This document shows, piece by piece, positions 1 through 64,000 of a stretch of DNA of 64,000 nucleotides (within the stretch, counting starts at the first letter, position 1; every line of letters begins with the position of its first letter). Below the pieces are notes generated by a model. That model made no database searches. It was not told where the DNA came from and saw nothing but the letters and a program-made list of their open reading frames with translations. Origin of the DNA: a bacterium (GTDB lineage: Bacteria; Electryoneota; JAOADG01); NCBI GenBank assembly GCA_963681965.1, contig OY820579.1, positions 3,552,001 through 3,616,000 on the forward strand, written 5' to 3'. The position numbers and the translations under genes are program-made.

Positions 1-89
1 AAAGAATCGACTGACGACGATCACATTTGAATTTGTTATCAATCTGCCAACAATTTTATTACGCTGCGACCTCCCGATCAGTTTCAAAG

Positions 90-1850
90 TTACGCAGCCA
101 AATCGAATTGCAGACGGTACAGGCGGGAATAGATACCGTTGAGCCGGACAAGTTCTTGATGGGTGCCTTGTTCGCGAAGTTTCCCTTTGTGGAAGACCAT
201 AATCCGGTCGGCATGTTGTATCGTTGACAGCCGGTGTGCCACGACGATCGCGGTACGACCCGTCATGATGCGTTCCAAGCCGTGTTGCAGCAGATATTCA
301 GTTTCGCTATCTACGGAACTGGTCGCTTCATCGAGCAACAGCACTGCGGGATCGGTGACTAGTGCCCGAGCCAGTGACAACAACTGTTTTTGTCCGACCG
401 ATAAATTGACGCCACGTTCGAGTAACATCGTGTCGTAACCCTGCGGTAATTCGCGGATGAAACTATCAGCGCCAACTTCCCGGGCTGCCCACTCAATGCG
501 CTCTCGCGAAACCGAAGTGTCGGAAAGTGCCAGATTTTCTGCAACTGTTCCCGCAAAAAGATACACATCTTGCAATACAACAGCCATTTGACCGCGTAAC
601 TCGCGAGGATCGACGGTGCGCAATTCTTTCCCGTCGATCAGGATTTGCCCTTCCTGTATGTCGTAATGACGCCCGAGTAGTTGCAGTACTGTCGATTTTC
701 CGGCACCGGTTGCTCCAACCAATGCCACAGTTTCGCCGGGATTGATTTTGAACGATAAGTCGCGTAGAACCGGCACTCCGTCGACATAGCTGAAGTTGAC
801 ATCTTTAAATTCGATGTCGCCGCTCACTCTTCCGAGAGCTTTCGGTTGAGCCGGCGGTTCGATCGCTAACGGTTCGTCGAGAATATTGAATACTCGTTCG
901 GCTCCGGCGAATGCCGATTGCAGGACGTTATACTTTTCACTCAAATCACGGATCGGTCGGAAGAAACGTTCACCGTACTGCAGAAATGCAACCAGCGCAC
1001 CGATCGTAACCGCACCGTGTAGAATCTGCCAGCCTCCGACGACCATCACAGCCGCGATGGCGGTGGTGCTGATCATATCGACAATCGGGAAGAATAGCGC
1101 AAAAAAGAATATCGTGCGGAGCTGCGCATGCTTCAGGCTCTGCGAAATATCGCCAAACTGTTCGGCATTGCGCTGTTCGCGTAAAAACAGTTTTACGACC
1201 TTAATTCCGGTAATCGATTCCTGTAAATAAGTATTCGTTCGGGTAATTTCGGCTCGCATGGCTCGATAAGCATCGCGCATATATTTGCGGAGCATGATTG
1301 TGATCGTGACAAGGATCGGCATCACGATCACAGTCACGATCGCGAGTTTCCAATTGATGTAAACCAAAATTCCGAGAATTCCCAGAAGACTGAGCACATC
1401 CCCGATCAGACCGACGAAACTGGCACCGAATAACTCCGCCATCGCCGCCACATCGGATGTGACACGGGTCATCAATTTTCCGACCGGATTTCGATCGAAA
1501 AACGCTAACGATTGATATTGAAATCGGCTAAACACTTTTTTCCGCAGATCCCAGACAATGCGGTTGCCGAACCATCCCGAAATCAGCGTTTCGGAATATC
1601 GAAACAGGTGTCCAGTAGCGTTAATGACGACATACCCAATCACTAACCAGAAAAGAGTGTGAAAGTCGTGCTGGGGAATTGCCTGATCGATTGCTCGCTT
1701 GGTCAGTAGCGGACCAACCAACTCCAACGACGTGCCGATCAACATACAGACAACGCTGATGGAGAAACCGCGCCGATAAGGTTTCGCGTACGGGAGAATG
1801 CGCTTGAACAGTGCCCAATCGAAAGTTTTACCCATGACGGATTCAGCCAT
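90..1850 (-). CDS. ABC exporter subunit (TMD+NBD) of a heterodimeric multidrug/lipid exporter
   Basis: Walker A GATGAGKS, degenerate signature LSVGQ, Walker B LLLDEAT, H-loop AHR. Start MAESV at 1850 overlaps the upstream stop (TAATG). Confidence 0.92.
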   Translation of the reverse strand: MAESVMGKTFDWALFKRILPYAKPYRRGFSISVVCMLIGTSLELVGPLLTKRAIDQAIPQHDFHTLFWLVIGYVVINATGHLFRYSETLISGWFGNRIVWDLRKKVFSRFQYQSLAFFDRNPVGKLMTRVTSDVAAMAELFGASFVGLIGDVLSLLGILGILVYINWKLAIVTVIVMPILVTITIMLRKYMRDAYRAMRAEITRTNTYLQESITGIKVVKLFLREQRNAEQFGDISQSLKHAQLRTIFFFALFFPIVDMISTTAIAAVMVVGGWQILHGAVTIGALVAFLQYGERFFRPIRDLSEKYNVLQSAFAGAERVFNILDEPLAIEPPAQPKALGRVSGDIEFKDVNFSYVDGVPVLRDLSFKINPGETVALVGATGAGKSTVLQLLGRHYDIQEGQILIDGKELRTVDPRELRGQMAVVLQDVYLFAGTVAENLALSDTSVSRERIEWAAREVGADSFIRELPQGYDTMLLERGVNLSVGQKQLLSLARALVTDPAVLLLDEATSSVDSETEYLLQHGLERIMTGRTAIVVAHRLSTIQHADRIMVFHKGKLREQGTHQELVRLNGIYSRLYRLQFDLAA

Positions 1851-3595
1851 TATGCCACCTCCGCCAATTCTTCGGTTAGCCGTTGCCGTTCTACCAATTC
1901 GGCAAACGGTCCCGCTTCCTGCGCCAGCAACCGGGGATCGCCGTATTGCACAATTTGACCGCGATCCAGTACCAGCACTGCATCGCAATTCATTACAGTC
2001 GAAGTTCGGTGTGCGATAATGACGGTTGTCCGTCCCTTCATGTACTCTTCAAGTGAATTCAAGATGGCACGTTCCGTAGCAGTATCGACGTTGGCAAGCG
2101 GATCGTCCAGCACCAATATTCGCGGATCGATCAAGAGCGCCCGGGCAATTGCGACTCGTTGTTTTTGTCCACCGGAAAGTGTCACTCCCCGCTCCCCAAC
2201 CAGCGATTTATAGCCGTCGGACAATTGATCGATGTCCTTACTCAGTGCTGCTAGATGGGATGACGATTCGATACGATCGGGTGCGGCATCGATCTTTCCA
2301 AACGCGATATTCTCGGCAACCGAGGCACTGAACAAGAATGCTTCCTGCGGTACGAAACCGATTTGGCTGCGTAACAGTGGAAGCGGATAATTACCCAATT
2401 CAACACCATCGCACCGGATTGAACCAGCCGATGGTTCGTAGAGGCGCGCAATCAGAGACGCAATCGTTGATTTGCCACTTCCGGTACGTCCAACGATACC
2501 CAGTGATCCACCTGATGGTATCGTGAAACTGACATCTTGGATCGCTGCCGTACGGTCTTCGGTGTATTGCAAAGTGACATGATCGAATTGCAATTCACCT
2601 ACGATGTCTTTCCGGACAACACCAGTATCAATTTCCGGTTCTTCCAGGAGAATTCGGTAAATCCGTGCCCACGATGCCAATCCGCGCTGGATGAGATTGG
2701 CAGTCCAGCCAATGGCAATGATCGGCCAAGCCAACAGACCGAGATAGGAAACAAATGCGACAAAGGTACCGAGTGAGATTACATCTTGTGCAAGCAGATG
2801 ACCGCCATACCAAAGGATTGCCACGAAACCGAATGAGAACAACACACCCATTACCGGACCGTACATCGCATCGACTTTCAATAACCGGTAGGATCGGCGG
2901 AAAAACTCTTTATTATGTACTTCCATCCGTTCGACTTCGCGCTCTTCCTGGGCATAGGCGCGAATGACGCGGGCACCAGCAAGATTGTCTTGCACCGCGG
3001 CGGATAGTTCGCTGTACTTTTCCTGTTGTTCGTCAGTCCGTTGAAATTCGGCTTGTCCAAGAAACCAGATTGCCACCGCACCGATCGGTATGAGCACAAT
3101 TACCGCCAGTGTTAACGAATGGGATAGCATCACCATAACCGTGAACCCGACGATCATGGTGACAAAAGTATTGGCTAAGTACATCAACGCCGGACCGGTC
3201 ATCATCCGGATATTTTCGATATCTGAGGTAGCTCGGGACATCAGATCGCCAGTCCGGTTCTTATCGAAGAATTTGGCAGGTAGCGATAGCAAACGCTGGA
3301 AGTAACTGGTGCGAAGATCGAATTCGACATCGCGGGAAACACCGACGACTGTCATCCGCATATAGTACCGCAGGACGCCTCGGGCTGAGGCGAGGAAAAC
3401 CAGAATACCACCGTAAAACCAGATTGTTTTCCAAATGAAGGGGTGCTGGAACGTGTCAAAGGCTGTTTTCAGGACGTAAGGGGCGATCGCATCGAAGCTG
3501 TTGGCAACTAAAGCAAACCCCAAACCGAGGAAGAGGTTTTTACGGTGAGGTTTGATTAAATTGAGTAGTGCTTTTTTTTCCGAAATGGTCGTCAA
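1850..3595 (-). CDS. ABC exporter partner subunit (BmrCD/TM287-288-type heterodimer)
   Basis: N-terminal TM domain, GRTGSGKS, LSGGQ, Walker B LVLDD (Glu replaced by Asp, a degenerate site complementary to the partner). Confidence 0.92.
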   Translation of the reverse strand: MTTISEKKALLNLIKPHRKNLFLGLGFALVANSFDAIAPYVLKTAFDTFQHPFIWKTIWFYGGILVFLASARGVLRYYMRMTVVGVSRDVEFDLRTSYFQRLLSLPAKFFDKNRTGDLMSRATSDIENIRMMTGPALMYLANTFVTMIVGFTVMVMLSHSLTLAVIVLIPIGAVAIWFLGQAEFQRTDEQQEKYSELSAAVQDNLAGARVIRAYAQEEREVERMEVHNKEFFRRSYRLLKVDAMYGPVMGVLFSFGFVAILWYGGHLLAQDVISLGTFVAFVSYLGLLAWPIIAIGWTANLIQRGLASWARIYRILLEEPEIDTGVVRKDIVGELQFDHVTLQYTEDRTAAIQDVSFTIPSGGSLGIVGRTGSGKSTIASLIARLYEPSAGSIRCDGVELGNYPLPLLRSQIGFVPQEAFLFSASVAENIAFGKIDAAPDRIESSSHLAALSKDIDQLSDGYKSLVGERGVTLSGGQKQRVAIARALLIDPRILVLDDPLANVDTATERAILNSLEEYMKGRTTVIIAHRTSTVMNCDAVLVLDRGQIVQYGDPRLLAQEAGPFAELVERQRLTEELAEVA

Positions 3596-3732
3596 CGGGA
3601 ATTCCTTCGATAGCGAGCTAGATTAATAATACGCAGATCGACTCCGGTTTTGAAATTTACTCTGAGTTATCTCCGGTAAGAACGATCATTCATCTGAACA
3701 ACCGATTAATAAATTGGATAATAGGACCAAGA

Positions 3733-4839
3733 TTGCTGGAAATATTCGCGATTCTTCTGGTTTTTACGCTCCTGGGTCTCATTTGGCTGGCTCAGGGGTA
3801 TTTCCGCTTCGATCGACACGATCCGGGGAAGTACCCATCGTTGGAAATTCTGTTGACCTGTCACAATGAGGCAGAAGTCCTTCCGGAATTACTCGAGGCA
3901 GTTGCCGAATTGAATTGGAGTTCGCTTCAACCGCTTCGGATCGCTGTGATCGACGATCGATCGACCGACAGTACCCGGGAGTTAATGCTGGCATTTGTCG
4001 AACAGGATCCCGAACACCGCCGCTTGGTCGCAGTCGAGCAAGACGAAGCACCGGAGGTGGAAGCGCGGAAGAAGTATGCTTTATCGAAAGCAATCGAATC
4101 GACCACTGCTGACTGGGTCTTGACGCTGGATGCCGACAGCCGCCCGTATTCCGAATGGTTACTGGCGCTATTTTGCGGGTGGAACAAGGAGTGGATTGCC
4201 ATCGTTCCCGGCTTCCGATTCACTGAAGGAACTGGCTTCTGGGGTGGCTTCCGGCGATTGGAAGCGGTGGTTCAAAGTTTCCTGATGCGATCGGCAATAC
4301 AGCGAGGATGGCCACTCTCTGCAATCGGTGCCGGATTTGCCTACCGAGTATCGGCGTTTCGCGAAGTCGGCGGTTTTACTGGCAAGATCGGCGAACGGAT
4401 CTCCGGCGACGACGATCTGCTACTGCACAAATTCGCTACCATTCGGGGCAAGATCATCTCAAAGGTGGGCAACGATGTCGCGTTGGCAGTCTTGGATCGG
4501 GATCCCGGCAAGTACTGGCGGGCACGTACCCGGCACTATTCGGTCGCACCGGATTACCCATTGTTCTGGAAGGTTTTTGGGTTGTTGGTAGTTCCCGGTG
4601 CCCTAATTGCACCCATCCATTTTATTTTAACAATCAACGCAGCATTCAAGGAAATTAATCTCTTTTTACTCCCATCCATATTATTGCTACTTTTTGAGTA
4701 TATTGTCGTTCGAGAAGTCTCCCGGCATACTGCAACTTCCCTCGAGTGGTGGCATCCCGCGGTGTTGTTTTTTGGTTTCCCGCTATGGGCGTTGACGCTA
4801 GTTTGGCACTCGTTTCGACGTAAACCCGGTTGGTCATGA
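3733..4839 (+). CDS. GT2 family glycosyltransferase, membrane-anchored
   Basis: CHNE, DDRSTD, LDAD and GDDDL motifs; N- and C-terminal TM helices. Confidence 0.85.
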   Translation: MLEIFAILLVFTLLGLIWLAQGYFRFDRHDPGKYPSLEILLTCHNEAEVLPELLEAVAELNWSSLQPLRIAVIDDRSTDSTRELMLAFVEQDPEHRRLVAVEQDEAPEVEARKKYALSKAIESTTADWVLTLDADSRPYSEWLLALFCGWNKEWIAIVPGFRFTEGTGFWGGFRRLEAVVQSFLMRSAIQRGWPLSAIGAGFAYRVSAFREVGGFTGKIGERISGDDDLLLHKFATIRGKIISKVGNDVALAVLDRDPGKYWRARTRHYSVAPDYPLFWKVFGLLVVPGALIAPIHFILTINAAFKEINLFLLPSILLLLFEYIVVREVSRHTATSLEWWHPAVLFFGFPLWALTLVWHSFRRKPGWS

Positions 4840-5777
4840 AAGTTTTACACAAGATTCAAAGCAAACTCCACTGGTTTACCTTTCCGCTCGCGATCGGTTT
4901 GGTCTATATCGTCGTCACCAAAGTCGGTTGGCAGATCTTCTTTCAGGCATTGCATAACTTCTCGCCGTTTATCTGGATTCTCACAATCTGTTGCACCTTC
5001 CTTGAACTCTATGTTCAATTACTTCGAAGCTGGGTGATGCTGAAGGTCGATATCCCTGGTTTAACCTTCAAAACAGTCGCCAAAGCAGGACTAGCAGCCT
5101 TCAGCGCTGGATCATTCACTCCCGGTCGGGTGGGGGATGGCGCCTTAATACTGTTAATTCCCGGTGCGACCGCGCGAGCGGTTGGCATTGCGCTGGTCGA
5201 CCGAATGATGTTCTGGCCGCCGATGCATATGCTGGGAACGATTGCCTTGGGCATCTTGTTCTATCCGAGTTTCGGCATCAATATTGTCTGGCTATCGATC
5301 ATCATCGCAGTCGGTTACTTCATCGTAATGGAAATCGTTTTCCATATCACCCGTACCCACCACGAAACCCATTCCTCGAAAAAGTTCATCCGCGAGTTGT
5401 ATATGGGCTTCACCTCTTTACCACGAAAAACCTATCGGCTCGGGTTATTGCTTGGATTTGCACAGTACTTTGTGATTTTAATCCAATTTCAAATTGGATT
5501 GGTTGCGATTGGTCGCGATGTCAGTTTCATGCAAGCCGGAATCATGTTCGGCAGTCTGCAATTACTCCGAAGTTTCTTCGCATTTACCCCCGGGAACCTT
5601 GGTATCAGCGAAGTGGTCGGAATGAAATTGGGTGAATTTGCCGGAATGGCACCGGACACGCTCCCGATGGTCACTTTTCCGTTTTTCCTGACGAACACCG
5701 TCATTCCCGCTTTGATCGGCTTCCCGTTGTGGGTTTCGATGAGCCGTAATCTGAAGAATCAGCACAAACATGATTGA
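4836..5777 (+). CDS. Lysylphosphatidylglycerol synthase TM-domain (flippase-like) membrane protein
   Basis: Polytopic, with TPGRVGD and TPGNLGISE motifs; ATGA overlap with the upstream gene. Confidence 0.8.
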   Translation: MKVLHKIQSKLHWFTFPLAIGLVYIVVTKVGWQIFFQALHNFSPFIWILTICCTFLELYVQLLRSWVMLKVDIPGLTFKTVAKAGLAAFSAGSFTPGRVGDGALILLIPGATARAVGIALVDRMMFWPPMHMLGTIALGILFYPSFGINIVWLSIIIAVGYFIVMEIVFHITRTHHETHSSKKFIRELYMGFTSLPRKTYRLGLLLGFAQYFVILIQFQIGLVAIGRDVSFMQAGIMFGSLQLLRSFFAFTPGNLGISEVVGMKLGEFAGMAPDTLPMVTFPFFLTNTVIPALIGFPLWVSMSRNLKNQHKHD

Positions 5778-6876
5778 GGGATGGGCACTTTGGCTACTTG
5801 GGTCGGTCGGTGCCTATCTATTAATCGCGATTACCTCGTTAATCGGCTGGTTTCGCAATACCGTTCCCCGACACCCGGCAGCACTCCCGATTCACATTTT
5901 AATTCCAGCCCATAACGAAGCTGATTGCATCGGCTGTTTATTAGAAGATTTGACCAAACAAGAACTTCCCCCCAATTTTCCGTACCGCATTATCGTTGTA
6001 GACGATCGATCGACCGATAGCACTACTCAGATCGTGGAAAAGTACTTGCATCGTCTCCCGATCGAGTTATTACGCATTGAGAAGCTACCAGACGGAATTC
6101 ATGGCAAGCTCCATGCAATGATGAAGGCAACGGAAAACCTCACCGAGGGGAGTGTCTTGATGGTAGACGCCGATTGCCGGGTCGGTCCGCGATGGATCAC
6201 TGCGATCACGCAAGAGGCAGGTGTCGGTGGTGCGGTAGGTCCGGTATTCGAAATCGGACGCAATCGGAACTTGATCAAAGAGATTCTTACCGATGATCAG
6301 GGCGGGATCACGTTCGCAGCAATGGGCTTGATCGCCAGTGGTTATCCACTGACAGCATCGACGGCGAATATGTTAATTCCAGTTAGTGCCATCCGCGATG
6401 GACTGTGGGATCGCGTTGGCGTCGATGGTACCGGCGAAGATGGACGAATTCTGCAAGATCAGTTTTTTCGTGGTCTGCCGATGCGGGCAGTGATTCATCC
6501 CGATGCTGGCGTCGTTACCTATCTGGCACCGACCTACCGCCACACGGCAGCGAGCCGCCGACGCTGGTATCAGGATGCACTTACTTACCGCCGATCGGTG
6601 CAATTTACCCATATTATCATTGGATTGACGCTGCTCGGTCTGGCATCGGCAATTCCAGCACTATTTGTTCCGGTGGTATGGAAATACGGTTTGGCTGTTG
6701 TACTCTTAAAATTACTGAACGATTTTATTGTGTGGTGCGTCGTCAATCCGAAATTTCCCTATTTCACCTTGCGTTCGGTTTTTCTCTGGTCGCCGATCGA
6801 AGCTTGGATTTTAATTTCCTACGCACTCATACCCGCTCCACCAAAAACCCAACATAGCCGGGGGTTCAGCGATTAA
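5770..6876 (+). CDS. GT2 family glycosyltransferase
   Basis: IPAHNE, DDRSTD, VDAD, GED and RRRW motifs. Confidence 0.85.
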   Translation: MIEGWALWLLGSVGAYLLIAITSLIGWFRNTVPRHPAALPIHILIPAHNEADCIGCLLEDLTKQELPPNFPYRIIVVDDRSTDSTTQIVEKYLHRLPIELLRIEKLPDGIHGKLHAMMKATENLTEGSVLMVDADCRVGPRWITAITQEAGVGGAVGPVFEIGRNRNLIKEILTDDQGGITFAAMGLIASGYPLTASTANMLIPVSAIRDGLWDRVGVDGTGEDGRILQDQFFRGLPMRAVIHPDAGVVTYLAPTYRHTAASRRRWYQDALTYRRSVQFTHIIIGLTLLGLASAIPALFVPVVWKYGLAVVLLKLLNDFIVWCVVNPKFPYFTLRSVFLWSPIEAWILISYALIPAPPKTQHSRGFSD

Positions 6877-7529
6877 TGGAGTTCACTTATCCGCTTAAGT
6901 TCAGTCGTTGGTACCGGTTACTGCCATCACTGGTACTGAACTTCACTACATCGGAAAGAGAACTATGGCTGACATTCGACGACGGTCCGGTCAGTCGAGA
7001 CACCGGTTGGACACTATCCGAACTAGCACGCCATTCGATTAAAAGTACGTTCTTTGTTCTGACTGATCGCGCAATCGGGAATAAGTCGCTGCTGACCGAT
7101 GCGCTTGCGGCAGGACATGAAATCGGTCTTCATGGCTGGCATCATCGTCGGCAATTATTATCAAATCCCACTAAAACCTATGCCGAATGGTGCGATTCGC
7201 GCAATCGTATCGAACAAATGCTGGGCTGTCCCATTCATCGGATCCGTCCTCCCTATGCCGTACCGCCTCTAGCGATTTGGTCGCAACTGATTCAAGCCGG
7301 GATGCGTCCGATATATCTCACTTGGATGTTGGGGGATTTTATCGCGACATTACCGGTATCGGCGACTGTCGACAATTTGATGCCGAAGTTGCGACCCGGA
7401 GATATTTTATTAATGCACGATGGTGGACCGGCACCTGAGACATTTCGAAAAATGCTGCCGCTTTTACTGGAACAAGCTGTGGATAGTGGTTGGCGGTTTA
7501 CCATACCCGACGAACGACTTTTACAATGA
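6876..7529 (+). CDS. Polysaccharide deacetylase (NodB/CE4)
   Basis: LTFDDGP, HGWHH, RPPY and LMHDG motifs intact. Confidence 0.9.
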   Translation: MEFTYPLKFSRWYRLLPSLVLNFTTSERELWLTFDDGPVSRDTGWTLSELARHSIKSTFFVLTDRAIGNKSLLTDALAAGHEIGLHGWHHRRQLLSNPTKTYAEWCDSRNRIEQMLGCPIHRIRPPYAVPPLAIWSQLIQAGMRPIYLTWMLGDFIATLPVSATVDNLMPKLRPGDILLMHDGGPAPETFRKMLPLLLEQAVDSGWRFTIPDERLLQ

Positions 7530-8662
7530 CTGTTTTTTTTCTGTTGCTACTCTCAATCTTCGCTATCGTTTATTCGTTAGCGTTTTTGCTCGGTTTCTTC
7601 GCTACGCTGCTCGATCCGTGGCGACCGCACAAGCGCGAGGAACCGGTGAGTGTGGTGTTATGTGCCCGCGACGAGGAACACAATCTCCCAGCGACACTGC
7701 TAGCGCTGGAACAACAGGATTACCCCACCGATTTAATCGAATTTATTCTGATCGACCACAACTCCAGCGATCGAACTTATCAACTATTCAGTGAATTTGT
7801 CGCACGCGATCCGGCTCATCGGAAAGTGATCAAGATCGCCGACGAGATCGAAGGATTGCGCGGAAAGGCAGCGCCGTGGCATGCCGGAATGCTGGAAGCG
7901 AGTCATTCGATTGTCTTGACGACCGGTGCCGATTGTATCGTTCCTCAGCAATGGATTAGCCGAACGGTAGCACTATTCGACGAGAAGACGCAAATCGTCA
8001 GCGGTGCGGCTTTGCTGATCCACAGCGACCGGATGAACGGTCTCTATGCTCGCACCCAAAATCTCGATATGATGTTGATTCAAGGAATGGGCTACTGTTT
8101 GTCGGTGCTGGGATTTGGTGGTGCAGGTTTATCGAACAACTACGCTTTGCGCCGGGAAGCCTATCTGAAGACGGGTGGATTTCCAGCGATCGGGTTTTCG
8201 ATTTGTGAAGATGTCCGGCTCTCGAATGCCATTTTAAAAATCTACGGCACTAAATCGCTGCGCTATCATCTCGACCGCAATGCAACCCCGACCACCGATC
8301 CGGAACCGATCCGAAGGTTGGCTAATATGAAAATACGGTGGTCGATGGGAACGCGTCGATTGGGTGCCGGCGGCTTATCGATGATCGGCGTCGCGTTCTT
8401 TGCTCACTTGCTGGTGCCACTATTTGCGATCTTCGGTTCGGGCGCAGTTCGCGAGAGTGCGCTATTTACCATCATTGCCGGATGGTGTTTCAATGCATTA
8501 TTTGTTCTCGGAATTTCAGTACGTATGAAACGCACCACGGACCTGATCGCCCTCCCCATCTTCCTGCCCTATTTCTGGATTTATACTTCACTGCTACTGA
8601 TCCCGGTCTGGCTCAGATTACCGGTCCGCTGGAAAGGATTGTGGGTGCGGGAACCTAAGTGA
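7526..8662 (+). CDS. GT2 family glycosyltransferase
   Basis: CARDEE, DHNSSD, TGAD (altered DxD), CED, IRW and terminal VRWKG; ATGA overlap at 7526. Confidence 0.85.
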   Translation: MTVFFLLLLSIFAIVYSLAFLLGFFATLLDPWRPHKREEPVSVVLCARDEEHNLPATLLALEQQDYPTDLIEFILIDHNSSDRTYQLFSEFVARDPAHRKVIKIADEIEGLRGKAAPWHAGMLEASHSIVLTTGADCIVPQQWISRTVALFDEKTQIVSGAALLIHSDRMNGLYARTQNLDMMLIQGMGYCLSVLGFGGAGLSNNYALRREAYLKTGGFPAIGFSICEDVRLSNAILKIYGTKSLRYHLDRNATPTTDPEPIRRLANMKIRWSMGTRRLGAGGLSMIGVAFFAHLLVPLFAIFGSGAVRESALFTIIAGWCFNALFVLGISVRMKRTTDLIALPIFLPYFWIYTSLLLIPVWLRLPVRWKGLWVREPK

Positions 8663-8744
8663 TTTATTGTGAGATTTGTTCCTGATAGAGTAGAAACGCA
8701 GAACGGAACCAATTGGTAGATTATCTCAAATCGAAGAATATAAA

Positions 8745-8771
8745 AACAAGGGTACCATCGGTACCCTTGTT
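8745..8771. terminator. Probable bidirectional intrinsic terminator
   Basis: Perfect 12-bp stem AACAAGGGTACC-ATC-GGTACCCTTGTT between convergent genes. Confidence 0.8.
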
Positions 8772-8797
8772 CAGTTTCTTACTGATTTAATTTTTCT

Positions 8798-9403
8798 CTA
8801 CGCCTTCGTTACGACAAATTCGCCATATTCATCGCCGCATTCAATCCCTTTGGTCTGAACGCACTGGAATGTACGCAAACCCGATTTTCCGTCGGGATCG
8901 TAGGCACCACCATACGCCAGATCCATAAAAGCGGCTGCGACACCACGGATCATGTAGGCATTCATCTTGGACGAAGTACCATAACTTACGGTATCGGATT
9001 CATAATAGTCGTAAGCACGAACCACCATCTTTTCACCCGGGATCAATTCGACAATTTCGCTCTTTGCCCAACCCCAAGCGGTGAATACGGCAAACGCACC
9101 ATGTAGAATATCTTCCGGAACTTTCTCAATCATCGGTGCGACAACTGATTTCCACTCATCGGACGTTATGATACCGTACCCAGTATGATACCCGCATTCA
9201 TGTGCAGCGTTTTCCAATAGAAATTCCGCAGCCGGTAACATTTCGGTTCCAACTTTGCGCGTCAGACGGTCGGCAAACCCATTCCAGAATGTCGCGGGAA
9301 GTCGATTGACAAATACATTAAATCCGGGGATCAAACCGTCTGAGTTTTCCTGTACTTGAATTTTCGACAAGGCTTCAATTACTCTTTTACGATCGATAGC
9401 CAT
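8798..9403 (-). CDS. V4R-like domain protein
   Basis: AWGWAKSEI helix-strand pattern and C-terminal CVQTKGIECGDEYGEFVV, typical of the V4R/H-NOX/Bet3-like fold. Confidence 0.65.
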   Translation of the reverse strand: MAIDRKRVIEALSKIQVQENSDGLIPGFNVFVNRLPATFWNGFADRLTRKVGTEMLPAAEFLLENAAHECGYHTGYGIITSDEWKSVVAPMIEKVPEDILHGAFAVFTAWGWAKSEIVELIPGEKMVVRAYDYYESDTVSYGTSSKMNAYMIRGVAAAFMDLAYGGAYDPDGKSGLRTFQCVQTKGIECGDEYGEFVVTKA

Positions 9404-9415
9404 CGGAATCTCCTT

Positions 9416-9952
9416 TCAAATTGCCGCTACTTCGAATTTGGATGAAGGGGCACCGCAGACAATACTTGCGGATTCCACGGAATTGTAGGAGCGAGCAGGC
9501 TTATCGAAAATTGCCGCGAACATCGCATTGATAAAGCCCTGTCCGATAAAATTTATCGGTCGATCGTGTTTGCCCCACTTCTTGATCCATCCTTCGTCGA
9601 CATGTGAATGAATCAGTTCGATCTCTCCGGAATCGGTACCGGCATAAGACACATTCATCTTACCCAAACCGAAAAATGCAAAGAATTGTTCCGCAATTGA
9701 AATGCGATCGGCAATTGCTTCAATTCCCTCGTCATCGAAATAATCGACGAAAATGGGATAAAAGGAATCCTCGGCAACCTCAGCCAATAGTTTTTTGGCA
9801 TCGAGCAATGAGCAATCTTCTGCCAACTGCGAGTAGAGTGACATATAGTGATGACAATGCAACACGGTCGTCACACCATTGAACGATTGACGACACCGTT
9901 TCGGATCGAATTCGGGATTGATTGTCAATGCGACTTTTTTGATAACTGCCAT
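9416..9952 (-). CDS. V4R-like domain protein with LHCHHY motif
   Basis: FFGLGK and C-terminal ESASIVCGAPSSKFEV; AGGAG RBS before the ATG at 9952. Confidence 0.65.
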   Translation of the reverse strand: MAVIKKVALTINPEFDPKRCRQSFNGVTTVLHCHHYMSLYSQLAEDCSLLDAKKLLAEVAEDSFYPIFVDYFDDEGIEAIADRISIAEQFFAFFGLGKMNVSYAGTDSGEIELIHSHVDEGWIKKWGKHDRPINFIGQGFINAMFAAIFDKPARSYNSVESASIVCGAPSSKFEVAAI

Positions 9953-9963
9953 CGTCAATCTCC

Positions 9964-10155
9964 TTACACTTCCGGCGCATCTTTGCCGGTAATTTCTTTG
10001 AACGCATTCTTAAACTTCGTGATAGTTACGGGATCGTCGGGCACCAATGGCGCTTTATTCGACGGTATTCCAGTTTTCATCGCAAGTCGAACAGTAAAAA
10101 CTACACCGCCGGCACTTTCGATTTCTTTGAAATACTTCTCCAGTTTAACTCCCAT
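9964..10155 (-). CDS. Small hypothetical protein (63 aa) in the V4R operon
   Basis: GGAGG RBS and tight operon spacing. Confidence 0.75.
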   Translation of the reverse strand: MGVKLEKYFKEIESAGGVVFTVRLAMKTGIPSNKAPLVPDDPVTITKFKNAFKEITGKDAPEV

Positions 10156-10187
10156 GTTACCTCCTATCTCACCTCTCGTAGAATAAA

Positions 10188-10475
10188 TTAATCGACCGAA
10201 TTGAGAAACTCGATCAGTTGTAAATCAATTTCTTGGCGATTCGACTGAGGAAGAAAGATTCGCAGATATGCTTCACCTTCGATCCCCTTGATTTCAAAAC
10301 CAGTTTCACTGCGTACACGAAAGAAAGGACGGGGAAAATCCGTGAAATACTCCAAGATCCCCAGCTCTTTTAATCGCTCGATCCGGATTGTCGTCCAAAT
10401 AGTGTCGAGATGCCAAATCACTATGGCGCTACCATCGGTGCACTGGTCTACAATTTCAATCGTTGTTCGCTTCAT
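10188..10475 (-). CDS. Hypothetical protein (95 aa)
   Basis: ATGA overlap with the desulfurase gene; N-terminal CTDGS. Confidence 0.7.
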   Translation of the reverse strand: MKRTTIEIVDQCTDGSAIVIWHLDTIWTTIRIERLKELGILEYFTDFPRPFFRVRSETGFEIKGIEGEAYLRIFLPQSNRQEIDLQLIEFLNSVD

Positions 10476-11611
10476 CGTTTCAATTTCGCTACAGCAGCTA
10501 CAGTATATTCGATTTCATCGACAGTATTAAACGACGAGAGACTAAACCGGATCGTGCCATCCGGAGAACTTCCCAAAGAGGGATTAATCAACGGAGCACA
10601 ATGCAATCCTGCTCGACACTCAATTCCGAAACTTTCCTGCAGCACCATCGCAGCATCGTCGCAATTCCAACCGCTAAGATTGAAAGAAACGATTCCGACA
10701 GCAGGTGCATCCGTTGCTCCGTAAATTGTTACCCCTTTGATTTGACGAAGTCCATCGATCAAATATTTTCGCAACCTCGCAATTTCTTGATGAATTGTTG
10801 CAGCATTCGATCGATACCACTCAACGGCACGAGACATTCCTGCTATTGCAGGAATATTCATCGTTCCGGCTTCGTGGCGCATCGGTAACTCGGGTGGATG
10901 GAATTCCAGAGTACTCCGTACACCTGTTCCACCGACGATCAGTTGACTCAATTCTAAATCGGTTGCACAAAGCATTCCGGCGATTCCGGAAGGTCCATGC
11001 AATCCTTTATATCCCGTGAATGCGATGATATCTGCCGACAATTTGTTCGCATCCAAATCGATCGCTCCGACCGTTTGTGCGGCATCGAGCAAAGTAATCG
11101 ACCCGGCAGATTTCGCAGCGGCGAACAGTCGCTGAATCGGAAAAATCAAGCCCGTAACATTCGAGGCGTGCGTCATTACGACTAATTTCGGTCTCCGAGC
11201 CAGTGCAAGCTGATATTGCATTTCATTTAACGATCCATCCGGCAACAAATCGACTAGTATCAGCTCGAACGGAATCCGCTGTTGAAGATGACGTAACGGT
11301 CGCAATACCGAATTGTGTTCTGCAAGGGTTGTCACAACACAATCGGACGGTTGAAGATCGATTCCGAAAATCGATAAATTTAACGCATAAGTAAGATTGG
11401 GGGTGAAGATGATTCGCTCGGGTAGATTCCAATGAAACATTTCCGCAAGCGTTGTTCGAGTCGGATTCACCCAATCGTATCGAAGAACCGATCCCCGTCC
11501 AGCATGTGCGGGCGGCTCATTCATAACATCACAGACAGTCTCCGTAACATTCGGTGCTACCGGAAATCCACCTGCGGCATTATTCAAATAAATTTTCTTT
11601 GCATCGACCAT
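10472..11611 (-). CDS. Cysteine desulfurase family protein (aminotransferase class V, group II-like)
   Basis: EHNS, HASN, DAAQ, TGYK (PLP Lys), EAGT and RAGLHCA (catalytic Cys). Confidence 0.88.
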   Translation of the reverse strand: MVDAKKIYLNNAAGGFPVAPNVTETVCDVMNEPPAHAGRGSVLRYDWVNPTRTTLAEMFHWNLPERIIFTPNLTYALNLSIFGIDLQPSDCVVTTLAEHNSVLRPLRHLQQRIPFELILVDLLPDGSLNEMQYQLALARRPKLVVMTHASNVTGLIFPIQRLFAAAKSAGSITLLDAAQTVGAIDLDANKLSADIIAFTGYKGLHGPSGIAGMLCATDLELSQLIVGGTGVRSTLEFHPPELPMRHEAGTMNIPAIAGMSRAVEWYRSNAATIHQEIARLRKYLIDGLRQIKGVTIYGATDAPAVGIVSFNLSGWNCDDAAMVLQESFGIECRAGLHCAPLINPSLGSSPDGTIRFSLSSFNTVDEIEYTVAAVAKLKR

Positions 11612-11874
11612 TAGTAGTAATAAACTATGTCAATTTCTTCTTGACAATATGCGATCGTAATTGGTTAAAAATTTATCGGTTCATATTGAAACCGACTGTA
11701 ACGTAACGATTTTCGACAATAGAATTAACGGTTTGAATTGTTATCGGGTGAATCCCGCAATCGTGCGTCTTTGTTGTTTTTGATTGGATCTAAACAGAAT
11801 TTTTAGTAACTTATCGGGATTATTATTTCTAATTAATAATTACAACTTCAAATTATCCATCAGCGGTGGTTGAT

Positions 11875-13881
11875 ATGCGACTGAAAAATATTTTTTTCTT
11901 ACTTCTACTCTTCATATTCATCGGAGTAACAATTTGCGCTGCAGAAGTGAAGAAAGATCCTTTAGATCGCGCACTCTCCGATCTGCAATTGACACGAGCA
12001 AGCTTACAAGTAGATCCAACATTTATGACCCTTCGCAGTACTGCAACCCGATGGCAATTACCGATTTTTGATGTCTGGTTCAATCACCCGTCGGAAATTC
12101 CGTTCTGGGAAAGTCAAATTCGAACCGGGCTACATAATTCGGAGGGTAGATTGCACAATCTCCAGCTCAATTCGGCTTCATTACTGGGTTGGGGCACTCG
12201 TCGCGAATTAATTCCACCCTCTCCCGCTCAGCGAATTTGGGCACTCGCGCAAGAGCCGAATGCATTGGAGAACGCGATTCACTCACTCGATAGTTCTGCA
12301 ATTATTCCAGATGTTTCACAATTACCAATCTCACTTCAGCACTCGATTGCCGCGATATTGTTCGGTGCAAACAACGCGTTACAATGGCGGAATGAAGCGT
12401 TACGTAAGCTCTCTGCCGTGGAACGCGATTCCTTGTATCATACGCTTGCTCAACCCTCGGAGTTGCCGAAGAGTATTACCGATACAATGCAAACTTCCAC
12501 TCCCCAATTTGAAGTCAGCGGATATCATTGGTTGATCGATCATCTCGATGAAATCGATTACCGCTCGATGATGGCAGGTGCCGACGATTTTACTGCTACC
12601 ATCGATATGGTTCTCGATTCGTTGCCGATATCAACTACTAAGCAATCATTTCAGTTCAGTTGCAAGACTCGTTACGGTTGGATCGAAGTTAATGGATCGA
12701 ACTCTGACAATTATATCGCAAATCGACACTATCTACTCATTTTCGATACCGGTGGAGACGACATTTACGAAACAGGTGGTTGTACCAGCAGTGCAGAACT
12801 TCCCATCGGTATAACGATCAATCTAGCGGGAAATGACACGTATCGAAATTCGACCCGGAAACCGGCATTCGGCGCTGGAATTCTCGGTTACGGTTTTCTA
12901 ATCGATGCGGAAGGAAACGACCATTATATTTCGGATTACTATTCACTAGGATCCGGTGTTGCTGGTAGCGGGATTTTATGCGATTATTCCGGCGACGATT
13001 CGTATCGCTCGATCAGCTCGGCTCAGGGATTTGGTTTTTGCGGAACCGGAGTATTGGCTGATAAATCCGGCAACGACCGCTACGAAGCCTTTGTTCAAAG
13101 TCAAGCCTGTGGGTTGCCGCAAGGAACTGGTTTACTGATCGATCTAGCAGGTGACGATCATTACATCGCGAATGATAGTTTGATTGAATTTCCCAGTGCC
13201 CAAACCAAAGAGCACAATTCCAGTATGTGCCAAGGGGCTGGTTTCGGTTTTCGACGCGACTTCATCGATGGTCAATCGGTCGCGGGTGGATTCGCTTTTC
13301 TTTACGATGCCGCCGGAAACGACGAATACTTTGGCGGCGTTTTCGCTCAAGCAGTTGGCTATTGGTATGGAATCGGCGTTGTTGACGACAACGATGGCAA
13401 CGATTCCTACCGAGGTGTCTGGTACAATCAATCGGCAACTGCACACTTCGGCGTTAGTTATATCCACGATCGCGCTGGTGACGATCGCTACAAATCGTTG
13501 ATGACGATGGCAATGGGCGCAGCTCATGATTTCTCAGTTAGTCTGCTGTTCGATGAGCACGGAAACGACCGGTACGACGCTGCTTCGAATGCGGTTGGAC
13601 GCTCGCTGAATAGTAGTGTCGCACTGTTTGTCGATCAATCCGGTGACGATTGGTATAGTGTCAGTGCGAATCTCGGTGAATGTCTTAATGAATCATCCAT
13701 TGGTATCCGGGCAGCAATGGCGAGCATTGCGATCTTTCTCGACCTTGATGGAAACGATAAGTATCTGAACACAAAATTCTTGAATGGAAAGTCGAGGATC
13801 CAAACAGTTTCAGCTCCGTTACCTAAACTTTACGGAATCGGTGCCGATATCAATCAAAGTTCACCGCTTCGCTGGCGCTAG
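11875..13881 (+). CDS. Secreted protein with 12 [D/N]xxG[N/D]DxY repeats (putative Ca-binding solenoid)
   Basis: Signal peptide; repeats such as DTGGDDIY, DAEGNDHY and DKSGNDRY in the C-terminal half. Confidence 0.8.
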   Translation: MRLKNIFFLLLLFIFIGVTICAAEVKKDPLDRALSDLQLTRASLQVDPTFMTLRSTATRWQLPIFDVWFNHPSEIPFWESQIRTGLHNSEGRLHNLQLNSASLLGWGTRRELIPPSPAQRIWALAQEPNALENAIHSLDSSAIIPDVSQLPISLQHSIAAILFGANNALQWRNEALRKLSAVERDSLYHTLAQPSELPKSITDTMQTSTPQFEVSGYHWLIDHLDEIDYRSMMAGADDFTATIDMVLDSLPISTTKQSFQFSCKTRYGWIEVNGSNSDNYIANRHYLLIFDTGGDDIYETGGCTSSAELPIGITINLAGNDTYRNSTRKPAFGAGILGYGFLIDAEGNDHYISDYYSLGSGVAGSGILCDYSGDDSYRSISSAQGFGFCGTGVLADKSGNDRYEAFVQSQACGLPQGTGLLIDLAGDDHYIANDSLIEFPSAQTKEHNSSMCQGAGFGFRRDFIDGQSVAGGFAFLYDAAGNDEYFGGVFAQAVGYWYGIGVVDDNDGNDSYRGVWYNQSATAHFGVSYIHDRAGDDRYKSLMTMAMGAAHDFSVSLLFDEHGNDRYDAASNAVGRSLNSSVALFVDQSGDDWYSVSANLGECLNESSIGIRAAMASIAIFLDLDGNDKYLNTKFLNGKSRIQTVSAPLPKLYGIGADINQSSPLRWR

Positions 13882-14024
13882 ACTAGTCATACAGTAGATG
13901 TGATCAAAGCACATCTTAATCGTGACAAATTCATTATATCGATTGCGAGCGAGCCATTCGGTTGATATTTTCGAAATATTCGTAACACTTGTAACAATTC
14001 ATTTAACCGAGAAAATACCAGGAA

Positions 14025-15914
14025 ATGACAGAATCGCTTTCACCAGTATTATTAAAACAGGCACTTGACTTTGCGATAGCTGTCGCACTAGATGCTGGCA
14101 AAAAACTTCGTGATGAATGGCACCGCCCATCGGGACCTAGAGGAATGGGCAGTCAAGCCGAGATCGATGTAATTATCGAGACTTCAATTCGCGCGAAATT
14201 GCTGGATGAATTTCCCGAGTGGGGATTTCAGGGAGAAGAAACCCGCCCACATTTATTCCCCGATGGTCAACCGTACTGGTGTGTCGATCCGAACGATGGT
14301 ACAATCGAATATGTAAAAGGTACCCGCGGATCAACCGTATCGATCGGTCTTATCTACAATCATCAACCTGTTCTCGGTGTTGTTTTTTCACCGATGTCTC
14401 CGGATGATGATGGTGATTTATTCACTTGGTGCGAAGGTGAACCTGCGTGCCGAAATGGCAATTTATTGCCGATGTTATCGTCCGATGTAATGGTCGAAGA
14501 TCAGGTGATGCTCGCGGCGATGAATGCCGACAAGAAATTTCATGTCAACTTAATGCTGATCGCTCCGGCTCGATTCCGGATTGCCAACAGTATTGCCCAC
14601 CGTCTCGCATTGACCGCAGCCGGCGAAGCCGACATCGGTGTGTCGATCAACAATCCGAAGAGTTGGGATATCGCCGCTGGTCATGCAATTTTGCGTGGTG
14701 TCGGTGGAATAGTCTGTAGCGAATTGGAACAGCCAATCGAGTATACTGCCCATGGCGAATTGACACATCACGGAAAATGGCTCTACGGCGGACATCCATC
14801 GATTATCTCGATGTACGCCGACAACAGTTGGGAAGAGATTTTTAAAGTTAAACCCGATATCACTGGATTAGACGAACCACCGTATCCAACGCGATTGATA
14901 CCGGGTCTGCATTTCCGCGGTGAATCTGCGATTCTGCGACGGGCACATGGTTGCCTGATCGGTCAGTTGGCGGGCGATGCGCTAGGAACCACAGTCGCGT
15001 ATCGCATGACTGATGAAATTTCGAGCCGTTATCCCGAAGGACAACCCTTGACGATGCAAGGGGAAGGTGCTTGGGATACTCTGGCAGGTCAACTTTCCGA
15101 TGCGTCGGAATTGGCGCTAATGCTGGCACGATCGATCGTCTCCGGACGCTGTTACGATGCCGAAACGGCAGCTCGGTATTACACCTGGTGGTTTCGCAGC
15201 GACCCGTTCGATGTCGGAAATACGTTACGAAATGCATTGGAAGCGGCAACTGAGGCTCGCTTTGCCGTTGCGGTAACCGCCATTGCTGCCGCCAGTCGCT
15301 ACCGGATGAGCGAAGCGAGTGGTGCTTTGATGCGCGTTGCACCGTTGGGGATCTACGGGTGGCAGATGAATCCCGACACCCTTGCCGAAGATGCAATGCT
15401 CGATGCACAGCTAACTCATGCTTCACCGGTCTGTTTAGGAGCCAATGCCGTATTTGCGATAGCGATTGCTTCGGCGATTCGCACTGGCGACCGCAATGAA
15501 ACCTATCAGACGGTTTTGCGCTGGGCAAAAATTCATGCGATCCCGGCAGTAACCGATGCGATCACTGCAGCACAATCCGACCTACCCGTCGACTACCTCT
15601 CCAACAAAGGATGGGTTCTGGTCGCACTGCAGAATGCCTTCTACCACTTTCTCCGTGATGACAAGATCGAACCGGCAATCGAGGCTACTATTCGACGCGG
15701 TGGCGATGCCGATACCAATGCCGCGATCTGCGGTGCGTTGCTGGGAGCATTACTCGGGCGCGAGGCAATTCCGCTATTATGGCGTAAAATGTTATTGAGC
15801 TGTCATCCGGCGGATGGCTTTGCCCACATTCAACAACCCCGTCCCCCGGCGGCGTGGGGTACTGATGCAGAAACTCTCGCAGAATTATTGCTCGTATCAG
15901 GGTTGGATAAATAG
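14025..15914 (+). CDS. Inositol monophosphatase family - ADP-ribosylglycohydrolase fusion
   Basis: N-half has GEE, WCVDPNDGT and WDIAAG; C-half has GDALG, GALMR and GGDADTNAAICGALLGA. Confidence 0.88.
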   Translation: MTESLSPVLLKQALDFAIAVALDAGKKLRDEWHRPSGPRGMGSQAEIDVIIETSIRAKLLDEFPEWGFQGEETRPHLFPDGQPYWCVDPNDGTIEYVKGTRGSTVSIGLIYNHQPVLGVVFSPMSPDDDGDLFTWCEGEPACRNGNLLPMLSSDVMVEDQVMLAAMNADKKFHVNLMLIAPARFRIANSIAHRLALTAAGEADIGVSINNPKSWDIAAGHAILRGVGGIVCSELEQPIEYTAHGELTHHGKWLYGGHPSIISMYADNSWEEIFKVKPDITGLDEPPYPTRLIPGLHFRGESAILRRAHGCLIGQLAGDALGTTVAYRMTDEISSRYPEGQPLTMQGEGAWDTLAGQLSDASELALMLARSIVSGRCYDAETAARYYTWWFRSDPFDVGNTLRNALEAATEARFAVAVTAIAAASRYRMSEASGALMRVAPLGIYGWQMNPDTLAEDAMLDAQLTHASPVCLGANAVFAIAIASAIRTGDRNETYQTVLRWAKIHAIPAVTDAITAAQSDLPVDYLSNKGWVLVALQNAFYHFLRDDKIEPAIEATIRRGGDADTNAAICGALLGALLGREAIPLLWRKMLLSCHPADGFAHIQQPRPPAAWGTDAETLAELLLVSGLDK

Positions 15915-16081
15915 TATCATCAACTAATTTTTTGTCTTGATGATCGACCGTATTTTTACTTATCAATGCATGCCATTAAAGACTTCTTTCGATTTGATCG
16001 TATTATCGTAAATCGCAATCGAATCCCAATCCGATCGATGCATCCGATTCAATTTTCAAAGCAAAATAGTAGAGTGACAGA

Positions 16082-17233
16082 TTGAAACCTACGATACAAA
16101 AGATGGAAGAATTACTCGAGCAGATTAATCAATTTCGAAAACAGGGTCGGAATGCCGCACAGCACGAGCAGCTTGACGAGGCACTAAATCTTTTCGAACA
16201 AGCATTGACAATCGCTAGAACACTGGGAGATAATAAAATCATCGCTGGCGTGGTTTCCGATTTAGCAATTGTGAGGATGCGACGAAATGAGTTCGAAGAA
16301 TTCTATTTTCTCAACGATGAGGCGATTCGACTTTATGAAGAGATCTGCGATAGCTATCAGATTGCGCGAGTAAAATTAAATCTGTCGCATTTTCACATGA
16401 ACCAAGGGCGTTTAGACCTCGCAGTCGATCTAATCAACCAATCGTTGCCAATAGCGATCGAATTGGGTGATCGAAGAATGCAAGGCGTTGCCTATCACAA
16501 TCTAGGTGCGATCGCCGTATCGAAAGGGCAGTTGGATCATGCCGCCGACATGTTGAAACTTGCGGTCGAGATCGAAAATGAGTTTATGATCAATGATCCA
16601 TCGGCGCGGCTAAGCTATGCTCGAATATTACTTGAATTGAACCGAGGCGATGATGCTCAGAACATCATGGATCAGGTATTCGAACTCTTATCAAAGAATC
16701 CGCAACAACGTCAAGCGGGAATTGCTTATGAGGTGCTCGGTAATCTTCAGGCAAATCGCGGTGAATACGACAACGCAATCGCATCGTTTCAAACGGCATT
16801 GACATTCTCGCGCGAGGTTCGCAATATCCGTTACGAAGTAGCTGCACTCGTGGGACTGGGAAATGTCCAAACACAGATGGGCAATTACGAAGAAACGATT
16901 CGATTGATGGAACTGGCAATTCCTTTGTGTCAGGAAATTGAGGATCTTCGAAGTGAAAGTAGTACGTTACTGATGTTGGCGCGCGCGAGTTGTATAACTG
17001 GTCGATCGGAAGAAGCTTATCATCAGGCACATCGAGCGCTTGAACTGGCACGAAATCTTAGCGACAAAAGAACCGAAGCGGAAGCATTGGTCGAACTTGG
17101 ACATATCGAATTTGCCCTATCTGAAATAGACGGGGCACGAGATTGTTTTCAAATGGCGCTTGAATTATATCGTAATATTGGCGATCCGACACACATCGCA
17201 TCAACTCAGGCTGCACTCGACCGCATTAAATAA
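16082..17233 (+). CDS. Tetratricopeptide repeat protein
   Basis: Tandem ~40-aa helical repeats (e.g. GVAYHNLGAI, AALVGLGNV). Confidence 0.85.
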   Translation: MKPTIQKMEELLEQINQFRKQGRNAAQHEQLDEALNLFEQALTIARTLGDNKIIAGVVSDLAIVRMRRNEFEEFYFLNDEAIRLYEEICDSYQIARVKLNLSHFHMNQGRLDLAVDLINQSLPIAIELGDRRMQGVAYHNLGAIAVSKGQLDHAADMLKLAVEIENEFMINDPSARLSYARILLELNRGDDAQNIMDQVFELLSKNPQQRQAGIAYEVLGNLQANRGEYDNAIASFQTALTFSREVRNIRYEVAALVGLGNVQTQMGNYEETIRLMELAIPLCQEIEDLRSESSTLLMLARASCITGRSEEAYHQAHRALELARNLSDKRTEAEALVELGHIEFALSEIDGARDCFQMALELYRNIGDPTHIASTQAALDRIK

Positions 17234-17268
17234 TTTCACAGTGAGAACACAAAGATGATTCTTCTTTT

Positions 17269-17300
17269 GCCTCAAGAGCCAGCTTGAGGCTTATTTATTT
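17269..17300 (+). terminator. Intrinsic terminator
   Basis: GCCTCAAG-N6-CTTGAGGC followed by a T-rich tail. Confidence 0.7.
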
Positions 17301-17463
17301 GTGGTTCACATAAGTAAGTTGTTTTCGGTTGTACAACATCTCCCCACCATCCGCTTGAAAGTCAGACTAAGCCTGACACCGAATTGTTCCAACTGATATT
17401 TGACAATTAATAATTAAATCATTCACATTCTTAAAGTTCCACTTCTGAATTATCAATATGATA

Positions 17464-17524
17464 GACAAGTTTCTTTGACATTATGACAAGTCTACTTGAC
17501 ATCATTAATAATTGCGACTATCTT
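17464..17524 (+). promoter_or_regulatory. Sigma70 promoter with tandem operator-like repeats
   Basis: TTGACA (17496) -17 bp- TATCTT (17519); repeats GACAAGTTTCTTTGACA (17464) and GACAAGTCTACTTGACA (17485). Confidence 0.65.
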
Positions 17525-17638
17525 CTACCAACGATCGAACGAGAGGGGAAAATCGTGACGATCTTTTTTCTAAGCAGCTCAGTTCGACAGAATACAGATC
17601 ACGATCATCAAGAAGAACAATCGACGACACCCGAGACG

Positions 17639-17848
17639 ATGAAAACTAATCTTCGCAAAATTCGCTTCGAGCACGGTGAACTTAGCCAACAGCAGTTAGC
17701 GGATTTGGTTGGAGTCTCGCGTCAAACGATTGTATCGATCGAACACGGCGATTACGCCCCTTCGGTGAAACTCGCCTTGATTATCGCCGAACAATTGAAT
17801 GTCACTATCGAGCAGCTCTTCACACTGGAAACGAAAGATTATACTTAG
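17639..17848 (+). CDS. XRE/Cro-family HTH transcriptional regulator
   Basis: LSQQQLADLVGVSRQTIVSIEHGDYAPS; start placed at MKTNLR. Confidence 0.9.
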   Translation: MKTNLRKIRFEHGELSQQQLADLVGVSRQTIVSIEHGDYAPSVKLALIIAEQLNVTIEQLFTLETKDYT

Positions 17849-18005
17849 TGTTCTAGAAACATGATCCGGTGTATGGCGTGCTTCAGTGGTGTGTCTTGAA
17901 GCTTTTGTATTCCTTCAATACACAATAAAAATGATTTTAACACTGACTTTGTCGAAGTAATTTCGTTGGAAAGAGTTCCTTGGGGGGAACGGAAAGGAAG
18001 TTAAA

Positions 18006-18974
18006 ATGTACCGTATTATCGTTATTCTGATCGTTTGTTCGCTTGTGAGTATCAGTGCGCTTGCCGCAACCAATGCCGATTCATCGAAATATTATTTGCA
18101 ACAGGGGCGCGAGCAATTCAAGTCGAATAAGCTTACCGATGCGCTGGAATCGATGAACAAAGCGATTGGTTTCGATTCTAAAAATGAAGAAGCATGGCGA
18201 GGCAAGGGCGTTGTGCTGTGGCGGATGGATAAACAGGATGAATCGATTGAGGCGACTGAGAAAGCTTTGGAATTGAAACCAACCGACGATATCGCATGGA
18301 TCAATAAAGGTCGCGCTTACATGCGCAAGGGTGATTCCGAAAAAGCGCTGAAATCGTTCGAAAATGCCGGCGATTTGAATCCCAAGAGCGAGGAAGCATT
18401 GATGGGTCAGTTTGCGATGTTACGCGAATTGAATCGTCCGAAGGAGATGCTGCAACCCTTAAATAAGATGATTGCGGCAGATCCGAAGGATCCAATGCGC
18501 TGGATGCGTAAAGCAATGGAAGCTGCCGAATCCGGAATGCCGGATACCGCGCTAGCGACATTCAATACCTTAGGCGATATGCTTCCCGATAGTGCCTGGG
18601 TCTGGATTGGCAAAGGACAGTGTTTAGCCGGGATGAAGAAATACGACGACGCGCTGAAAGCACTCGATGTAGCCACCAAAAAGAATCCCAATGCCTTAGA
18701 TGGTTGGAATGTTAAGGGGTCGATTTTGTCAACCTTGAAACGATACGACGAAGCGATCGACTGCTACAATAAAGCAATCGCAATTGATTCGAAAGTAATC
18801 GAACCGGTATACAATCGTGCGTGCGCAAACGCCCTCAAAGGGGACAAGAAAAAAGCACTCATCGATTTGAAAGCGTGTATCGATCAGTCGGGTGAATGGA
18901 AGAAATCGGCGCAACATGACGACGATTTTAAATCGCTACGCGATGATCCCGAATTCAAGAAATTGACTGAATAA
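18006..18974 (+). CDS. Exported TPR protein
   Basis: Signal peptide, 34-aa TPRs (AWRGKG, AWINKG) and a C-terminal YNRAC...DDDFKSLR cap. Confidence 0.88.
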   Translation: MYRIIVILIVCSLVSISALAATNADSSKYYLQQGREQFKSNKLTDALESMNKAIGFDSKNEEAWRGKGVVLWRMDKQDESIEATEKALELKPTDDIAWINKGRAYMRKGDSEKALKSFENAGDLNPKSEEALMGQFAMLRELNRPKEMLQPLNKMIAADPKDPMRWMRKAMEAAESGMPDTALATFNTLGDMLPDSAWVWIGKGQCLAGMKKYDDALKALDVATKKNPNALDGWNVKGSILSTLKRYDEAIDCYNKAIAIDSKVIEPVYNRACANALKGDKKKALIDLKACIDQSGEWKKSAQHDDDFKSLRDDPEFKKLTE

Positions 18975-19133
18975 TTCGTATTCACAGCAGTAAATTGCCT
19001 TTTGTAGTGTGGGCGGACTACACCTCCGCGCGTAACTCAGTGACACCGTCTCGTGACAACTTATGATACATGGAAACTAAATGAATTTCAATCGGTACTT
19101 TATAGTAAGTGAAACATTAATTTTGGAAGTTTT

Positions 19134-19814
19134 ATGAAAGCAGTTCGATTCATTATCGCAGTTGGTTTTGTTGTTGCATTGATGTTGACGGGATGTGTTT
19201 CAACGCGATCGAATCTCCGTGGTGCCTACGTCGATACGGGTGTGAAGAAAAATCCCGAACCATCGGTGAGTGTGTTGTTTTATTTTACCCACACGAAACA
19301 ATCGCTTGGACTCGATGCGATTCCGAAAATCGTTCGCAAAGGAGCGATGATCGACAGTTTCGACGAAGTCTTCGGAAACTCATTGCGTGAAATAAGCAAT
19401 TTGGGAAAGTATGCAACCTTTACTGCAGAAGCTGGAGATGTCAATCAACCGGAACGACGCGCGAAACGCGACAGTTTAATGAGTCAATACGATTATACTA
19501 TCAAGTTGCGGGTAATCGAAGAGAAGAAGTTTACTTCCTATTTCTTTGCTGGATTTGTCACTACTGTTGGACTTTCGATTTTACCTGCACCCTACTATCA
19601 GTCATACCGATTGGAGACTGAAGTCTATACGCGCGATGGCAAACGGATTGCGACATATCAGCGGGATATGGATCTTGCCAAGTGGGTCGAGACATTTCTG
19701 ATTTTTGCTTATCCATTTTATCCCGAGACCCAAAAACGGGAAGAGATTTTTCTCGCGCTATTTCATGACACCTTTAAGCAGATTGATGCCGAACGGGTGT
19801 TGGCAAAACGATAA
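19134..19814 (+). CDS. Hypothetical lipoprotein
   Basis: Lipobox LTGC after a hydrophobic leader. Confidence 0.75.
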   Translation: MKAVRFIIAVGFVVALMLTGCVSTRSNLRGAYVDTGVKKNPEPSVSVLFYFTHTKQSLGLDAIPKIVRKGAMIDSFDEVFGNSLREISNLGKYATFTAEAGDVNQPERRAKRDSLMSQYDYTIKLRVIEEKKFTSYFFAGFVTTVGLSILPAPYYQSYRLETEVYTRDGKRIATYQRDMDLAKWVETFLIFAYPFYPETQKREEIFLALFHDTFKQIDAERVLAKR

Positions 19815-19850
19815 CGATCGCTGCGAAATCGTATGTTATCTTCAATAAAA

Positions 19851-19961
19851 GGGGCGGACAACCATGTCCGCCCCATTATTCTTCATTTCATCTTTTCCCA
19901 ATTCCCAACACCTATTACCTAATCCCCATCTTTTCAGGTAGGGGCGGTTCGCGAACCGCCC
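19851..19961. repeat. REP-like hairpins (terminator/REP pair)
   Basis: GGGGCGGACA-ACCA-TGTCCGCCCC (19851-19874) and GTAG-GGGCGGTTC-GC-GAACCGCCC (19938-19961). Confidence 0.7.
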
Positions 19962-20056
19962 GTGTCCATGGATAATGCGCAAATATTTCCGAATTTGCGA
20001 TCTAATATTTCAGCGAATATCGCGCGAGAATATTTTTTTGATAACGATGTCATCTC

Positions 20057-22255
20057 CTAGCGCAGCAAGATTAATTTCTGTGTCTTGGTCACCGATCCCG
20101 CTTGCAATCTCAAAAAGTAGGTTCCGGATGCGAGTGTTTTTCCATCGAAATGGACGCGATATGTACCGGGATGCTGCGAGAAATTGACTAGCGTACCAAT
20201 CTCTCGCCCCTGCAGATCGAATACCTTAAGATCGACATGAGTCGTTGCAGGTAATGTGTACTCGATCGTAGTCGTGGCATTGAACGGATTGGGATAATTT
20301 GGTTTTAGTGTGATGGATTGCGGGAGTGCAGTCGATACCCGGTCGACAATCCCGAGTGCTTGCGCGACATCGTATACCGCGAACAACGTCTGTCCGACAG
20401 TAAATATTCGGTTGCCGCCATAGACCATCTTATTGGTATAAAAAGCGTTTTCGTCGTACCCGATTTCGCGGAGGTGCAATGGATCGGCAATATTCAGGAC
20501 ACGCAGCCCACCGGAACCGTAGCCAAATAAATAATTCCCCGAAACAAGAATCGAATTGAAAAAGGCGATATCACCATTCGCGTAAGCCGATACTTGAATA
20601 ACTAAATCAGGTATTGCGAAACGATAAATACGGAGCGAATCGGAAAAGGCGACGTACAGATAATTTCCTTGGAATGCCAAATCGGAAAAATAGTCGAGCG
20701 AATCCATCACGATGAGATCCGGAAAACCGATTCGACCCATATTCTGCAGCTCAATGCAAGAATTCGATGAAAAGATGGCAATACTGTCGGAAATTTGAAT
20801 CTTCGTGTAATTTCGATCTGGTTGATCAAAGTCGGCACCCCAAGCCGAAACAGGACTTGCCGGATCAGAGATATCGTACGCTTTCAAAGAATCGTCTGAT
20901 ACATATTCGATTGTATAGGCATAGTTTCCGCGAATATCAAAATCGAATATTATATGATTACCAAATTCTGCAATCTGGCGTGGCTGTGCTGGATTACTGA
21001 TATTGAATACACGGATACTGTCCCACCCCATCAAGTAGGCATAATTGCCGGAAATTTTCACTTTTTGCGCATACGTATGCGTTGGCACACGGCTGATTTG
21101 TACCGGGGTCGCGCCTGCAATATTGTAAACTCGTAACCCCGAATTACCATCGGCGAGATAGCAATAATTTCCTGAAACGGCAATATCTTCGGCAAAGCCG
21201 TCGAGATAAAATCCTCCAAGCGTTGAAATTTGGCGGGGAAGTGTGACGCGATTGATCCAGAGACCTTGCGCCAAATCCACGATATACATCGTGTCGTTTT
21301 GAAAAACGACATTGTAGGGTGATCCAACTGTGCGAAGAGAATTCCCATAGTAGCTTTCGATGTACTGCGGTGTTTGCGGAGTGGAAATATCGATAAGGTG
21401 AATGGCGTTAGTATTACCGAACCAGTAAAGTGTATTCCCGTATTTAACGATGTTTCCCAACGAAGAATTCAGGTTACCATTACTTCCGGTTAATACCGGT
21501 GCAGCGGGATTGGCGATATTCACGGCATCGACCAGCGTCGAATCATTCGGAATGTACGCATAATTACCCGAGATCAGCGGTTTGTTTCTTCCGGTGTACT
21601 CCCCGTGATGAAGAATACAAGCACCGAGCCAGCGCGGTGCTAGAATATTGGCGAAACTGTAGATATTCAAACGCAGAGTATCATTCACGATATTTGTGAC
21701 AAAGGCGAGCGAGTCGGATAACGTGAGATTGCATAAACCGGGAACGGCATGTGTCGTCACCAAGCTCGGTTGAGCATGATTCGCGATATTAAAGATGAAT
21801 ATCGAATCACCGGGAATGACAACCGCCATCAAACTGTCGCGCACAATGATATCGCTCGGCATCCCACTCAGAGTCATGAAACCAAGACTGCTGGGATGCG
21901 CCGGATCGGTTATATTGAATGTGTAGATTCCTTGATAATCCTGATCATCATTGTATTGATAACCGGTAATCAAAGCGTAGTTACCGGATAATGCGATTTT
22001 ACTGTCGTAACCGATGTTCGCGGCTAAGTGGCTCACTTCGCTGGTCGCAGCGGGATTCGATACATTCACCACAACCAATTCGCCATTCGTCGCCAGGTAG
22101 GCTAAGTTGCCGCGAATCGCCACATCGAAGACATATCCGACGTGGAGACGTTGCTCGAAAGTGCACGAGACACCGGAACTGTCTTGCGCAAAAGCAGTCA
22201 GAGAAATTAAACTACCGATGAATACAAAGACAGTGAATAGATTCTTCGATCTCAT
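20057..22255 (-). CDS. LVIVD-like repeat protein with T9SS-type C-terminal sorting domain
   Basis: Signal peptide, repeats (GNYAY...LRVYNI.NP) and C-terminal NYPNPFN...LASGTYF. Confidence 0.87.
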   Translation of the reverse strand: MRSKNLFTVFVFIGSLISLTAFAQDSSGVSCTFEQRLHVGYVFDVAIRGNLAYLATNGELVVVNVSNPAATSEVSHLAANIGYDSKIALSGNYALITGYQYNDDQDYQGIYTFNITDPAHPSSLGFMTLSGMPSDIIVRDSLMAVVIPGDSIFIFNIANHAQPSLVTTHAVPGLCNLTLSDSLAFVTNIVNDTLRLNIYSFANILAPRWLGACILHHGEYTGRNKPLISGNYAYIPNDSTLVDAVNIANPAAPVLTGSNGNLNSSLGNIVKYGNTLYWFGNTNAIHLIDISTPQTPQYIESYYGNSLRTVGSPYNVVFQNDTMYIVDLAQGLWINRVTLPRQISTLGGFYLDGFAEDIAVSGNYCYLADGNSGLRVYNIAGATPVQISRVPTHTYAQKVKISGNYAYLMGWDSIRVFNISNPAQPRQIAEFGNHIIFDFDIRGNYAYTIEYVSDDSLKAYDISDPASPVSAWGADFDQPDRNYTKIQISDSIAIFSSNSCIELQNMGRIGFPDLIVMDSLDYFSDLAFQGNYLYVAFSDSLRIYRFAIPDLVIQVSAYANGDIAFFNSILVSGNYLFGYGSGGLRVLNIADPLHLREIGYDENAFYTNKMVYGGNRIFTVGQTLFAVYDVAQALGIVDRVSTALPQSITLKPNYPNPFNATTTIEYTLPATTHVDLKVFDLQGREIGTLVNFSQHPGTYRVHFDGKTLASGTYFLRLQAGSVTKTQKLILLR

Positions 22256-22509
22256 AGTAAACTCGATTTAAATGGATTGGGTAGCGGAAAAACAATAGTT
22301 ATTACTACAATCTAGTACTTCAATATTACTGTATTTTTCTATTTAAGTAAATAGTCGATGGCAATTTATCGTTATTCGACCTCTTGATCGACAAGTACGA
22401 ACACAAAGGCGTCAAGTCTATTGTATATTATTATTAATGTTAATACTTCGAAACGGGTAAACTCATTCTTAGGTGGGAAGAATAGTATTATTGTCGCAAT
22501 CCAGAGTTA

Positions 22510-23599
22510 TACCGTTTCTCATAAATAGTGTCGCATTGTTTCTTATCTTTATTTCATGCGACCTTTATCTCCTAATCCTGCGAATGGTACTTTGGACGAG
22601 ATCGAAGAAGCCCTTCGTTGTTCGGTTGACCATGACGAGCACTGTCGCTTTCAAGGGATTAAAATGCTCTTGTTAGGGTTACCGGACAATCAAGTTTGTC
22701 AAGTGTTGTCGGTTGTACCGCGATCTTTACAGCGGTGGGTTCAGCATTGGAACGCCGGTGGCATTGACCGTTTGAAACGGATACCGCGACCGGGACGACC
22801 GCGCAAAGCTAACAAAGAACAACGGTTTCTGGTTGTCGATTGGCTTACCCATCCCGAGCAGCACGGACAGACACACTGGACACTACGCAAGTTGCATGGC
22901 GTATTGCGTAGCGAACTACGCATCGAATTGGGCTATTCCACGCTCGCCCGTCTTGTTCGCGATGAACGATTTGCCTTGAATATGCCGCGATCCTGGCCGG
23001 CAAAACAGGATGCCGAGGCCCGGTTGGCTTTCACAGAACTGCTGTCGTCGCTGCTTGCCAGCGATCCCAATCGGATTTGGTTCTACGACGAAAGCGGCAT
23101 TACCGGCGATCCACGCCCGCGCCGACGCTGGATGCGGAAAGGAGAACGACAAACGGTTCCCTTTACCGGCACCCATTTGCGGGAAAACATTTTGGGCGCG
23201 GTACAACCCTTATCCGGTCGGTTGTTTTCGCTGCAAATGCCGGAAGTGGATCGGGAACTGTTCCAGATTTTCCTTGACCACTTCGCCGAATATACCAAGG
23301 GCGAAAGGGTAACAATGGTGCTGGACAATGCCAGTTGGCACAAGGTTAAATCGTTAAACTGGCATCATATTCAACCAATATTCTTGCCACCCTATTCACC
23401 CGATCTCAACCCGATAGAACGATTGTGGTTGTATATCAAAGAGCATTACTTCAACCATTGGTACAGCAAGTCCAGAGAAGAACTAAGAGATCGGGTAACA
23501 TGGGCAATACAACAGCTACTCAATCAACCAGAAATTGTAAAATCTGTAACACGAGTGTGAGAGTAAATCACAATGCGACACGATTTTCAAGAAATGGTA
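22510..23599 (+). mobile_element. IS630 family insertion sequence (complete)
   Basis: 29-bp terminal inverted repeats (TACCGTTTCTCATAAATAGTGTCGCATTG, 24/29 match) flanked by a TA duplication (22508-22509, 23600-23601). Confidence 0.92.
22556..23560 (+). CDS. IS630 family transposase
   Basis: HTH (RPGRPRK) and DDE motifs FYDES, LDNASWH and PPYSPDLNPIE. Confidence 0.95.
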   Translation: MRPLSPNPANGTLDEIEEALRCSVDHDEHCRFQGIKMLLLGLPDNQVCQVLSVVPRSLQRWVQHWNAGGIDRLKRIPRPGRPRKANKEQRFLVVDWLTHPEQHGQTHWTLRKLHGVLRSELRIELGYSTLARLVRDERFALNMPRSWPAKQDAEARLAFTELLSSLLASDPNRIWFYDESGITGDPRPRRRWMRKGERQTVPFTGTHLRENILGAVQPLSGRLFSLQMPEVDRELFQIFLDHFAEYTKGERVTMVLDNASWHKVKSLNWHHIQPIFLPPYSPDLNPIERLWLYIKEHYFNHWYSKSREELRDRVTWAIQQLLNQPEIVKSVTRV

Positions 23600-23762
23600 T
23601 AAATCAGATTCCAATCTCATAAATATTTACTTAGTCATCATTTTCATTTGCGTAGCTAATTTGAACGATTTATTATATACTCCATTCATCTACACATTTC
23701 AGCCATTACTATTTACAATTTTTTTCACCGACGACTCAAACCCATTTTCGTAAGGATCCACA

Positions 23763-24842
23763 ATGCGACAAAAGAAATGTTTCTTCATTTGCGAATTTGG
23801 TAAAGAAAGAACTCCAACTCGAAAGAAAGCAGATCGAATTCTTCTCGATTTCATTAAACCGGTACTCAGCGAACTTAAGTACATCGTTCACAGAGGAGAT
23901 GTTCCAGACTCCAATAAACCGATTCCTGATGCGATATCCGACCACCTATTTCACGATGACCTCGTTATTGCCGACATATCTACTTGTAATCCCAATGTTT
24001 TTTTCGAATTGGGAAATCGTCACGCTTGGGGAAAACGGTGTTTGTTGATTACTCAGAATATTAAGAAACTACCATTCAATGTAAACCATCTAAGAGTCAT
24101 CGAATACAGCCTGACAAAAACCGAATTTGAGAAAAGTAAGATCAAGTTACGGACTGCAGTTCAAGCTGCAGAAAAAGCACCTGCTGAACTACCAAAATCC
24201 CTCGATCTCGAAATAATGTCAAATTGGATCAATGATAAAGTGGGAAATACTTTTATCGTGGATCGGAAACGTGGACATTTGGAACACTATCAACTCGCTA
24301 CCGAATTAGCCAAGGAAGAGTGTAAACGGATCTTTTTAATGCAACGCAGCAGCACTTTGATCTTTGGATCCGACGCCAATAACAAAGACGAAAAGCCCTT
24401 CTACAATACACTTCTGGAAAAGATTCAACAAGGTGTGGAATTTTATCATATCGTCAGTCTGGAAGGTATTAAGCGGTATTTACAGCAAGTAACCGATCAT
24501 AAGGAGATCCTTAAATCACTGAAGAAATTGAGTGCAGACGATAGAAAAAACGTCGTGATAAAAGGAAAGGATCGGATCTCGGTATTTAAAATTATGCGTG
24601 ATCAATCCAAGAAAAATGCCCTAAGCCCCGATCGACAAGCGCGTGCATTTATTGTTGAGTTGACAAATGGCGTTACGGAAGGGGTGTTAGTGGTGGATAT
24701 CGGTGGTTTGCAGTCAAGTTTTCGCATTCGCGGACCGATTGTTCAAGAATTTCTGAAAGACTGTTTGGAGTTTTATAAATCTGGATGCAAGAATTTAAGT
24801 TGGAAAACACTGAATAGCGTGTTAAATATTCCACCGAAATAA
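23763..24842 (+). CDS. Nucleoside 2-deoxyribosyltransferase-like N-terminal domain protein (possible defence effector)
   Basis: KCFFI...DLVIADISTCNPNVFFELG...LPFNV motif; unrecognised C-terminal domain. Confidence 0.7.
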   Translation: MRQKKCFFICEFGKERTPTRKKADRILLDFIKPVLSELKYIVHRGDVPDSNKPIPDAISDHLFHDDLVIADISTCNPNVFFELGNRHAWGKRCLLITQNIKKLPFNVNHLRVIEYSLTKTEFEKSKIKLRTAVQAAEKAPAELPKSLDLEIMSNWINDKVGNTFIVDRKRGHLEHYQLATELAKEECKRIFLMQRSSTLIFGSDANNKDEKPFYNTLLEKIQQGVEFYHIVSLEGIKRYLQQVTDHKEILKSLKKLSADDRKNVVIKGKDRISVFKIMRDQSKKNALSPDRQARAFIVELTNGVTEGVLVVDIGGLQSSFRIRGPIVQEFLKDCLEFYKSGCKNLSWKTLNSVLNIPPK

Positions 24843-25045
24843 GTATTGCGAGAGCTGTCTACGATATTTCCTTCAGTTCGTGAATTCTAGCTGAATGTCG
24901 ATATTCTCAAATCGATTCAATGATTTTGTGATCGTTATTATTTCTTAACTAATTCCTTAACCTTATCATAGTGCGTATGCAGATCGGCACATCACTCACT
25001 TACCCACAAAATCAAATTTGATCACAGACATCTGCAAAATATCCC

Positions 25046-26529
25046 TCAAACAAAATATTGCTGGATCGTCTTGCGGAAATGATAGCCGTAAATCGCCAGT
25101 GTGATTGCGTGTGGAAACAGCCGCGGATGCAGGAACAGCGACCAGAAAAAGATTTTCCAGTACTGAAATCGTTCTTTCCCGATGACCCCGAGTTCGATGA
25201 TCGAGCGCGCCAAGGCGTGCAATTCGGGAATCTTGATTCGAAATCCATCGTGTGAGATCGATTTGTATTCGCGCAAATAGTGCTTCACCCGCGCATAATA
25301 ATTCTTCGGTGCATAGATTTTTTCAGGATGTCGCGATACCCTTCCAATAATGTATCGACATTCATTTTCGGGATAAAGTTCAGTGAAAAATCAGTATTGT
25401 TTCCGCTCATATTTTTCAACAATCGACCTTCGGAACGCAACCGTTCGTAGAGTTTCGTACCGATCGGCGCATTCAGCAGTCCGACCATCGCCGTAACGAT
25501 TCCGGTCTCCTGGATGAAATTGGAGAGTAAATCGAAGATCCTCGGTGAATCGTTATCGAAACCAAGAATGAAACCCGCTTCGACTTGCAATCCCGCCGAT
25601 TGGATTTTATGGATACTGTCGACCAGATCGCGATTCTTGTTGGTGACTTTGCCACATTCGATGAGGCTTGCTTCATTGGGCGACTCGATTCCAACGAAGA
25701 CTGTATTGAAACCCGCTTTGACCATCATCACCATCAGCTCTTCATCGTCTGCCATGTTGATCGTTCCTTCGGTGGATAATTTGAACGGATGCTTGTTTGT
25801 TTCCATCCAAGTGATCATTTGCGGCAGGATTTCGGCTTTTATTTTGCCCTTATTGCCGATGAAATTATCGTCGACCAGAAACACACCATTATCCCAGCCA
25901 AACTGTCTCAAGCTGTCGAATTCGGCGATCAATTGCGGACCGGACTTCGTGCGCGGCTTGTGACCATACAACACGGTGATATCACAGAAATGGCAATCGT
26001 AGGGACAGCCGCGCGAATATTGGATATTCATCGTAGCGTAATGCCGGGGTTTGATCAGACTCCATTTCGGGATCGGCGTAGTGGAGATATCGGCAAATTC
26101 GGTACTGGTGTAAATATGCTTCGGGATGTTTTGTTCTAGATCTTGGAGAAACAGTGGAAGGGTTAATTCGGCTTCGTTCAGGATCAGGTGATCGACTTCG
26201 GGAAATTCATCGCGATGCGCGGTAAAAAGTGGACCTCCGGCAACGATTTTCGTGTTCCACTTCCGACACCGGGCGATCACTTCATTCACCGATTCGCGTT
26301 GCACAGTCATGGCGCTGATAAAAACGTAATCTGCCCATTGAATATCTTTGTCCCGCAATTTCCCGACATTCAGATCGACCATTCGTTGTTCCCAACTGTC
26401 CGGCAGCATCGCCGCGACGGTCAGCAATCCCAGCGGGGGACCACTTGCCTTTTTCATGACGAATTTTAGCGCGTGTCGGAAGCTCCAGAAGGTATCTGGA
26501 CACCGTGGATAAATCAGCAATATCTTCAT
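25046..26529 (-). pseudogene. B12-binding radical SAM protein (DUF4070-type C-terminus), frameshifted near the 3' end
   Basis: PPLGL and SRGCPYDCHFC. Adding one A to the A6 run at 25318-25323 gives LKKIYAPKNYYARVKHYLREY and joins ORF 25046..25288. May be a sequencing error. Confidence 0.75.
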
Positions 26530-26754
26530 AACCCCTTCTTACGGATCGTCGGTTGCGAGTGAAGTGCGGATGCAGGATAGAACCATCGATAGAGCATTCG
26601 ACAGTGAATGAAGCAAGGCGCTGGTAAGTGATCCCTCTTATAAAAAAATACGAGTGTATTTCCGGATTGGATATGGATTTTTCTGGTGGTTACAACTTTT
26701 TCGTAAGTATCGCATCTTCGTCGAATCAGTTCACAAAACATGTTATCACTGAAA

Positions 26755-26835
26755 GTTGGGGCGACCCACTGCGGTCGCCCGCATTCTTTATACCTGATCT
26801 TGTATTCCTAGGTAGGGGCGGTTCGAGAACCGCCC
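26755..26835. repeat. REP-like hairpins
   Basis: GTTG-GGGCGACC-N6-GGTCGCCC and GTAG-GGGCGGTTC-GA-GAACCGCCC (near-identical to the copy at 19938). Confidence 0.7.
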
Positions 26836-26924
26836 GTGTCCAAACATGATATTCGAATATAAACTGACTAACGATCCTAATTACTATCAAAATCGCACGT
26901 GATACTAATAATTTTTATCTACAG

Positions 26925-29141
26925 TTACTTGAGCAACATTAATTTCTGCGTCTTCATCGTGGAACCTGCTTGCAATCGCAAAAAGTAGGTGCCGGATGCG
27001 AGCGATCGTCCATCGAATTGAACGCGATACGTCCCGGGATGCTGCAGGAAATTGACCAGTGTGCCGATCTCTCGCCCCTGCACATCGAATACCTTGAGAT
27101 TAACGTGACTCGTCGTCGGTAGTGAATATTCGATAGTAGTGCTGTTGTTAAAGGGATTCGGATAATTTTGCTTTAGTTCGAAATTCTGTGGCAATTCGGT
27201 TGAGATGCGATCGACAACGCCGAGGGCTTGGGAAACGTCGTAGATATTGAAATAGGTACCGCAAGCGGAATATAAGTGCGAACGATCGATCAGGTAGTTC
27301 ATTGGACTCACGGCTTGTTCGAAAAAGCCGACTTCATGTGGGTGTACGGGATCGGAAACATTTAATACTCTTAGTCCTGCTCCCCAGCCGAACAAATAAT
27401 CGGAATTCGTAAGAAAATTATAATAAATCTCACTTCCCTCATTGTGATAGTACCCCGTCACCGTGATGGTATCGGGATTGGCAATGTCATACATCCACAA
27501 CGTATCGTATGTTCCACAATAGAGGGTGTTACCGTGAATGGAAAAATCGTAACATTCACCGTTCGTGTAAATATGATGATGAGTTAGACGATCGGGGTGA
27601 CTTATGTTGATAGTCTCTAATCCATTATCTGTAGCCAAGTAAATAGTACTGTCTTTCAGAAGTAATCTGGTATTAAAATAGGGCAAACTTCCAATACTGA
27701 TCGATCCTAGTAAAATCGGATAAGCTGGATTTGCCACATCGAATGTCTTCAAATAATCATCGCCGGCATATCTGATATAGGCATAATGCGATGAAACAGC
27801 CATATCTATCGGAACACAATCTTGAAATGCGAGACCACCCGACCGTACCGGTGAAGTTAGATTGCTGATATCATAAATTAAAATAGAGTCTGCACAAAAG
27901 ATATAAGCATAATGACCAACGGTATCGATTCGCGTGACCGGTGAATTGAATTGCATTTGACTAATAGAAACGGGCATTGTTCCACTGACATCATAAATAC
28001 GCAATCCTGCCGTACCATCGGCGAGATAACAATGATTATTCGAGATCGCGACACCACAAGCATCGCCGTTGTCAAAATACCCACCCAATTCTGAAATCTG
28101 GGAGCCATTCTGAATGCGATTGATCCATAGTCCGCGACTATAATCTACGATAAACATCGTATCATGGCTGAAAAAAAGATTGTATACACATCCTAAACTA
28201 TTGGTCGAATCGCCACAATACGATTCCGAATGCAATAAGACTGGCGCACTTGGGTTGGATACATCGACAATATGGATTTCCTGTTGATCGCCGTACAAAT
28301 ATAAGTAGTTTCCAAGTTTCGCGATTCCGGGAAATCCATGCGATACGAAATGAGTCGTACTGATAACTGTCGGAGCATCGGGATTGGCGATATCGATCAC
28401 ATCGACCAGCGAAGTGTCGCTTGGTACATAGGCGTAATGTCCATCGATCACCATTTGATTGATATACTGATAATGATCGCGTTGATGCAGATTGCAGGAT
28501 CCGCGCCATTGCATCGAATCCGGTGAGATAAAGCGATATGTCAAAAATTGCATCGTGTCGTTTACCAGCGAAGTCGCGTTCAAATTTGAATCGGCAATTG
28601 CGAGGTAGCGAAAACCCGGAATGACGTAATCCCGAAGTCGCACGGGATGATGCAAGCTGGATAATCGATAAAATGTGACCGTATCGGCTGAGCAATTGAA
28701 CGAGAAGATACTGTCGTTCAGAGCGAAGATCTTCGGTTGGTGGTTGTAGTCGAACGATAATCGCGCAGTATCGATTAGAATTGGATGAACAGGATTACTG
28801 ATGTCAAAAACATATACTACGCGAAGAAATTGAGGAACATATACACATCCTGTAATCAAGGCATAGTTACCCATTAGTGCGATCTGCGCAGTAACCCCGC
28901 CTTTTAATGGAGTATAGAACTGCTCTTGCGGCGAAGCGGGATTGGTAATGTCTACAACGATAAATTCATCATTTGTTCTTACGAAAGCATAATGATCGCG
29001 CACAACGGAATCGTAGATTCGACCGGGATGTAATCGTTCGCGATAGTTACAACTGACACCGGAACTGTCTTGAGCGAATGCTGAAAGAGAAGTGAGAAAA
29101 ACCGCAAGAAAGAAAACAGGAGTAGCATATTTCCGAAGCAT
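26925..29141 (-). CDS. LVIVD-like repeat protein with T9SS-type CTD (paralog of 20057..22255)
   Basis: Shared AFAQDSSGVSC start, same repeat architecture, highly similar CTD. Confidence 0.87.
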   Translation of the reverse strand: MLRKYATPVFFLAVFLTSLSAFAQDSSGVSCNYRERLHPGRIYDSVVRDHYAFVRTNDEFIVVDITNPASPQEQFYTPLKGGVTAQIALMGNYALITGCVYVPQFLRVVYVFDISNPVHPILIDTARLSFDYNHQPKIFALNDSIFSFNCSADTVTFYRLSSLHHPVRLRDYVIPGFRYLAIADSNLNATSLVNDTMQFLTYRFISPDSMQWRGSCNLHQRDHYQYINQMVIDGHYAYVPSDTSLVDVIDIANPDAPTVISTTHFVSHGFPGIAKLGNYLYLYGDQQEIHIVDVSNPSAPVLLHSESYCGDSTNSLGCVYNLFFSHDTMFIVDYSRGLWINRIQNGSQISELGGYFDNGDACGVAISNNHCYLADGTAGLRIYDVSGTMPVSISQMQFNSPVTRIDTVGHYAYIFCADSILIYDISNLTSPVRSGGLAFQDCVPIDMAVSSHYAYIRYAGDDYLKTFDVANPAYPILLGSISIGSLPYFNTRLLLKDSTIYLATDNGLETINISHPDRLTHHHIYTNGECYDFSIHGNTLYCGTYDTLWMYDIANPDTITVTGYYHNEGSEIYYNFLTNSDYLFGWGAGLRVLNVSDPVHPHEVGFFEQAVSPMNYLIDRSHLYSACGTYFNIYDVSQALGVVDRISTELPQNFELKQNYPNPFNNSTTIEYSLPTTSHVNLKVFDVQGREIGTLVNFLQHPGTYRVQFDGRSLASGTYFLRLQAGSTMKTQKLMLLK

Positions 29142-29241
29142 AGTTACCTCGCTAAGATATAATCATCACACACATACCTAACCATCAACACATAACAATA
29201 TAACGTATTTGACACACAAATTGAATAGTCGATCGATAAAA

Positions 29242-30417
29242 TTACCTTATTCCCAACACCTGATCGTTGTGTGCATTCAACCCGATACTCTTTTCCCCTT
29301 TCGCAATCGCCGCGAGATCTTTTCCGAGAAATTCCCAGCGCCACCCTTTCGTGAGCCGAACCGGTGGCATCGGATGTTCCGGATTCTCCACTCCCCACCG
29401 CGCAAATGCATCGAGTTCACTCCGGACAGCGAGCAGCGATCCCGCAATCATCGTTCGCTGCGAAATCACCTTCACCCACGATGCCAAGAGATCCGCCATG
29501 GCGACGGCTTCCCAACTCGGCGCGCGCGAACCTTCGTCGGGTGCGATAAAATCGGTACGGGTGAGACCCACCCGAATCGCATCGAGAATCTGCGCCACCA
29601 AATCCTGCGAAGCCCCTTTCCAACTGCGAACCCGGCTCAGTTCCGCTTCATTGCGAGGGATCGACCGGGCAAGCTGCACAATCATCCGATCGGAGATAAT
29701 ATATTCCCGGGGCTTGTTGTAGTGCCGTGCCACCCGTTCGCGAAGTGCCGATAATTCGCGCAACACGATGAGTTCCTTGCGCCGCAAACCACGCTTGTCG
29801 CCGACCCGCTGCCATGCGTCGTCGTCATTGCGTATGTAGACTTCCGTGCGGTGGGCGATTTGCGATTCTTCGAAAAACCAATCGCAGCGATTCGCAGTAA
29901 CTAACTGATCGTAGAGCCGATTGCGCAGCGACAACAAATCCAACACATCCATCGCCGCATACCGGCACTGCGCCTCGCTGAGCGGTCGAGCCGACCAATC
30001 GGTGTAGCGCTCCATCTTTTCGTGGGTTTTATCCAATTCATCGCGGAGCAATCGCGCAAGGGCGGGTTGATCGCCGTAACCCAGAAACGATGCGGCAAGT
30101 TGCGTGTCGAATACCGGTTTGAGGGTGATACCGTAGGTCTGATAAAAGACTTCCAGATCTTGTCGAGGCGAGTGAATGATCTTTTCGATCGAATCGTCCT
30201 GCAGCAGATTTTTCAGCGGAGTTATATCCAAATTAGCGAGCGGATCCAGTAACACCGGAGCTTCCAGCGTCTCGGCAAAGAGCTGCACCAAGCAGAGTTT
30301 GGGAAAATAAACCCCTTCACCGATAAACTCGGTGTCCAATCCGATATACTTCACTGTGCTGATCCGGTCGACCACTGACCGGAGCCCGGCATCGGTATCA
30401 ATCCAAAGGTAATTCAT
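29242..30417 (-). CDS. rnd: Ribonuclease D
   Basis: LDTEF, LCLVQ, FDTQLAA, TDWSARPL, YAAMDV, HRDC region and GWR. Confidence 0.92.
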   Translation of the reverse strand: MNYLWIDTDAGLRSVVDRISTVKYIGLDTEFIGEGVYFPKLCLVQLFAETLEAPVLLDPLANLDITPLKNLLQDDSIEKIIHSPRQDLEVFYQTYGITLKPVFDTQLAASFLGYGDQPALARLLRDELDKTHEKMERYTDWSARPLSEAQCRYAAMDVLDLLSLRNRLYDQLVTANRCDWFFEESQIAHRTEVYIRNDDDAWQRVGDKRGLRRKELIVLRELSALRERVARHYNKPREYIISDRMIVQLARSIPRNEAELSRVRSWKGASQDLVAQILDAIRVGLTRTDFIAPDEGSRAPSWEAVAMADLLASWVKVISQRTMIAGSLLAVRSELDAFARWGVENPEHPMPPVRLTKGWRWEFLGKDLAAIAKGEKSIGLNAHNDQVLGIR

Positions 30418-30620
30418 TGATCTTTAGTCCAAATCAAAATTCGGCTTGTAGAGCCGGTTAAATCTGTTTACTTTACCCGCTACTTGGCGAGATACTAAAA
30501 TGTATCGTTCGCGACAATGGTTTCCAATTGTTTCAGGTCGTATCATTCAGCGAATTGTAGAAATTTAGACCGATTCTACGATTTGTGCTAGTTCTCTAAC
30601 GTTCCTTCTCAAGGCAATCT

Positions 30621-31619
30621 ATGTTCCAACGCACTTTGAGTAAAAATATCTTCAGAAAAATCCACCTCCACTGGTTACTTCCGGTTCTTCCGGTGCTATT
30701 CCTGTTCACAATCGTCGGTTTTTGCTTTGCCGAAACTGCCCCGGCTGTTGCCGATACAGCCAATGTAACGGCACCCGCTGTTGCCGATACAGCCAAGGCA
30801 GCAGCACCTGCTGCCACTGAAGCAGCCAAGGCAGCGGCACCTACGACTTGGTTCAAAATGGAACGGCTCAACGTGGCGGTTTTTCTGATTATCATCTCAG
30901 TCCTCGTGCTTTCATTCCTGTTTATCGCGCGTAGCGGCAAACCACTGCATCTGCGGCGCATTGCCGGTCTGGACGCACTCGACGAAGCGATCGGTCGCTC
31001 GGCAGAACTTGGTAAACCGGTTCTGTTTGTGCCGGGTATCGGCGATGTCAGCAGTATTCAGACGATCGCGGCACTGGCAATTCTCGAGCGGGTCGCCAAA
31101 GAAACGGCAACCTACGACGTCGAACTCAATGTTATGACCAATTACCCGTTGGTCATGTCCACTGCACAGGAAACTGTCAAGCAAAGCTATACGGCAGCCG
31201 GACGCCCCGATCTGTTCAATCCGAACAACATCCGTTATGTCACCGACAATCAGTTCGCATTCGCTTCGGCAGTCGCCGGACACATGGTTCGCGAACAGAC
31301 GGCGGCGAATTTCCTGCTGGGTGAATTTTACGCCGAATCGCTGATCATATCCGAAGCGGGTAACTCGACGGGTGCCATTCAGATTGCCGGAACCGCGCAA
31401 CCGCACCAACTACCATTCTTTCTGGCATCGTGCGACTATACCCTGATGAGTGAAGAGCTGTTCGCTGCCAGTGCGTATCTGACCCGCGAACCGATCCTGC
31501 TCGGTACAATTCTCGGTCAGGACTGGTCGAAAGCGGTGTTTGCGGCGATCATGATCGGTGGTATCATCGCGGCTGTGATGGGCTACGAGGGCTATGTACA
31601 CTGGTTTGACGTCCAGTAA
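30621..31619 (+). CDS. DUF6754-type membrane protein
   Basis: Signal peptide, APAVADTA repeats, LRRIAGLDA.DEAIGR..ELGKP and CDYTLMSEELFAASAYL. Confidence 0.75.
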   Translation: MFQRTLSKNIFRKIHLHWLLPVLPVLFLFTIVGFCFAETAPAVADTANVTAPAVADTAKAAAPAATEAAKAAAPTTWFKMERLNVAVFLIIISVLVLSFLFIARSGKPLHLRRIAGLDALDEAIGRSAELGKPVLFVPGIGDVSSIQTIAALAILERVAKETATYDVELNVMTNYPLVMSTAQETVKQSYTAAGRPDLFNPNNIRYVTDNQFAFASAVAGHMVREQTAANFLLGEFYAESLIISEAGNSTGAIQIAGTAQPHQLPFFLASCDYTLMSEELFAASAYLTREPILLGTILGQDWSKAVFAAIMIGGIIAAVMGYEGYVHWFDVQ

Positions 31620-31684
31620 CGCGATCAATCGCTCGGTAATTCGTTTCCGATTCCTAATCTAACAGATAAAAATTACTGGTTCTT

Positions 31685-32299
31685 ATGAGAGATCTAATCG
31701 CTTTTGTTATATGCGGCATCACGGGTTTGATCACGCTGTTCGCATTTTTCATCAACTCACCCACTGCGACTGCGGTACAGGATGGTCTCGATAACTGGAT
31801 CATCATTATTAGCAGCTTCAGCTTTCTGATGGGTGGTCTCAGTGTGCTGTTCAATCATATCAGCCGCGTCAGCCAACGCTCGGAAGGGTGGGGTTTCAGT
31901 ATCGTACTGATCGTCTGCATGCTGAGTATGGCAGTCCTTGGGATCATCGACTATAGCCAATCCGGCATCTTCATGTGGCTGTTCAAGAATGTCCAGAACC
32001 CGATGCAATCGACCATGTTCGCGTTTCTCGCATTCTATGTCGCCAGTGCCAGTTATCGCGCATTCCGCGTCCGGAACTGGATGGCGACGCTGCTGTTTAT
32101 CTCGGCGGTGATTGTGATGATCGGATCGGTACCGGTCGGCGAAGCGCTCTGGTCGAAGACGGCAACGATTGCCCAGTGGATTTTGAATGTCCCGTCATTG
32201 GCGGCTCAACGTGCGTTGCTGATCGGTTCGGCACTCGGTATGGTAGCAACCGGTTTGAAGACGCTGCTCGGAATTGAACGATCATGGTTGGGGCGCTAA
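31685..32299 (+). CDS. Polytopic membrane protein (DUF6754 cluster)
   Basis: About 6 TM helices; STMFAFLAFYVASASYRAFR and LLGIER. Confidence 0.8.
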   Translation: MRDLIAFVICGITGLITLFAFFINSPTATAVQDGLDNWIIIISSFSFLMGGLSVLFNHISRVSQRSEGWGFSIVLIVCMLSMAVLGIIDYSQSGIFMWLFKNVQNPMQSTMFAFLAFYVASASYRAFRVRNWMATLLFISAVIVMIGSVPVGEALWSKTATIAQWILNVPSLAAQRALLIGSALGMVATGLKTLLGIERSWLGR

Positions 32300-32300
32300 G

Positions 32301-33137
32301 ATGACAAAATTCCTTGAAAAACTCGGTTCGCTTCCGCGCTGGTTCGTTTATATCACACTGAGTCTCGGTGTGGCACTTCCTTTGATCTTCCCGTTGAAAT
32401 TGCCGGTGATCGTGAGTCCAAACAGTAAAGCGATCTACGACTATATCGAAGCGCTACCCGATTCGGCAGCAGTGCTGATCGCATTCGATTTCGATCCGAC
32501 CTCGATTCCGGAATGTCAACCGATGGCGGAAGCGTTAGTCCGTCACGTGATGAAACGCAATCTCGCCTTGATCGCCTACACGAATATGCCGCAAAGCGGA
32601 CCGATCACCGACCGCGTGATCACGCCACTGGCGAAGGAATTCAATAAAGTCAGTGGGAAAGATTATGTCAATCTCGGGTACAAACCGGGTAATACGATCC
32701 TTCTGATGTCCCTCGGCAATTCGTGGACGAATTCGTTCCCCACCGACCAGAATGGGAACCCTACCCCAGAGATGCCGATTATCAAACGCTACTCGAGCTT
32801 CCGGAAACTGTCGTTTATGGTTGATATTGCCCACGGCGCGACAGTCGACGACTTCATCAGTATCGGTCGAGCGCAATACGGTGTGCCGATGGCGTGCGGT
32901 GTCACCGCCGTCAGTATTCCCGGATACAAAGCCTATATTCAATCCGGTCAATTGGTCGGTATGCTGGGTGGATTGAAAGGTGCAGCCGAATACGAGAAGA
33001 TGGTCGGAGCACCGGGAAAAGCCACCATCGGTATGGATGCACAATCGATGGCACATATCGTCATTGTGGGATTTATTTTGTTGGGCAACCTTGCGTTGAT
33101 CCCCAAGTGGTTGAATCGTCGGCGGGGAGGAAACTGA
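32301..33137 (+). CDS. Membrane-anchored protein with a soluble alpha/beta domain (DUF6754 cluster)
   Basis: N- and C-terminal TM helices; DYVNLGY and SGQLVGMLGGLKGAAEYE. Confidence 0.8.
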   Translation: MTKFLEKLGSLPRWFVYITLSLGVALPLIFPLKLPVIVSPNSKAIYDYIEALPDSAAVLIAFDFDPTSIPECQPMAEALVRHVMKRNLALIAYTNMPQSGPITDRVITPLAKEFNKVSGKDYVNLGYKPGNTILLMSLGNSWTNSFPTDQNGNPTPEMPIIKRYSSFRKLSFMVDIAHGATVDDFISIGRAQYGVPMACGVTAVSIPGYKAYIQSGQLVGMLGGLKGAAEYEKMVGAPGKATIGMDAQSMAHIVIVGFILLGNLALIPKWLNRRRGGN

Positions 33138-33138
33138 T

Positions 33139-33732
33139 ATGAATATGTTCGGCACTTGGATTGGTGCAATTTTAACGCTGATTTTGTTCAGCTTCCTCTA
33201 TAAAGACAATCCGCTGTATCGATTGGCGGAAAATATCTTCGTCGGAATTTCCACCGGTTACTTTATCGCGCTGGAATGGCAGAATGTTCTGAAGCCAAAC
33301 GTCGTCGAGAAAGTGATGGCGGGTAACTGGGTACCGATTATACCGGCGATATTGGGTGTAGTGTTGTTGCTGCAGCTATCGCAGAAATACGGCTGGATCG
33401 CCCGCTATTCGATCGCGTTGTATATCGGTGTCGGTGCCGCGTTGAATATGGTGTTGTACACTCAGGGGCAGCTCATTCCGCAGATTCAAGGCACGATGCT
33501 GAAGTTGAACAGCATCTCGAATATCATCATCATCGTTGGAACGATCACTTCGCTAGCGTATTTCTTCTTTGCGATCGAGAACAAGACGTTGGGGCGGGTT
33601 TCGAAGATCGGGATAGGGTTCCTGATGATCAGTTTCGGTGCGGCGTACGGCACTACTGTGATGGGGCGTGTCTCACTGCTCATCGCTCGATTCGACTTCC
33701 TGATCAACGACTGGATCCGCGCGATGTTTTAG
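33139..33732 (+). CDS. Polytopic membrane protein (DUF6754 cluster)
   Basis: FSFLYKDNPLYRLAE and FGAAYGTTVMGR; operonic spacing. Confidence 0.8.
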   Translation: MNMFGTWIGAILTLILFSFLYKDNPLYRLAENIFVGISTGYFIALEWQNVLKPNVVEKVMAGNWVPIIPAILGVVLLLQLSQKYGWIARYSIALYIGVGAALNMVLYTQGQLIPQIQGTMLKLNSISNIIIIVGTITSLAYFFFAIENKTLGRVSKIGIGFLMISFGAAYGTTVMGRVSLLIARFDFLINDWIRAMF

Positions 33733-33765
33733 ATTTCTAGCTTCTCGGAATGTTTTTGATTTCAA

Positions 33766-33800
33766 GTAGGGGCGGACCCCCGTGTCCGCCCGTTTTTTTT
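33766..33800 (+). terminator. GTAG-REP hairpin acting as terminator
   Basis: GTAG-GGGCGGAC-N6-GTCCGCCC followed by G and T8, downstream of the operon. Confidence 0.7.
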
Positions 33801-33914
33801 ATCTTATTTTTATCCTTTCCCTTCTTTTTTTATTCTTATTCTTTTCATTTCTTTCTTACATCTTTCATTCTTTCCCCAATTTCCATTCCCTATCCCCTAA
33901 TCCCTATCTTGTTC

Positions 33915-34055
33915 GTAGGGGCGTATGGCATACGCCCAATCTTGTATCTTGTTCAGTCATTGCGAGGAATGCGCCGAAAGGCGCATGACGTGGCAACCGC
34001 GCAGCGCTCACCGAAGGCAATCTCTCTTTTTCGTAGGGGCGTATGGCATGCGCCC
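33915..34055. repeat. REP cluster (two GTAG-type hairpins flanking a GTCATTGCGAG-type palindrome)
   Basis: GTAGGGGCGTATGGCAT(A/G)CGCCC at 33915 and 34033; GTCATTGCGAGG...GGCAATCTC between them. Confidence 0.7.
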
Positions 34056-34065
34056 AATCTTTTTT

Positions 34066-34444
34066 CAGTACTGCCGATCTCCGAATCGGCGCTTTTATCA
34101 TTTCCAGCTAGCTTTGAAAGAAATCCAAACAAACAAAAGAATGCCCAATCGGAGTTGGGCAGTACTGCCGATCTCCGAATCGGCTCTTTTATCGGTTTCA
34201 GTTGGCTATTAAATGAAAACAAACAAAAGAAAAAGATGCCCAATCGGAGTTGGGAAGTACTGCCGATCTCCGAATCGGCTCTTTTATCGTTTTCAGTTGG
34301 CTTTTAAATGAAAACAAACAAAAGAATGCCCAATCGGAGTTGGGAAGTACTGCCGATCTCCGAATCGGCTCTTTTGTCGTTTTCAGTTAGCTTTAAAAAG
34401 AAAACAAAAAAAAAAAACGCCCAATCGGAGTTGGGCAGTACTGC
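34066..34444. repeat. Tandem array of four 90-95 bp REP-doublet (REPIN-like) units
   Basis: Unit starts at 34066, 34160, 34255 and 34345, closing at 34436. Each unit is AGTACTGCCGATCTCCGAATCGGC...GCCCAATCGGAGTTGGG(C/A). Confidence 0.85.
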
Positions 34445-35045
34445 GGAAGCGGCTTTTGTATCCTTTTTGATGTCGCAACAATATCAACCATTCACTCTTC
34501 TCGGCGAGACAAATACAGAACCCTTCACAAACAATATTTATTCTTATTTAATAATATATTATAACAAACTCTCACACGATGTTTATTTTTTCACAATACT
34601 TCCGATTCCGATTTATTTTCGTTTCTTGCTGGTTCGCACTTGCATCTCTTTTTTTTTACTACTTTGTAAGTAGCCGTATCAAATTGCACTGCTTCAGCAG
34701 CACGGTATTCCAGAATTTGATAATGATAATGATTTCAAAGTTGTTTCGCGGCTACCGAACTGCACCGAACGGCACATCCGATACGTGTCTTCGACGAACC
34801 ATGAACTGAAACCGGGGTTTTGCTTCGCGCACTGCAACAGTACAGAATCAATACCTTCCTACTCTCGAAAGGAATGAATCATGAAAAAGCATCTGATCTG
34901 GATTACGCTTCTCCTCGCGTCGATTTTTGTGTATTTTGGTTGCTATAGCACCGACAATTCGAACAAGAACGGAATGAGTCCGAAAAACCATTCCGGCAAG
35001 GGTGGTGCTCAAATTGCTTCGGTTGGATTGCCGGAAGGTTGGGAT
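34345..35045 (+). repeat. Left arm copy 1 (REP doublet + leader + first 55 codons)
   Basis: Near-identical to 37554..38256 and partly to 39488..39610 plus 40831..41034. Confidence 0.9.
34640..34737 (+). promoter_or_regulatory. Putative promoter with poly-T spacer and downstream Fur-like box
   Basis: TTGCAT-ctcT9ac-TACTTT; GATAATGATAATGATTTCA at 34719-34737 (15/19 to the E. coli Fur consensus). Confidence 0.45.
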
Positions 35046-35783
35046 GCAGTTGGCATTATTCACAACTGTGTGATGGAGTATGTAGACAGCGCACTATGCG
35101 TAGATTATAAAAACAACTGGAATGATTCAATATTGTCTTCAAATATCCGTAATTATGTAAATACATATATTAAAAATAACATAACTTTTGATACTATATT
35201 TTACACTTGTATGGATACAATGAATCTAAAATCATTGCACTCAAAACAAGAATTTATTGATTTAATAGATTATTATCGATCACAAAATTATATTACTCAA
35301 CAAGAATCTTTGTATAGTCACAGGTTTATTGACATGCTATTTAATGAAAAAATGAATGATACCTTATTTGACGACAGTCTTTTAGTCTTTAAAAATGATC
35401 TAGAGAAATTATCTTGGAAAGATGATGAGTTATTTCTCCCAACTATATTATCAGTCGCAATGCATAGTTGGGAATATGCAAAACATCGCGGTAAATTTAA
35501 CCCGCAACCAGTTGAAGATACTGTTATTATTCCCATTTCATTAGATCCTGGTTTATTAAGTTCGGATCTTTGGGGAGCAGCAGCTGGCTTTGCAGCTGGT
35601 AGAACCTTTGGATGGATTGGAGAACAAATTATCATTAATAAAGGTTTGGCTGCAATACCTGGTTTTGGACAAGGAATGGTTATAATCGGTTCAGCATGGG
35701 GTGCTGGCTATAATTCAGCCAAATACAATGCTTGGTCAATAACGACAGGTCAATGGTTAATCTGGCCACTCGTAATCTGGTAA
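34881..35783 (+). CDS. Lipoprotein with glycine-zipper hydrophobic C-terminus (putative toxin, unit 1)
   Basis: Lipobox YFGC (Cys21), GxxHN motif and C-terminal SDLWGAAAGFAAG...GSAWGAG. Confidence 0.8.
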   Translation: MKKHLIWITLLLASIFVYFGCYSTDNSNKNGMSPKNHSGKGGAQIASVGLPEGWDAVGIIHNCVMEYVDSALCVDYKNNWNDSILSSNIRNYVNTYIKNNITFDTIFYTCMDTMNLKSLHSKQEFIDLIDYYRSQNYITQQESLYSHRFIDMLFNEKMNDTLFDDSLLVFKNDLEKLSWKDDELFLPTILSVAMHSWEYAKHRGKFNPQPVEDTVIIPISLDPGLLSSDLWGAAAGFAAGRTFGWIGEQIIINKGLAAIPGFGQGMVIIGSAWGAGYNSAKYNAWSITTGQWLIWPLVIW

Positions 35784-35927
35784 TTTCTTTACTTTCTACA
35801 ATAGTGATTTGCTTGATAATGTGCAAGAAGATTCTATCATTTAGTGCTGAAGATTCTTTTTGTCCAGAAGTCAAGTTTATTCTTCCTGAAACTTTTCTCA
35901 ATTTCTTCGAATGGAAGCAAGTGAAAT

Positions 35928-36227
35928 ATGAGCACAATCTTCATTTATGCTATTACTGTACTGTTTATTTCTGTTGCTATTCTATTAACATTTCACTTTT
36001 TTATGAGAAATAAACGTACATCTTATTCAGTCGAAGCATTATTACATAGCAATAAAGTAAATACTTTTATTCTATTATATATTGCTTTATGGCTAATAAT
36101 TGCATCCGATCATGTTGATATCGGCGTTTTCGGCTTTCGGTATCATGGATTATTTTACGTTTGTTGCCTTGGTTTATTGATTGGAATTGCTGATCTTATC
36201 TATAAGTATATCAATAAAAATAAATGA
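35928..36227 (+). CDS. Small 3-TM protein (putative immunity)
   Basis: Hydrophobic 99 aa; paralog of 37003..37311 (KVNTFILL, SDHVD, FGF). Confidence 0.75.
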   Translation: MSTIFIYAITVLFISVAILLTFHFFMRNKRTSYSVEALLHSNKVNTFILLYIALWLIIASDHVDIGVFGFRYHGLFYVCCLGLLIGIADLIYKYINKNK

Positions 36228-36400
36228 TCCTCAATCGATCATTCTGACCAAGAGTTTGTATTCAATTTCAGTAACTGATCGATATCGGCGGAACACACGA
36301 TTCGCCTTGATCAAATTCCAGTCCCGGAAATTAATCGTAATATTTCCGGATTGATAGGCATACAAGAGGAGGGGCAACTCGAGCTACCTCTGAGGACACC

Positions 36401-36733
36401 ATGTTGTCGATCAATCTCAGTTCATTTGAAATTAGCTTGATAGCTGGAATTTTTGTGCTATTTTTGAATTTTCTTAAAATTCTGACGGTCGAGCTGCATC
36501 AAAATGAAGGATTCAAAATACTTCCAATTTTTGGCATATCGTTTACGATTGGAGGGTATTTCAGTCTTATCTTTCTTGTTCTTACAACAATGACATCACA
36601 AAAGGTAATGATCGAAGATTTATTTTTAGCTACCTTTTGCGTAGTCACATTATGTTTCATAGTCAATGGAATTAGATCCTTAGTACATTTTAAACAAACC
36701 ATTAAGGCTTCACATTCTCTTAAATCGAATTGA
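36401..36733 (+). CDS. Small 3-TM protein (putative orphan immunity)
   Basis: GAGG RBS, three hydrophobic segments, followed by the cassette hairpin. Confidence 0.65.
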   Translation: MLSINLSSFEISLIAGIFVLFLNFLKILTVELHQNEGFKILPIFGISFTIGGYFSLIFLVLTTMTSQKVMIEDLFLATFCVVTLCFIVNGIRSLVHFKQTIKASHSLKSN

Positions 36734-37002
36734 AGAGGATTTATTCAAAGTCGAAATAATGAACAAGGCGGACCATTCGATCCGCCTTGATCCATTTTTC
36801 AATTTCTCGTTCCTCTATTACCGATATAGATATTGAATTGGAGATATCTAAAAACAATTTTACTTGACCCAAAAATATACTATCTTAACAACACAGTTGT
36901 TTTTTAACAAGACATCTTAACACCAAGTTAATGATTTATTATCTGAAGTAGCAGATTATGTATCCAAAGGCAATTTACTAAGATCGGTAGCTCGGAGATA
37001 CG

Positions 37003-37311
37003 ATGAATTCATTCACAATATATATCTACGCATTCGGGGTACTACTTCTTTCTGTTCCATTGTTGTTTGTATTCCATATTCTCACAAGAAATGTGCATTC
37101 AGCCTTCTCAACCGAAGTTCTGTTGCATCGATACAAAGTAAATACTTTTATTCTTCTGTTTATAATATTATGGTTGAGCCTCGTTTCCGATCATGTCGAC
37201 ATGAATTCGTTCGGTTTTCAATTTCACGGTTTCTATTACATCTGTTTTCTTGGATTCTTAATTGCACTGGCTGATCTATTTTTAAAACATTTCAATAAAA
37301 AACGGGATTAA
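37003..37311 (+). CDS. Small 3-TM protein, paralog of 35928..36227
   Basis: GGAG RBS; aligns with the paralog over its full length. Confidence 0.75.
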   Translation: MNSFTIYIYAFGVLLLSVPLLFVFHILTRNVHSAFSTEVLLHRYKVNTFILLFIILWLSLVSDHVDMNSFGFQFHGFYYICFLGFLIALADLFLKHFNKKRD

Positions 37312-37377
37312 TCAACAGTCTATCTTAAATCTAAGGTGAAAGATCTTACGAAATCTACGAGTCTGGAAAACTCAAAC

Positions 37378-37503
37378 AAGGCGGACCATTCGATCCGCCT
37401 TGTTCATTTTTCCCACGATCGAAGTTGTTCGCTACCGCTTATGGCACTCGACACAACTCATGTTCTTGTGGCAGGCAAAGCAATTTTCGTGCAGCGCAAC
37501 CTT
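37378..37503. repeat. Right arm copy 1: hairpin + duplicated 3' end of the cytochrome c gene
   Basis: Matches 43505..43628; minus strand encodes KVALHENCFACHKNMSCVECHKR*. Confidence 0.92.
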
Positions 37504-38256
37504 GACCCCAGCTTCTTTTCGGAGGGGCGTCTGGCATATGCCCGATCTTTTTTCAGTACTGCCGATCTCCGAATCGGCTCTTTTGTCGTTTTCAGTTAGC
37601 TTTAAAAAGAAAACAAAAAAAAAAAACGCCCAATCGGAGTTGGGCAGTATTGCGGAAGCGGCTTTTGTATCCTTTTTGATGTCGCAACAATATCAACCAT
37701 TCACTCTTCTCGGCGAGACAAATACAGAACCCTTCACAAATAATTATTTATTCTTATTTAATAATATATTATAACAAACTCTCACACGATGTTTATTTTT
37801 TCACAATACTTCCGAATCCGATTTATTTTCATTTCTTGCTGGTTCACACTTGCATCTCTTTTTTTTTTACTACTTTGTAAGTAGCCGTATCAAATTGCAC
37901 TGCTTCAGCAGCACGGTATTCCAGAATTTGATAATGATAATGATTTCAAAGTTGTTTCGCGGCGACCGAACTGCACCGAACGGCACATCCGATAGGAGTC
38001 TTCGACGAACCATGAACTGAAACCGGGGTTTTGCTTCGCGCACTGCAACAGTACAGAATCAATACCTTCCTACTCTCGAAAGGAATGAATCATGAAAAAG
38101 CATCTGATCTGGATTACGCTTCTCCTCGCGTCGATTTTTGTGTATTTTGGTTGCTATAGTACCGACAATTCAAACAAGAACGGGATGAGTCCGAAAAACC
38201 ATTCCGGCAAGGGTGGAGCTCAAATTGCTTCGGTAGGATTGCCGGAAGGATGGGAT
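37504..38256 (+). repeat. Junction + left arm copy 2
   Basis: GACCCCAGCTTC junction, single REP doublet, leader and 55 codons shared with copy 1. Confidence 0.9.
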
Positions 38257-38898
38257 AAAGCTGGGATCGATCACAACAAAGCAATGGAATATGCATATAA
38301 TTTTTTTAAAGACAAAATAGATTCAACATGGATAAATGATTCAATAATAAATGTAACGAAAAATATTATGATGAGATATTTTATTGATTCATTAAAATAC
38401 GATTCAAATAATTTATATTTCAAATTCGACAATATATTATTCAACAAATACACACTTGATACAGTAATAAATAATTTAAATATATTACTAGATAGCAATT
38501 TAATGACAACACGAGAGTATAATTATTCTTTGAGAATGTTTAATTTTTTATTCGATAGCTCGGTTACTGATAGTATACTTGGAGATAGTATTAATTTATT
38601 TATAAATGACTTAAACAAAATCGAATGGAACAACGATGAAAAATTATTATTTGTTTTTTCAAGTATAATGAAATATAGCTATGAATTTCACACTTCACAT
38701 AATAAAGACGGTAAATTGGATCGATTCAGTGTCAAAGAGTTAATAATAGCTGACATTCTTGGTGGTGTCGTTGGCGCGGTAATAGGAATTCGCGGTGGCT
38801 GGGTTGCAATGCTTGGATGTGGTGCGTTTTTTGCTTTCTTTTTTTCATTCCTAGATTTTGCTTTGCAAGTAATACGGGATAATGGATTGTTTTGGTAA
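38092..38898 (+). CDS. Lipoprotein with glycine-zipper hydrophobic C-terminus (putative toxin, unit 2)
   Basis: First 55 aa identical to the 34881 protein; C-terminal ADILGGVVGAVIGIRGG. Confidence 0.8.
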   Translation: MKKHLIWITLLLASIFVYFGCYSTDNSNKNGMSPKNHSGKGGAQIASVGLPEGWDKAGIDHNKAMEYAYNFFKDKIDSTWINDSIINVTKNIMMRYFIDSLKYDSNNLYFKFDNILFNKYTLDTVINNLNILLDSNLMTTREYNYSLRMFNFLFDSSVTDSILGDSINLFINDLNKIEWNNDEKLLFVFSSIMKYSYEFHTSHNKDGKLDRFSVKELIIADILGGVVGAVIGIRGGWVAMLGCGAFFAFFFSFLDFALQVIRDNGLFW

Positions 38899-38913
38899 CT
38901 GATAGAGGCAAAT

Positions 38914-39273
38914 ATGAACTGGACTATAATATTCTGGGTATTTATTACGATCCAATCAATCTTATTACTATTTATCGTTTACTTCATCGATAAAATCATC
39001 TCGTTGCCGAAGTACTTTCCCTTTTTCAAAACTAAGATAACAAAAAGCTTAGTGAAAAATCGGGAGTCAAACGATTCGATCCAAAAAGATCGAAATGTTT
39101 ATCGATTTACTTGGTTATATACAACACTCTGGTTCGGTGCGTTCTCGCCAGCACATTTACTTCCGAAATGGGGAGAAAACGCTGGAATTTTCGTGATGCT
39201 TTTTTCTCTATGTGTTTATTTATTTGCACTTTTCATATATCGAAAGAAAACAAATACCGCTCAAACGGAGTAA
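38914..39273 (+). CDS. Small 3-TM protein (putative cognate immunity, unit 2)
   Basis: Starts 15 bp after the lipoprotein gene, GAGG RBS, hydrophobic. Confidence 0.72.
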   Translation: MNWTIIFWVFITIQSILLLFIVYFIDKIISLPKYFPFFKTKITKSLVKNRESNDSIQKDRNVYRFTWLYTTLWFGAFSPAHLLPKWGENAGIFVMLFSLCVYLFALFIYRKKTNTAQTE

Positions 39274-39311
39274 TCAGTCACTTTCCAAATCCAATTTTTT
39301 TTTAAAAACTA

Positions 39312-39437
39312 AAGGCGGACCATTCGATCCGCCTTGTTCAATTTTCCCACGATGGAAGTCGTTCGCTACCGCTTATGGCACTCGACGCAACTCATGTTCT
39401 TGTGGCAGGCAAAGCAATTTTCGTGCAGCGCAACCTT
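39312..39437. repeat. Right arm copy 2: hairpin + duplicated cytochrome 3' end
   Basis: Matches 43505..43628 and 37378..37503. Confidence 0.92.
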
Positions 39438-39610
39438 GACCCCAGCTTCTTTTCGGAGGGGCGTCTGGCATATGCCCGATTTTTTTTCAGTACTGCCGAT
39501 CTCCGAATCGGCTCTTTTGTCGTTTTCAGTTAGCTTTAAAAAAAGAAAACAAAAAAAAAAAACGCCCAATCGGAGTTGGGCAGTACTGCGGAAGCGGCTT
39601 TTGTATCCTT

Positions 39611-40830
39611 TGAAACCTCTGATTTAATCCCACGTTTTTGATGATTATCTCGTATTGCCGTTAGAGCCTATAACGGAGTTTACAATGTCCCTCGTTCCCT
39701 CTACCCGCGAATGGATTACCTTCGGTGAACTAGACGATCAGTGTCGCCGTCACAAGAAGAGCATGCTTGATGAGATCGATCGGTTGATCGATTTTCGTCC
39801 GATCGAGTCGCTGCTAATGCGGATGTACCGCGGCACCCGCGGTCGCCCCCCGATCCCGCCGTTGATGTTGTTCAAAGCGTTGCTGTTGGAACAATGGTAC
39901 GGTCTGTCGGATGTACAAGTGGTGCAGGAGATCCACGACCGACGCAGCTTCGAACGGTTTATCGGTTTTACCGTTCGCGATTATCTGTTGGACGATTCGA
40001 CCCTGGTTCGGTTCCGTCAACGGTTGCGCGACTTTCGTTACGAGAAGGAATTGTTCAATGAATTGAACCGTCAGTTGGCTTCGTTCGGTCTATTCGTTCG
40101 CAGTTGTACACTGGTCGACGCGACATTGGTCAAGGGTGCCACGACTGCGGGCTCCACCCGTGCCGACGGTACTCCGGTCGACCCCGATGTAACCATCACG
40201 GTCCGCAAAGATAAACCGGTCGACGGGATGAAAGTGCATGTTTCGATGGATCATGAAAGCGAGCTGATCGAAGCAGTCGACTTGACATCGAATATTGTTC
40301 ACGACTCGCAGGTGTTCGAGGCATTGCTTCCCGACGACACCGGTGGCGTGTTTGCCGACAAGGCGTACGATTCGACGGCACACCGCAACTTGATTCACGC
40401 CCGCCACTGGTACGACGGCATTCTTCACAAGGCAAGACGCAATCGTCGCTTGACGGAACATGAGCGATGCCGCAATCGATCCAACTCACGGATCCGAAGC
40501 CGGATCGAAGCCAAGATGAACGACTTGAAGCGGTGGGGACACCTCGCGCGTTTGCGCTATTACGGTATCGAACGGAATCTGACACAAGTCTACTTTACCG
40601 CCATGGCAGTGAACTTGAAACGGGCCTGCAAACTGGTGCTGGTAACCTGAAAAACGATAAATCGGAGAGTGAACTCTGCCCAAGCAGCAGAAATCACCGA
40701 AAATCATCAAAAAATCCAACCAAAATCGACCCCAATTACACTAAAATTTGCAATTCATTTCGAAAATCGTCGAAATCAGACTGATGAGGCAAAAGAGAGT
40801 GATACAAAAGTGATTTTTTCAGAGGTTTCA
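39611..40830 (+). mobile_element. IS5 family insertion sequence (complete)
   Basis: 19-bp inverted repeats TGAAACCTCTGA(TTT/AAA)AATC; CTT duplication, confirmed against the empty site in arm copies 1 and 2. Confidence 0.92.
39685..40650 (+). CDS. IS5 family transposase
   Basis: GRPPIP, QWYGLSD, LVDAT, ADKAYDS and RSRIE...K...LRY motifs. Confidence 0.93.
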   Translation: MSLVPSTREWITFGELDDQCRRHKKSMLDEIDRLIDFRPIESLLMRMYRGTRGRPPIPPLMLFKALLLEQWYGLSDVQVVQEIHDRRSFERFIGFTVRDYLLDDSTLVRFRQRLRDFRYEKELFNELNRQLASFGLFVRSCTLVDATLVKGATTAGSTRADGTPVDPDVTITVRKDKPVDGMKVHVSMDHESELIEAVDLTSNIVHDSQVFEALLPDDTGGVFADKAYDSTAHRNLIHARHWYDGILHKARRNRRLTEHERCRNRSNSRIRSRIEAKMNDLKRWGHLARLRYYGIERNLTQVYFTAMAVNLKRACKLVLVT

Positions 40831-41405
40831 CTTTTTGATGTCGCAACAATATCAACCATTCACTCTTCTCGGCGAGACAAATACAGAACCCTTCACAAAT
40901 AATTATTTATTCTTATTTAATAATATATTATAACAAACTCTCACACGATGTTTATTTTTTCACAATACTTCAGAATCCGATTTATTTTCGTTTCTTGCTG
41001 GTTCGCACTTGCATCTCTTTTTTTTTACTAGTTTAGGAATAATTTCAATAATCATCTTTAATTATATACTCAATTATTCACTTATCAGGAGTGTGTTATG
41101 GTAAAGAATATTAACACCAATGCAATTTCTGCATTATCGATTGGATCATTCGCACAGGTTGCATCTTGGTTTGATTATTTAGCCGGTCCGAAAATTGATG
41201 ATTTCGGTCTATGGAAATCTGGTAACTTTCTTGTGGATCACTTCGAAACTATTTACGAAACAATCGAGGATTTTGTTCTTTTAAAATCAATTAAACTTTA
41301 CGACTGCAATCAAAATAGTGCTACTATTTCTTATTTAGCAGACGTTCCATCCAATACTTCGTATGCAGAATTTCAATTCAACGGAGTATTAGAAGCTACT
41401 ATGTC

Positions 41406-42698
41406 TGAAGTGGTCCCGTTTTCCTGGACAGTTTGTTAGTTAGATTGCTTTGCCCGATATTTTGATAGCAAGTATGGAGTTGAAGATGTCGGGAATACGA
41501 CGGACATTATCGCCTGATTTCAAGGCGAAGGTAGCATTAGCCGCACTCAAGGGTGATAAGACAGTATCTGAACTATCAAGTCTATATCAAGTTCATCCGA
41601 ACCAGATCAGTCAGTGGAAGAAGCAGCTTTTGGATCATGCTGCATCGGTATTTGGCAAAACTGAATCGTCAGGAAGTGAAGAAGTAGATCTTAAGGAGCT
41701 GCGCGCCAAGATCGGCCAGTTAACGATGGAAAACGATTTTTTAGCAAAGGGGCTCAGTCGCTTGGGCGTTCTGAGCGTGAAGCGCTGATCGATCCGGGTG
41801 CCCGTTTACCGTTGGTTCAGCAGTGTTCTTTAATCAAGGTTCCACGCAGCAGTTACTACTATCGCCCTGTTCCGCTTGATTCGAACAATTTGATGCTGTT
41901 GCGAACGCTGGATGAGCTTCACCTGAAGGTTCCGTTCTACGGTGCCCGTAAACTGGTGGTGGAGTTATCGAAGCAGGGTATCGATGTTGGTCGGAAAAAG
42001 GTTCGTTCCTTGCTACGCATCCTCGGTCTGGAAGCATTGTACCGCAAGCCGCGTACGACGGTTCCTGACAAGGAACACAAGATTTATCCGTACTTGCTTC
42101 GCGACTTGACGGTTGATCGCGCGAATCAAGTATGGGCGACCGACATCACGTACATCCCACTGGCAAAGGGTTTTGTGTACCTGGTGGCGGTGATCGACTG
42201 GTTCAGTCGCAAGGTGTTGTCGTGGCGGTTGTCGAATACGCTGGATACGCATTCCTGTGTGGAAGCATTGAAGGATGCGTTGTCGAAGTATGGGAAGCCT
42301 GAGATCTTCAACAGCGATCAAGGGTGTCAGTTTACCAGCGTCGCATTTACGGATGTTTTGAAAGAGGCAGGCGTTCGGATCAGTATGGATGGTAAAGGTC
42401 GGTGGATGGATAACCGTTTTGTCGAACGATTGTGGAAGTCGTTGAAGTACGAGGAAGTATACTTGAAAGGGTACGATTCAGTTCGCATTGCAGAGCGCAG
42501 TATCGGTGAATATTTTTTGTTTTACAATGCGGAGCGTTCCCATCAAGCTTTGGACTGTCGCACCCCAGATGAGGTCTACATCGATAGTCTTAGCAAATTT
42601 TCTTGTCAGGCAGCTGCCTGACAAGAAACAGCAGAAAGTGGGCAGTGCAATCTAACTAAGATTCGCACAAAACTGTCCAAACGGAGGGTACCACCTCA
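41406..42698 (+). mobile_element. IS3 family insertion sequence (complete)
   Basis: TG...CA ends with imperfect IRs (TGAAGTGGTCCCGTTTTCCTGGACAGTTT / AAACTGTCCAAACGGAGGGTACCACCTCA); GTC target duplication. Confidence 0.93.
41486..42621 (+). CDS. IS3 transposase OrfAB (programmed -1 frameshift)
   Basis: OrfA 41486..41788 (HTH); slippery T TTT TTA at 41737-41743; OrfB with [15 protein letters not shown] and DNRFVERLW. Confidence 0.92.
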
Positions 42699-43229
42699 GT
42701 CTGAAAGCTGGGATGATGTTATCAATACTATGTCCGTTAAACTAACATCACCACAAGACATAAACGCTGATTTAACAATTATAATGTCAAATTATTCCAA
42801 ACAATCGAGTGATGTTACGATCTACTTTGCAAACAATGTATATTCATTTACAATGAATTTCGCTAACCCAGCTGTAAATACCGAACTACTTGCATGGAAA
42901 CAAGCAATCATGAATTACCATTCTCAAATAGTTGTTAATTCTATTACATTGGAAGCTTGTATGCCAAGCTTGGGCACTATGGGGAATACTGGTTGTACTG
43001 TGGATAATATAAGTCCGAAAGATTGTGCATGTCTTGCTGCGTCTTGTTTAGTTGGAGCAGGAGTTGGCACTGGTGTTTTGATTATTACAAATGGATTAGC
43101 AGCAGGTTGGGGACAATTAGTTGGAGCTGTGGGTGGCTTCTCTGCGATTGGCGCTGCCAACTGGGCAGCTCAAAAAGCATATGATATCAATGTTGGGCGA
43201 GTAAGACTAATCCAGCATTAGGAGTCGTT

Positions 43230-43439
43230 ATGAAAAAAAAATCTGTAGTACTATATCTCTTAGCTTCATTGATTCTCTCTGTTTATTTTCTTTTTTCGGG
43301 AGCGAATCAATGTTTTAAATCGGGTATGGACTTCGCAGTGTTAACTGCTATCACGATGTATATTTGTGGATTCGCTGGTACAATATTGAGTGCTGCATCA
43401 CTGTTTAATTTTGTTCTCAAGAAAAATAGTAGTAAGTAA
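43230..43439 (+). CDS. Small 2-TM protein (putative cognate immunity, unit 3)
   Basis: AGGAG RBS overlapping the upstream stop; two hydrophobic helices. Confidence 0.7.
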   Translation: MKKKSVVLYLLASLILSVYFLFSGANQCFKSGMDFAVLTAITMYICGFAGTILSAASLFNFVLKKNSSK

Positions 43440-43504
43440 AGCCGAATCCTAAATTCATCGCGAAAATATCAAATCAAGTCTATTTACTCTGATAATTTTA
43501 CTAC

Positions 43505-43526
43505 AGGCGGACCGTTCGGTCCGCCT
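43505..43526. terminator. Hairpin between convergent genes (source copy of the cassette hairpin)
   Basis: AGGCGGACCG-TT-CGGTCCGCCT. Confidence 0.6.
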
Positions 43527-43556
43527 TGTTCATTTTCCCACGATGGAAGTCGTTCG

Positions 43557-43964
43557 CTACCGCTTATGGCACTCGACGCAACTCATGTTCTTGTGGCAGG
43601 CAAAGCAATTTTCGTGCAGCGCAACCTTCGATTCCGAGATGTCGATCGGTTTCACTTCCTTCTGATGGCAATGCTTGCAACTCTCCACATGGTGGCAACG
43701 AATACATTCCAATTTAAAATCGGTGACGTGTTTCTTGTGATTGAAGATGATCTGCGTTCCGCCAAGATACTTCGTCTGGAAAACATATTCATCGGGAATC
43801 GGTCGTACCCGATTCTGCCAGTCGTATAGAATCGACGTCGAATCGAGTTTCTCTTTGACTTCCCCGGTCGAGCCGTGTTTCGATTCGGCGGGGGTCGATG
43901 GACTGGTTTCGGCAATCGCAATCACGAACATTGCCAATAGAACAAACAGAATAATGCGTTTCAT
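43557..43964 (-). CDS. Periplasmic multiheme class III (c3/c7-like) cytochrome c
   Basis: Signal peptide, FNHKKH and four CxxCH motifs (CIRCH, CKHCH, CFACH, CVECH). Confidence 0.9.
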   Translation of the reverse strand: MKRIILFVLLAMFVIAIAETSPSTPAESKHGSTGEVKEKLDSTSILYDWQNRVRPIPDEYVFQTKYLGGTQIIFNHKKHVTDFKLECIRCHHVESCKHCHQKEVKPIDISESKVALHENCFACHKNMSCVECHKR

Positions 43965-43984
43965 TGTATCCTCACACTCTTCGA

Positions 43985-45193
43985 TTAATGCGTTGTCTCA
44001 TGCGTCAAATGCGCGTCCAGCACGTCCGCTTCGATCCCTTCGTGTTCGCTAAGTTCCGGGAACACCGGGAAGAATCGGGCAATAAAGTAAAATACCAGCA
44101 TCCCGCAGGTGAGCAGGAACAGCGAAATGGAAACTTCCGTATAGGCAGGATAGTAGTTCCAGTGCGAATTGCGCAACATCCCTATCCAACTGACATTGAA
44201 CCGGTTATAGAGAATGCCGGCAACGACCATGAAACTGGCAGTGAACAACCATTTGGGATTCATGCGCAATTTCTTGATTGCGATAATGCCAATCGGAATG
44301 ATCAGCAGCGCCATTTCTAAAATGAAGTGGATGCTTTCGAATTCGCCGGAAAATACTTTATTCGCAACGCCGCGAACGAACAGGTCCTGAATCTTGATAC
44401 CGGTATAGACGATCAAAGCGACTTGGAGAAAATACGCGAGTTCGATCAAAATCGGCGTCTCGAGACCGCGCTTGAAAACCCTCGCGCTGAATGTCGATTC
44501 GACAATCACCATCGCCGGACCGACTGTCACTGCCGACAAGAAGAATAGCAGCGGAATGATCGGCGTGTACCATAATGGATGCAGTTTTTCCGGGACAATC
44601 AAGAAAACCGATCCGAGTGACGACTGGTGCAATGTCGAAAGCAACACACCGGCAATAACCAGCGGAATCGTAATTCGCCGAAGAATTTTCAGCGGCTTCA
44701 CCAGATTGAATTTCTCGAGCACCACCGGAACGAATTCCAGAAAGAGCACGGTGAGGTATAGCATCACGCACCAGGCGACTTCAAACATCACCGAGTGTGG
44801 ATTGCCCATGATCATCGGATGCCAGACATTGAACCACTTACCAAGGTCGTACAACAATCCGACTGCCACCAGCAGATAGCCGAGAAACGCGGTCAAAACC
44901 GTTGGACGCACAATTGCATGGAATTTCTCGTAGCCGATGACATACACCAGAAAGCAAAGCGTGAACCCGCCTGCCGCCAATGCAACACCACCGACGACAT
45001 CGAAACTGATCCAGAGACCCCAGGGGAAATTGTCGGCAAGATTCGTGACCTGACCCAGTCCGAAGATGAACCGCTTGAGCGTCAGGATAGTACCTTGAAT
45101 CAGAATGAAAATAAAAATCAACCAAATAAATTTGCGCTTGAAGCTCATTCCGCGAATTTCATCGCGAATTGCAGTAAGAATCGTCTGAATCAT
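43985..45193 (-). CDS. hybB: NrfD/PsrC family membrane subunit (HybB/HmcC-like)
   Basis: PWGLWISFDV..GVALAAGG, DLG, SVMFEVAWC and LSTLHQSSLG. No hydrogenase genes in the window, so the symbol reflects family resemblance only. Confidence 0.8.
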   Translation of the reverse strand: MIQTILTAIRDEIRGMSFKRKFIWLIFIFILIQGTILTLKRFIFGLGQVTNLADNFPWGLWISFDVVGGVALAAGGFTLCFLVYVIGYEKFHAIVRPTVLTAFLGYLLVAVGLLYDLGKWFNVWHPMIMGNPHSVMFEVAWCVMLYLTVLFLEFVPVVLEKFNLVKPLKILRRITIPLVIAGVLLSTLHQSSLGSVFLIVPEKLHPLWYTPIIPLLFFLSAVTVGPAMVIVESTFSARVFKRGLETPILIELAYFLQVALIVYTGIKIQDLFVRGVANKVFSGEFESIHFILEMALLIIPIGIIAIKKLRMNPKWLFTASFMVVAGILYNRFNVSWIGMLRNSHWNYYPAYTEVSISLFLLTCGMLVFYFIARFFPVFPELSEHEGIEADVLDAHLTHETTH

Positions 45194-45960
45194 TTCTCGT
45201 GACCGCCTTTCTTTTTATTGCGGTCACTGTGTTCGGCGATATCTTCCGTCAGCGTAATCCGGCGATTGACGATCCATGACAGACCACCGAGCAGTAGTCC
45301 TCCGGTAATGACAATATTGGGAATCTTGCTCATCACCGTCCAAGTCAATTCCGGCAGCGACGTGTTGCCCATATCGACCCGGAAACCCATGTCGGTAAAG
45401 GGAATTCCCGAGAGCATCATGACCGAGGTACCACCGACGTCATTCTCACCGTAGATATAATCGACATATTGATTCGGGAAATTCTTGATGCGGCGTTTTG
45501 CGATCGCAAGCAATTTATCCCGATCGCCGAATCGCGTCGCTCCGGTGGGACACGCCCAGGCACAGGCAGTCTCCCCCCCCTTCTGGATCCGCTGAAAACA
45601 CATGATGCACTTGCGCACAACCGGTACAGCCTTGTCCCATTCGTACTTCGGTACTTGAAATGGACACGCCATCATACAGTACCGGCAACCGAAACACTTA
45701 TCGGCGTGATAGATAACCGGACCTTCAGGCGTCTTCTCCATTGCAGCGACCGGACATACCGAGACACAGACCGGATGTTGGCAATGCATACACATTTTGC
45801 GGAAGAATTGATTCCCGCGCTTCATCACGATGGTATAATTCTGATAATTCCATTTATCGTGAGGCGGGTTTTCGGGTAGATTGTTCTCTTCGGCACAAGC
45901 GCGCTCGCAGGCAGAACAACCAATACACTTGGTGAAATCGAGTAGAATCGACTTAGACAT
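45190..45960 (-). CDS. 4Fe-4S dicluster protein (HybA/HmcB-like) with C-terminal anchor
   Basis: CIGCSACERAC, CMHCQHPVCVSVCP, CFGCRYCMMACP and KCIMC...TACAWACP. Confidence 0.9.
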   Translation of the reverse strand: MSKSILLDFTKCIGCSACERACAEENNLPENPPHDKWNYQNYTIVMKRGNQFFRKMCMHCQHPVCVSVCPVAAMEKTPEGPVIYHADKCFGCRYCMMACPFQVPKYEWDKAVPVVRKCIMCFQRIQKGGETACAWACPTGATRFGDRDKLLAIAKRRIKNFPNQYVDYIYGENDVGGTSVMMLSGIPFTDMGFRVDMGNTSLPELTWTVMSKIPNIVITGGLLLGGLSWIVNRRITLTEDIAEHSDRNKKKGGHEK

Positions 45961-46450
45961 ACTATCCCCCCATGATTGCCAAAATGAGTCCCCCCCATTG
46001 GCAAATCATGAATCAAACGAGTCAATCTAGTAACAAGAGGTGAGGTGGTTTTTCGATGGAAGGTGGTAAATTGTGTAAAAAAATACGGATTCTCGACGGT
46101 AAATCAAAATCTCCTGTCAAATAATTATAGTATTTTTAGGAATTTAATCATTCTATTGATATCACTAATGTTACTCCATTTGTTTTCATTAAAGCATAAT
46201 TTCACAAGGTCGAATTTGCCAAAATTCCGTGTTTGTAAGTACTCGTATCGAAATCTTAGCACTGGTCATTAACTAGTTTGTGATGAAGAGTTACGAAGTA
46301 TTTAAACGGAGTAATCGTATCTAGAGGAGCGAGAGTAAATCTCGTATGACTGAGATACGTGAAATGATAAAATATTATTCCCATGCAACCTTCTTCCCGC
46401 AGGAAGCATCATACTATGCGTTGCAATCAATCGATCTATTTGGAAGGTTT

Positions 46451-48709
46451 ATGATTCTGAAACACAAACTACGCAATACAATCTGGGTACTTACCTTATT
46501 GTTAACGATGATTCTTCCCGTCCATGCGACCATCTTGTACACGTTATCGGGAATCGTGAAAGACGCCACTTCACGCGAAACATTGCCCGGAGTGACCGTT
46601 CGGGTCGATCCGATCGAAAAGGGCGCCATCACCAATATCGGCGGATTTTATTGTATTCAATCGCTTCCTCCCGGCGATTACACCGTTCGTTTCACTTACA
46701 TCGGCTACACCACCATCACAAAGCAGATCGCTATTGTCGATAAAGATCTCATCTTGAATCAATTGCTGCAACAATCCTCAATCGAACGTAATGTGATTAC
46801 GGTCGAAGGTGAGCGAGAGAAATACCGTCAGAAAATGACCGTAGGTGAAGTAAAACTCTCGGTGAAGCAATTGATGATGGTGCCGAAGATCGCCGAACCG
46901 GATCTCTTCCGTACACTCCAGCTCTTACCCGGCGTGCTTTCCGCATCCGATTTCAGCACCGGCTTGAATGTCTGGGGCGGATCGCCGGATCAGAATTTAA
47001 TCACACTCGATGGAATCGATGTGTACAATCCATCGCATCTCGGTGGATTGTTTTCGACATTCAATATGGATGCCATCAAAGAAGCCACACTGATCAAAGG
47101 GGCGTATCCTGCCGAATATGGCGGGCGGTTATCGAGTGTGTTGTCAGTATGGAATCGCGAAGGGAACCGCGAATCGTTTCAAGGCAAAGCTCAAGTCTCG
47201 GTACTATCCTCTGCGGCGACATTAGAGGGACCCATTCCGAAAGGGAGCTGGCTGTTGTCGGGTCGACGCACTTATATCGACCTATTCACCAAAGCGATGA
47301 AACAGATGAAGGCGACCGACACCGAATTTCCCTACTACTTTTACGACGCACAGACGCGTGTGAATCGCGATTTAGCAAATGGCGACCGGTTATCGGTCTC
47401 AGGCTACTTCGGACGAGATGTACTCGATTACAAAGACGACTACGACAATAAGCTCAATTTGAATTGGGGGAATCGAACTGGATCGGTGATGTACACTAAG
47501 ATCTTTTCACCCCATTTTTATTCACAGAGTTTGATTGCAATCTCGCAATACGACAGCAAACTCGATTTCGATGCCAATGGCGACAAATTCAGTTTCTCCA
47601 ACGGTATCACCGATTACACTGCCAAGATGGATGTTTTCGCCTTTCCCGGAAAAGACATTGAGCTGAAATTCGGTCACGAATCGAAATACCTGATGTTTTA
47701 CCTCCGTAGCGTAGGACAAGGAGAAGAATTCGCGAATGTGAAGGAACAATCGTATCTCGGTGCGCTATACCTGCAGACGAAATATACCCCTACTCCTCTG
47801 CTCTCGATCCAACCCGGAATTCGATACAACTATTTCCAGCGCGGCAATTACAGTGCAATCGAACCGCGAATTTCAATCAAATATCGAACTTCTGTAAACA
47901 GCTCGATTACTGCGGCTTTCGGTCACTATCAACAATTCATCAATCTCGCCAGTATCGGTGGTGGGTCGGGTTTCTTATCTGTGATGGATATTTGGGCACC
48001 GGTGGATAAGACGCTGAAACCGGGAAAAGCCGAGCATTACACCATGGCTTACGAGACCGAATTGACCAACGATATCCGCTTCGAGACGGAAGCATATTAC
48101 AAGAACTATAACCACATGGTCGAATTTAAAAATATTGCGACCGAAGAATCCGATCTCAAATCGCAATTCTACGAAGGACGTGGGTGGGCATGGGGTTTGG
48201 ATATCACTTTGCGGAAGGATTACGGCGACTGGACGGGATGGATCGGTTACGGTTTGGGTTTCTCGAAACGACAATTTCCGGCAATTGATAGTGGTCGCGC
48301 CTTCTATCCCAAGTGGGACAAACGCAACACCTTCAATTTGGTGAATACCTATCGAACGTCGAAACGCGGCGAATTGAGCGTGCGCTGGACTTATAGCACC
48401 GGTCAACCGTATACGCTGGCAGCGGGATATTACCGCTCCGCGATGCCGAATGACGCCGATCCCAACCGGTTAATTCCGGGTCGAAAAAACAACGCACGGC
48501 TTGCACCGTATCATCGACTCGATGTCGGATACACGATCAAATACGAGAAATCGTGGGGAACGATCTCACCCTACTTTGAAGTCATCAATCTCTATAATCG
48601 CGCCAACGTGTTTACCGTCGATTATGATTTCAAAAATCAACCCCCGAAGAAGGTTGAGATCAATCAATTCCCATTCTTACCGACATTCGGTGTCACGGCA
48701 ACCTTTTAA
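46451..48709 (+). CDS. TonB-dependent receptor
   Basis: Carboxypeptidase-like N-domain, plug (LQLLPGV, GGSPDQN, YGGRLS), YHRLD and terminal Phe; GGAAGG RBS before 46451. Confidence 0.9.
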   Translation: MILKHKLRNTIWVLTLLLTMILPVHATILYTLSGIVKDATSRETLPGVTVRVDPIEKGAITNIGGFYCIQSLPPGDYTVRFTYIGYTTITKQIAIVDKDLILNQLLQQSSIERNVITVEGEREKYRQKMTVGEVKLSVKQLMMVPKIAEPDLFRTLQLLPGVLSASDFSTGLNVWGGSPDQNLITLDGIDVYNPSHLGGLFSTFNMDAIKEATLIKGAYPAEYGGRLSSVLSVWNREGNRESFQGKAQVSVLSSAATLEGPIPKGSWLLSGRRTYIDLFTKAMKQMKATDTEFPYYFYDAQTRVNRDLANGDRLSVSGYFGRDVLDYKDDYDNKLNLNWGNRTGSVMYTKIFSPHFYSQSLIAISQYDSKLDFDANGDKFSFSNGITDYTAKMDVFAFPGKDIELKFGHESKYLMFYLRSVGQGEEFANVKEQSYLGALYLQTKYTPTPLLSIQPGIRYNYFQRGNYSAIEPRISIKYRTSVNSSITAAFGHYQQFINLASIGGGSGFLSVMDIWAPVDKTLKPGKAEHYTMAYETELTNDIRFETEAYYKNYNHMVEFKNIATEESDLKSQFYEGRGWAWGLDITLRKDYGDWTGWIGYGLGFSKRQFPAIDSGRAFYPKWDKRNTFNLVNTYRTSKRGELSVRWTYSTGQPYTLAAGYYRSAMPNDADPNRLIPGRKNNARLAPYHRLDVGYTIKYEKSWGTISPYFEVINLYNRANVFTVDYDFKNQPPKKVEINQFPFLPTFGVTATF

Positions 48710-48724
48710 GCGATCGAGTACAAT

Positions 48725-49591
48725 ATGAAAAAGATAATTCTCATTCTAAGTTTATTACTGATCGGATTACTAACGATTACTGGCTGCGAGAATCCATCCG
48801 ATCCCGAGCAATTCGATCCGCGAATCGTACTCGATGCCTATCTGTCGATCGGCGATACCGTAGCCGCGAATTTATCGTGGTCGCAATCTGTGATGGATGT
48901 TTACGATCCGTTAGTAACTGCGATTCCGGATGCGCGGGTGATTGCTTATATCGACAATGTTCCCGACACGTTGCAATATCGCTTCGAAAGCAGACCGACA
49001 TACACCATCATCCACGGCGATACAGTGCGTGATACTCTTCGATACAGTCGATATTATTCCCGGACACAGATCGTGCACTCAACCACAAGTTATCGACTCG
49101 TTGCCACTTTACCCGATGGCAGAGCTGCCTACGGTGAAACCCGATCACCCTCTCCATTCCGAATGATCAGCGATTCAACTACTGTTCGCTCCGGAGATAC
49201 GATCTCATTCGGTCACGGCTATGGCGCACGTATGAAATTGAAATGGCAACCGGATGCGCTCGCTCAACAATATTGGTTAGTGGCGGTATGCCACGATACG
49301 ACTGCACCGAAGCTGCGAACGGAATCGGGAATGGGTCACGGAGAAGATCCTGATCGAACGTCGTATTGGACACAAGATGCTTCTGACGCGTTTGTACCGT
49401 GGTTCTTTTTTAACTATACCGGTTGGCATACCGTTTTAGTTTACAATATCGATCAAGCGTTCAAACGCTATCTTTGGACACTAAACCGTAATCTAGATCA
49501 AGCCGATAAGACCGAAATGAATGTGGTAGGTGGGTTGGGAGTGGTAACAGCATTCGGCTGCGATTCAGTTCGAGTATTTATTAAACCTTAA
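48725..49591 (+). CDS. DUF4249-like lipoprotein associated with the TonB receptor
   Basis: Lipobox ITGC; C-terminal NVVGGLGV. Confidence 0.75.
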   Translation: MKKIILILSLLLIGLLTITGCENPSDPEQFDPRIVLDAYLSIGDTVAANLSWSQSVMDVYDPLVTAIPDARVIAYIDNVPDTLQYRFESRPTYTIIHGDTVRDTLRYSRYYSRTQIVHSTTSYRLVATLPDGRAAYGETRSPSPFRMISDSTTVRSGDTISFGHGYGARMKLKWQPDALAQQYWLVAVCHDTTAPKLRTESGMGHGEDPDRTSYWTQDASDAFVPWFFFNYTGWHTVLVYNIDQAFKRYLWTLNRNLDQADKTEMNVVGGLGVVTAFGCDSVRVFIKP

Positions 49592-49600
49592 GCTGCTATA

Positions 49601-49635
49601 AAAAAAATCCCCCATCCAGCAAGATGGGGGATTTT
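49601..49635. terminator. Bidirectional intrinsic terminator
   Basis: AAAATCCCCCATC-N6-GATGGGGGATTTT. Confidence 0.8.
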
Positions 49636-49648
49636 CCATTTTAGAGTT

Positions 49649-50998
49649 CTACTTGATCAGTAACATGCGTCCAGTCAAAGATCGGTTGTCGGCAGTTAAG
49701 CGATAAAAATAGATACCGGAAGTATGATTGCTGGCATCCCAAGTCACTGAGTATGAACCTGCACTCTGACGTCCGTTTGCTAATGTCGCTACGATATTTC
49801 CGGTAAGATCGAACACCTGCAATGTGACATTACTTGGATGTGCGATCGAGTAACGAATCGTCGTTGTCGGATTGAAGGGGTTGGGATATGCCTTCGCTAA
49901 ATCCATTTCGACTGGAAGTGCGGGTGAAATTTCAGTCACGCCATTCACCGTGGTCTTGGTGAAGCTCCAAATCGGTCCGGTAACGGTTCCCCACGAAAAT
50001 ACCGGATCGACTCGCCAGTAATATGTACCGTCACCATTTCGAAGCGAGTCCAAGAGACTACGGGCTGTTCCACTAGCAGTAGAAAGCATCGGTGGTGGAT
50101 TCTGATTACCGGCATACACATTGAAACCCATCGGAGCGGGAGTCGACGGATATTGCCACTCAAGCAGAACAGATGCAGTCTGAACAGTGTCGCCATCGCG
50201 CGGAGCGGGAGTGCTCGGCAATGCTGCAGTCAGCGTCGTGAATGACCACACTGTACCGGTCGTGGCACCGGTTGCGTTCCGCTCATCGATCCGCCAATAG
50301 TAAGTCGTTCCCTGCGTTAAAGCCGAGGTTGTGTAAGAAGTTGTCGTCCGATTTCCAATCGATGCCGGAGGATTAGTTGTTCCGAAAAATACATCGCGCG
50401 ATGTAGCACCGGTTCCGGCAGTCCAAGTCAACGTATTGACACCGGGAGTGACTCCTGTAGCACTGTTTGCTGGAGAAGGATTGGTTGCGGCAGTCGGTAA
50501 CGGAGTTGATTGCTCATTACTCACAATCACTGTGGAATAGTTCTGACCACTGCTCTGCGACGAACCTTGATACCCTGCCAGATACATTCTAATCGTTCCG
50601 GTTCCGGCAGTTGGTGCTGTCCAACTGAATCGAACTGAATCCAGATTATATGTCGTCATGTGAATACCACCGGTTTCACCAGTTGCATTATAGGTTGCAG
50701 TACCGGTTCCGGCGGTAAATGAACCCGCATAACTACTGCCGGTACCGATGCGAACCGAAGCGTTGAAATTGCGGATGGTGGATCCGGAACTATGTCACAG
50801 CGTCAACTGATATACCTGACCGGGAACATAAGTCGTCGGAAAACCGACCAATACTAACGTACCCCCGCTGACGCCATGACAGCTACTGGCGCAAGTACCG
50901 CGAGAACCCGGAGCACCAGAATAGCCGGTACGCGAAGTAGTAGCCATGACTTGAACTGATAAAAGAAGGATGAAAAGAAAGCTTAGCAATTTCCGCAT
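49649..50998 (-). pseudogene. Reeler-like/Fn3/T9SS-CTD protein gene with one in-frame TGA
   Basis: ORFs 50795..50998 and 49649..50659 share a frame. Reading through the TGA (50795-50797) aligns throughout with paralog 51293..52636. Confidence 0.8.
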
Positions 50999-51026
50999 TG
51001 TGATATCCTTTATGATTTGTTAATGG

Positions 51027-51063
51027 TGATAGCGATTATCATTCAGGTTATCCTGATAGACAA
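51027..51063 (-). promoter_or_regulatory. Putative promoter overlapped by a Fur-like box
   Basis: Minus strand TTGTCT-17-GATAAT; 7-1-7 palindrome TGATAGC-G-ATTATCA (12/14 to TGATAAT-N-ATTATCA). Confidence 0.45.
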
Positions 51064-51239
51064 AACGCTGCCCCCCCCCCGCATTAATTAAGAGTACGAA
51101 CAATCCTCTTCGACTGTGAAAGATTTCTCGTGGAGAATTGCATTACGACCCGAGTCACAATTTCCAAAATAATTGAATAAGTATTTACAATAAGTTGGGT
51201 TTGAATACGATTGCTGTAAAACAGTGCGTTATATGTACA

Positions 51240-51273
51240 AAAAAAAACCGGAAACTTCAAGAGAAGTTTCCGG
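51240..51273 (-). terminator. Intrinsic terminator
   Basis: CCGGAAACTTC-AAGA-GAAGTTTCCGG next to an A-run (U tail on the minus strand). Confidence 0.8.
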
Positions 51274-51292
51274 CAGATATTCGAACAATTGA

Positions 51293-52636
51293 TCACTTAA
51301 TGAGTAGCATTCGACCGGTGAAAGACTGGTTATCGGCAGTCAACCGATAGAAATAGATACCGGAATTAAGTTTGCTGGCATCCCACATCACTTCATACGA
51401 TCCAGTGCTCTGACGACCGTTGGCGAGTGTCGCGACGACTTTTCCTGTAAGATCGAAGACCTGCAGGGTCACATTACTAGGATGAGCAATCGAGTACCGA
51501 ATGGTTGTCGTTGGATTGAACGGGTTTGGATACGCAGAGGCAATATTTGTGCTTATTGGTAATGCTCGCGAAATATCAGTTACACCATTGACGGTGGTTT
51601 TGGTGAAACTCCATACCGGACCATTCACCGTACCCCACCCAAATACCTGATTGACTTGCCAATAGTAAACACCATCGCCATCACGCAACGTATCGGAAAA
51701 ACTAGTTGACGTTCCCGAAATCGAAGTTACAAATGGAGGAGGATTCGTTCGACCGGAATTGATCCAAATACTGACTGGCGTTTGCGATCCAGTAAGTTGC
51801 CATGACAACTGCACCGGGGTCGATTGAATCGTAGAATCGCCGGTAATAGGTAATGGATTCGTCGGAAGCGGCGGAGTATAAGTCGTAAACGACCAGATCG
51901 GACCCGTCGTAGTTCCGGTACCGTTCGTTTCATTCACGCGCCAGTAATAAGTAGTGCTATGGACAACCTGTACCGCATTCGATGTATCGGTGCGAGTTCC
52001 CAATGATGGCGGTGGGGTAGTCGTGCCGAAGAAAAATTCCTGCGATGTAGCACCGGTACCTCGCGACCAATGGAGTGTAATCGTTCCCGGAATCACACCG
52101 GTTGCACTATTCACTGGACTGGGATTGCTCGCGGCAGTCGGTGCCGATCCTGCAGCTTCATTGCTCACTGCGGTGAATGTGGAATTGGTACCATTGGCAC
52201 TAGATCCTTGCAATCCACCTAAATAAATTCTCACGGCTCCAGTTCCTGCTGCGGGAGCAGTCCAATTAAATTGACCGGAATCGTGTGTCACCGAAGTAAA
52301 ATGCACACCGCTGGTTTCACCTGTCGCATTATAAATGGACGTATTTAATGCGGCTGCGAGTGTACCGGCAATCGTCGATCCGGTTCCAACGCGAACGGAT
52401 GCATTGAAATTACGGATGACACTACCCGAAGCATGCTTTACTGTCAATAAATATACTTGACCGGGTGTGTAAGTTGCAGGAAAACCCGTGATCGTAATCG
52501 AACCACCCGAAGAACCATGACACGAACTAGCACAAGTACCTCTCGTACCCGGAGCACCGGAATAACCGGTATAAGTACCATGAGCCCAGACTAACGATGA
52601 AATTAGAATCGAAATTGAAAACAATAGCGTACGCAT
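51293..52636 (-). CDS. Secreted Reeler-like/Fn3-like protein with T9SS-type CTD
   Basis: Signal peptide, GYSGAPG..GTCASSCH, WTAP, YYWRV repeats and AYPNPFNP. Confidence 0.85.
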   Translation of the reverse strand: MRTLLFSISILISSLVWAHGTYTGYSGAPGTRGTCASSCHGSSGGSITITGFPATYTPGQVYLLTVKHASGSVIRNFNASVRVGTGSTIAGTLAAALNTSIYNATGETSGVHFTSVTHDSGQFNWTAPAAGTGAVRIYLGGLQGSSANGTNSTFTAVSNEAAGSAPTAASNPSPVNSATGVIPGTITLHWSRGTGATSQEFFFGTTTPPPSLGTRTDTSNAVQVVHSTTYYWRVNETNGTGTTTGPIWSFTTYTPPLPTNPLPITGDSTIQSTPVQLSWQLTGSQTPVSIWINSGRTNPPPFVTSISGTSTSFSDTLRDGDGVYYWQVNQVFGWGTVNGPVWSFTKTTVNGVTDISRALPISTNIASAYPNPFNPTTTIRYSIAHPSNVTLQVFDLTGKVVATLANGRQSTGSYEVMWDASKLNSGIYFYRLTADNQSFTGRMLLIK

Positions 52637-52974
52637 AGAAGATCCCCTACCACTGCATGAAACACGTAAATTGAACTGGAATTCGAAATACGATCAGATT
52701 GGCAACTGCTTCTCTTATTAGTAAATCGTGAAGATATCCACGATCTCTATATGCCCCCCGACAGATCGGTATTTGAAATATGTAATTCGTTGTACGAAGG
52801 ATTTAGGTAGATGGTTGGCGTGAATTATTTCGCAAACTCGCGCCAAATGCCACTTGCAGAGTTGCATAGTATAGTGGTTCACAATAGCAAGTTGTTATCG
52901 ATAATAAGAGGGGACTCTCATGCTCATCGGATAAGATCGTAAGTCCAGACACTCCTATCGCGCACAATAATGTT

Positions 52975-53000
52975 GTAGGTACAGACACTCCTGTCTGTAC
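52975..53000. repeat. GTAG-type REP hairpin
   Basis: GTAG-GTACAGAC-ACTCCT-GTCTGTAC, with a degenerate copy at ~52939. Confidence 0.65.
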
Positions 53001-53131
53001 AAGTTCGGCGAAGTCGAACATCGAATCAAAACGAGTTCTTTTCTGGAGCCACGATATCAATCTTTCAGGAGAAGACGGATTGCGGGTATTTAAATAAAGC
53101 AGAAATGGAATGAATAATATTTATTGAAGCA

Positions 53132-54904
53132 TCAATAACCGAGTGCGAATTTCACCGATGCATTCGCTTGCAATTGCGGTAATCGTATCGATACGACATT
53201 TCCCGATATCGTTGAGTGATTGCGAAGATAGCTACCAAAGGGAATCAATAAATTAGCTGAGACACTTTTTGGAGGAATGAAAGTTAGAGTCATACCGTCG
53301 ACGTTGTCGGAACCGGTATTGGTAATTTTGATATAGTGCCGTTTCTTCTCGGCGATCAGTTCGACTTTAACTTTTGCCCGAGCGCGTATCCATTGGGCAA
53401 CTTGTCGCTCAGTCGTAATCCAATAATTTTCAGTAAACTTCAATCGATCGAGAAATTTCTCGAAACCCGCAGTCAATATCCGATTGTTGAGATTGTCGCT
53501 GTGGATTCGGAATTGGTATAATCCGCCGATATCTAGATTGTAATTCAATTCGCGTTCAAATAATGTGCTCAAAGAATCGAGATTATATGTGTTTCCGTAG
53601 GCAATCCACAAGCTGTCATCGAGGTCGGAATTGGAAAAGACAACAAACCCTTTCCATCGGTTCTCACGGGTTTCATCCGGGATCCATTCGGGATAACGAA
53701 ACGGTTCGCGCGATTCGGAAAAATAATACTCGATCTGGTTTTTCCGCATTGCTATTAAAGTATTGTTGTCGAATGCCGATCTAGGAGGATGAAGTCCAGT
53801 CGGTCGTTTGACAAATTGCATCATAAAATCGAGACCCAATCCAACTCGCTGAGTTTGAACTTCTGCGGGTTGTCCCCACAACAATCCGGGGTGATTGGCT
53901 ATCAGTGAGAAGTCGCTATTCTTTGCGAGAACTTTTAAGATATCGGGATCGGATAACAGCGCCGAAGTACATACATTGTAGGTTATTTTACCGGGATACC
54001 GTGAAAGTACTCGATTGAGTTGTTTCAACTGGTTGAGATTACTCTCGACATCGCAATTTAGAATAACCACAGCCTGTTTTCGCGATTGCCATGGATCGAT
54101 CGAAAGCGACGGTTCTCCCGCAATCCATTTCCAAATAGCGTTCATCGATGTTGCAACGTTATTCTTACCATTGCGGGCATATCCCAGATCGGCTAGATCG
54201 GCAGCACACCAGACAAATCGACCGCCAGTTGGATAAACTCTAGCAGCTACAGCGATTCGATGCACTCCGGTAAGATAGGAAGACGAATTACGATCATTTA
54301 ACCAGTATCCCAATGGGAGGAGATTATCGGATTTCGGTATGGTCAGTTTCTGATGAGATGAATGTACCAAAATTGTTTGCGCCGGTGATACTTCCTTCAA
54401 TGCCGTGACATTGCCGGAAAATTGGATCGCATTGGTCGCATTGGTGGAATCGATCCATTCAGTCGGATCCACTCCGAATACATCGCGCAAATTCGCGTAG
54501 CCAATCCATTCGCCACTGCCATTGAATGCGCCAAATTCGGAACTGGCAAAAACGCCGCCACCGGTATGGAGATACCCTTTCAAACGCAACCAAAGCGCAT
54601 TATCCAACGCCAACACACCAGGAAGGATAATCAAATCGAATTTGGATAAATCCTGCGGCAGAGCGACATCGATCGTTTCGGTTACAACATAGTTCGAGTC
54701 CAGCCCAAGTAAATTTCGAGCTGCAAAATATTGCGATAAATAATTGCGTTCAGGATCTTTCTGTTCGAACGATTGTGCGGTTGCAGAAGGTTTAACCAGC
54801 AAAACCCGAACGGCACTCGCCTCCGTCACGAACAGCACGGTCGCTATCAGAATGGTTATCCAAAATGCATATTTAACTATAGAACGCACTGCATTTATCC
54901 TCAA
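53132..54904 (-). CDS. Exported protein with GATase-like and NodB/deacetylase-like domains
   Basis: FDLIILPG...GGGVFAS, then PW...NCDVE, LHPP and GGLY...H. Confidence 0.7.
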   Translation of the reverse strand: MRINAVRSIVKYAFWITILIATVLFVTEASAVRVLLVKPSATAQSFEQKDPERNYLSQYFAARNLLGLDSNYVVTETIDVALPQDLSKFDLIILPGVLALDNALWLRLKGYLHTGGGVFASSEFGAFNGSGEWIGYANLRDVFGVDPTEWIDSTNATNAIQFSGNVTALKEVSPAQTILVHSSHQKLTIPKSDNLLPLGYWLNDRNSSSYLTGVHRIAVAARVYPTGGRFVWCAADLADLGYARNGKNNVATSMNAIWKWIAGEPSLSIDPWQSRKQAVVILNCDVESNLNQLKQLNRVLSRYPGKITYNVCTSALLSDPDILKVLAKNSDFSLIANHPGLLWGQPAEVQTQRVGLGLDFMMQFVKRPTGLHPPRSAFDNNTLIAMRKNQIEYYFSESREPFRYPEWIPDETRENRWKGFVVFSNSDLDDSLWIAYGNTYNLDSLSTLFERELNYNLDIGGLYQFRIHSDNLNNRILTAGFEKFLDRLKFTENYWITTERQVAQWIRARAKVKVELIAEKKRHYIKITNTGSDNVDGMTLTFIPPKSVSANLLIPFGSYLRNHSTISGNVVSIRLPQLQANASVKFALGY

Positions 54905-57900
54905 AATCGAATCGCTATTGAACCCGTTACACGCTCGCCTTCAAAACGTGTTTGTTCGCGTTGAATCCGGAATACTTCGTAGGAACCACTCAGATCGACA
55001 ACATTGCTGAGGTGATACTGAAGCTTGCACTGACCTAAACCATAACCAGTTGCCGAATGCGAAACGGTGCCGACGTCGGCTCGCAATGAGTATGCGATCC
55101 GCGCATTATCGCGCTTATACATAAACCAGGCACCTACCGCATACCAGTGATCCGGTGTCCAATACTCCATTCGTCGTTTCGTGGCGTGATTGATTTCTCC
55201 GCGCAGTCCTAAATACAATTTAGGTTTGGCTTCGATCGACGGTTCCAATACGGCACGATACACAACAGTCGTATCGCTGACGGAAATCACCGAAGCATCG
55301 ACATCGACAAAACCAACATGCTGGTAATCGTAATGACCTTGGATTCGACCCGTTCTCGATTGTAATTGACCGGTCAATACTTTCAGACTATCGCTCGATG
55401 CGACATCGAAAATCGCATCCCGACCACCAACCGAAACCGACCAAGTTGCCAGATGTATTGAATCAGGCGTAGCATATGTTCCTGAGTACGTGATCGATCC
55501 TGCACCGGTTTTTTTCTTTGCCCACTGGATATATCTTCCCTCGACCGATACTTCATTCATTGGATCGATCTGATAGTGATACCGTAGTAATCCGTAATTA
55601 CCAGTCTCGGAATTTTCGTGCTGCTCAAGTCCCAATGAACCACCGCCAAACTGTAGTTCATGATCGATTAAGATGATACTACCAATCGTACCGCCGATAT
55701 CCCGGATCCACAAATCGGAATTATCGCGATACTGCTCGAAGGTGCCTAAAAAGTAAGTCTTGCGCGGCTTTGACATTAAACCGATTGCATCCATCGCTTC
55801 GCGATTGTTCGGATCGAAATGCAATGCTTGACGATAACAGTACAATGCGGTGGAATAATTCCCTTTTTTCCGTTCGATATTTCCTAGTCCGACAAGACAA
55901 GGAACTGAAGAGCTATCGTTTGCCAGAATATCGGAAAATTCGAATTTAGCGGTAGTCTCGCGACCGGATTTATACAACATTTCAGCATAACCAACCCGGT
56001 ACTTCAACTTCGATGGATACTTCGTCGCTAATAATCGATATATCTCGACAGCATCTTTCTGACGATTCATCCGTTTTAACAGTTCGGCATATTCGCACAC
56101 AATCGCTTCGCTATCGGGTACAATTCGCGACAGCAAATAATACTGAATCAGACCCAGTGAATCTTTTCCAAACGATACCAGCATCGATGCAAATTTGTGT
56201 CGCAATTGAATATCGCCGGGATTATCGCTCAAGGAATGTTCCAATCGCTCGACTTCGAAAGACAATGAATCGTAAGGTTCTGCTGGTTTCGAATCCATCG
56301 TGGGAGTGGGGCTTGGTTGCGGAATCGCTACCGGTACATTCAACGTTGGATTCTGAATACGCGGTGGATTCGATTGTCCATAATTCAGTGTGGATACAAC
56401 GGAAAGTGAAGAATCGATCGATAGAATTGCCGGAACAAATTCACTCTGTGTCTGTCGATGTAAATCGAACAACCGGATCGTTGCCGAATTTGCAATCGGA
56501 TCGAAAGTAGAAATCGGATCGCCCCTAGTCTTATCGAGTACATTGCGATATTGTGCTCTGGCTTCATCGACTCGATTCATTTTCAACAGTAAATCGCCGA
56601 GTAACAGGATCGTCTGACGATCTCGCGGATTATCCACGAGGTCGGCTCGCAGCAGCAATTCAGCACTCTCCAGATCGCGACCCGATGCAATCGTGGTTTG
56701 CGCAATTCCGATCGAAGCTTCGCGCAGTTCGGGATGTTCCGCTTTTACTTCACGATAATCTGCCAAAGCATCGGCAAAGTTGCCGACTTCGCGACTGGCT
56801 TTTGCCCGTTCCAAGCGAATTATGTAATCATCCGGTCGCAAAGCTAAATATGCGCTACAGATCGTCTTCGTCTGACGAAAATCTTTGATTGAGTTGTAAA
56901 AACGAATCGTCTCAAGTAACACGGTAGTATCGGTCGGATTTGATTGTAGTATCGACAAATTCACACGCATCCGATTGCGATCGGAATCATCGCGGGTAGC
57001 AAGAATCTCTTCGGCGACATGAAGGGCAGAAGAATCCATTTGATCGGTTGCAAGTGATATTTGGTTAAGCGAATCGGCAGCCTGAATCCGGTTTAAATCA
57101 AGGTATAGTCGTGCAAGTGCCGAGCGAGTTGCCGATGTCCGATCTTGTGGCAGATATCGAAGAAGTGCCGTTTCGAAATAATCCCGAGCTGTTTCGGCTT
57201 CGGCAATCCGACGCGTCGCATCAACACTGTTTGGCGATTTCGAATAAACTGCACGATACGACTCGATCGCATCGATAAAATGACCCTGCCATAATTCGTG
57301 ATCGCCTTTTAGCAGAAGTGCATCGGTATATCCCGGTGCTTTCGCCAGAAGAGTACTTAATTCGCTGGTAGCTGCGTCAAATCTACGATTCCAACCGAGC
57401 ATCCGCGCCAATTCCATACGAATTTTCAAATCGGCTGGGTGTTGCTGTAAGTATATCCGATAGGCATCGACACTACGATCAATTTCGCCGTTGGCTTCGA
57501 ATGCCCTTGCCGTTTCAAGTAGCGACACCGGCTTCCGCTTTGTCAGGACGGGTATTCGCGATTTGTAAGAAGTCAATCGCGGATCTTTCGATACATTGCT
57601 TCTAAGATAAATTAAATTCGTGTCAAGCGCAGAAGTGTGTTCGAGTTTTTCTAATAATGCTACCAATTCGAACCGCGCATCGATATCGTCCGGCTTTATT
57701 TTCAGGTAGGATTGATATTCGGAGATCGCACCTAAGATCAAGCCGCGGTTTTGAAAAAAATGCGCACGATCAACCTGTTTCGGAACCGGTGTTGCCGACC
57801 AGACCACAACCGGTATCACCCAGAGCAGCATTGCGATCAGGGTTAGCTGCCGGATGAACAAGCCGGAAATGCGATTTGTAACGCTGTTCCGAACTGAACG

Positions 57901-57921
57901 TAATGTCGTGGCGTAGTTCAT
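54901..57921 (-). CDS. TPR + C-terminal beta-barrel protein (PgaA/BcsC-like exporter)
   Basis: Long TPR region (ELARMLGW), then alternating strands with YWTP and a terminal Phe. Confidence 0.72.
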   Translation of the reverse strand: MNYATTLRSVRNSVTNRISGLFIRQLTLIAMLLWVIPVVVWSATPVPKQVDRAHFFQNRGLILGAISEYQSYLKIKPDDIDARFELVALLEKLEHTSALDTNLIYLRSNVSKDPRLTSYKSRIPVLTKRKPVSLLETARAFEANGEIDRSVDAYRIYLQQHPADLKIRMELARMLGWNRRFDAATSELSTLLAKAPGYTDALLLKGDHELWQGHFIDAIESYRAVYSKSPNSVDATRRIAEAETARDYFETALLRYLPQDRTSATRSALARLYLDLNRIQAADSLNQISLATDQMDSSALHVAEEILATRDDSDRNRMRVNLSILQSNPTDTTVLLETIRFYNSIKDFRQTKTICSAYLALRPDDYIIRLERAKASREVGNFADALADYREVKAEHPELREASIGIAQTTIASGRDLESAELLLRADLVDNPRDRQTILLLGDLLLKMNRVDEARAQYRNVLDKTRGDPISTFDPIANSATIRLFDLHRQTQSEFVPAILSIDSSLSVVSTLNYGQSNPPRIQNPTLNVPVAIPQPSPTPTMDSKPAEPYDSLSFEVERLEHSLSDNPGDIQLRHKFASMLVSFGKDSLGLIQYYLLSRIVPDSEAIVCEYAELLKRMNRQKDAVEIYRLLATKYPSKLKYRVGYAEMLYKSGRETTAKFEFSDILANDSSSVPCLVGLGNIERKKGNYSTALYCYRQALHFDPNNREAMDAIGLMSKPRKTYFLGTFEQYRDNSDLWIRDIGGTIGSIILIDHELQFGGGSLGLEQHENSETGNYGLLRYHYQIDPMNEVSVEGRYIQWAKKKTGAGSITYSGTYATPDSIHLATWSVSVGGRDAIFDVASSDSLKVLTGQLQSRTGRIQGHYDYQHVGFVDVDASVISVSDTTVVYRAVLEPSIEAKPKLYLGLRGEINHATKRRMEYWTPDHWYAVGAWFMYKRDNARIAYSLRADVGTVSHSATGYGLGQCKLQYHLSNVVDLSGSYEVFRIQREQTRFEGERVTGSIAIRF

Positions 57922-57925
57922 TGGG

Positions 57926-59773
57926 TCACGGATTCGTTACTACGAAATTGTCGAAAAACGCGGCACCGGTATTCATCGTGCCATTTACTGCCACACCAAA
58001 ACTGGCATTGGTCGAGATTCCGTTTTGCACATTGACCAAAAACATCTGTTGATTGTTGAGATAACAGGTAATCTGCGATCCGGTTTTGACAACTTTCAAG
58101 TTGTAATATGTATTAAGCGAAAATGTCGTACCAGTCGGAGGATAGTATGGTCCTACTCCCATCCAATCGAGTGACCCGTCTTGTCTACCGATATCCGACA
58201 CCACGAAGACACTACCTCGAACCCAATCGAATCCGAAGTAAACCCAGTGGCGTTCGTCGACAAAGATCGGTAACAAACCGACATAATTGAACTCTACATT
58301 CGTTACCATCACATCTGCCGAGATGGTAGCATCGTTTAGCGTCGTGCTGACTTTCTTGAACGCGAAACAACCCCAATTACTTCGACCGGTGACTGCCATC
58401 GCCTGCCGGGTCTGATCCCAGACAATCGATTGCGGTCCGGAATTGCCACCCAATCCGCTCATCATACCGGCATAGATCCATTGATTGCGCACTTCGTCGG
58501 AACTGAAGTTAGCATAATAGACGATATTCTGACGCGCCTGCACCGTTACATAGATCTGAGCAGTCGTGTCCAGCAGTCCATCGGAGGCGGTACAGCGTAT
58601 TACATAATCGCCGGCAGCACCGGGTGCTATCCAGCGCATGAGATAAGGAACACTCATGGTTTGCTGAATACCGCGCATGTCGGTGTCCCAAGTATAGCGA
58701 ATGGAATCGCGGTTGGGATCGATCGCATAGCACTCGACCACCGTCGTATCGAGAATGTAAATCGATTGTGGAGTGGCGAATAACCGGATGATAACCGGTT
58801 TTCGATTGACCGAACCTGTCGGTACAACACTCATATACACACTGTCGCGAACCGGCGAGCTGCTGTTGGCGGAATCGGATACGGCAATTCGACAAATATA
58901 TGTTCCAGCTACTGTGGGAAGATTCCAGATCATCCGCTGACCGTTGACCGTCGATCCCACTGTTCCGACAGTACCACCCGACACCGACCAGGAATAGGAA
59001 AGATTCGAAACAGGAGTATCGGTGTCGCGAACATACACATTGACCCCTACAGTACCAGATACTTCGGCAATCGGCACATCGGTTCGCATCGAATCGATCG
59101 AAGGTGGTATCGCCCCTCGTGGTCGAACTAACACCGAATCGGTTCGCGTATCGGATCGGAATCCATTACTGGCAATAACGACGAATTTCGTATAGCGATT
59201 AAGTGCACTAGAGGGAGCTTTCCATCTTATCGAAGCGCCGGTGTCGCTGATCAAACCGGTCGACGAACAGGTCCAATAGTAGCGTAGCGTCAAACCCGAT
59301 GTATCGCTGGCAACGCAGGTAACAGTGACAGTATCGCCAATCGCAACACCTGAAGGTGAATGTGTCACCGAAGTGATTTTGGGAGTCCCGTGAGGATTCA
59401 CGGCAACCGAATCGGAATCGGAAGAGGAATGCCATCGATCCGATACAGTTACGTAAATCATGTACTTTTGATCGCGCGAGAGTTGTGCCAACCACCGTAC
59501 TTTATAACCCACGGTATCCAATAGACCACCGCTCGGACAACTCCATTTGTAGGCAATCGTTTCGTGACTTTCGCTGTTTGCGTTGCATTGAAACGTCACG
59601 GTATCGCCTTCATTGACCGGATACGGCCAGTACTGAATCGAAAAGATCTGGGGTGGTGCTATTTTATCGCCGGGATTGGTACTCTCGGTAGTGCACGATC
59701 CTAATAACATTGCAACGATGGCACAAATTAAGATGACAATTGTCAATCGATTGTGCGACGCGACGTTACTCAT
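57926..59773 (-). CDS. Lipoprotein with four Ig/PKD-like repeats and a ConA-like C-terminal domain
   Basis: Lipobox LGSC, repeated Y.W...G....W.AP and terminal FFDNFVV. Confidence 0.78.
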   Translation of the reverse strand: MSNVASHNRLTIVILICAIVAMLLGSCTTESTNPGDKIAPPQIFSIQYWPYPVNEGDTVTFQCNANSESHETIAYKWSCPSGGLLDTVGYKVRWLAQLSRDQKYMIYVTVSDRWHSSSDSDSVAVNPHGTPKITSVTHSPSGVAIGDTVTVTCVASDTSGLTLRYYWTCSSTGLISDTGASIRWKAPSSALNRYTKFVVIASNGFRSDTRTDSVLVRPRGAIPPSIDSMRTDVPIAEVSGTVGVNVYVRDTDTPVSNLSYSWSVSGGTVGTVGSTVNGQRMIWNLPTVAGTYICRIAVSDSANSSSPVRDSVYMSVVPTGSVNRKPVIIRLFATPQSIYILDTTVVECYAIDPNRDSIRYTWDTDMRGIQQTMSVPYLMRWIAPGAAGDYVIRCTASDGLLDTTAQIYVTVQARQNIVYYANFSSDEVRNQWIYAGMMSGLGGNSGPQSIVWDQTRQAMAVTGRSNWGCFAFKKVSTTLNDATISADVMVTNVEFNYVGLLPIFVDERHWVYFGFDWVRGSVFVVSDIGRQDGSLDWMGVGPYYPPTGTTFSLNTYYNLKVVKTGSQITCYLNNQQMFLVNVQNGISTNASFGVAVNGTMNTGAAFFDNFVVTNP

Positions 59774-59795
59774 AATCCAACTCGCTCTCTTTCGA

Positions 59796-61922
59796 TTATT
59801 TACCGGTTGTTACTTTATTATTTTTTTGCTCGGGCGCTTTTTCGCCAGTTGGTCCCGCAACTTGACTGTTGGTCGGTTTCGACCCGGTAACATCGATGAA
59901 CAACGTGATATTTTCTTTCGGCTTGATTTCTGCTAGAGAGAAGGTCATCTCTCCGGCATCGCGACTCCAGTTTTGAGATACTAGAACATTCCCGACCATT
60001 TCCGAACTCACTTTGACTGTTTCGAATAAACCGGTCAAATATACAGTTACCGGAACATCGCGTAGCGATAGATTTCCTTCATTACTAATGTTCAAACGAA
60101 TACGGCTTTCGGTAATGATTTTAGTCGATGCCCGCAAGTCTTGCCACGCACTGATCCGGCGAATAACTTGACTCGCCGATGCCCGCCACACTCCGGCGGA
60201 ATCCATCTTGCTGGCTAGTTTCGCAATGCCATAACCGCTTTGTAACGATGGATCTACGATCCCTAGGTACAAACCACCCGCATCGGCGATGCGATTCATG
60301 TCGCCGATCATCGCATTTGCGAGATCGTCGTCGACGGTGATTCCTTTTATCTCATAATATTCGCGTGCCGAAATTGCCGCCTTCGGAACCATGGAGATTT
60401 GAACGCGTTTTTCGAAAATCCACCATCCGCCTTTTTTGACCATCTTATTGACGGGTCCATAGTACCGGGGAAGTTTATTGCCGAGAATGAATTGGAGATC
60501 GTTCATTACCGACGCTGCCAAAGTAACATCGTCATATTTCCATCCGGCAGGCGCAATACCGATCGGCGCTTTGCCGGTCAATTGTTTGATCCGTTTCGAT
60601 TGTGCCTCGACCCAGGCAAATTGATCATCCAATTTCTGACCGAACAATTGCGTCGGCGAATTCGAACTCAGAATCAAATCGTGCGAGAATGTTTGACCCG
60701 ATGATCGCGGTGGTGCATAATCGGTATTTACCATCATGTCCAAACCGACCCCGTTACTACTGGCATCTTCGACTGCTTTCGCCAGATCCAACGCATCGCC
60801 TCGTGCGTCAAGTATCATTGTACCTCCGGCTCGGTATCCCCGCGGCCAAACACTGATATCGACCAACGGTTGACCGTGCAGCCACGAAAGACCGTTTTGA
60901 ACAATTTTACTAAACACATCGGTATTGTCCTTGCGGTCCTGAATCGTTTCCGGAGTAAACGAAAACCAGATGAATTTCCCTTCGAGATAACTACCATAAA
61001 TAATCATACTGTTGGAATGATCGTCCCACTGTTTATTCCAATAGGGTGAAAACCAAGTTGCTGCCGAACGTGCTCGGGGTTCGACCGGATCCATCGTGAC
61101 AAAACCGTTGTAGGTATAGAATTCGAGATGAGTGCCGGGTCCAACCATCGAAGTCAATGGCGATCCATCTTTGATAATCATACTGGTGCCACCGGTGGTA
61201 TCTTTCACGTCGCGCGCCGGAACGGATCCAATAATTTGGGAAAGAAAGTCGAAACCAGTCCATTCGGCGTTTTCATCGCGGCAACCGATCGACCAGCACA
61301 TCATCAATTTTCCGCCTCGACCCACAAATTTTTTGATTGCGTCGCGTTCTACGGTAGAAAGTAACAACGCACCGGGAAGGATCATCAGATCGTATCCCGG
61401 ATTTTCCGAGACTAATTCCGGTTCTTCGATGATCTTGTATTTGATGTTCTTCTGATATAACAAATCCTTCCAATAATCGATCATCAAGGCTTGCTTGGAC
61501 TTATCGCCAAATCGATTCCATGTTTCAAAATCGCTAGTCGACCGTTTATTAATCGGTCCGGCATACCAAAGAGTATCGGTCAATGGCCAAGTATCTAGAC
61601 GAGGACCATACGGCCAAATGGTATCGATTGGCAGCGAGCGCAGATACTTCTCGGTTCGACTTGGATTCACTAGGATCGCTTGTGGTTGTCCAGTCCAACC
61701 CTCCGGAACCATTGAATCGGTGGTTTTAATACCAAGGATCTCGAACCGTCCATACATCTGAGTCATAACCTGTTCGTAACCCCACCACCCGACAAATGCA
61801 AGGACAAGCAGTAGAATCCAGACCCGTAGGACGTAAAATCGGGTTTGACTCCGAAAATTGCCCTCGACTTTTTTATCGACCTTTGAGATTTTCTGTGTGT
61901 CGCTCATTTTGACACCGTCCAT
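59796..61922 (-). CDS. Membrane-anchored GATase-like + degenerate deacetylase-like protein
   Basis: Paralog of the 53132 protein (YDLMILPG, WP.GY, GGLY); TAATG overlap at 61922. Confidence 0.7.
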   Translation of the reverse strand: MDGVKMSDTQKISKVDKKVEGNFRSQTRFYVLRVWILLLVLAFVGWWGYEQVMTQMYGRFEILGIKTTDSMVPEGWTGQPQAILVNPSRTEKYLRSLPIDTIWPYGPRLDTWPLTDTLWYAGPINKRSTSDFETWNRFGDKSKQALMIDYWKDLLYQKNIKYKIIEEPELVSENPGYDLMILPGALLLSTVERDAIKKFVGRGGKLMMCWSIGCRDENAEWTGFDFLSQIIGSVPARDVKDTTGGTSMIIKDGSPLTSMVGPGTHLEFYTYNGFVTMDPVEPRARSAATWFSPYWNKQWDDHSNSMIIYGSYLEGKFIWFSFTPETIQDRKDNTDVFSKIVQNGLSWLHGQPLVDISVWPRGYRAGGTMILDARGDALDLAKAVEDASSNGVGLDMMVNTDYAPPRSSGQTFSHDLILSSNSPTQLFGQKLDDQFAWVEAQSKRIKQLTGKAPIGIAPAGWKYDDVTLAASVMNDLQFILGNKLPRYYGPVNKMVKKGGWWIFEKRVQISMVPKAAISAREYYEIKGITVDDDLANAMIGDMNRIADAGGLYLGIVDPSLQSGYGIAKLASKMDSAGVWRASASQVIRRISAWQDLRASTKIITESRIRLNISNEGNLSLRDVPVTVYLTGLFETVKVSSEMVGNVLVSQNWSRDAGEMTFSLAEIKPKENITLFIDVTGSKPTNSQVAGPTGEKAPEQKNNKVTTGK

Positions 61923-64000
61923 TAGTTCCAATCGTTATTCAAAAACGGTTTATCGCCCGATTTCTTGGGATTAACCGAAGAGCGCATCGACCAACTATCC
62001 TCATCGACCGGATTCGTAATAATTTTAGGTTCTTCCGGGACCGGAGTAGACATCGGCGATGGCTCTTGTGGGGCAATAAATTCAATTGAGTTGCGCATCT
62101 GTTCTGGTTGCCCATAGATGCCGAAATCGAGAATTTGTTCTTCTGGCGATACTTTTTCAGATGCGGCAAAAATTCGCTCGCGTCGTGCAAATAGAAAATA
62201 GTAGACAACAATTACCAGAAAAATTGCAATTATCACTCCACCGACAATAAACAAAGAAGGCAGAGTCTTGATCGACATATGAAAAAATCTCGGTGTTCCC
62301 GGGATAAAATCGGCATAAAAGATCTCGTTCGGCTTTAACACCGGTAGATCGAGGTAAAGCGTTTTGAAATCTGCTTCGTAGGTGCAGTTTCGATTTAGTG
62401 AAACGATTTTTAACAATTCCGCCGAAACGCCGCGTGGCGGTAACACTGCAATTCTAGCATCGGCAATATTCCGATCGCTCAAATTCGTGACCGATAATTG
62501 CAGCGTATCGCCCGATATCGAAGTGAGCAACTGCAGGCGATTGCGATTGTCAATCCATTCCGCCAATGTCGTTGTATTTACAAACCAAATTCGATCGGAT
62601 TGTCCGAATTTATCGACCAATACCGAAAGCACGCTGCCGATTTCGGGTGAAAGTAATGTTCCGGGATGAAGTACGATTCGAAACAAACCACCGATTTTTC
62701 GGATGTTCTCATAATCGGAGAAAAATTGTTGAGGCAGTGCCGCTAAAGATTGTCTCGACTGCGTTGCAAGGATATCGTTATCATCCCGGTTGGTTTTTCC
62801 GATAACGACGAGTGGCGGTTTATTCAATCGGTACTGAGTAATGATATCGGGGTATGCCGCTACGATTGTAGAGTCAAGTACCGATACTTTCATCCGATTG
62901 AGTCGCAATGCTTCGATTGAAACGGTATCAAGCGATGAAACGCGATACGCGCATGGATCGAAGCCCAGCGACCGGAATGTGGAGAGATCCCGTTGCACGT
63001 CGATCGCCAGTTCACCAAGGGTTGGATCGGATCTTACAGAGCGATCGGAATTAGCCACGATAAAATCGATTTGCTTTCCGGCTAGCGTCTTTAACAAAGT
63101 ATTGGATGATTGAAGAATCGCTGGAGATATCGAAATTGAAAAGGGATGGGAATACTTTCGTGCGATTTCGGGCAAAAGTTGCAGTGCTTCAACCGAATCG
63201 CCGATCCATGCATCCATCGAGACCGCATGACTATATTGACTTGGCCAAGGTTGAATTGTTGCGCGCATTTCACCGCGACACCAGTGAATGATATCCTGAT
63301 AAAATAGTTTCGTGTACGCTACATTGACAGCATCGGTGTCCAGTTCGCTGGGGTTGCAACCGATCCAAGCTAATCGACCATTTTTTTGGTCGTCTAATGC
63401 AACGAATCCTGCTTCGTCCGATTGCAACCGATCGAATCGGTTTGACGAATCGATACCACCGCGATAATATCCGATGGTTTCCAATGTATCGGCTGTCCTG
63501 AAGTAATAGAGATTGCCGGTCGGTTGGAATGAAAGCAACGCACCTGCCGGTAACAAGCCCGTTCCGGGATACCCAGAACGAAATTGAATTGCGACCTTGA
63601 CACGTTCGTTGTACTGCGATAATTCGAATTTACCATGAAGCAACTTGCGGGTGAATTCGCCGATTGAGTTGAGTTTCGATTGGTTCGGGCTACCGATAAT
63701 AACCAATCCATTCCCTTCCCGTCGATATCGTTCCAGTTCTTTCGAGATATTGTCGTCAAGAATTAAATCTGAAGGAACGACAATCACTTTAGCTTGTTTC
63801 AAAGCCATGCTCAGATTTGCGGTAACAACGACGTCGCGATTGCTCCAACCGTACTCCTTCATCGCCTGCTGAACTGTCAGTAGACCCGGTTTGACGGAAA
63901 GCGTCGAATCCGGAAGAGCGGGCGATTCGATCAACGCGATCGTCATCGCTCCAGCTCCCAATGGAACGGAAAGAAACAACAGAACAACCGTTATTTCAGC
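61922..64000 (-). CDS. Third GATase-like + degenerate deacetylase-like paralog (5' end outside the window)
   Basis: PWP, GGLF..LH and a C-terminal TM helix; frame is open to the window edge. Confidence 0.7.
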   Translation of the reverse strand, partial: AEITVVLLFLSVPLGAGAMTIALIESPALPDSTLSVKPGLLTVQQAMKEYGWSNRDVVVTANLSMALKQAKVIVVPSDLILDDNISKELERYRREGNGLVIIGSPNQSKLNSIGEFTRKLLHGKFELSQYNERVKVAIQFRSGYPGTGLLPAGALLSFQPTGNLYYFRTADTLETIGYYRGGIDSSNRFDRLQSDEAGFVALDDQKNGRLAWIGCNPSELDTDAVNVAYTKLFYQDIIHWCRGEMRATIQPWPSQYSHAVSMDAWIGDSVEALQLLPEIARKYSHPFSISISPAILQSSNTLLKTLAGKQIDFIVANSDRSVRSDPTLGELAIDVQRDLSTFRSLGFDPCAYRVSSLDTVSIEALRLNRMKVSVLDSTIVAAYPDIITQYRLNKPPLVVIGKTNRDDNDILATQSRQSLAALPQQFFSDYENIRKIGGLFRIVLHPGTLLSPEIGSVLSVLVDKFGQSDRIWFVNTTTLAEWIDNRNRLQLLTSISGDTLQLSVTNLSDRNIADARIAVLPPRGVSAELLKIVSLNRNCTYEADFKTLYLDLPVLKPNEIFYADFIPGTPRFFHMSIKTLPSLFIVGGVIIAIFLVIVVYYFLFARRERIFAASEKVSPEEQILDFGIYGQPEQMRNSIEFIAPQEPSPMSTPVPEEPKIITNPVDEDSWSMRSSVNPKKSGDKPFLNNDWN

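Follow-up and report, generated by a model that had tools for sequence, protein, structure and literature searches.

We identified three head-to-tail units on the plus strand of the 64-kb stretch of DNA analysed here (the window). Unit 1 spans 34026–37503 (3478 nt), unit 2 spans 37504–39437 (1934 nt) and unit 3 spans 39438–43628 (4191 nt, including 2512 nt contributed by two IS elements). All three have a common left arm (95–98% identity) and a common right arm. Self-BLAST and a repeat finder thus bear out the first-pass annotation, which had described three stacked units with the same arms and near-identical internal junctions; the two junctions align base for base.

The left edge of the array is a REP cluster (33904–34465, plus strand) with two GTAG-type hairpin REPs (33919–33937 and 34037–34055) and four tandem ~95-nt REP-doublet units (~34066–34447). 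A 721-nt block here has 312 BLAST matches genome-wide, so these REP elements are a feature of the genome and not of the array. At the right edge lies a cytochrome c gene (43557–43964, minus strand; 135 aa, four CxxCH motifs), the last gene of an Fe-S protein/NrfD/cytochrome operon, with orthologues in genomes G001–G003 that are 60–71% identical. The 3′ end of this gene is the source of the right-arm repeat, in which a terminator hairpin precedes the gene's final 72 nt. The right arm of unit 3 (43500–43628) is the native terminator with the native gene end, and the right arms of unit 1 (37378–37503) and unit 2 (39308–39437) carry copies of the cytochrome fragment at 37432–37503 and 39366–39437, respectively.

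The left arm of unit 1 (34346–35082, plus strand) comprises the last REP unit, a leader with a promoter-like block (~34637–34720), a 5′ UTR and the first ~55–67 codons of a lipoprotein gene. It matches 37555–38293 in unit 2 (96.1% over 739 nt), where the arm as a whole covers 37504–38293. Shorter left-arm matches link units 2 and 3 (37672–37876 and 40831–41034, 97.6%, 205 nt) and units 1 and 3 (34346–34466 and 39489–39611, 98.4%, 123 nt). Right arms match between units 2 and 3 (39308–39437 and 43500–43628, 96.9%, 130 nt) and between units 1 and 3 (37379–37503 and 43505–43628, 95.2%, 125 nt). A junction-spanning piece recurs at 37378–37675 and 39312–39611 (97.3% over 300 nt). E-values of the arm matches range from 1e-51 to 0, well past chance. 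About 196 nt are identical at both junctions and are collapsed in short-read contigs, and no source was identified for the 9 nt GACCCCAGC present at each junction. The shared left arm is less uniform than had been supposed: the ~95-nt REP unit occurs in four tandem copies in unit 1 versus one each in units 2 and 3, the outermost GTAG-type REP of unit 1 is just 84–85% like those of the other units, and the arm of unit 3 is shorter and split by an IS element.

Genes of the three units

Unit 1 encodes lipoprotein 1 (34881–35783, plus strand; 300 aa), which has a type II signal peptide (...VYFG/C), a helical domain and a C-terminal glycine zipper. Downstream on the same strand are a 99-aa small membrane protein of an immunity-like family (35928–36227, E 4.4e-28) and a 110-aa small hydrophobic protein (36401–36733) without a link to that family in sequence and profile comparisons. 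An extra internal arm hairpin follows (36764–36789; 36762–36800 matches 37375–37412 at 94.9%), here without a cytochrome fragment. Beyond it lies a second immunity-like gene (37003–37311, plus strand; 102 aa, family profile E 3.8e-27), a paralogue of 35928–36227 (E 1.6e-34 between them, 70% nucleotide identity) that has no toxin-like gene of its own.

Unit 2 contains a payload at 38294–39307. Lipoprotein 2 (38092–38898, plus strand; 268 aa), whose first 55 residues are identical to those of lipoprotein 1, is followed by a 119-aa immunity-like membrane protein (38914–39273, plus strand; family profile E 5.6e-27). An AlphaFold2 model of lipoprotein 2 (pLDDT 82) consists of helices only, the C-terminal one being long (residues 214–263).

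Unit 3 is interrupted twice. The first-pass annotation overlooked both IS elements, which account for 2.5 kb of the unit and split its payload gene. An IS5-family element (39612–40830, plus strand; 1219 nt) lies in the left arm. It encodes a transposase (39655–40650; Pfam DUF772 and DDE_Tnp_1) and occurs six times in identical form in the genome, once within a paralogous lipoprotein gene. The rest of the arm (40831–41034, plus strand) loses its likeness to units 1 and 2 within the promoter-like block and stops early, at 41034, before the payload start codon. The 5′ part of the payload gene (41098–41405, plus strand) comprises 102 codons with no evident signal peptide, and the 3′ part (42702–43221, plus strand) continues in frame and ends in a glycine zipper. 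Between them sits an IS3-family element (41406–42698, plus strand; 1293 nt) with orfA (41450–41788), orfB (41812–42621), Pfam HTH_Tnp_1 and rve domains, a 3-nt GTC target duplication and ten copies in the genome. A homologue search with the 3′ part returned no relatives besides itself. The last gene of the unit (43230–43439, plus strand) encodes a 69-aa small hydrophobic protein with no link to the immunity-like family.

The payloads had been described as all different. This holds for unit 3, whose payload resembles the lipoprotein family only at the level of the zipper, at a match probability of 21%, and shows no homology detectable beyond it. It does not hold for units 1 and 2, whose lipoproteins are homologous (43–47% identical overall). 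The description of each unit as a large gene with small membrane gene(s) was upheld, and a promoter region and a terminator were found in each. As judged from sequence, each unit would form an autonomous expression module consisting of a promoter region, a 5′ UTR, a zipper-ended large protein, one to three small membrane proteins and a terminator.

Assembly and origin of the array

Arms of this kind (repeats of 126–739 nt) exceed short-read span, and an assembler could have concatenated alternative strain haplotypes of one locus. In keeping with such an artefact, no junction-bridging contig occurs among the 32 contig pieces listed (208 more pieces exist). We nevertheless consider it highly improbable. 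The genome is a single closed contig of 4,244,867 nt without N, and a second record, 4,339,467 nt long, carries the same proteins. In the two best-matching sequencing runs, which may be the assembly's own data, payloads 1, 2 and 3 have depths of 16.3, 18 and 18.4–21.1 (run X1; 16.6 for the 40.7-kb contig on the cytochrome side) and of 17.6, 18.9 and 21–26 (run X2; 21.6 for that contig). Each payload is thus present at full flank depth, not at fractions summing to it, which argues against a haplotype mis-join. Arm bins reach ~1.2–1.9 times payload depth. Simple alternative haplotypes would lack the join between the cytochrome interior and the REP, but the bins at that join do have coverage. Misassembly, the concern attached to the first-pass annotation, can be set aside: the units are real.

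The left arms of units 1 and 2 differ at 16 positions within 34346–35045 and then at 34 within the next 75 nt. This identity boundary is sharp, falling from 97.7% over the 700-nt arm to ~55% from codon 56, and the six differences in the first 55 lipoprotein codons are all synonymous. The conserved coding part comprises the signal peptide and linker only and is shared as DNA together with ~535 nt of upstream non-coding sequence, which makes it a recombination arm. Since lipoproteins 1 and 2 are homologous over their full length, the earlier reading of a conserved N-terminus and variable C-terminus as polymorphic-toxin architecture does not stand.

Variants within the arms are mosaic. Among 328 left-arm columns shared by the three units, units 1 and 3 agree at four variable columns, units 2 and 3 at three and units 1 and 2 at four; the pattern changes from agreement of units 2 and 3 to agreement of units 1 and 3 between 34606 and 34621. 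In the right arm, units 1 and 2 agree in the hairpin part and units 2 and 3 in the cytochrome-adjacent part. These patterns support recombination between the arms, as had been proposed. An unlinked paralogue of the lipoprotein genes (L004), in which the promoter-like block is also conserved, serves as a calibrator: its arms are only 68% identical and its protein 32–33% identical to those of the array, implying that the array arms are much younger than the payloads. The payload of unit 3 is not detectably homologous to those of units 1 and 2 yet lies between the same arms, so at least one payload was swapped.

We also weighed the possibility that small integrative cassettes make up units 2 and 3, inserted site-specifically by a recombinase encoded elsewhere into an attachment site that overlaps the cytochrome 3′ end. 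The model would be the tandem accretion of genomic islands at tRNA-gene 3′ ends, and a target-gene 3′ end copied at every junction is a classical mark of 3′-end integration. Exactly two inserts lie between the three copies of the 126-nt repeat, and the genome has 11 tyrosine-recombinase genes (Pfam accession PF00589). The nearest of these is more than 480 kb away, however, and no unit contains a recombinase. The inserts also carry 370–790 nt homologous to resident sequence upstream of unit 1, which homologous recombination needs and site-specific insertion does not. The mosaic variation along the arms and the failure to find arm sequences anywhere else, in the genome or in outside searches, likewise make this explanation improbable. 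The 64-kb window lacks tyrosine recombinases (PF00589) and Y1 transposases (PF01797), in agreement with the reported absence of an integrase or RAYT; the two IS transposases inside unit 3 qualify that statement. Nothing points to a dedicated cassette mechanism.

Ordinary duplication and recombination, and not a novel mobile-element mechanism, most probably gave rise to the array. A tandem duplication with ends 72 nt inside the cytochrome 3′ end and at the upstream REP cluster would have created the junction GCAACCTT followed by GACCCCAGC, and unequal crossing-over between arms would have generated the second, identical junction. Homologous recombination between arms, by gene conversion or by exchange with other alleles, would then hold the arms 95–98% alike while payloads remained or became different, with at least the unit 3 payload swapped in. 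The two IS elements would have landed in unit 3 later. Because the right arms repeat the true cytochrome 3′ end, gain or loss of units from arm to arm spares that gene. The like arms of units 1 and 2 could also come from concerted evolution inside one genome, without import of alleles. Our searches found no conspecific genomes or metagenome contigs, and the locus is absent from the three closest relatives.

Protein families and putative function

Lipoprotein 1 matches its family profile at E 1.1e-80 in a profile search of this genome and has no match in Pfam, NCBIfam or PADLOC. The family, for which Pfam and NCBIfam have no model, counts 31 representatives (E<=1e-3) among 1.84 billion proteins. 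Its members share a helical domain and a C-terminal glycine zipper with a conserved D-x-x-G-A-x-x-G...G motif, and have lipoboxes or longer exported forms. We found no toxin domain above threshold in Pfam, NCBIfam or PADLOC, and no PDB sequence match. Structure comparisons gave no clear match either (best E in Foldseek 0.16; best Z in VIA 5.2).

A small hydrophobic ORF follows the lipoprotein gene in seven of the eight other loci; at the remaining locus (L008, genome G004) no small partner gene was seen within 1.5 kb, and that genome has no small-family match. The small proteins form a family of their own with an invariant Trp. This genome encodes seven small-family genes versus three lipoprotein-family genes, and the small-family genes at 3741542 and 4061311 have no lipoprotein-family partner. 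Within the phylum, the small family occurs in 11 of 79 genomes versus eight of 79 for the lipoprotein family; it is present in seven of these eight lipoprotein genomes and stands alone in four others. Immunity genes would be expected to show just such an asymmetry, with the small family occurring without the lipoprotein. The proposed pairing of large and small membrane genes is thus conserved at other loci and fits a toxin with its immunity protein. Payload G+C is 30–37% versus 47% for the genome, and module G+C falls below that of the flanks in six of the eight other loci.

We infer that the modules are putative toxin and immunity pairs. The large envelope or surface proteins would act in a bacteriocin-like manner, damaging membranes as the glycine-zipper helix inserts into that of a competitor, and the small membrane proteins would be the cognate immunity proteins in the producer inner membrane. 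Once two units hold different pairs, a cell that dropped one of them would fall victim to its siblings. If so, sibling killing would stabilise an otherwise unstable duplication.

A lipid anchor with a C-terminal hydrophobic helix is also compatible with a doubly anchored structural envelope protein. The units may accordingly be tandem paralogues of long standing, copies of an ordinary envelope operon (a doubly anchored lipoprotein with a small membrane partner) that plays no part in antagonism and whose promoter, signal-peptide and terminator segments stay similar by intragenomic gene conversion. Lipoprotein 2 has a C-terminus of sufficient hydrophobicity for a plain membrane anchor, and glycine-zipper envelope families give weak, sub-threshold matches to a few members (PF13488 and PF13441, 2 of 21 each; PF05433, 1 of 21). 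Mosaic arms are likewise the expected product of gene conversion. Conversion of identical duplicates alone would not, however, leave 43% identical payloads beside 97% identical arms, and the unit 3 payload has no detectable paralogue although it lies between the same arms. The unpaired small-family genes, the low G+C of the payloads and the patchy distribution of the lipoprotein family, which all three closest relatives lack, also count against an envelope operon. We regard it as possible but rather unlikely. IS elements break L004, which is among the three lipoprotein genes of the family, as well as the unrelated payload gene of unit 3, so selection on these two large genes may be weak.

On balance, we favour with some reserve a tandem duplication that has been kept and diversified by homologous recombination between its arms and that stacks bacteriocin-like toxin/immunity modules.

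Relation to known systems

The SitA/SitI system of Myxococcus xanthus consists of lipoprotein toxins with an immunity gene right downstream, in three tandem Mx-alpha units (PMC5562445). These units are prophage-like, with ~100 kb of such material per region, and toxin addiction is argued to keep their unstable tandem repetition in place; SitA carries a nuclease-type domain at its C-terminus and is delivered by TraAB outer-membrane exchange, with homologues found only in Myxococcales (PMC5562445). Our locus resembles this system in its lipobox lipoproteins, the immunity-like gene right downstream and the three tandem units each with its own pair. It differs in that its units are 1.9–4.2 kb and not prophage-like blocks, and in its glycine-zipper C-terminus, small membrane putative immunity protein and lack of sequence relation.

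Cdz bacteriocins of Caulobacter are cell-associated, contain extended GxxxG zippers and kill on contact (PMC5380434). The immunity protein CdzI has three predicted transmembrane segments, and CdzC and CdzD (84–86 aa, with RTX-like leaders) form a two-protein toxin that leaves the cell through a linked type I secretion system (PMC5380434). A glycine zipper and a small membrane putative immunity partner are common to both. The proteins here are instead 268–300 aa and of Sec/lipoprotein type, with a ~160-aa helical domain before the zipper and no transporter gene in the units.

Pore-forming colicins are water-soluble helical bundles bearing a hydrophobic helical element, and their immunity proteins (~100–180 aa, three to four transmembrane segments) are encoded beside the toxin. 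The array likewise pairs a helical protein bearing a hydrophobic helix with an adjacent small membrane protein gene. Neither sequence nor fold shows a detectable relation to colicins, and receptor-binding domains, translocation domains and a lysis gene are absent; the locus is chromosomal and its proteins are predicted to be lipidated.

Orphan toxin/immunity arrays (cdiA-CT/cdiI, rhs-CT and mafB-CT) hold alternative modules in a row, with shared stretches that permit homologous swaps. Their extra modules are 5′-truncated and promoterless, and expression needs recombination into the main gene. Here, by contrast, no unit is truncated: each has a promoter region, a signal peptide and a terminator, and a housekeeping gene has supplied the downstream arm that the units share.

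REP-mediated tandem duplications with concerted evolution yield identical junctions, and mosaic variants arise from unequal crossing-over or gene conversion. The array matches this pattern in its identical junctions, its mosaic arms and a join-point at the edge of a REP cluster. It departs from the pattern in that the other join-point lies inside coding sequence and the duplicated units now hold different genes.

A three-unit array bounded by near-identical arms

We identified three head-to-tail units at 34026-37503, 37504-39437 and 39438-43628 by repeat finding and self-BLAST of 33001-44500, and the shared arms found by both methods bear out the three-unit array described in the first-pass annotation. 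Each unit consists of a left arm, a payload and a right arm. The left arms of units 1 and 2 (34346-35082 and 37555-38293) are 96.1% identical over 739 nt (self-BLAST). The left arm of unit 3 lies in two pieces: 39438-39611, which is 97.7% identical to 37504-37675 (BLAST), and 40831-41034, which is 97.6% identical to 37672-37876 (self-BLAST). The right arms (37378-37503, 39308-39437 and 43500-43628) share 95-97% identity (self-BLAST). In each, a terminator-like hairpin precedes the final 72 nt of the cytochrome c gene at 43557-43964(-). This 126-nt repeat of hairpin and cytochrome 3' end is present in three copies, which flank each insert as direct repeats. The two internal junctions, previously noted as essentially identical, do align base for base through GCAACCTT and, across the join, GACCCCAGCTTC.

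The native terminator in unit 3 (43505-43526) differs by two A>G changes from the copies at 37379-37400 and 39312-39335. A hairpin scan assigns it nine stem pairs and a 4-nt loop, and the unit 2 copy eight pairs and an 8-nt loop. Unit 1 has an additional internal arm hairpin (36764-36789), which is followed by a second immunity-like gene. The same scan detected REP hairpins in the left arm. A REP unit of ~95 nt is present in four tandem copies in unit 1 and in one copy each in units 2 and 3. A 721-nt REP block has 312 BLAST matches across the genome, indicating that these REPs are dispersed genome-wide. The only Rfam match, a sub-threshold hit of a miRNA family on the REPs, was taken as chance.

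The 64-kb window encodes no PF00589 and no PF01797 protein, which upholds the reported absence of an integrase or RAYT there. REP/BIME-type elements are short imperfect palindromes with many intergenic copies, often in clusters, and their genomes carry a RAYT gene. Outside the window, the source genome G000 (contig C1) encodes 11 tyrosine recombinases, and its only Y1-transposase (RAYT-like) matches are two weak ones of 27-30 bits (G000:C1:526789-529974), which is sparse given its hundreds of REP copies.

Concatenation of alternative haplotypes by the assembler would have produced payloads at only fractions of the flank depth. The genome is closed, with a single contig of 4,244,867 nt that contains no N and has 47.4% G+C. 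The stretch is present in five public sequencing runs from two studies, four of which were examined as contigs. In run X1, depth is 16.3 for the payload 1 contig (2508 nt, covering 35083-37483), 18 for the payload 2 contig (38187-39370), 18.4 and 21.1 for the payload 3 contigs, and 16.6 for a 40.7-kb contig on the cytochrome side. The values in run X2 are 17.6 for payload 1, 18.9 for payload 2, 21-26 for payload 3 and 21.6 for the cytochrome side; the assembly may itself derive from these runs, and contigs cannot reveal rare variants. On these depths, all three payloads lie on every chromosome. Depth in the arm bins is ~1.2-1.9 times that of the payloads, as collapse of near-identical arm copies in contigs would predict. 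None of the 32 contig pieces listed bridges a junction, because the two junctions have ~196 nt of identical sequence in common. Taken together, the near-flank payload depths and the closed genome make an assembly artefact very improbable. A second record, 4,339,467 nt long, also encodes the array's proteins.

The two larger runs X4 and X5 cover 35083-43900 unevenly. In X5, 24 of 30 bins have depth; most of payload 1 lacks coverage, and there is cover for the cytochrome side and for some of payloads 2 and 3. Contigs cannot tell whether the cause is low depth, a filter or a related strain whose unit content differs. A contig joint at 40829>41406 in X1 and X2 was rejected as a variant of the array and is best explained by a place near 1.28 Mb, where 564 nt separate an IS5 copy from an IS3 copy, ordered as in unit 3. 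Another joint that 'goes back 3174' is an artefact of the mapped stretch having begun at 35083. The locus is real and tidy and its mechanism is conventional; its function is what we infer.

A lipoprotein family and its small membrane neighbors

Units 1 and 2 encode lipoprotein 1 (300 aa, 34881-35783(+)) and lipoprotein 2 (268 aa, 38092-38898(+)). Their first 55 residues, a signal peptide (...VYFG/C) and linker, are identical, and their overall identity is 43-47% depending on the tool. The two are thus homologous over their full length and do not join a common N-terminus to unrelated C-termini. An earlier proposal of a polymorphic-toxin layout with a constant N-terminus and variable C-terminus therefore fails: the common part is signal peptide and linker, and the sequences are homologous from residue 56 onwards. 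The related statement that all payloads differ applies to unit 3, which lacks detectable homology to the others, and not to the homologous units 1 and 2.

Searched exhaustively with HMMER, 1.84 billion representatives yielded 31 family members at E<=1e-3 (14 at <=1e-10), and a word-based homologue search with lipoprotein 1 recovered the two window proteins only. In the family alignment, typical members are lipoproteins of 200-290 aa with a W..GI.HN motif, a helical domain in which W, S and D are invariant, and a C-terminal zipper (D..GA..G...G....G...GA..SA). Three longer members (454-485 aa) carry this module behind N-terminal extensions of ~240 aa. GxxxG runs are located at residues 232/236/240 in unit 1, at 224/228/232 in unit 2 and at 119-142 of the unit 3 fragment. 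Acidic residues directly after the lipobox Cys are common in the family and resemble the surface-export signal of Bacteroidota lipoproteins.

Pfam, NCBIfam and PADLOC contain no above-threshold model for the family, and no recognised toxin class was found. Sub-threshold matches to PF13488, PF13441 and PF05433 (best E 0.048, 0.071 and 0.32) occur in 2, 2 and 1 of 21 members, respectively; these models of SlyB-like glycine-zipper lipoproteins do not match the window's own proteins. A PDB sequence search returned nothing below E 0.2. An AlphaFold2 model from a 21-sequence alignment (pLDDT 82, pTM 0.74) is all-helical, with a 50-residue C-terminal helix. Comparison of this model to solved structures yielded no convincing match (best Foldseek E 0.16; best VIA Z 5.2, which is noise level for helical proteins), and ESM Atlas matches were to unnamed clusters only.

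The linker (34983-35072, residues ~35-64 of both lipoproteins; HSGKGGAQIASVGLPEGWD..GI.HN) repeatedly aligns at ~30-35% identity with the repeat unit of P0013 and P0016, two giant multihaem c7-type cytochromes, with non-cysteine residues at the CxxCH positions. This likeness could be a haem-less relic or chance.

A third family member is encoded in the genome at 3257123-3259338, where an identical IS5-family copy splits it after ~65 codons. The surrounding unlinked paralogous locus, L004 (G000:C1:3252000-3264000), contains a fourth module at ~4882-9350, with a leader and N-terminus 68% identical to the array arm. Downstream of its lipoprotein are small hydrophobic ORFs at 7405-7746, 8657-8971 and 9160-9348 and a 292-aa ORF at 7746-8624. 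A degenerate motif scan of genome contigs identified a single locus, L023, whose lipoprotein and small protein equal those of another family locus, L005, in start and end residues and in length.

Small genes follow each large gene in all three units, as the first-pass annotation had stated. At seven of eight family loci in other genomes of the phylum, a small hydrophobic ORF likewise lies 3' of the lipoprotein gene (L008 lacks one), and 11 of 15 such small proteins form one family in an all-against-all comparison. The aligned members share a basic loop behind the first hydrophobic segment; the second segment contains an invariant Trp, and the tail is basic. A profile search identified seven small-family genes in the genome: three in the array (at 35928, 37003 and 38914), two at L004, and two with no adjoining family lipoprotein (3741542-3741922(+), E 4.5e-14; 4061311-4061673(-), E 1.2e-9). 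The gene after 3741542-3741922(+) encodes a different, 317-aa lipoprotein.

Among 79 phylum genomes, 8 encode the lipoprotein family and 11 the small family, with both in 7 of the 8 lipoprotein genomes; these counts are descriptive, as kin are not independent. Four genomes (G003, G019, G069 and G076) encode the small family without the lipoprotein family. A surplus of putative immunity genes over putative toxin genes, genomes with only the former and a patchy spread resemble what is seen in toxin/immunity systems. Payload G+C is 30-37%, and module G+C is below that of the flanks at six of the eight other loci.

Arm exchange, insertion sequences and a possible origin

The arms of units 1 and 2 contain 16 differences in 700 nt (34346-35045) and 34 in the following 75 nt. 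Six of these differences fall within the first 55 codons, and all six are synonymous. The arm also contains a ~535-nt non-coding leader, whose most conserved block (~34637-34720 in unit 1) resembles a promoter with a 5' UTR after it. This block is kept at the 68%-identical L004 locus, and arm similarity in unit 3 stops inside it. Units carry their own conserved promoter-like block, a candidate promoter by sequence. At the unlinked paralogue, where there is no exchange, the arms have 68% nucleotide identity and the proteins 32-33%. The common 5' DNA is a recombination arm and not a protein domain.

Variant patterns within the arms are mosaic. Across 328 left-arm columns common to all units, units 1 and 3 agree at four variable columns, units 2 and 3 at three and units 1 and 2 at four, with a switch from unit 2/3 to unit 1/3 agreement between 34606 and 34621. 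In the right arms, it is units 1 and 2 that match in the hairpin, and units 2 and 3 beside the cytochrome fragment. Such incongruence within 126-330 nt reflects repeated recombination or conversion between arms, in line with the recombination suggested in the earlier reading. Integration of site-specific cassettes at the cytochrome 3' end would explain the repeated target fragment, but the lack of a nearby recombinase and the long homology of the inserts to the resident upstream region make this account improbable.

Two insertion sequences that the earlier reading of unit 3 had missed disrupt this unit. An IS5-family element (39612-40830, 1219 nt; Pfam DUF772 and DDE_Tnp_1) splits the left arm, and an IS3-family element (41406-42698, 1293 nt; Pfam HTH_Tnp_1 and rve) interrupts the large gene. 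The latter has TG...CA ends and a GTC duplication on either side. Since the flanking reading frames are in register across it, 41098-41405 and 42702-43221 were formerly one gene of ~275 codons. The genome has six identical copies of the IS5-family element and ten copies of the IS3-family element that are 91-100% identical. Without both elements, unit 3 measures ~1.7 kb. Two of the six IS5-family copies in the 4.24-Mb genome (39612-40830 and G000:C1:3257319-3258537) fall within glycine-zipper modules, which could reflect an AT-rich target preference or tolerated inactivation.

The unit 3 protein has no relative except itself in a word-based homologue search with its C-terminal fragment. It has no evident signal peptide, its N-terminus shares nothing with lipoproteins 1 and 2, and it resembles the lipoprotein family in the glycine zipper alone (hhalign probability 21%). 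These features bear on an alternative in which the units are ordinary doubly anchored envelope lipoprotein operons and gene conversion keeps their arms alike. We consider this unlikely: the unit 3 payload has no detectable homology to the others, some small genes have no lipoprotein partner, and the distribution is patchy.

Relatives provide limited context for the locus. The lipoprotein family is absent from the three closest relatives (G001-G003), in which the DUF6754 and cytochrome operons are not adjacent and no empty site can be defined. A right-arm 41-mer and a left-arm 40-mer have no exact match in metagenome contigs, and the 40-mer has none in a genome contig set that may omit records of the source or near-identical genomes. 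Upstream of the array, 30621-33732 is a four-gene membrane-protein operon in which the first protein, a DUF6754 protein, is the only one with a Pfam match. Paralogues of its last gene lie at ~1972766 and 3677597-3678235, and 19 of the 41 genomes searched, the source included, contain a match to it. Array-like REP clusters also occur near the paralogue at 3.675 Mb.

In the history that we propose, a tandem duplication would have had one join-point 72 nt into the cytochrome gene and the other at the REP cluster, and unequal crossing-over would then have copied the junction. A GCAGCGC microhomology between the cytochrome join-point and the region upstream of unit 1 was dropped as the cause of the duplication, since cytochrome identity runs 8 nt further. 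Arm recombination would have homogenised the arms and exchanged payloads; within this history, exchange is certain for unit 3 only, because its payload is not a detectable homologue. The IS insertions in unit 3 came later. Expansion or contraction never harms the cytochrome gene, as each right arm equals its true end.

With respect to function, our preferred reading is that the large and small proteins act as toxins and immunity proteins. The large proteins would sit in the envelope or at the surface and damage competitors' membranes with their glycine-zipper helix, and the small membrane proteins would be immunity factors. A possible but tentative reading joins two claims. The lipoproteins of this little-studied phylum would be bacteriocins of an undescribed class, surface-lipidated, membrane-damaging and equipped with a glycine zipper, and the small membrane proteins would confer cognate immunity; a toxin arsenal would also be built without a recombinase. 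Duplication anchored in the 3' end of a housekeeping gene would supply portable arms, alleles of other strains would be stacked instead of replaced, and toxin addiction would freeze each added unit. If the large proteins are toxins, they are a new family among few lipoprotein or glycine-zipper antibacterial toxins, and the array is a compact, testable case of whole toxin/immunity units accumulating through plain homologous recombination. If they are not, it neatly illustrates how regulatory arms evolve in concert around envelope genes that diverge fast. The mechanism requires no new enzymology on either reading.

Comparison with known systems

The open-access papers searched describe neither the family nor the layout, consistent with the earlier impression that the locus matches no described system. 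Polymorphic toxin systems combine a conserved trafficking N-terminus with unrelated C-terminal toxin domains, whereas lipoproteins 1 and 2 are homologous throughout. Such systems also place an immunity gene specific to each toxin directly 3' of it. In the array a small membrane gene follows each large gene and is a candidate for that role; copies of the small family also exist with no lipoprotein partner.

Integrons have an adjacent integrase, attC sites and mostly promoterless cassettes; here, PF00589 is absent from the window and units have their own promoter-like blocks. The junction repeat is also a terminator plus gene fragment, unlike the palindrome of attC-type sites. Integrative elements that accrete in tandem at gene 3' ends leave direct repeats of the target 3' end, and such repeats are found in the array. 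The units contain no integrase or recombinase of their own; their transposases all belong to the two IS elements, and each IS element has its own ends and target duplication.

Among lipoprotein or glycine-zipper antibacterial toxins, the open-access literature searched includes only myxobacterial SitA and the Cdz system. According to PMC5380434, the glycine-zipper bacteriocins CdzC/D are associated with the cell surface, and their immunity protein has three transmembrane segments. An extended GxxxG zipper is likewise present in the array's large proteins. CdzC/D differ in that they measure ~85 aa, carry a leader for type I secretion and come with a linked ABC/MFP exporter; the array's lipoproteins are 268-300 aa with lipoprotein signal peptides, and none of the three units contains a transporter gene. 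SitA lipoprotein toxins are encoded in three tandem Mx-alpha units, and toxin addiction is argued to retain these unstable repeats, according to PMC5562445. The lipoproteins of the array share the lipobox with SitA but differ from its nuclease-type C-terminus, as no nuclease domain was found here; a TraAB host is a further hallmark of SitA.

Pore-forming colicins bury a hydrophobic hairpin within a bundle of ten helices; the lipoprotein model is all-helical, and colicin is absent among its structure matches. Colicin pore-former immunity proteins are inner-membrane proteins, similar in size to the small proteins, with 3-4 transmembrane segments. By analogy, the locus appears to work like known stacked toxin/immunity loci, and it belongs to none of them. 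It also differs from orphan-cassette arrays in three respects: its units are all complete expression modules, a housekeeping gene contributes the downstream arm, and the putative toxin belongs to an unclassified lipoprotein family.
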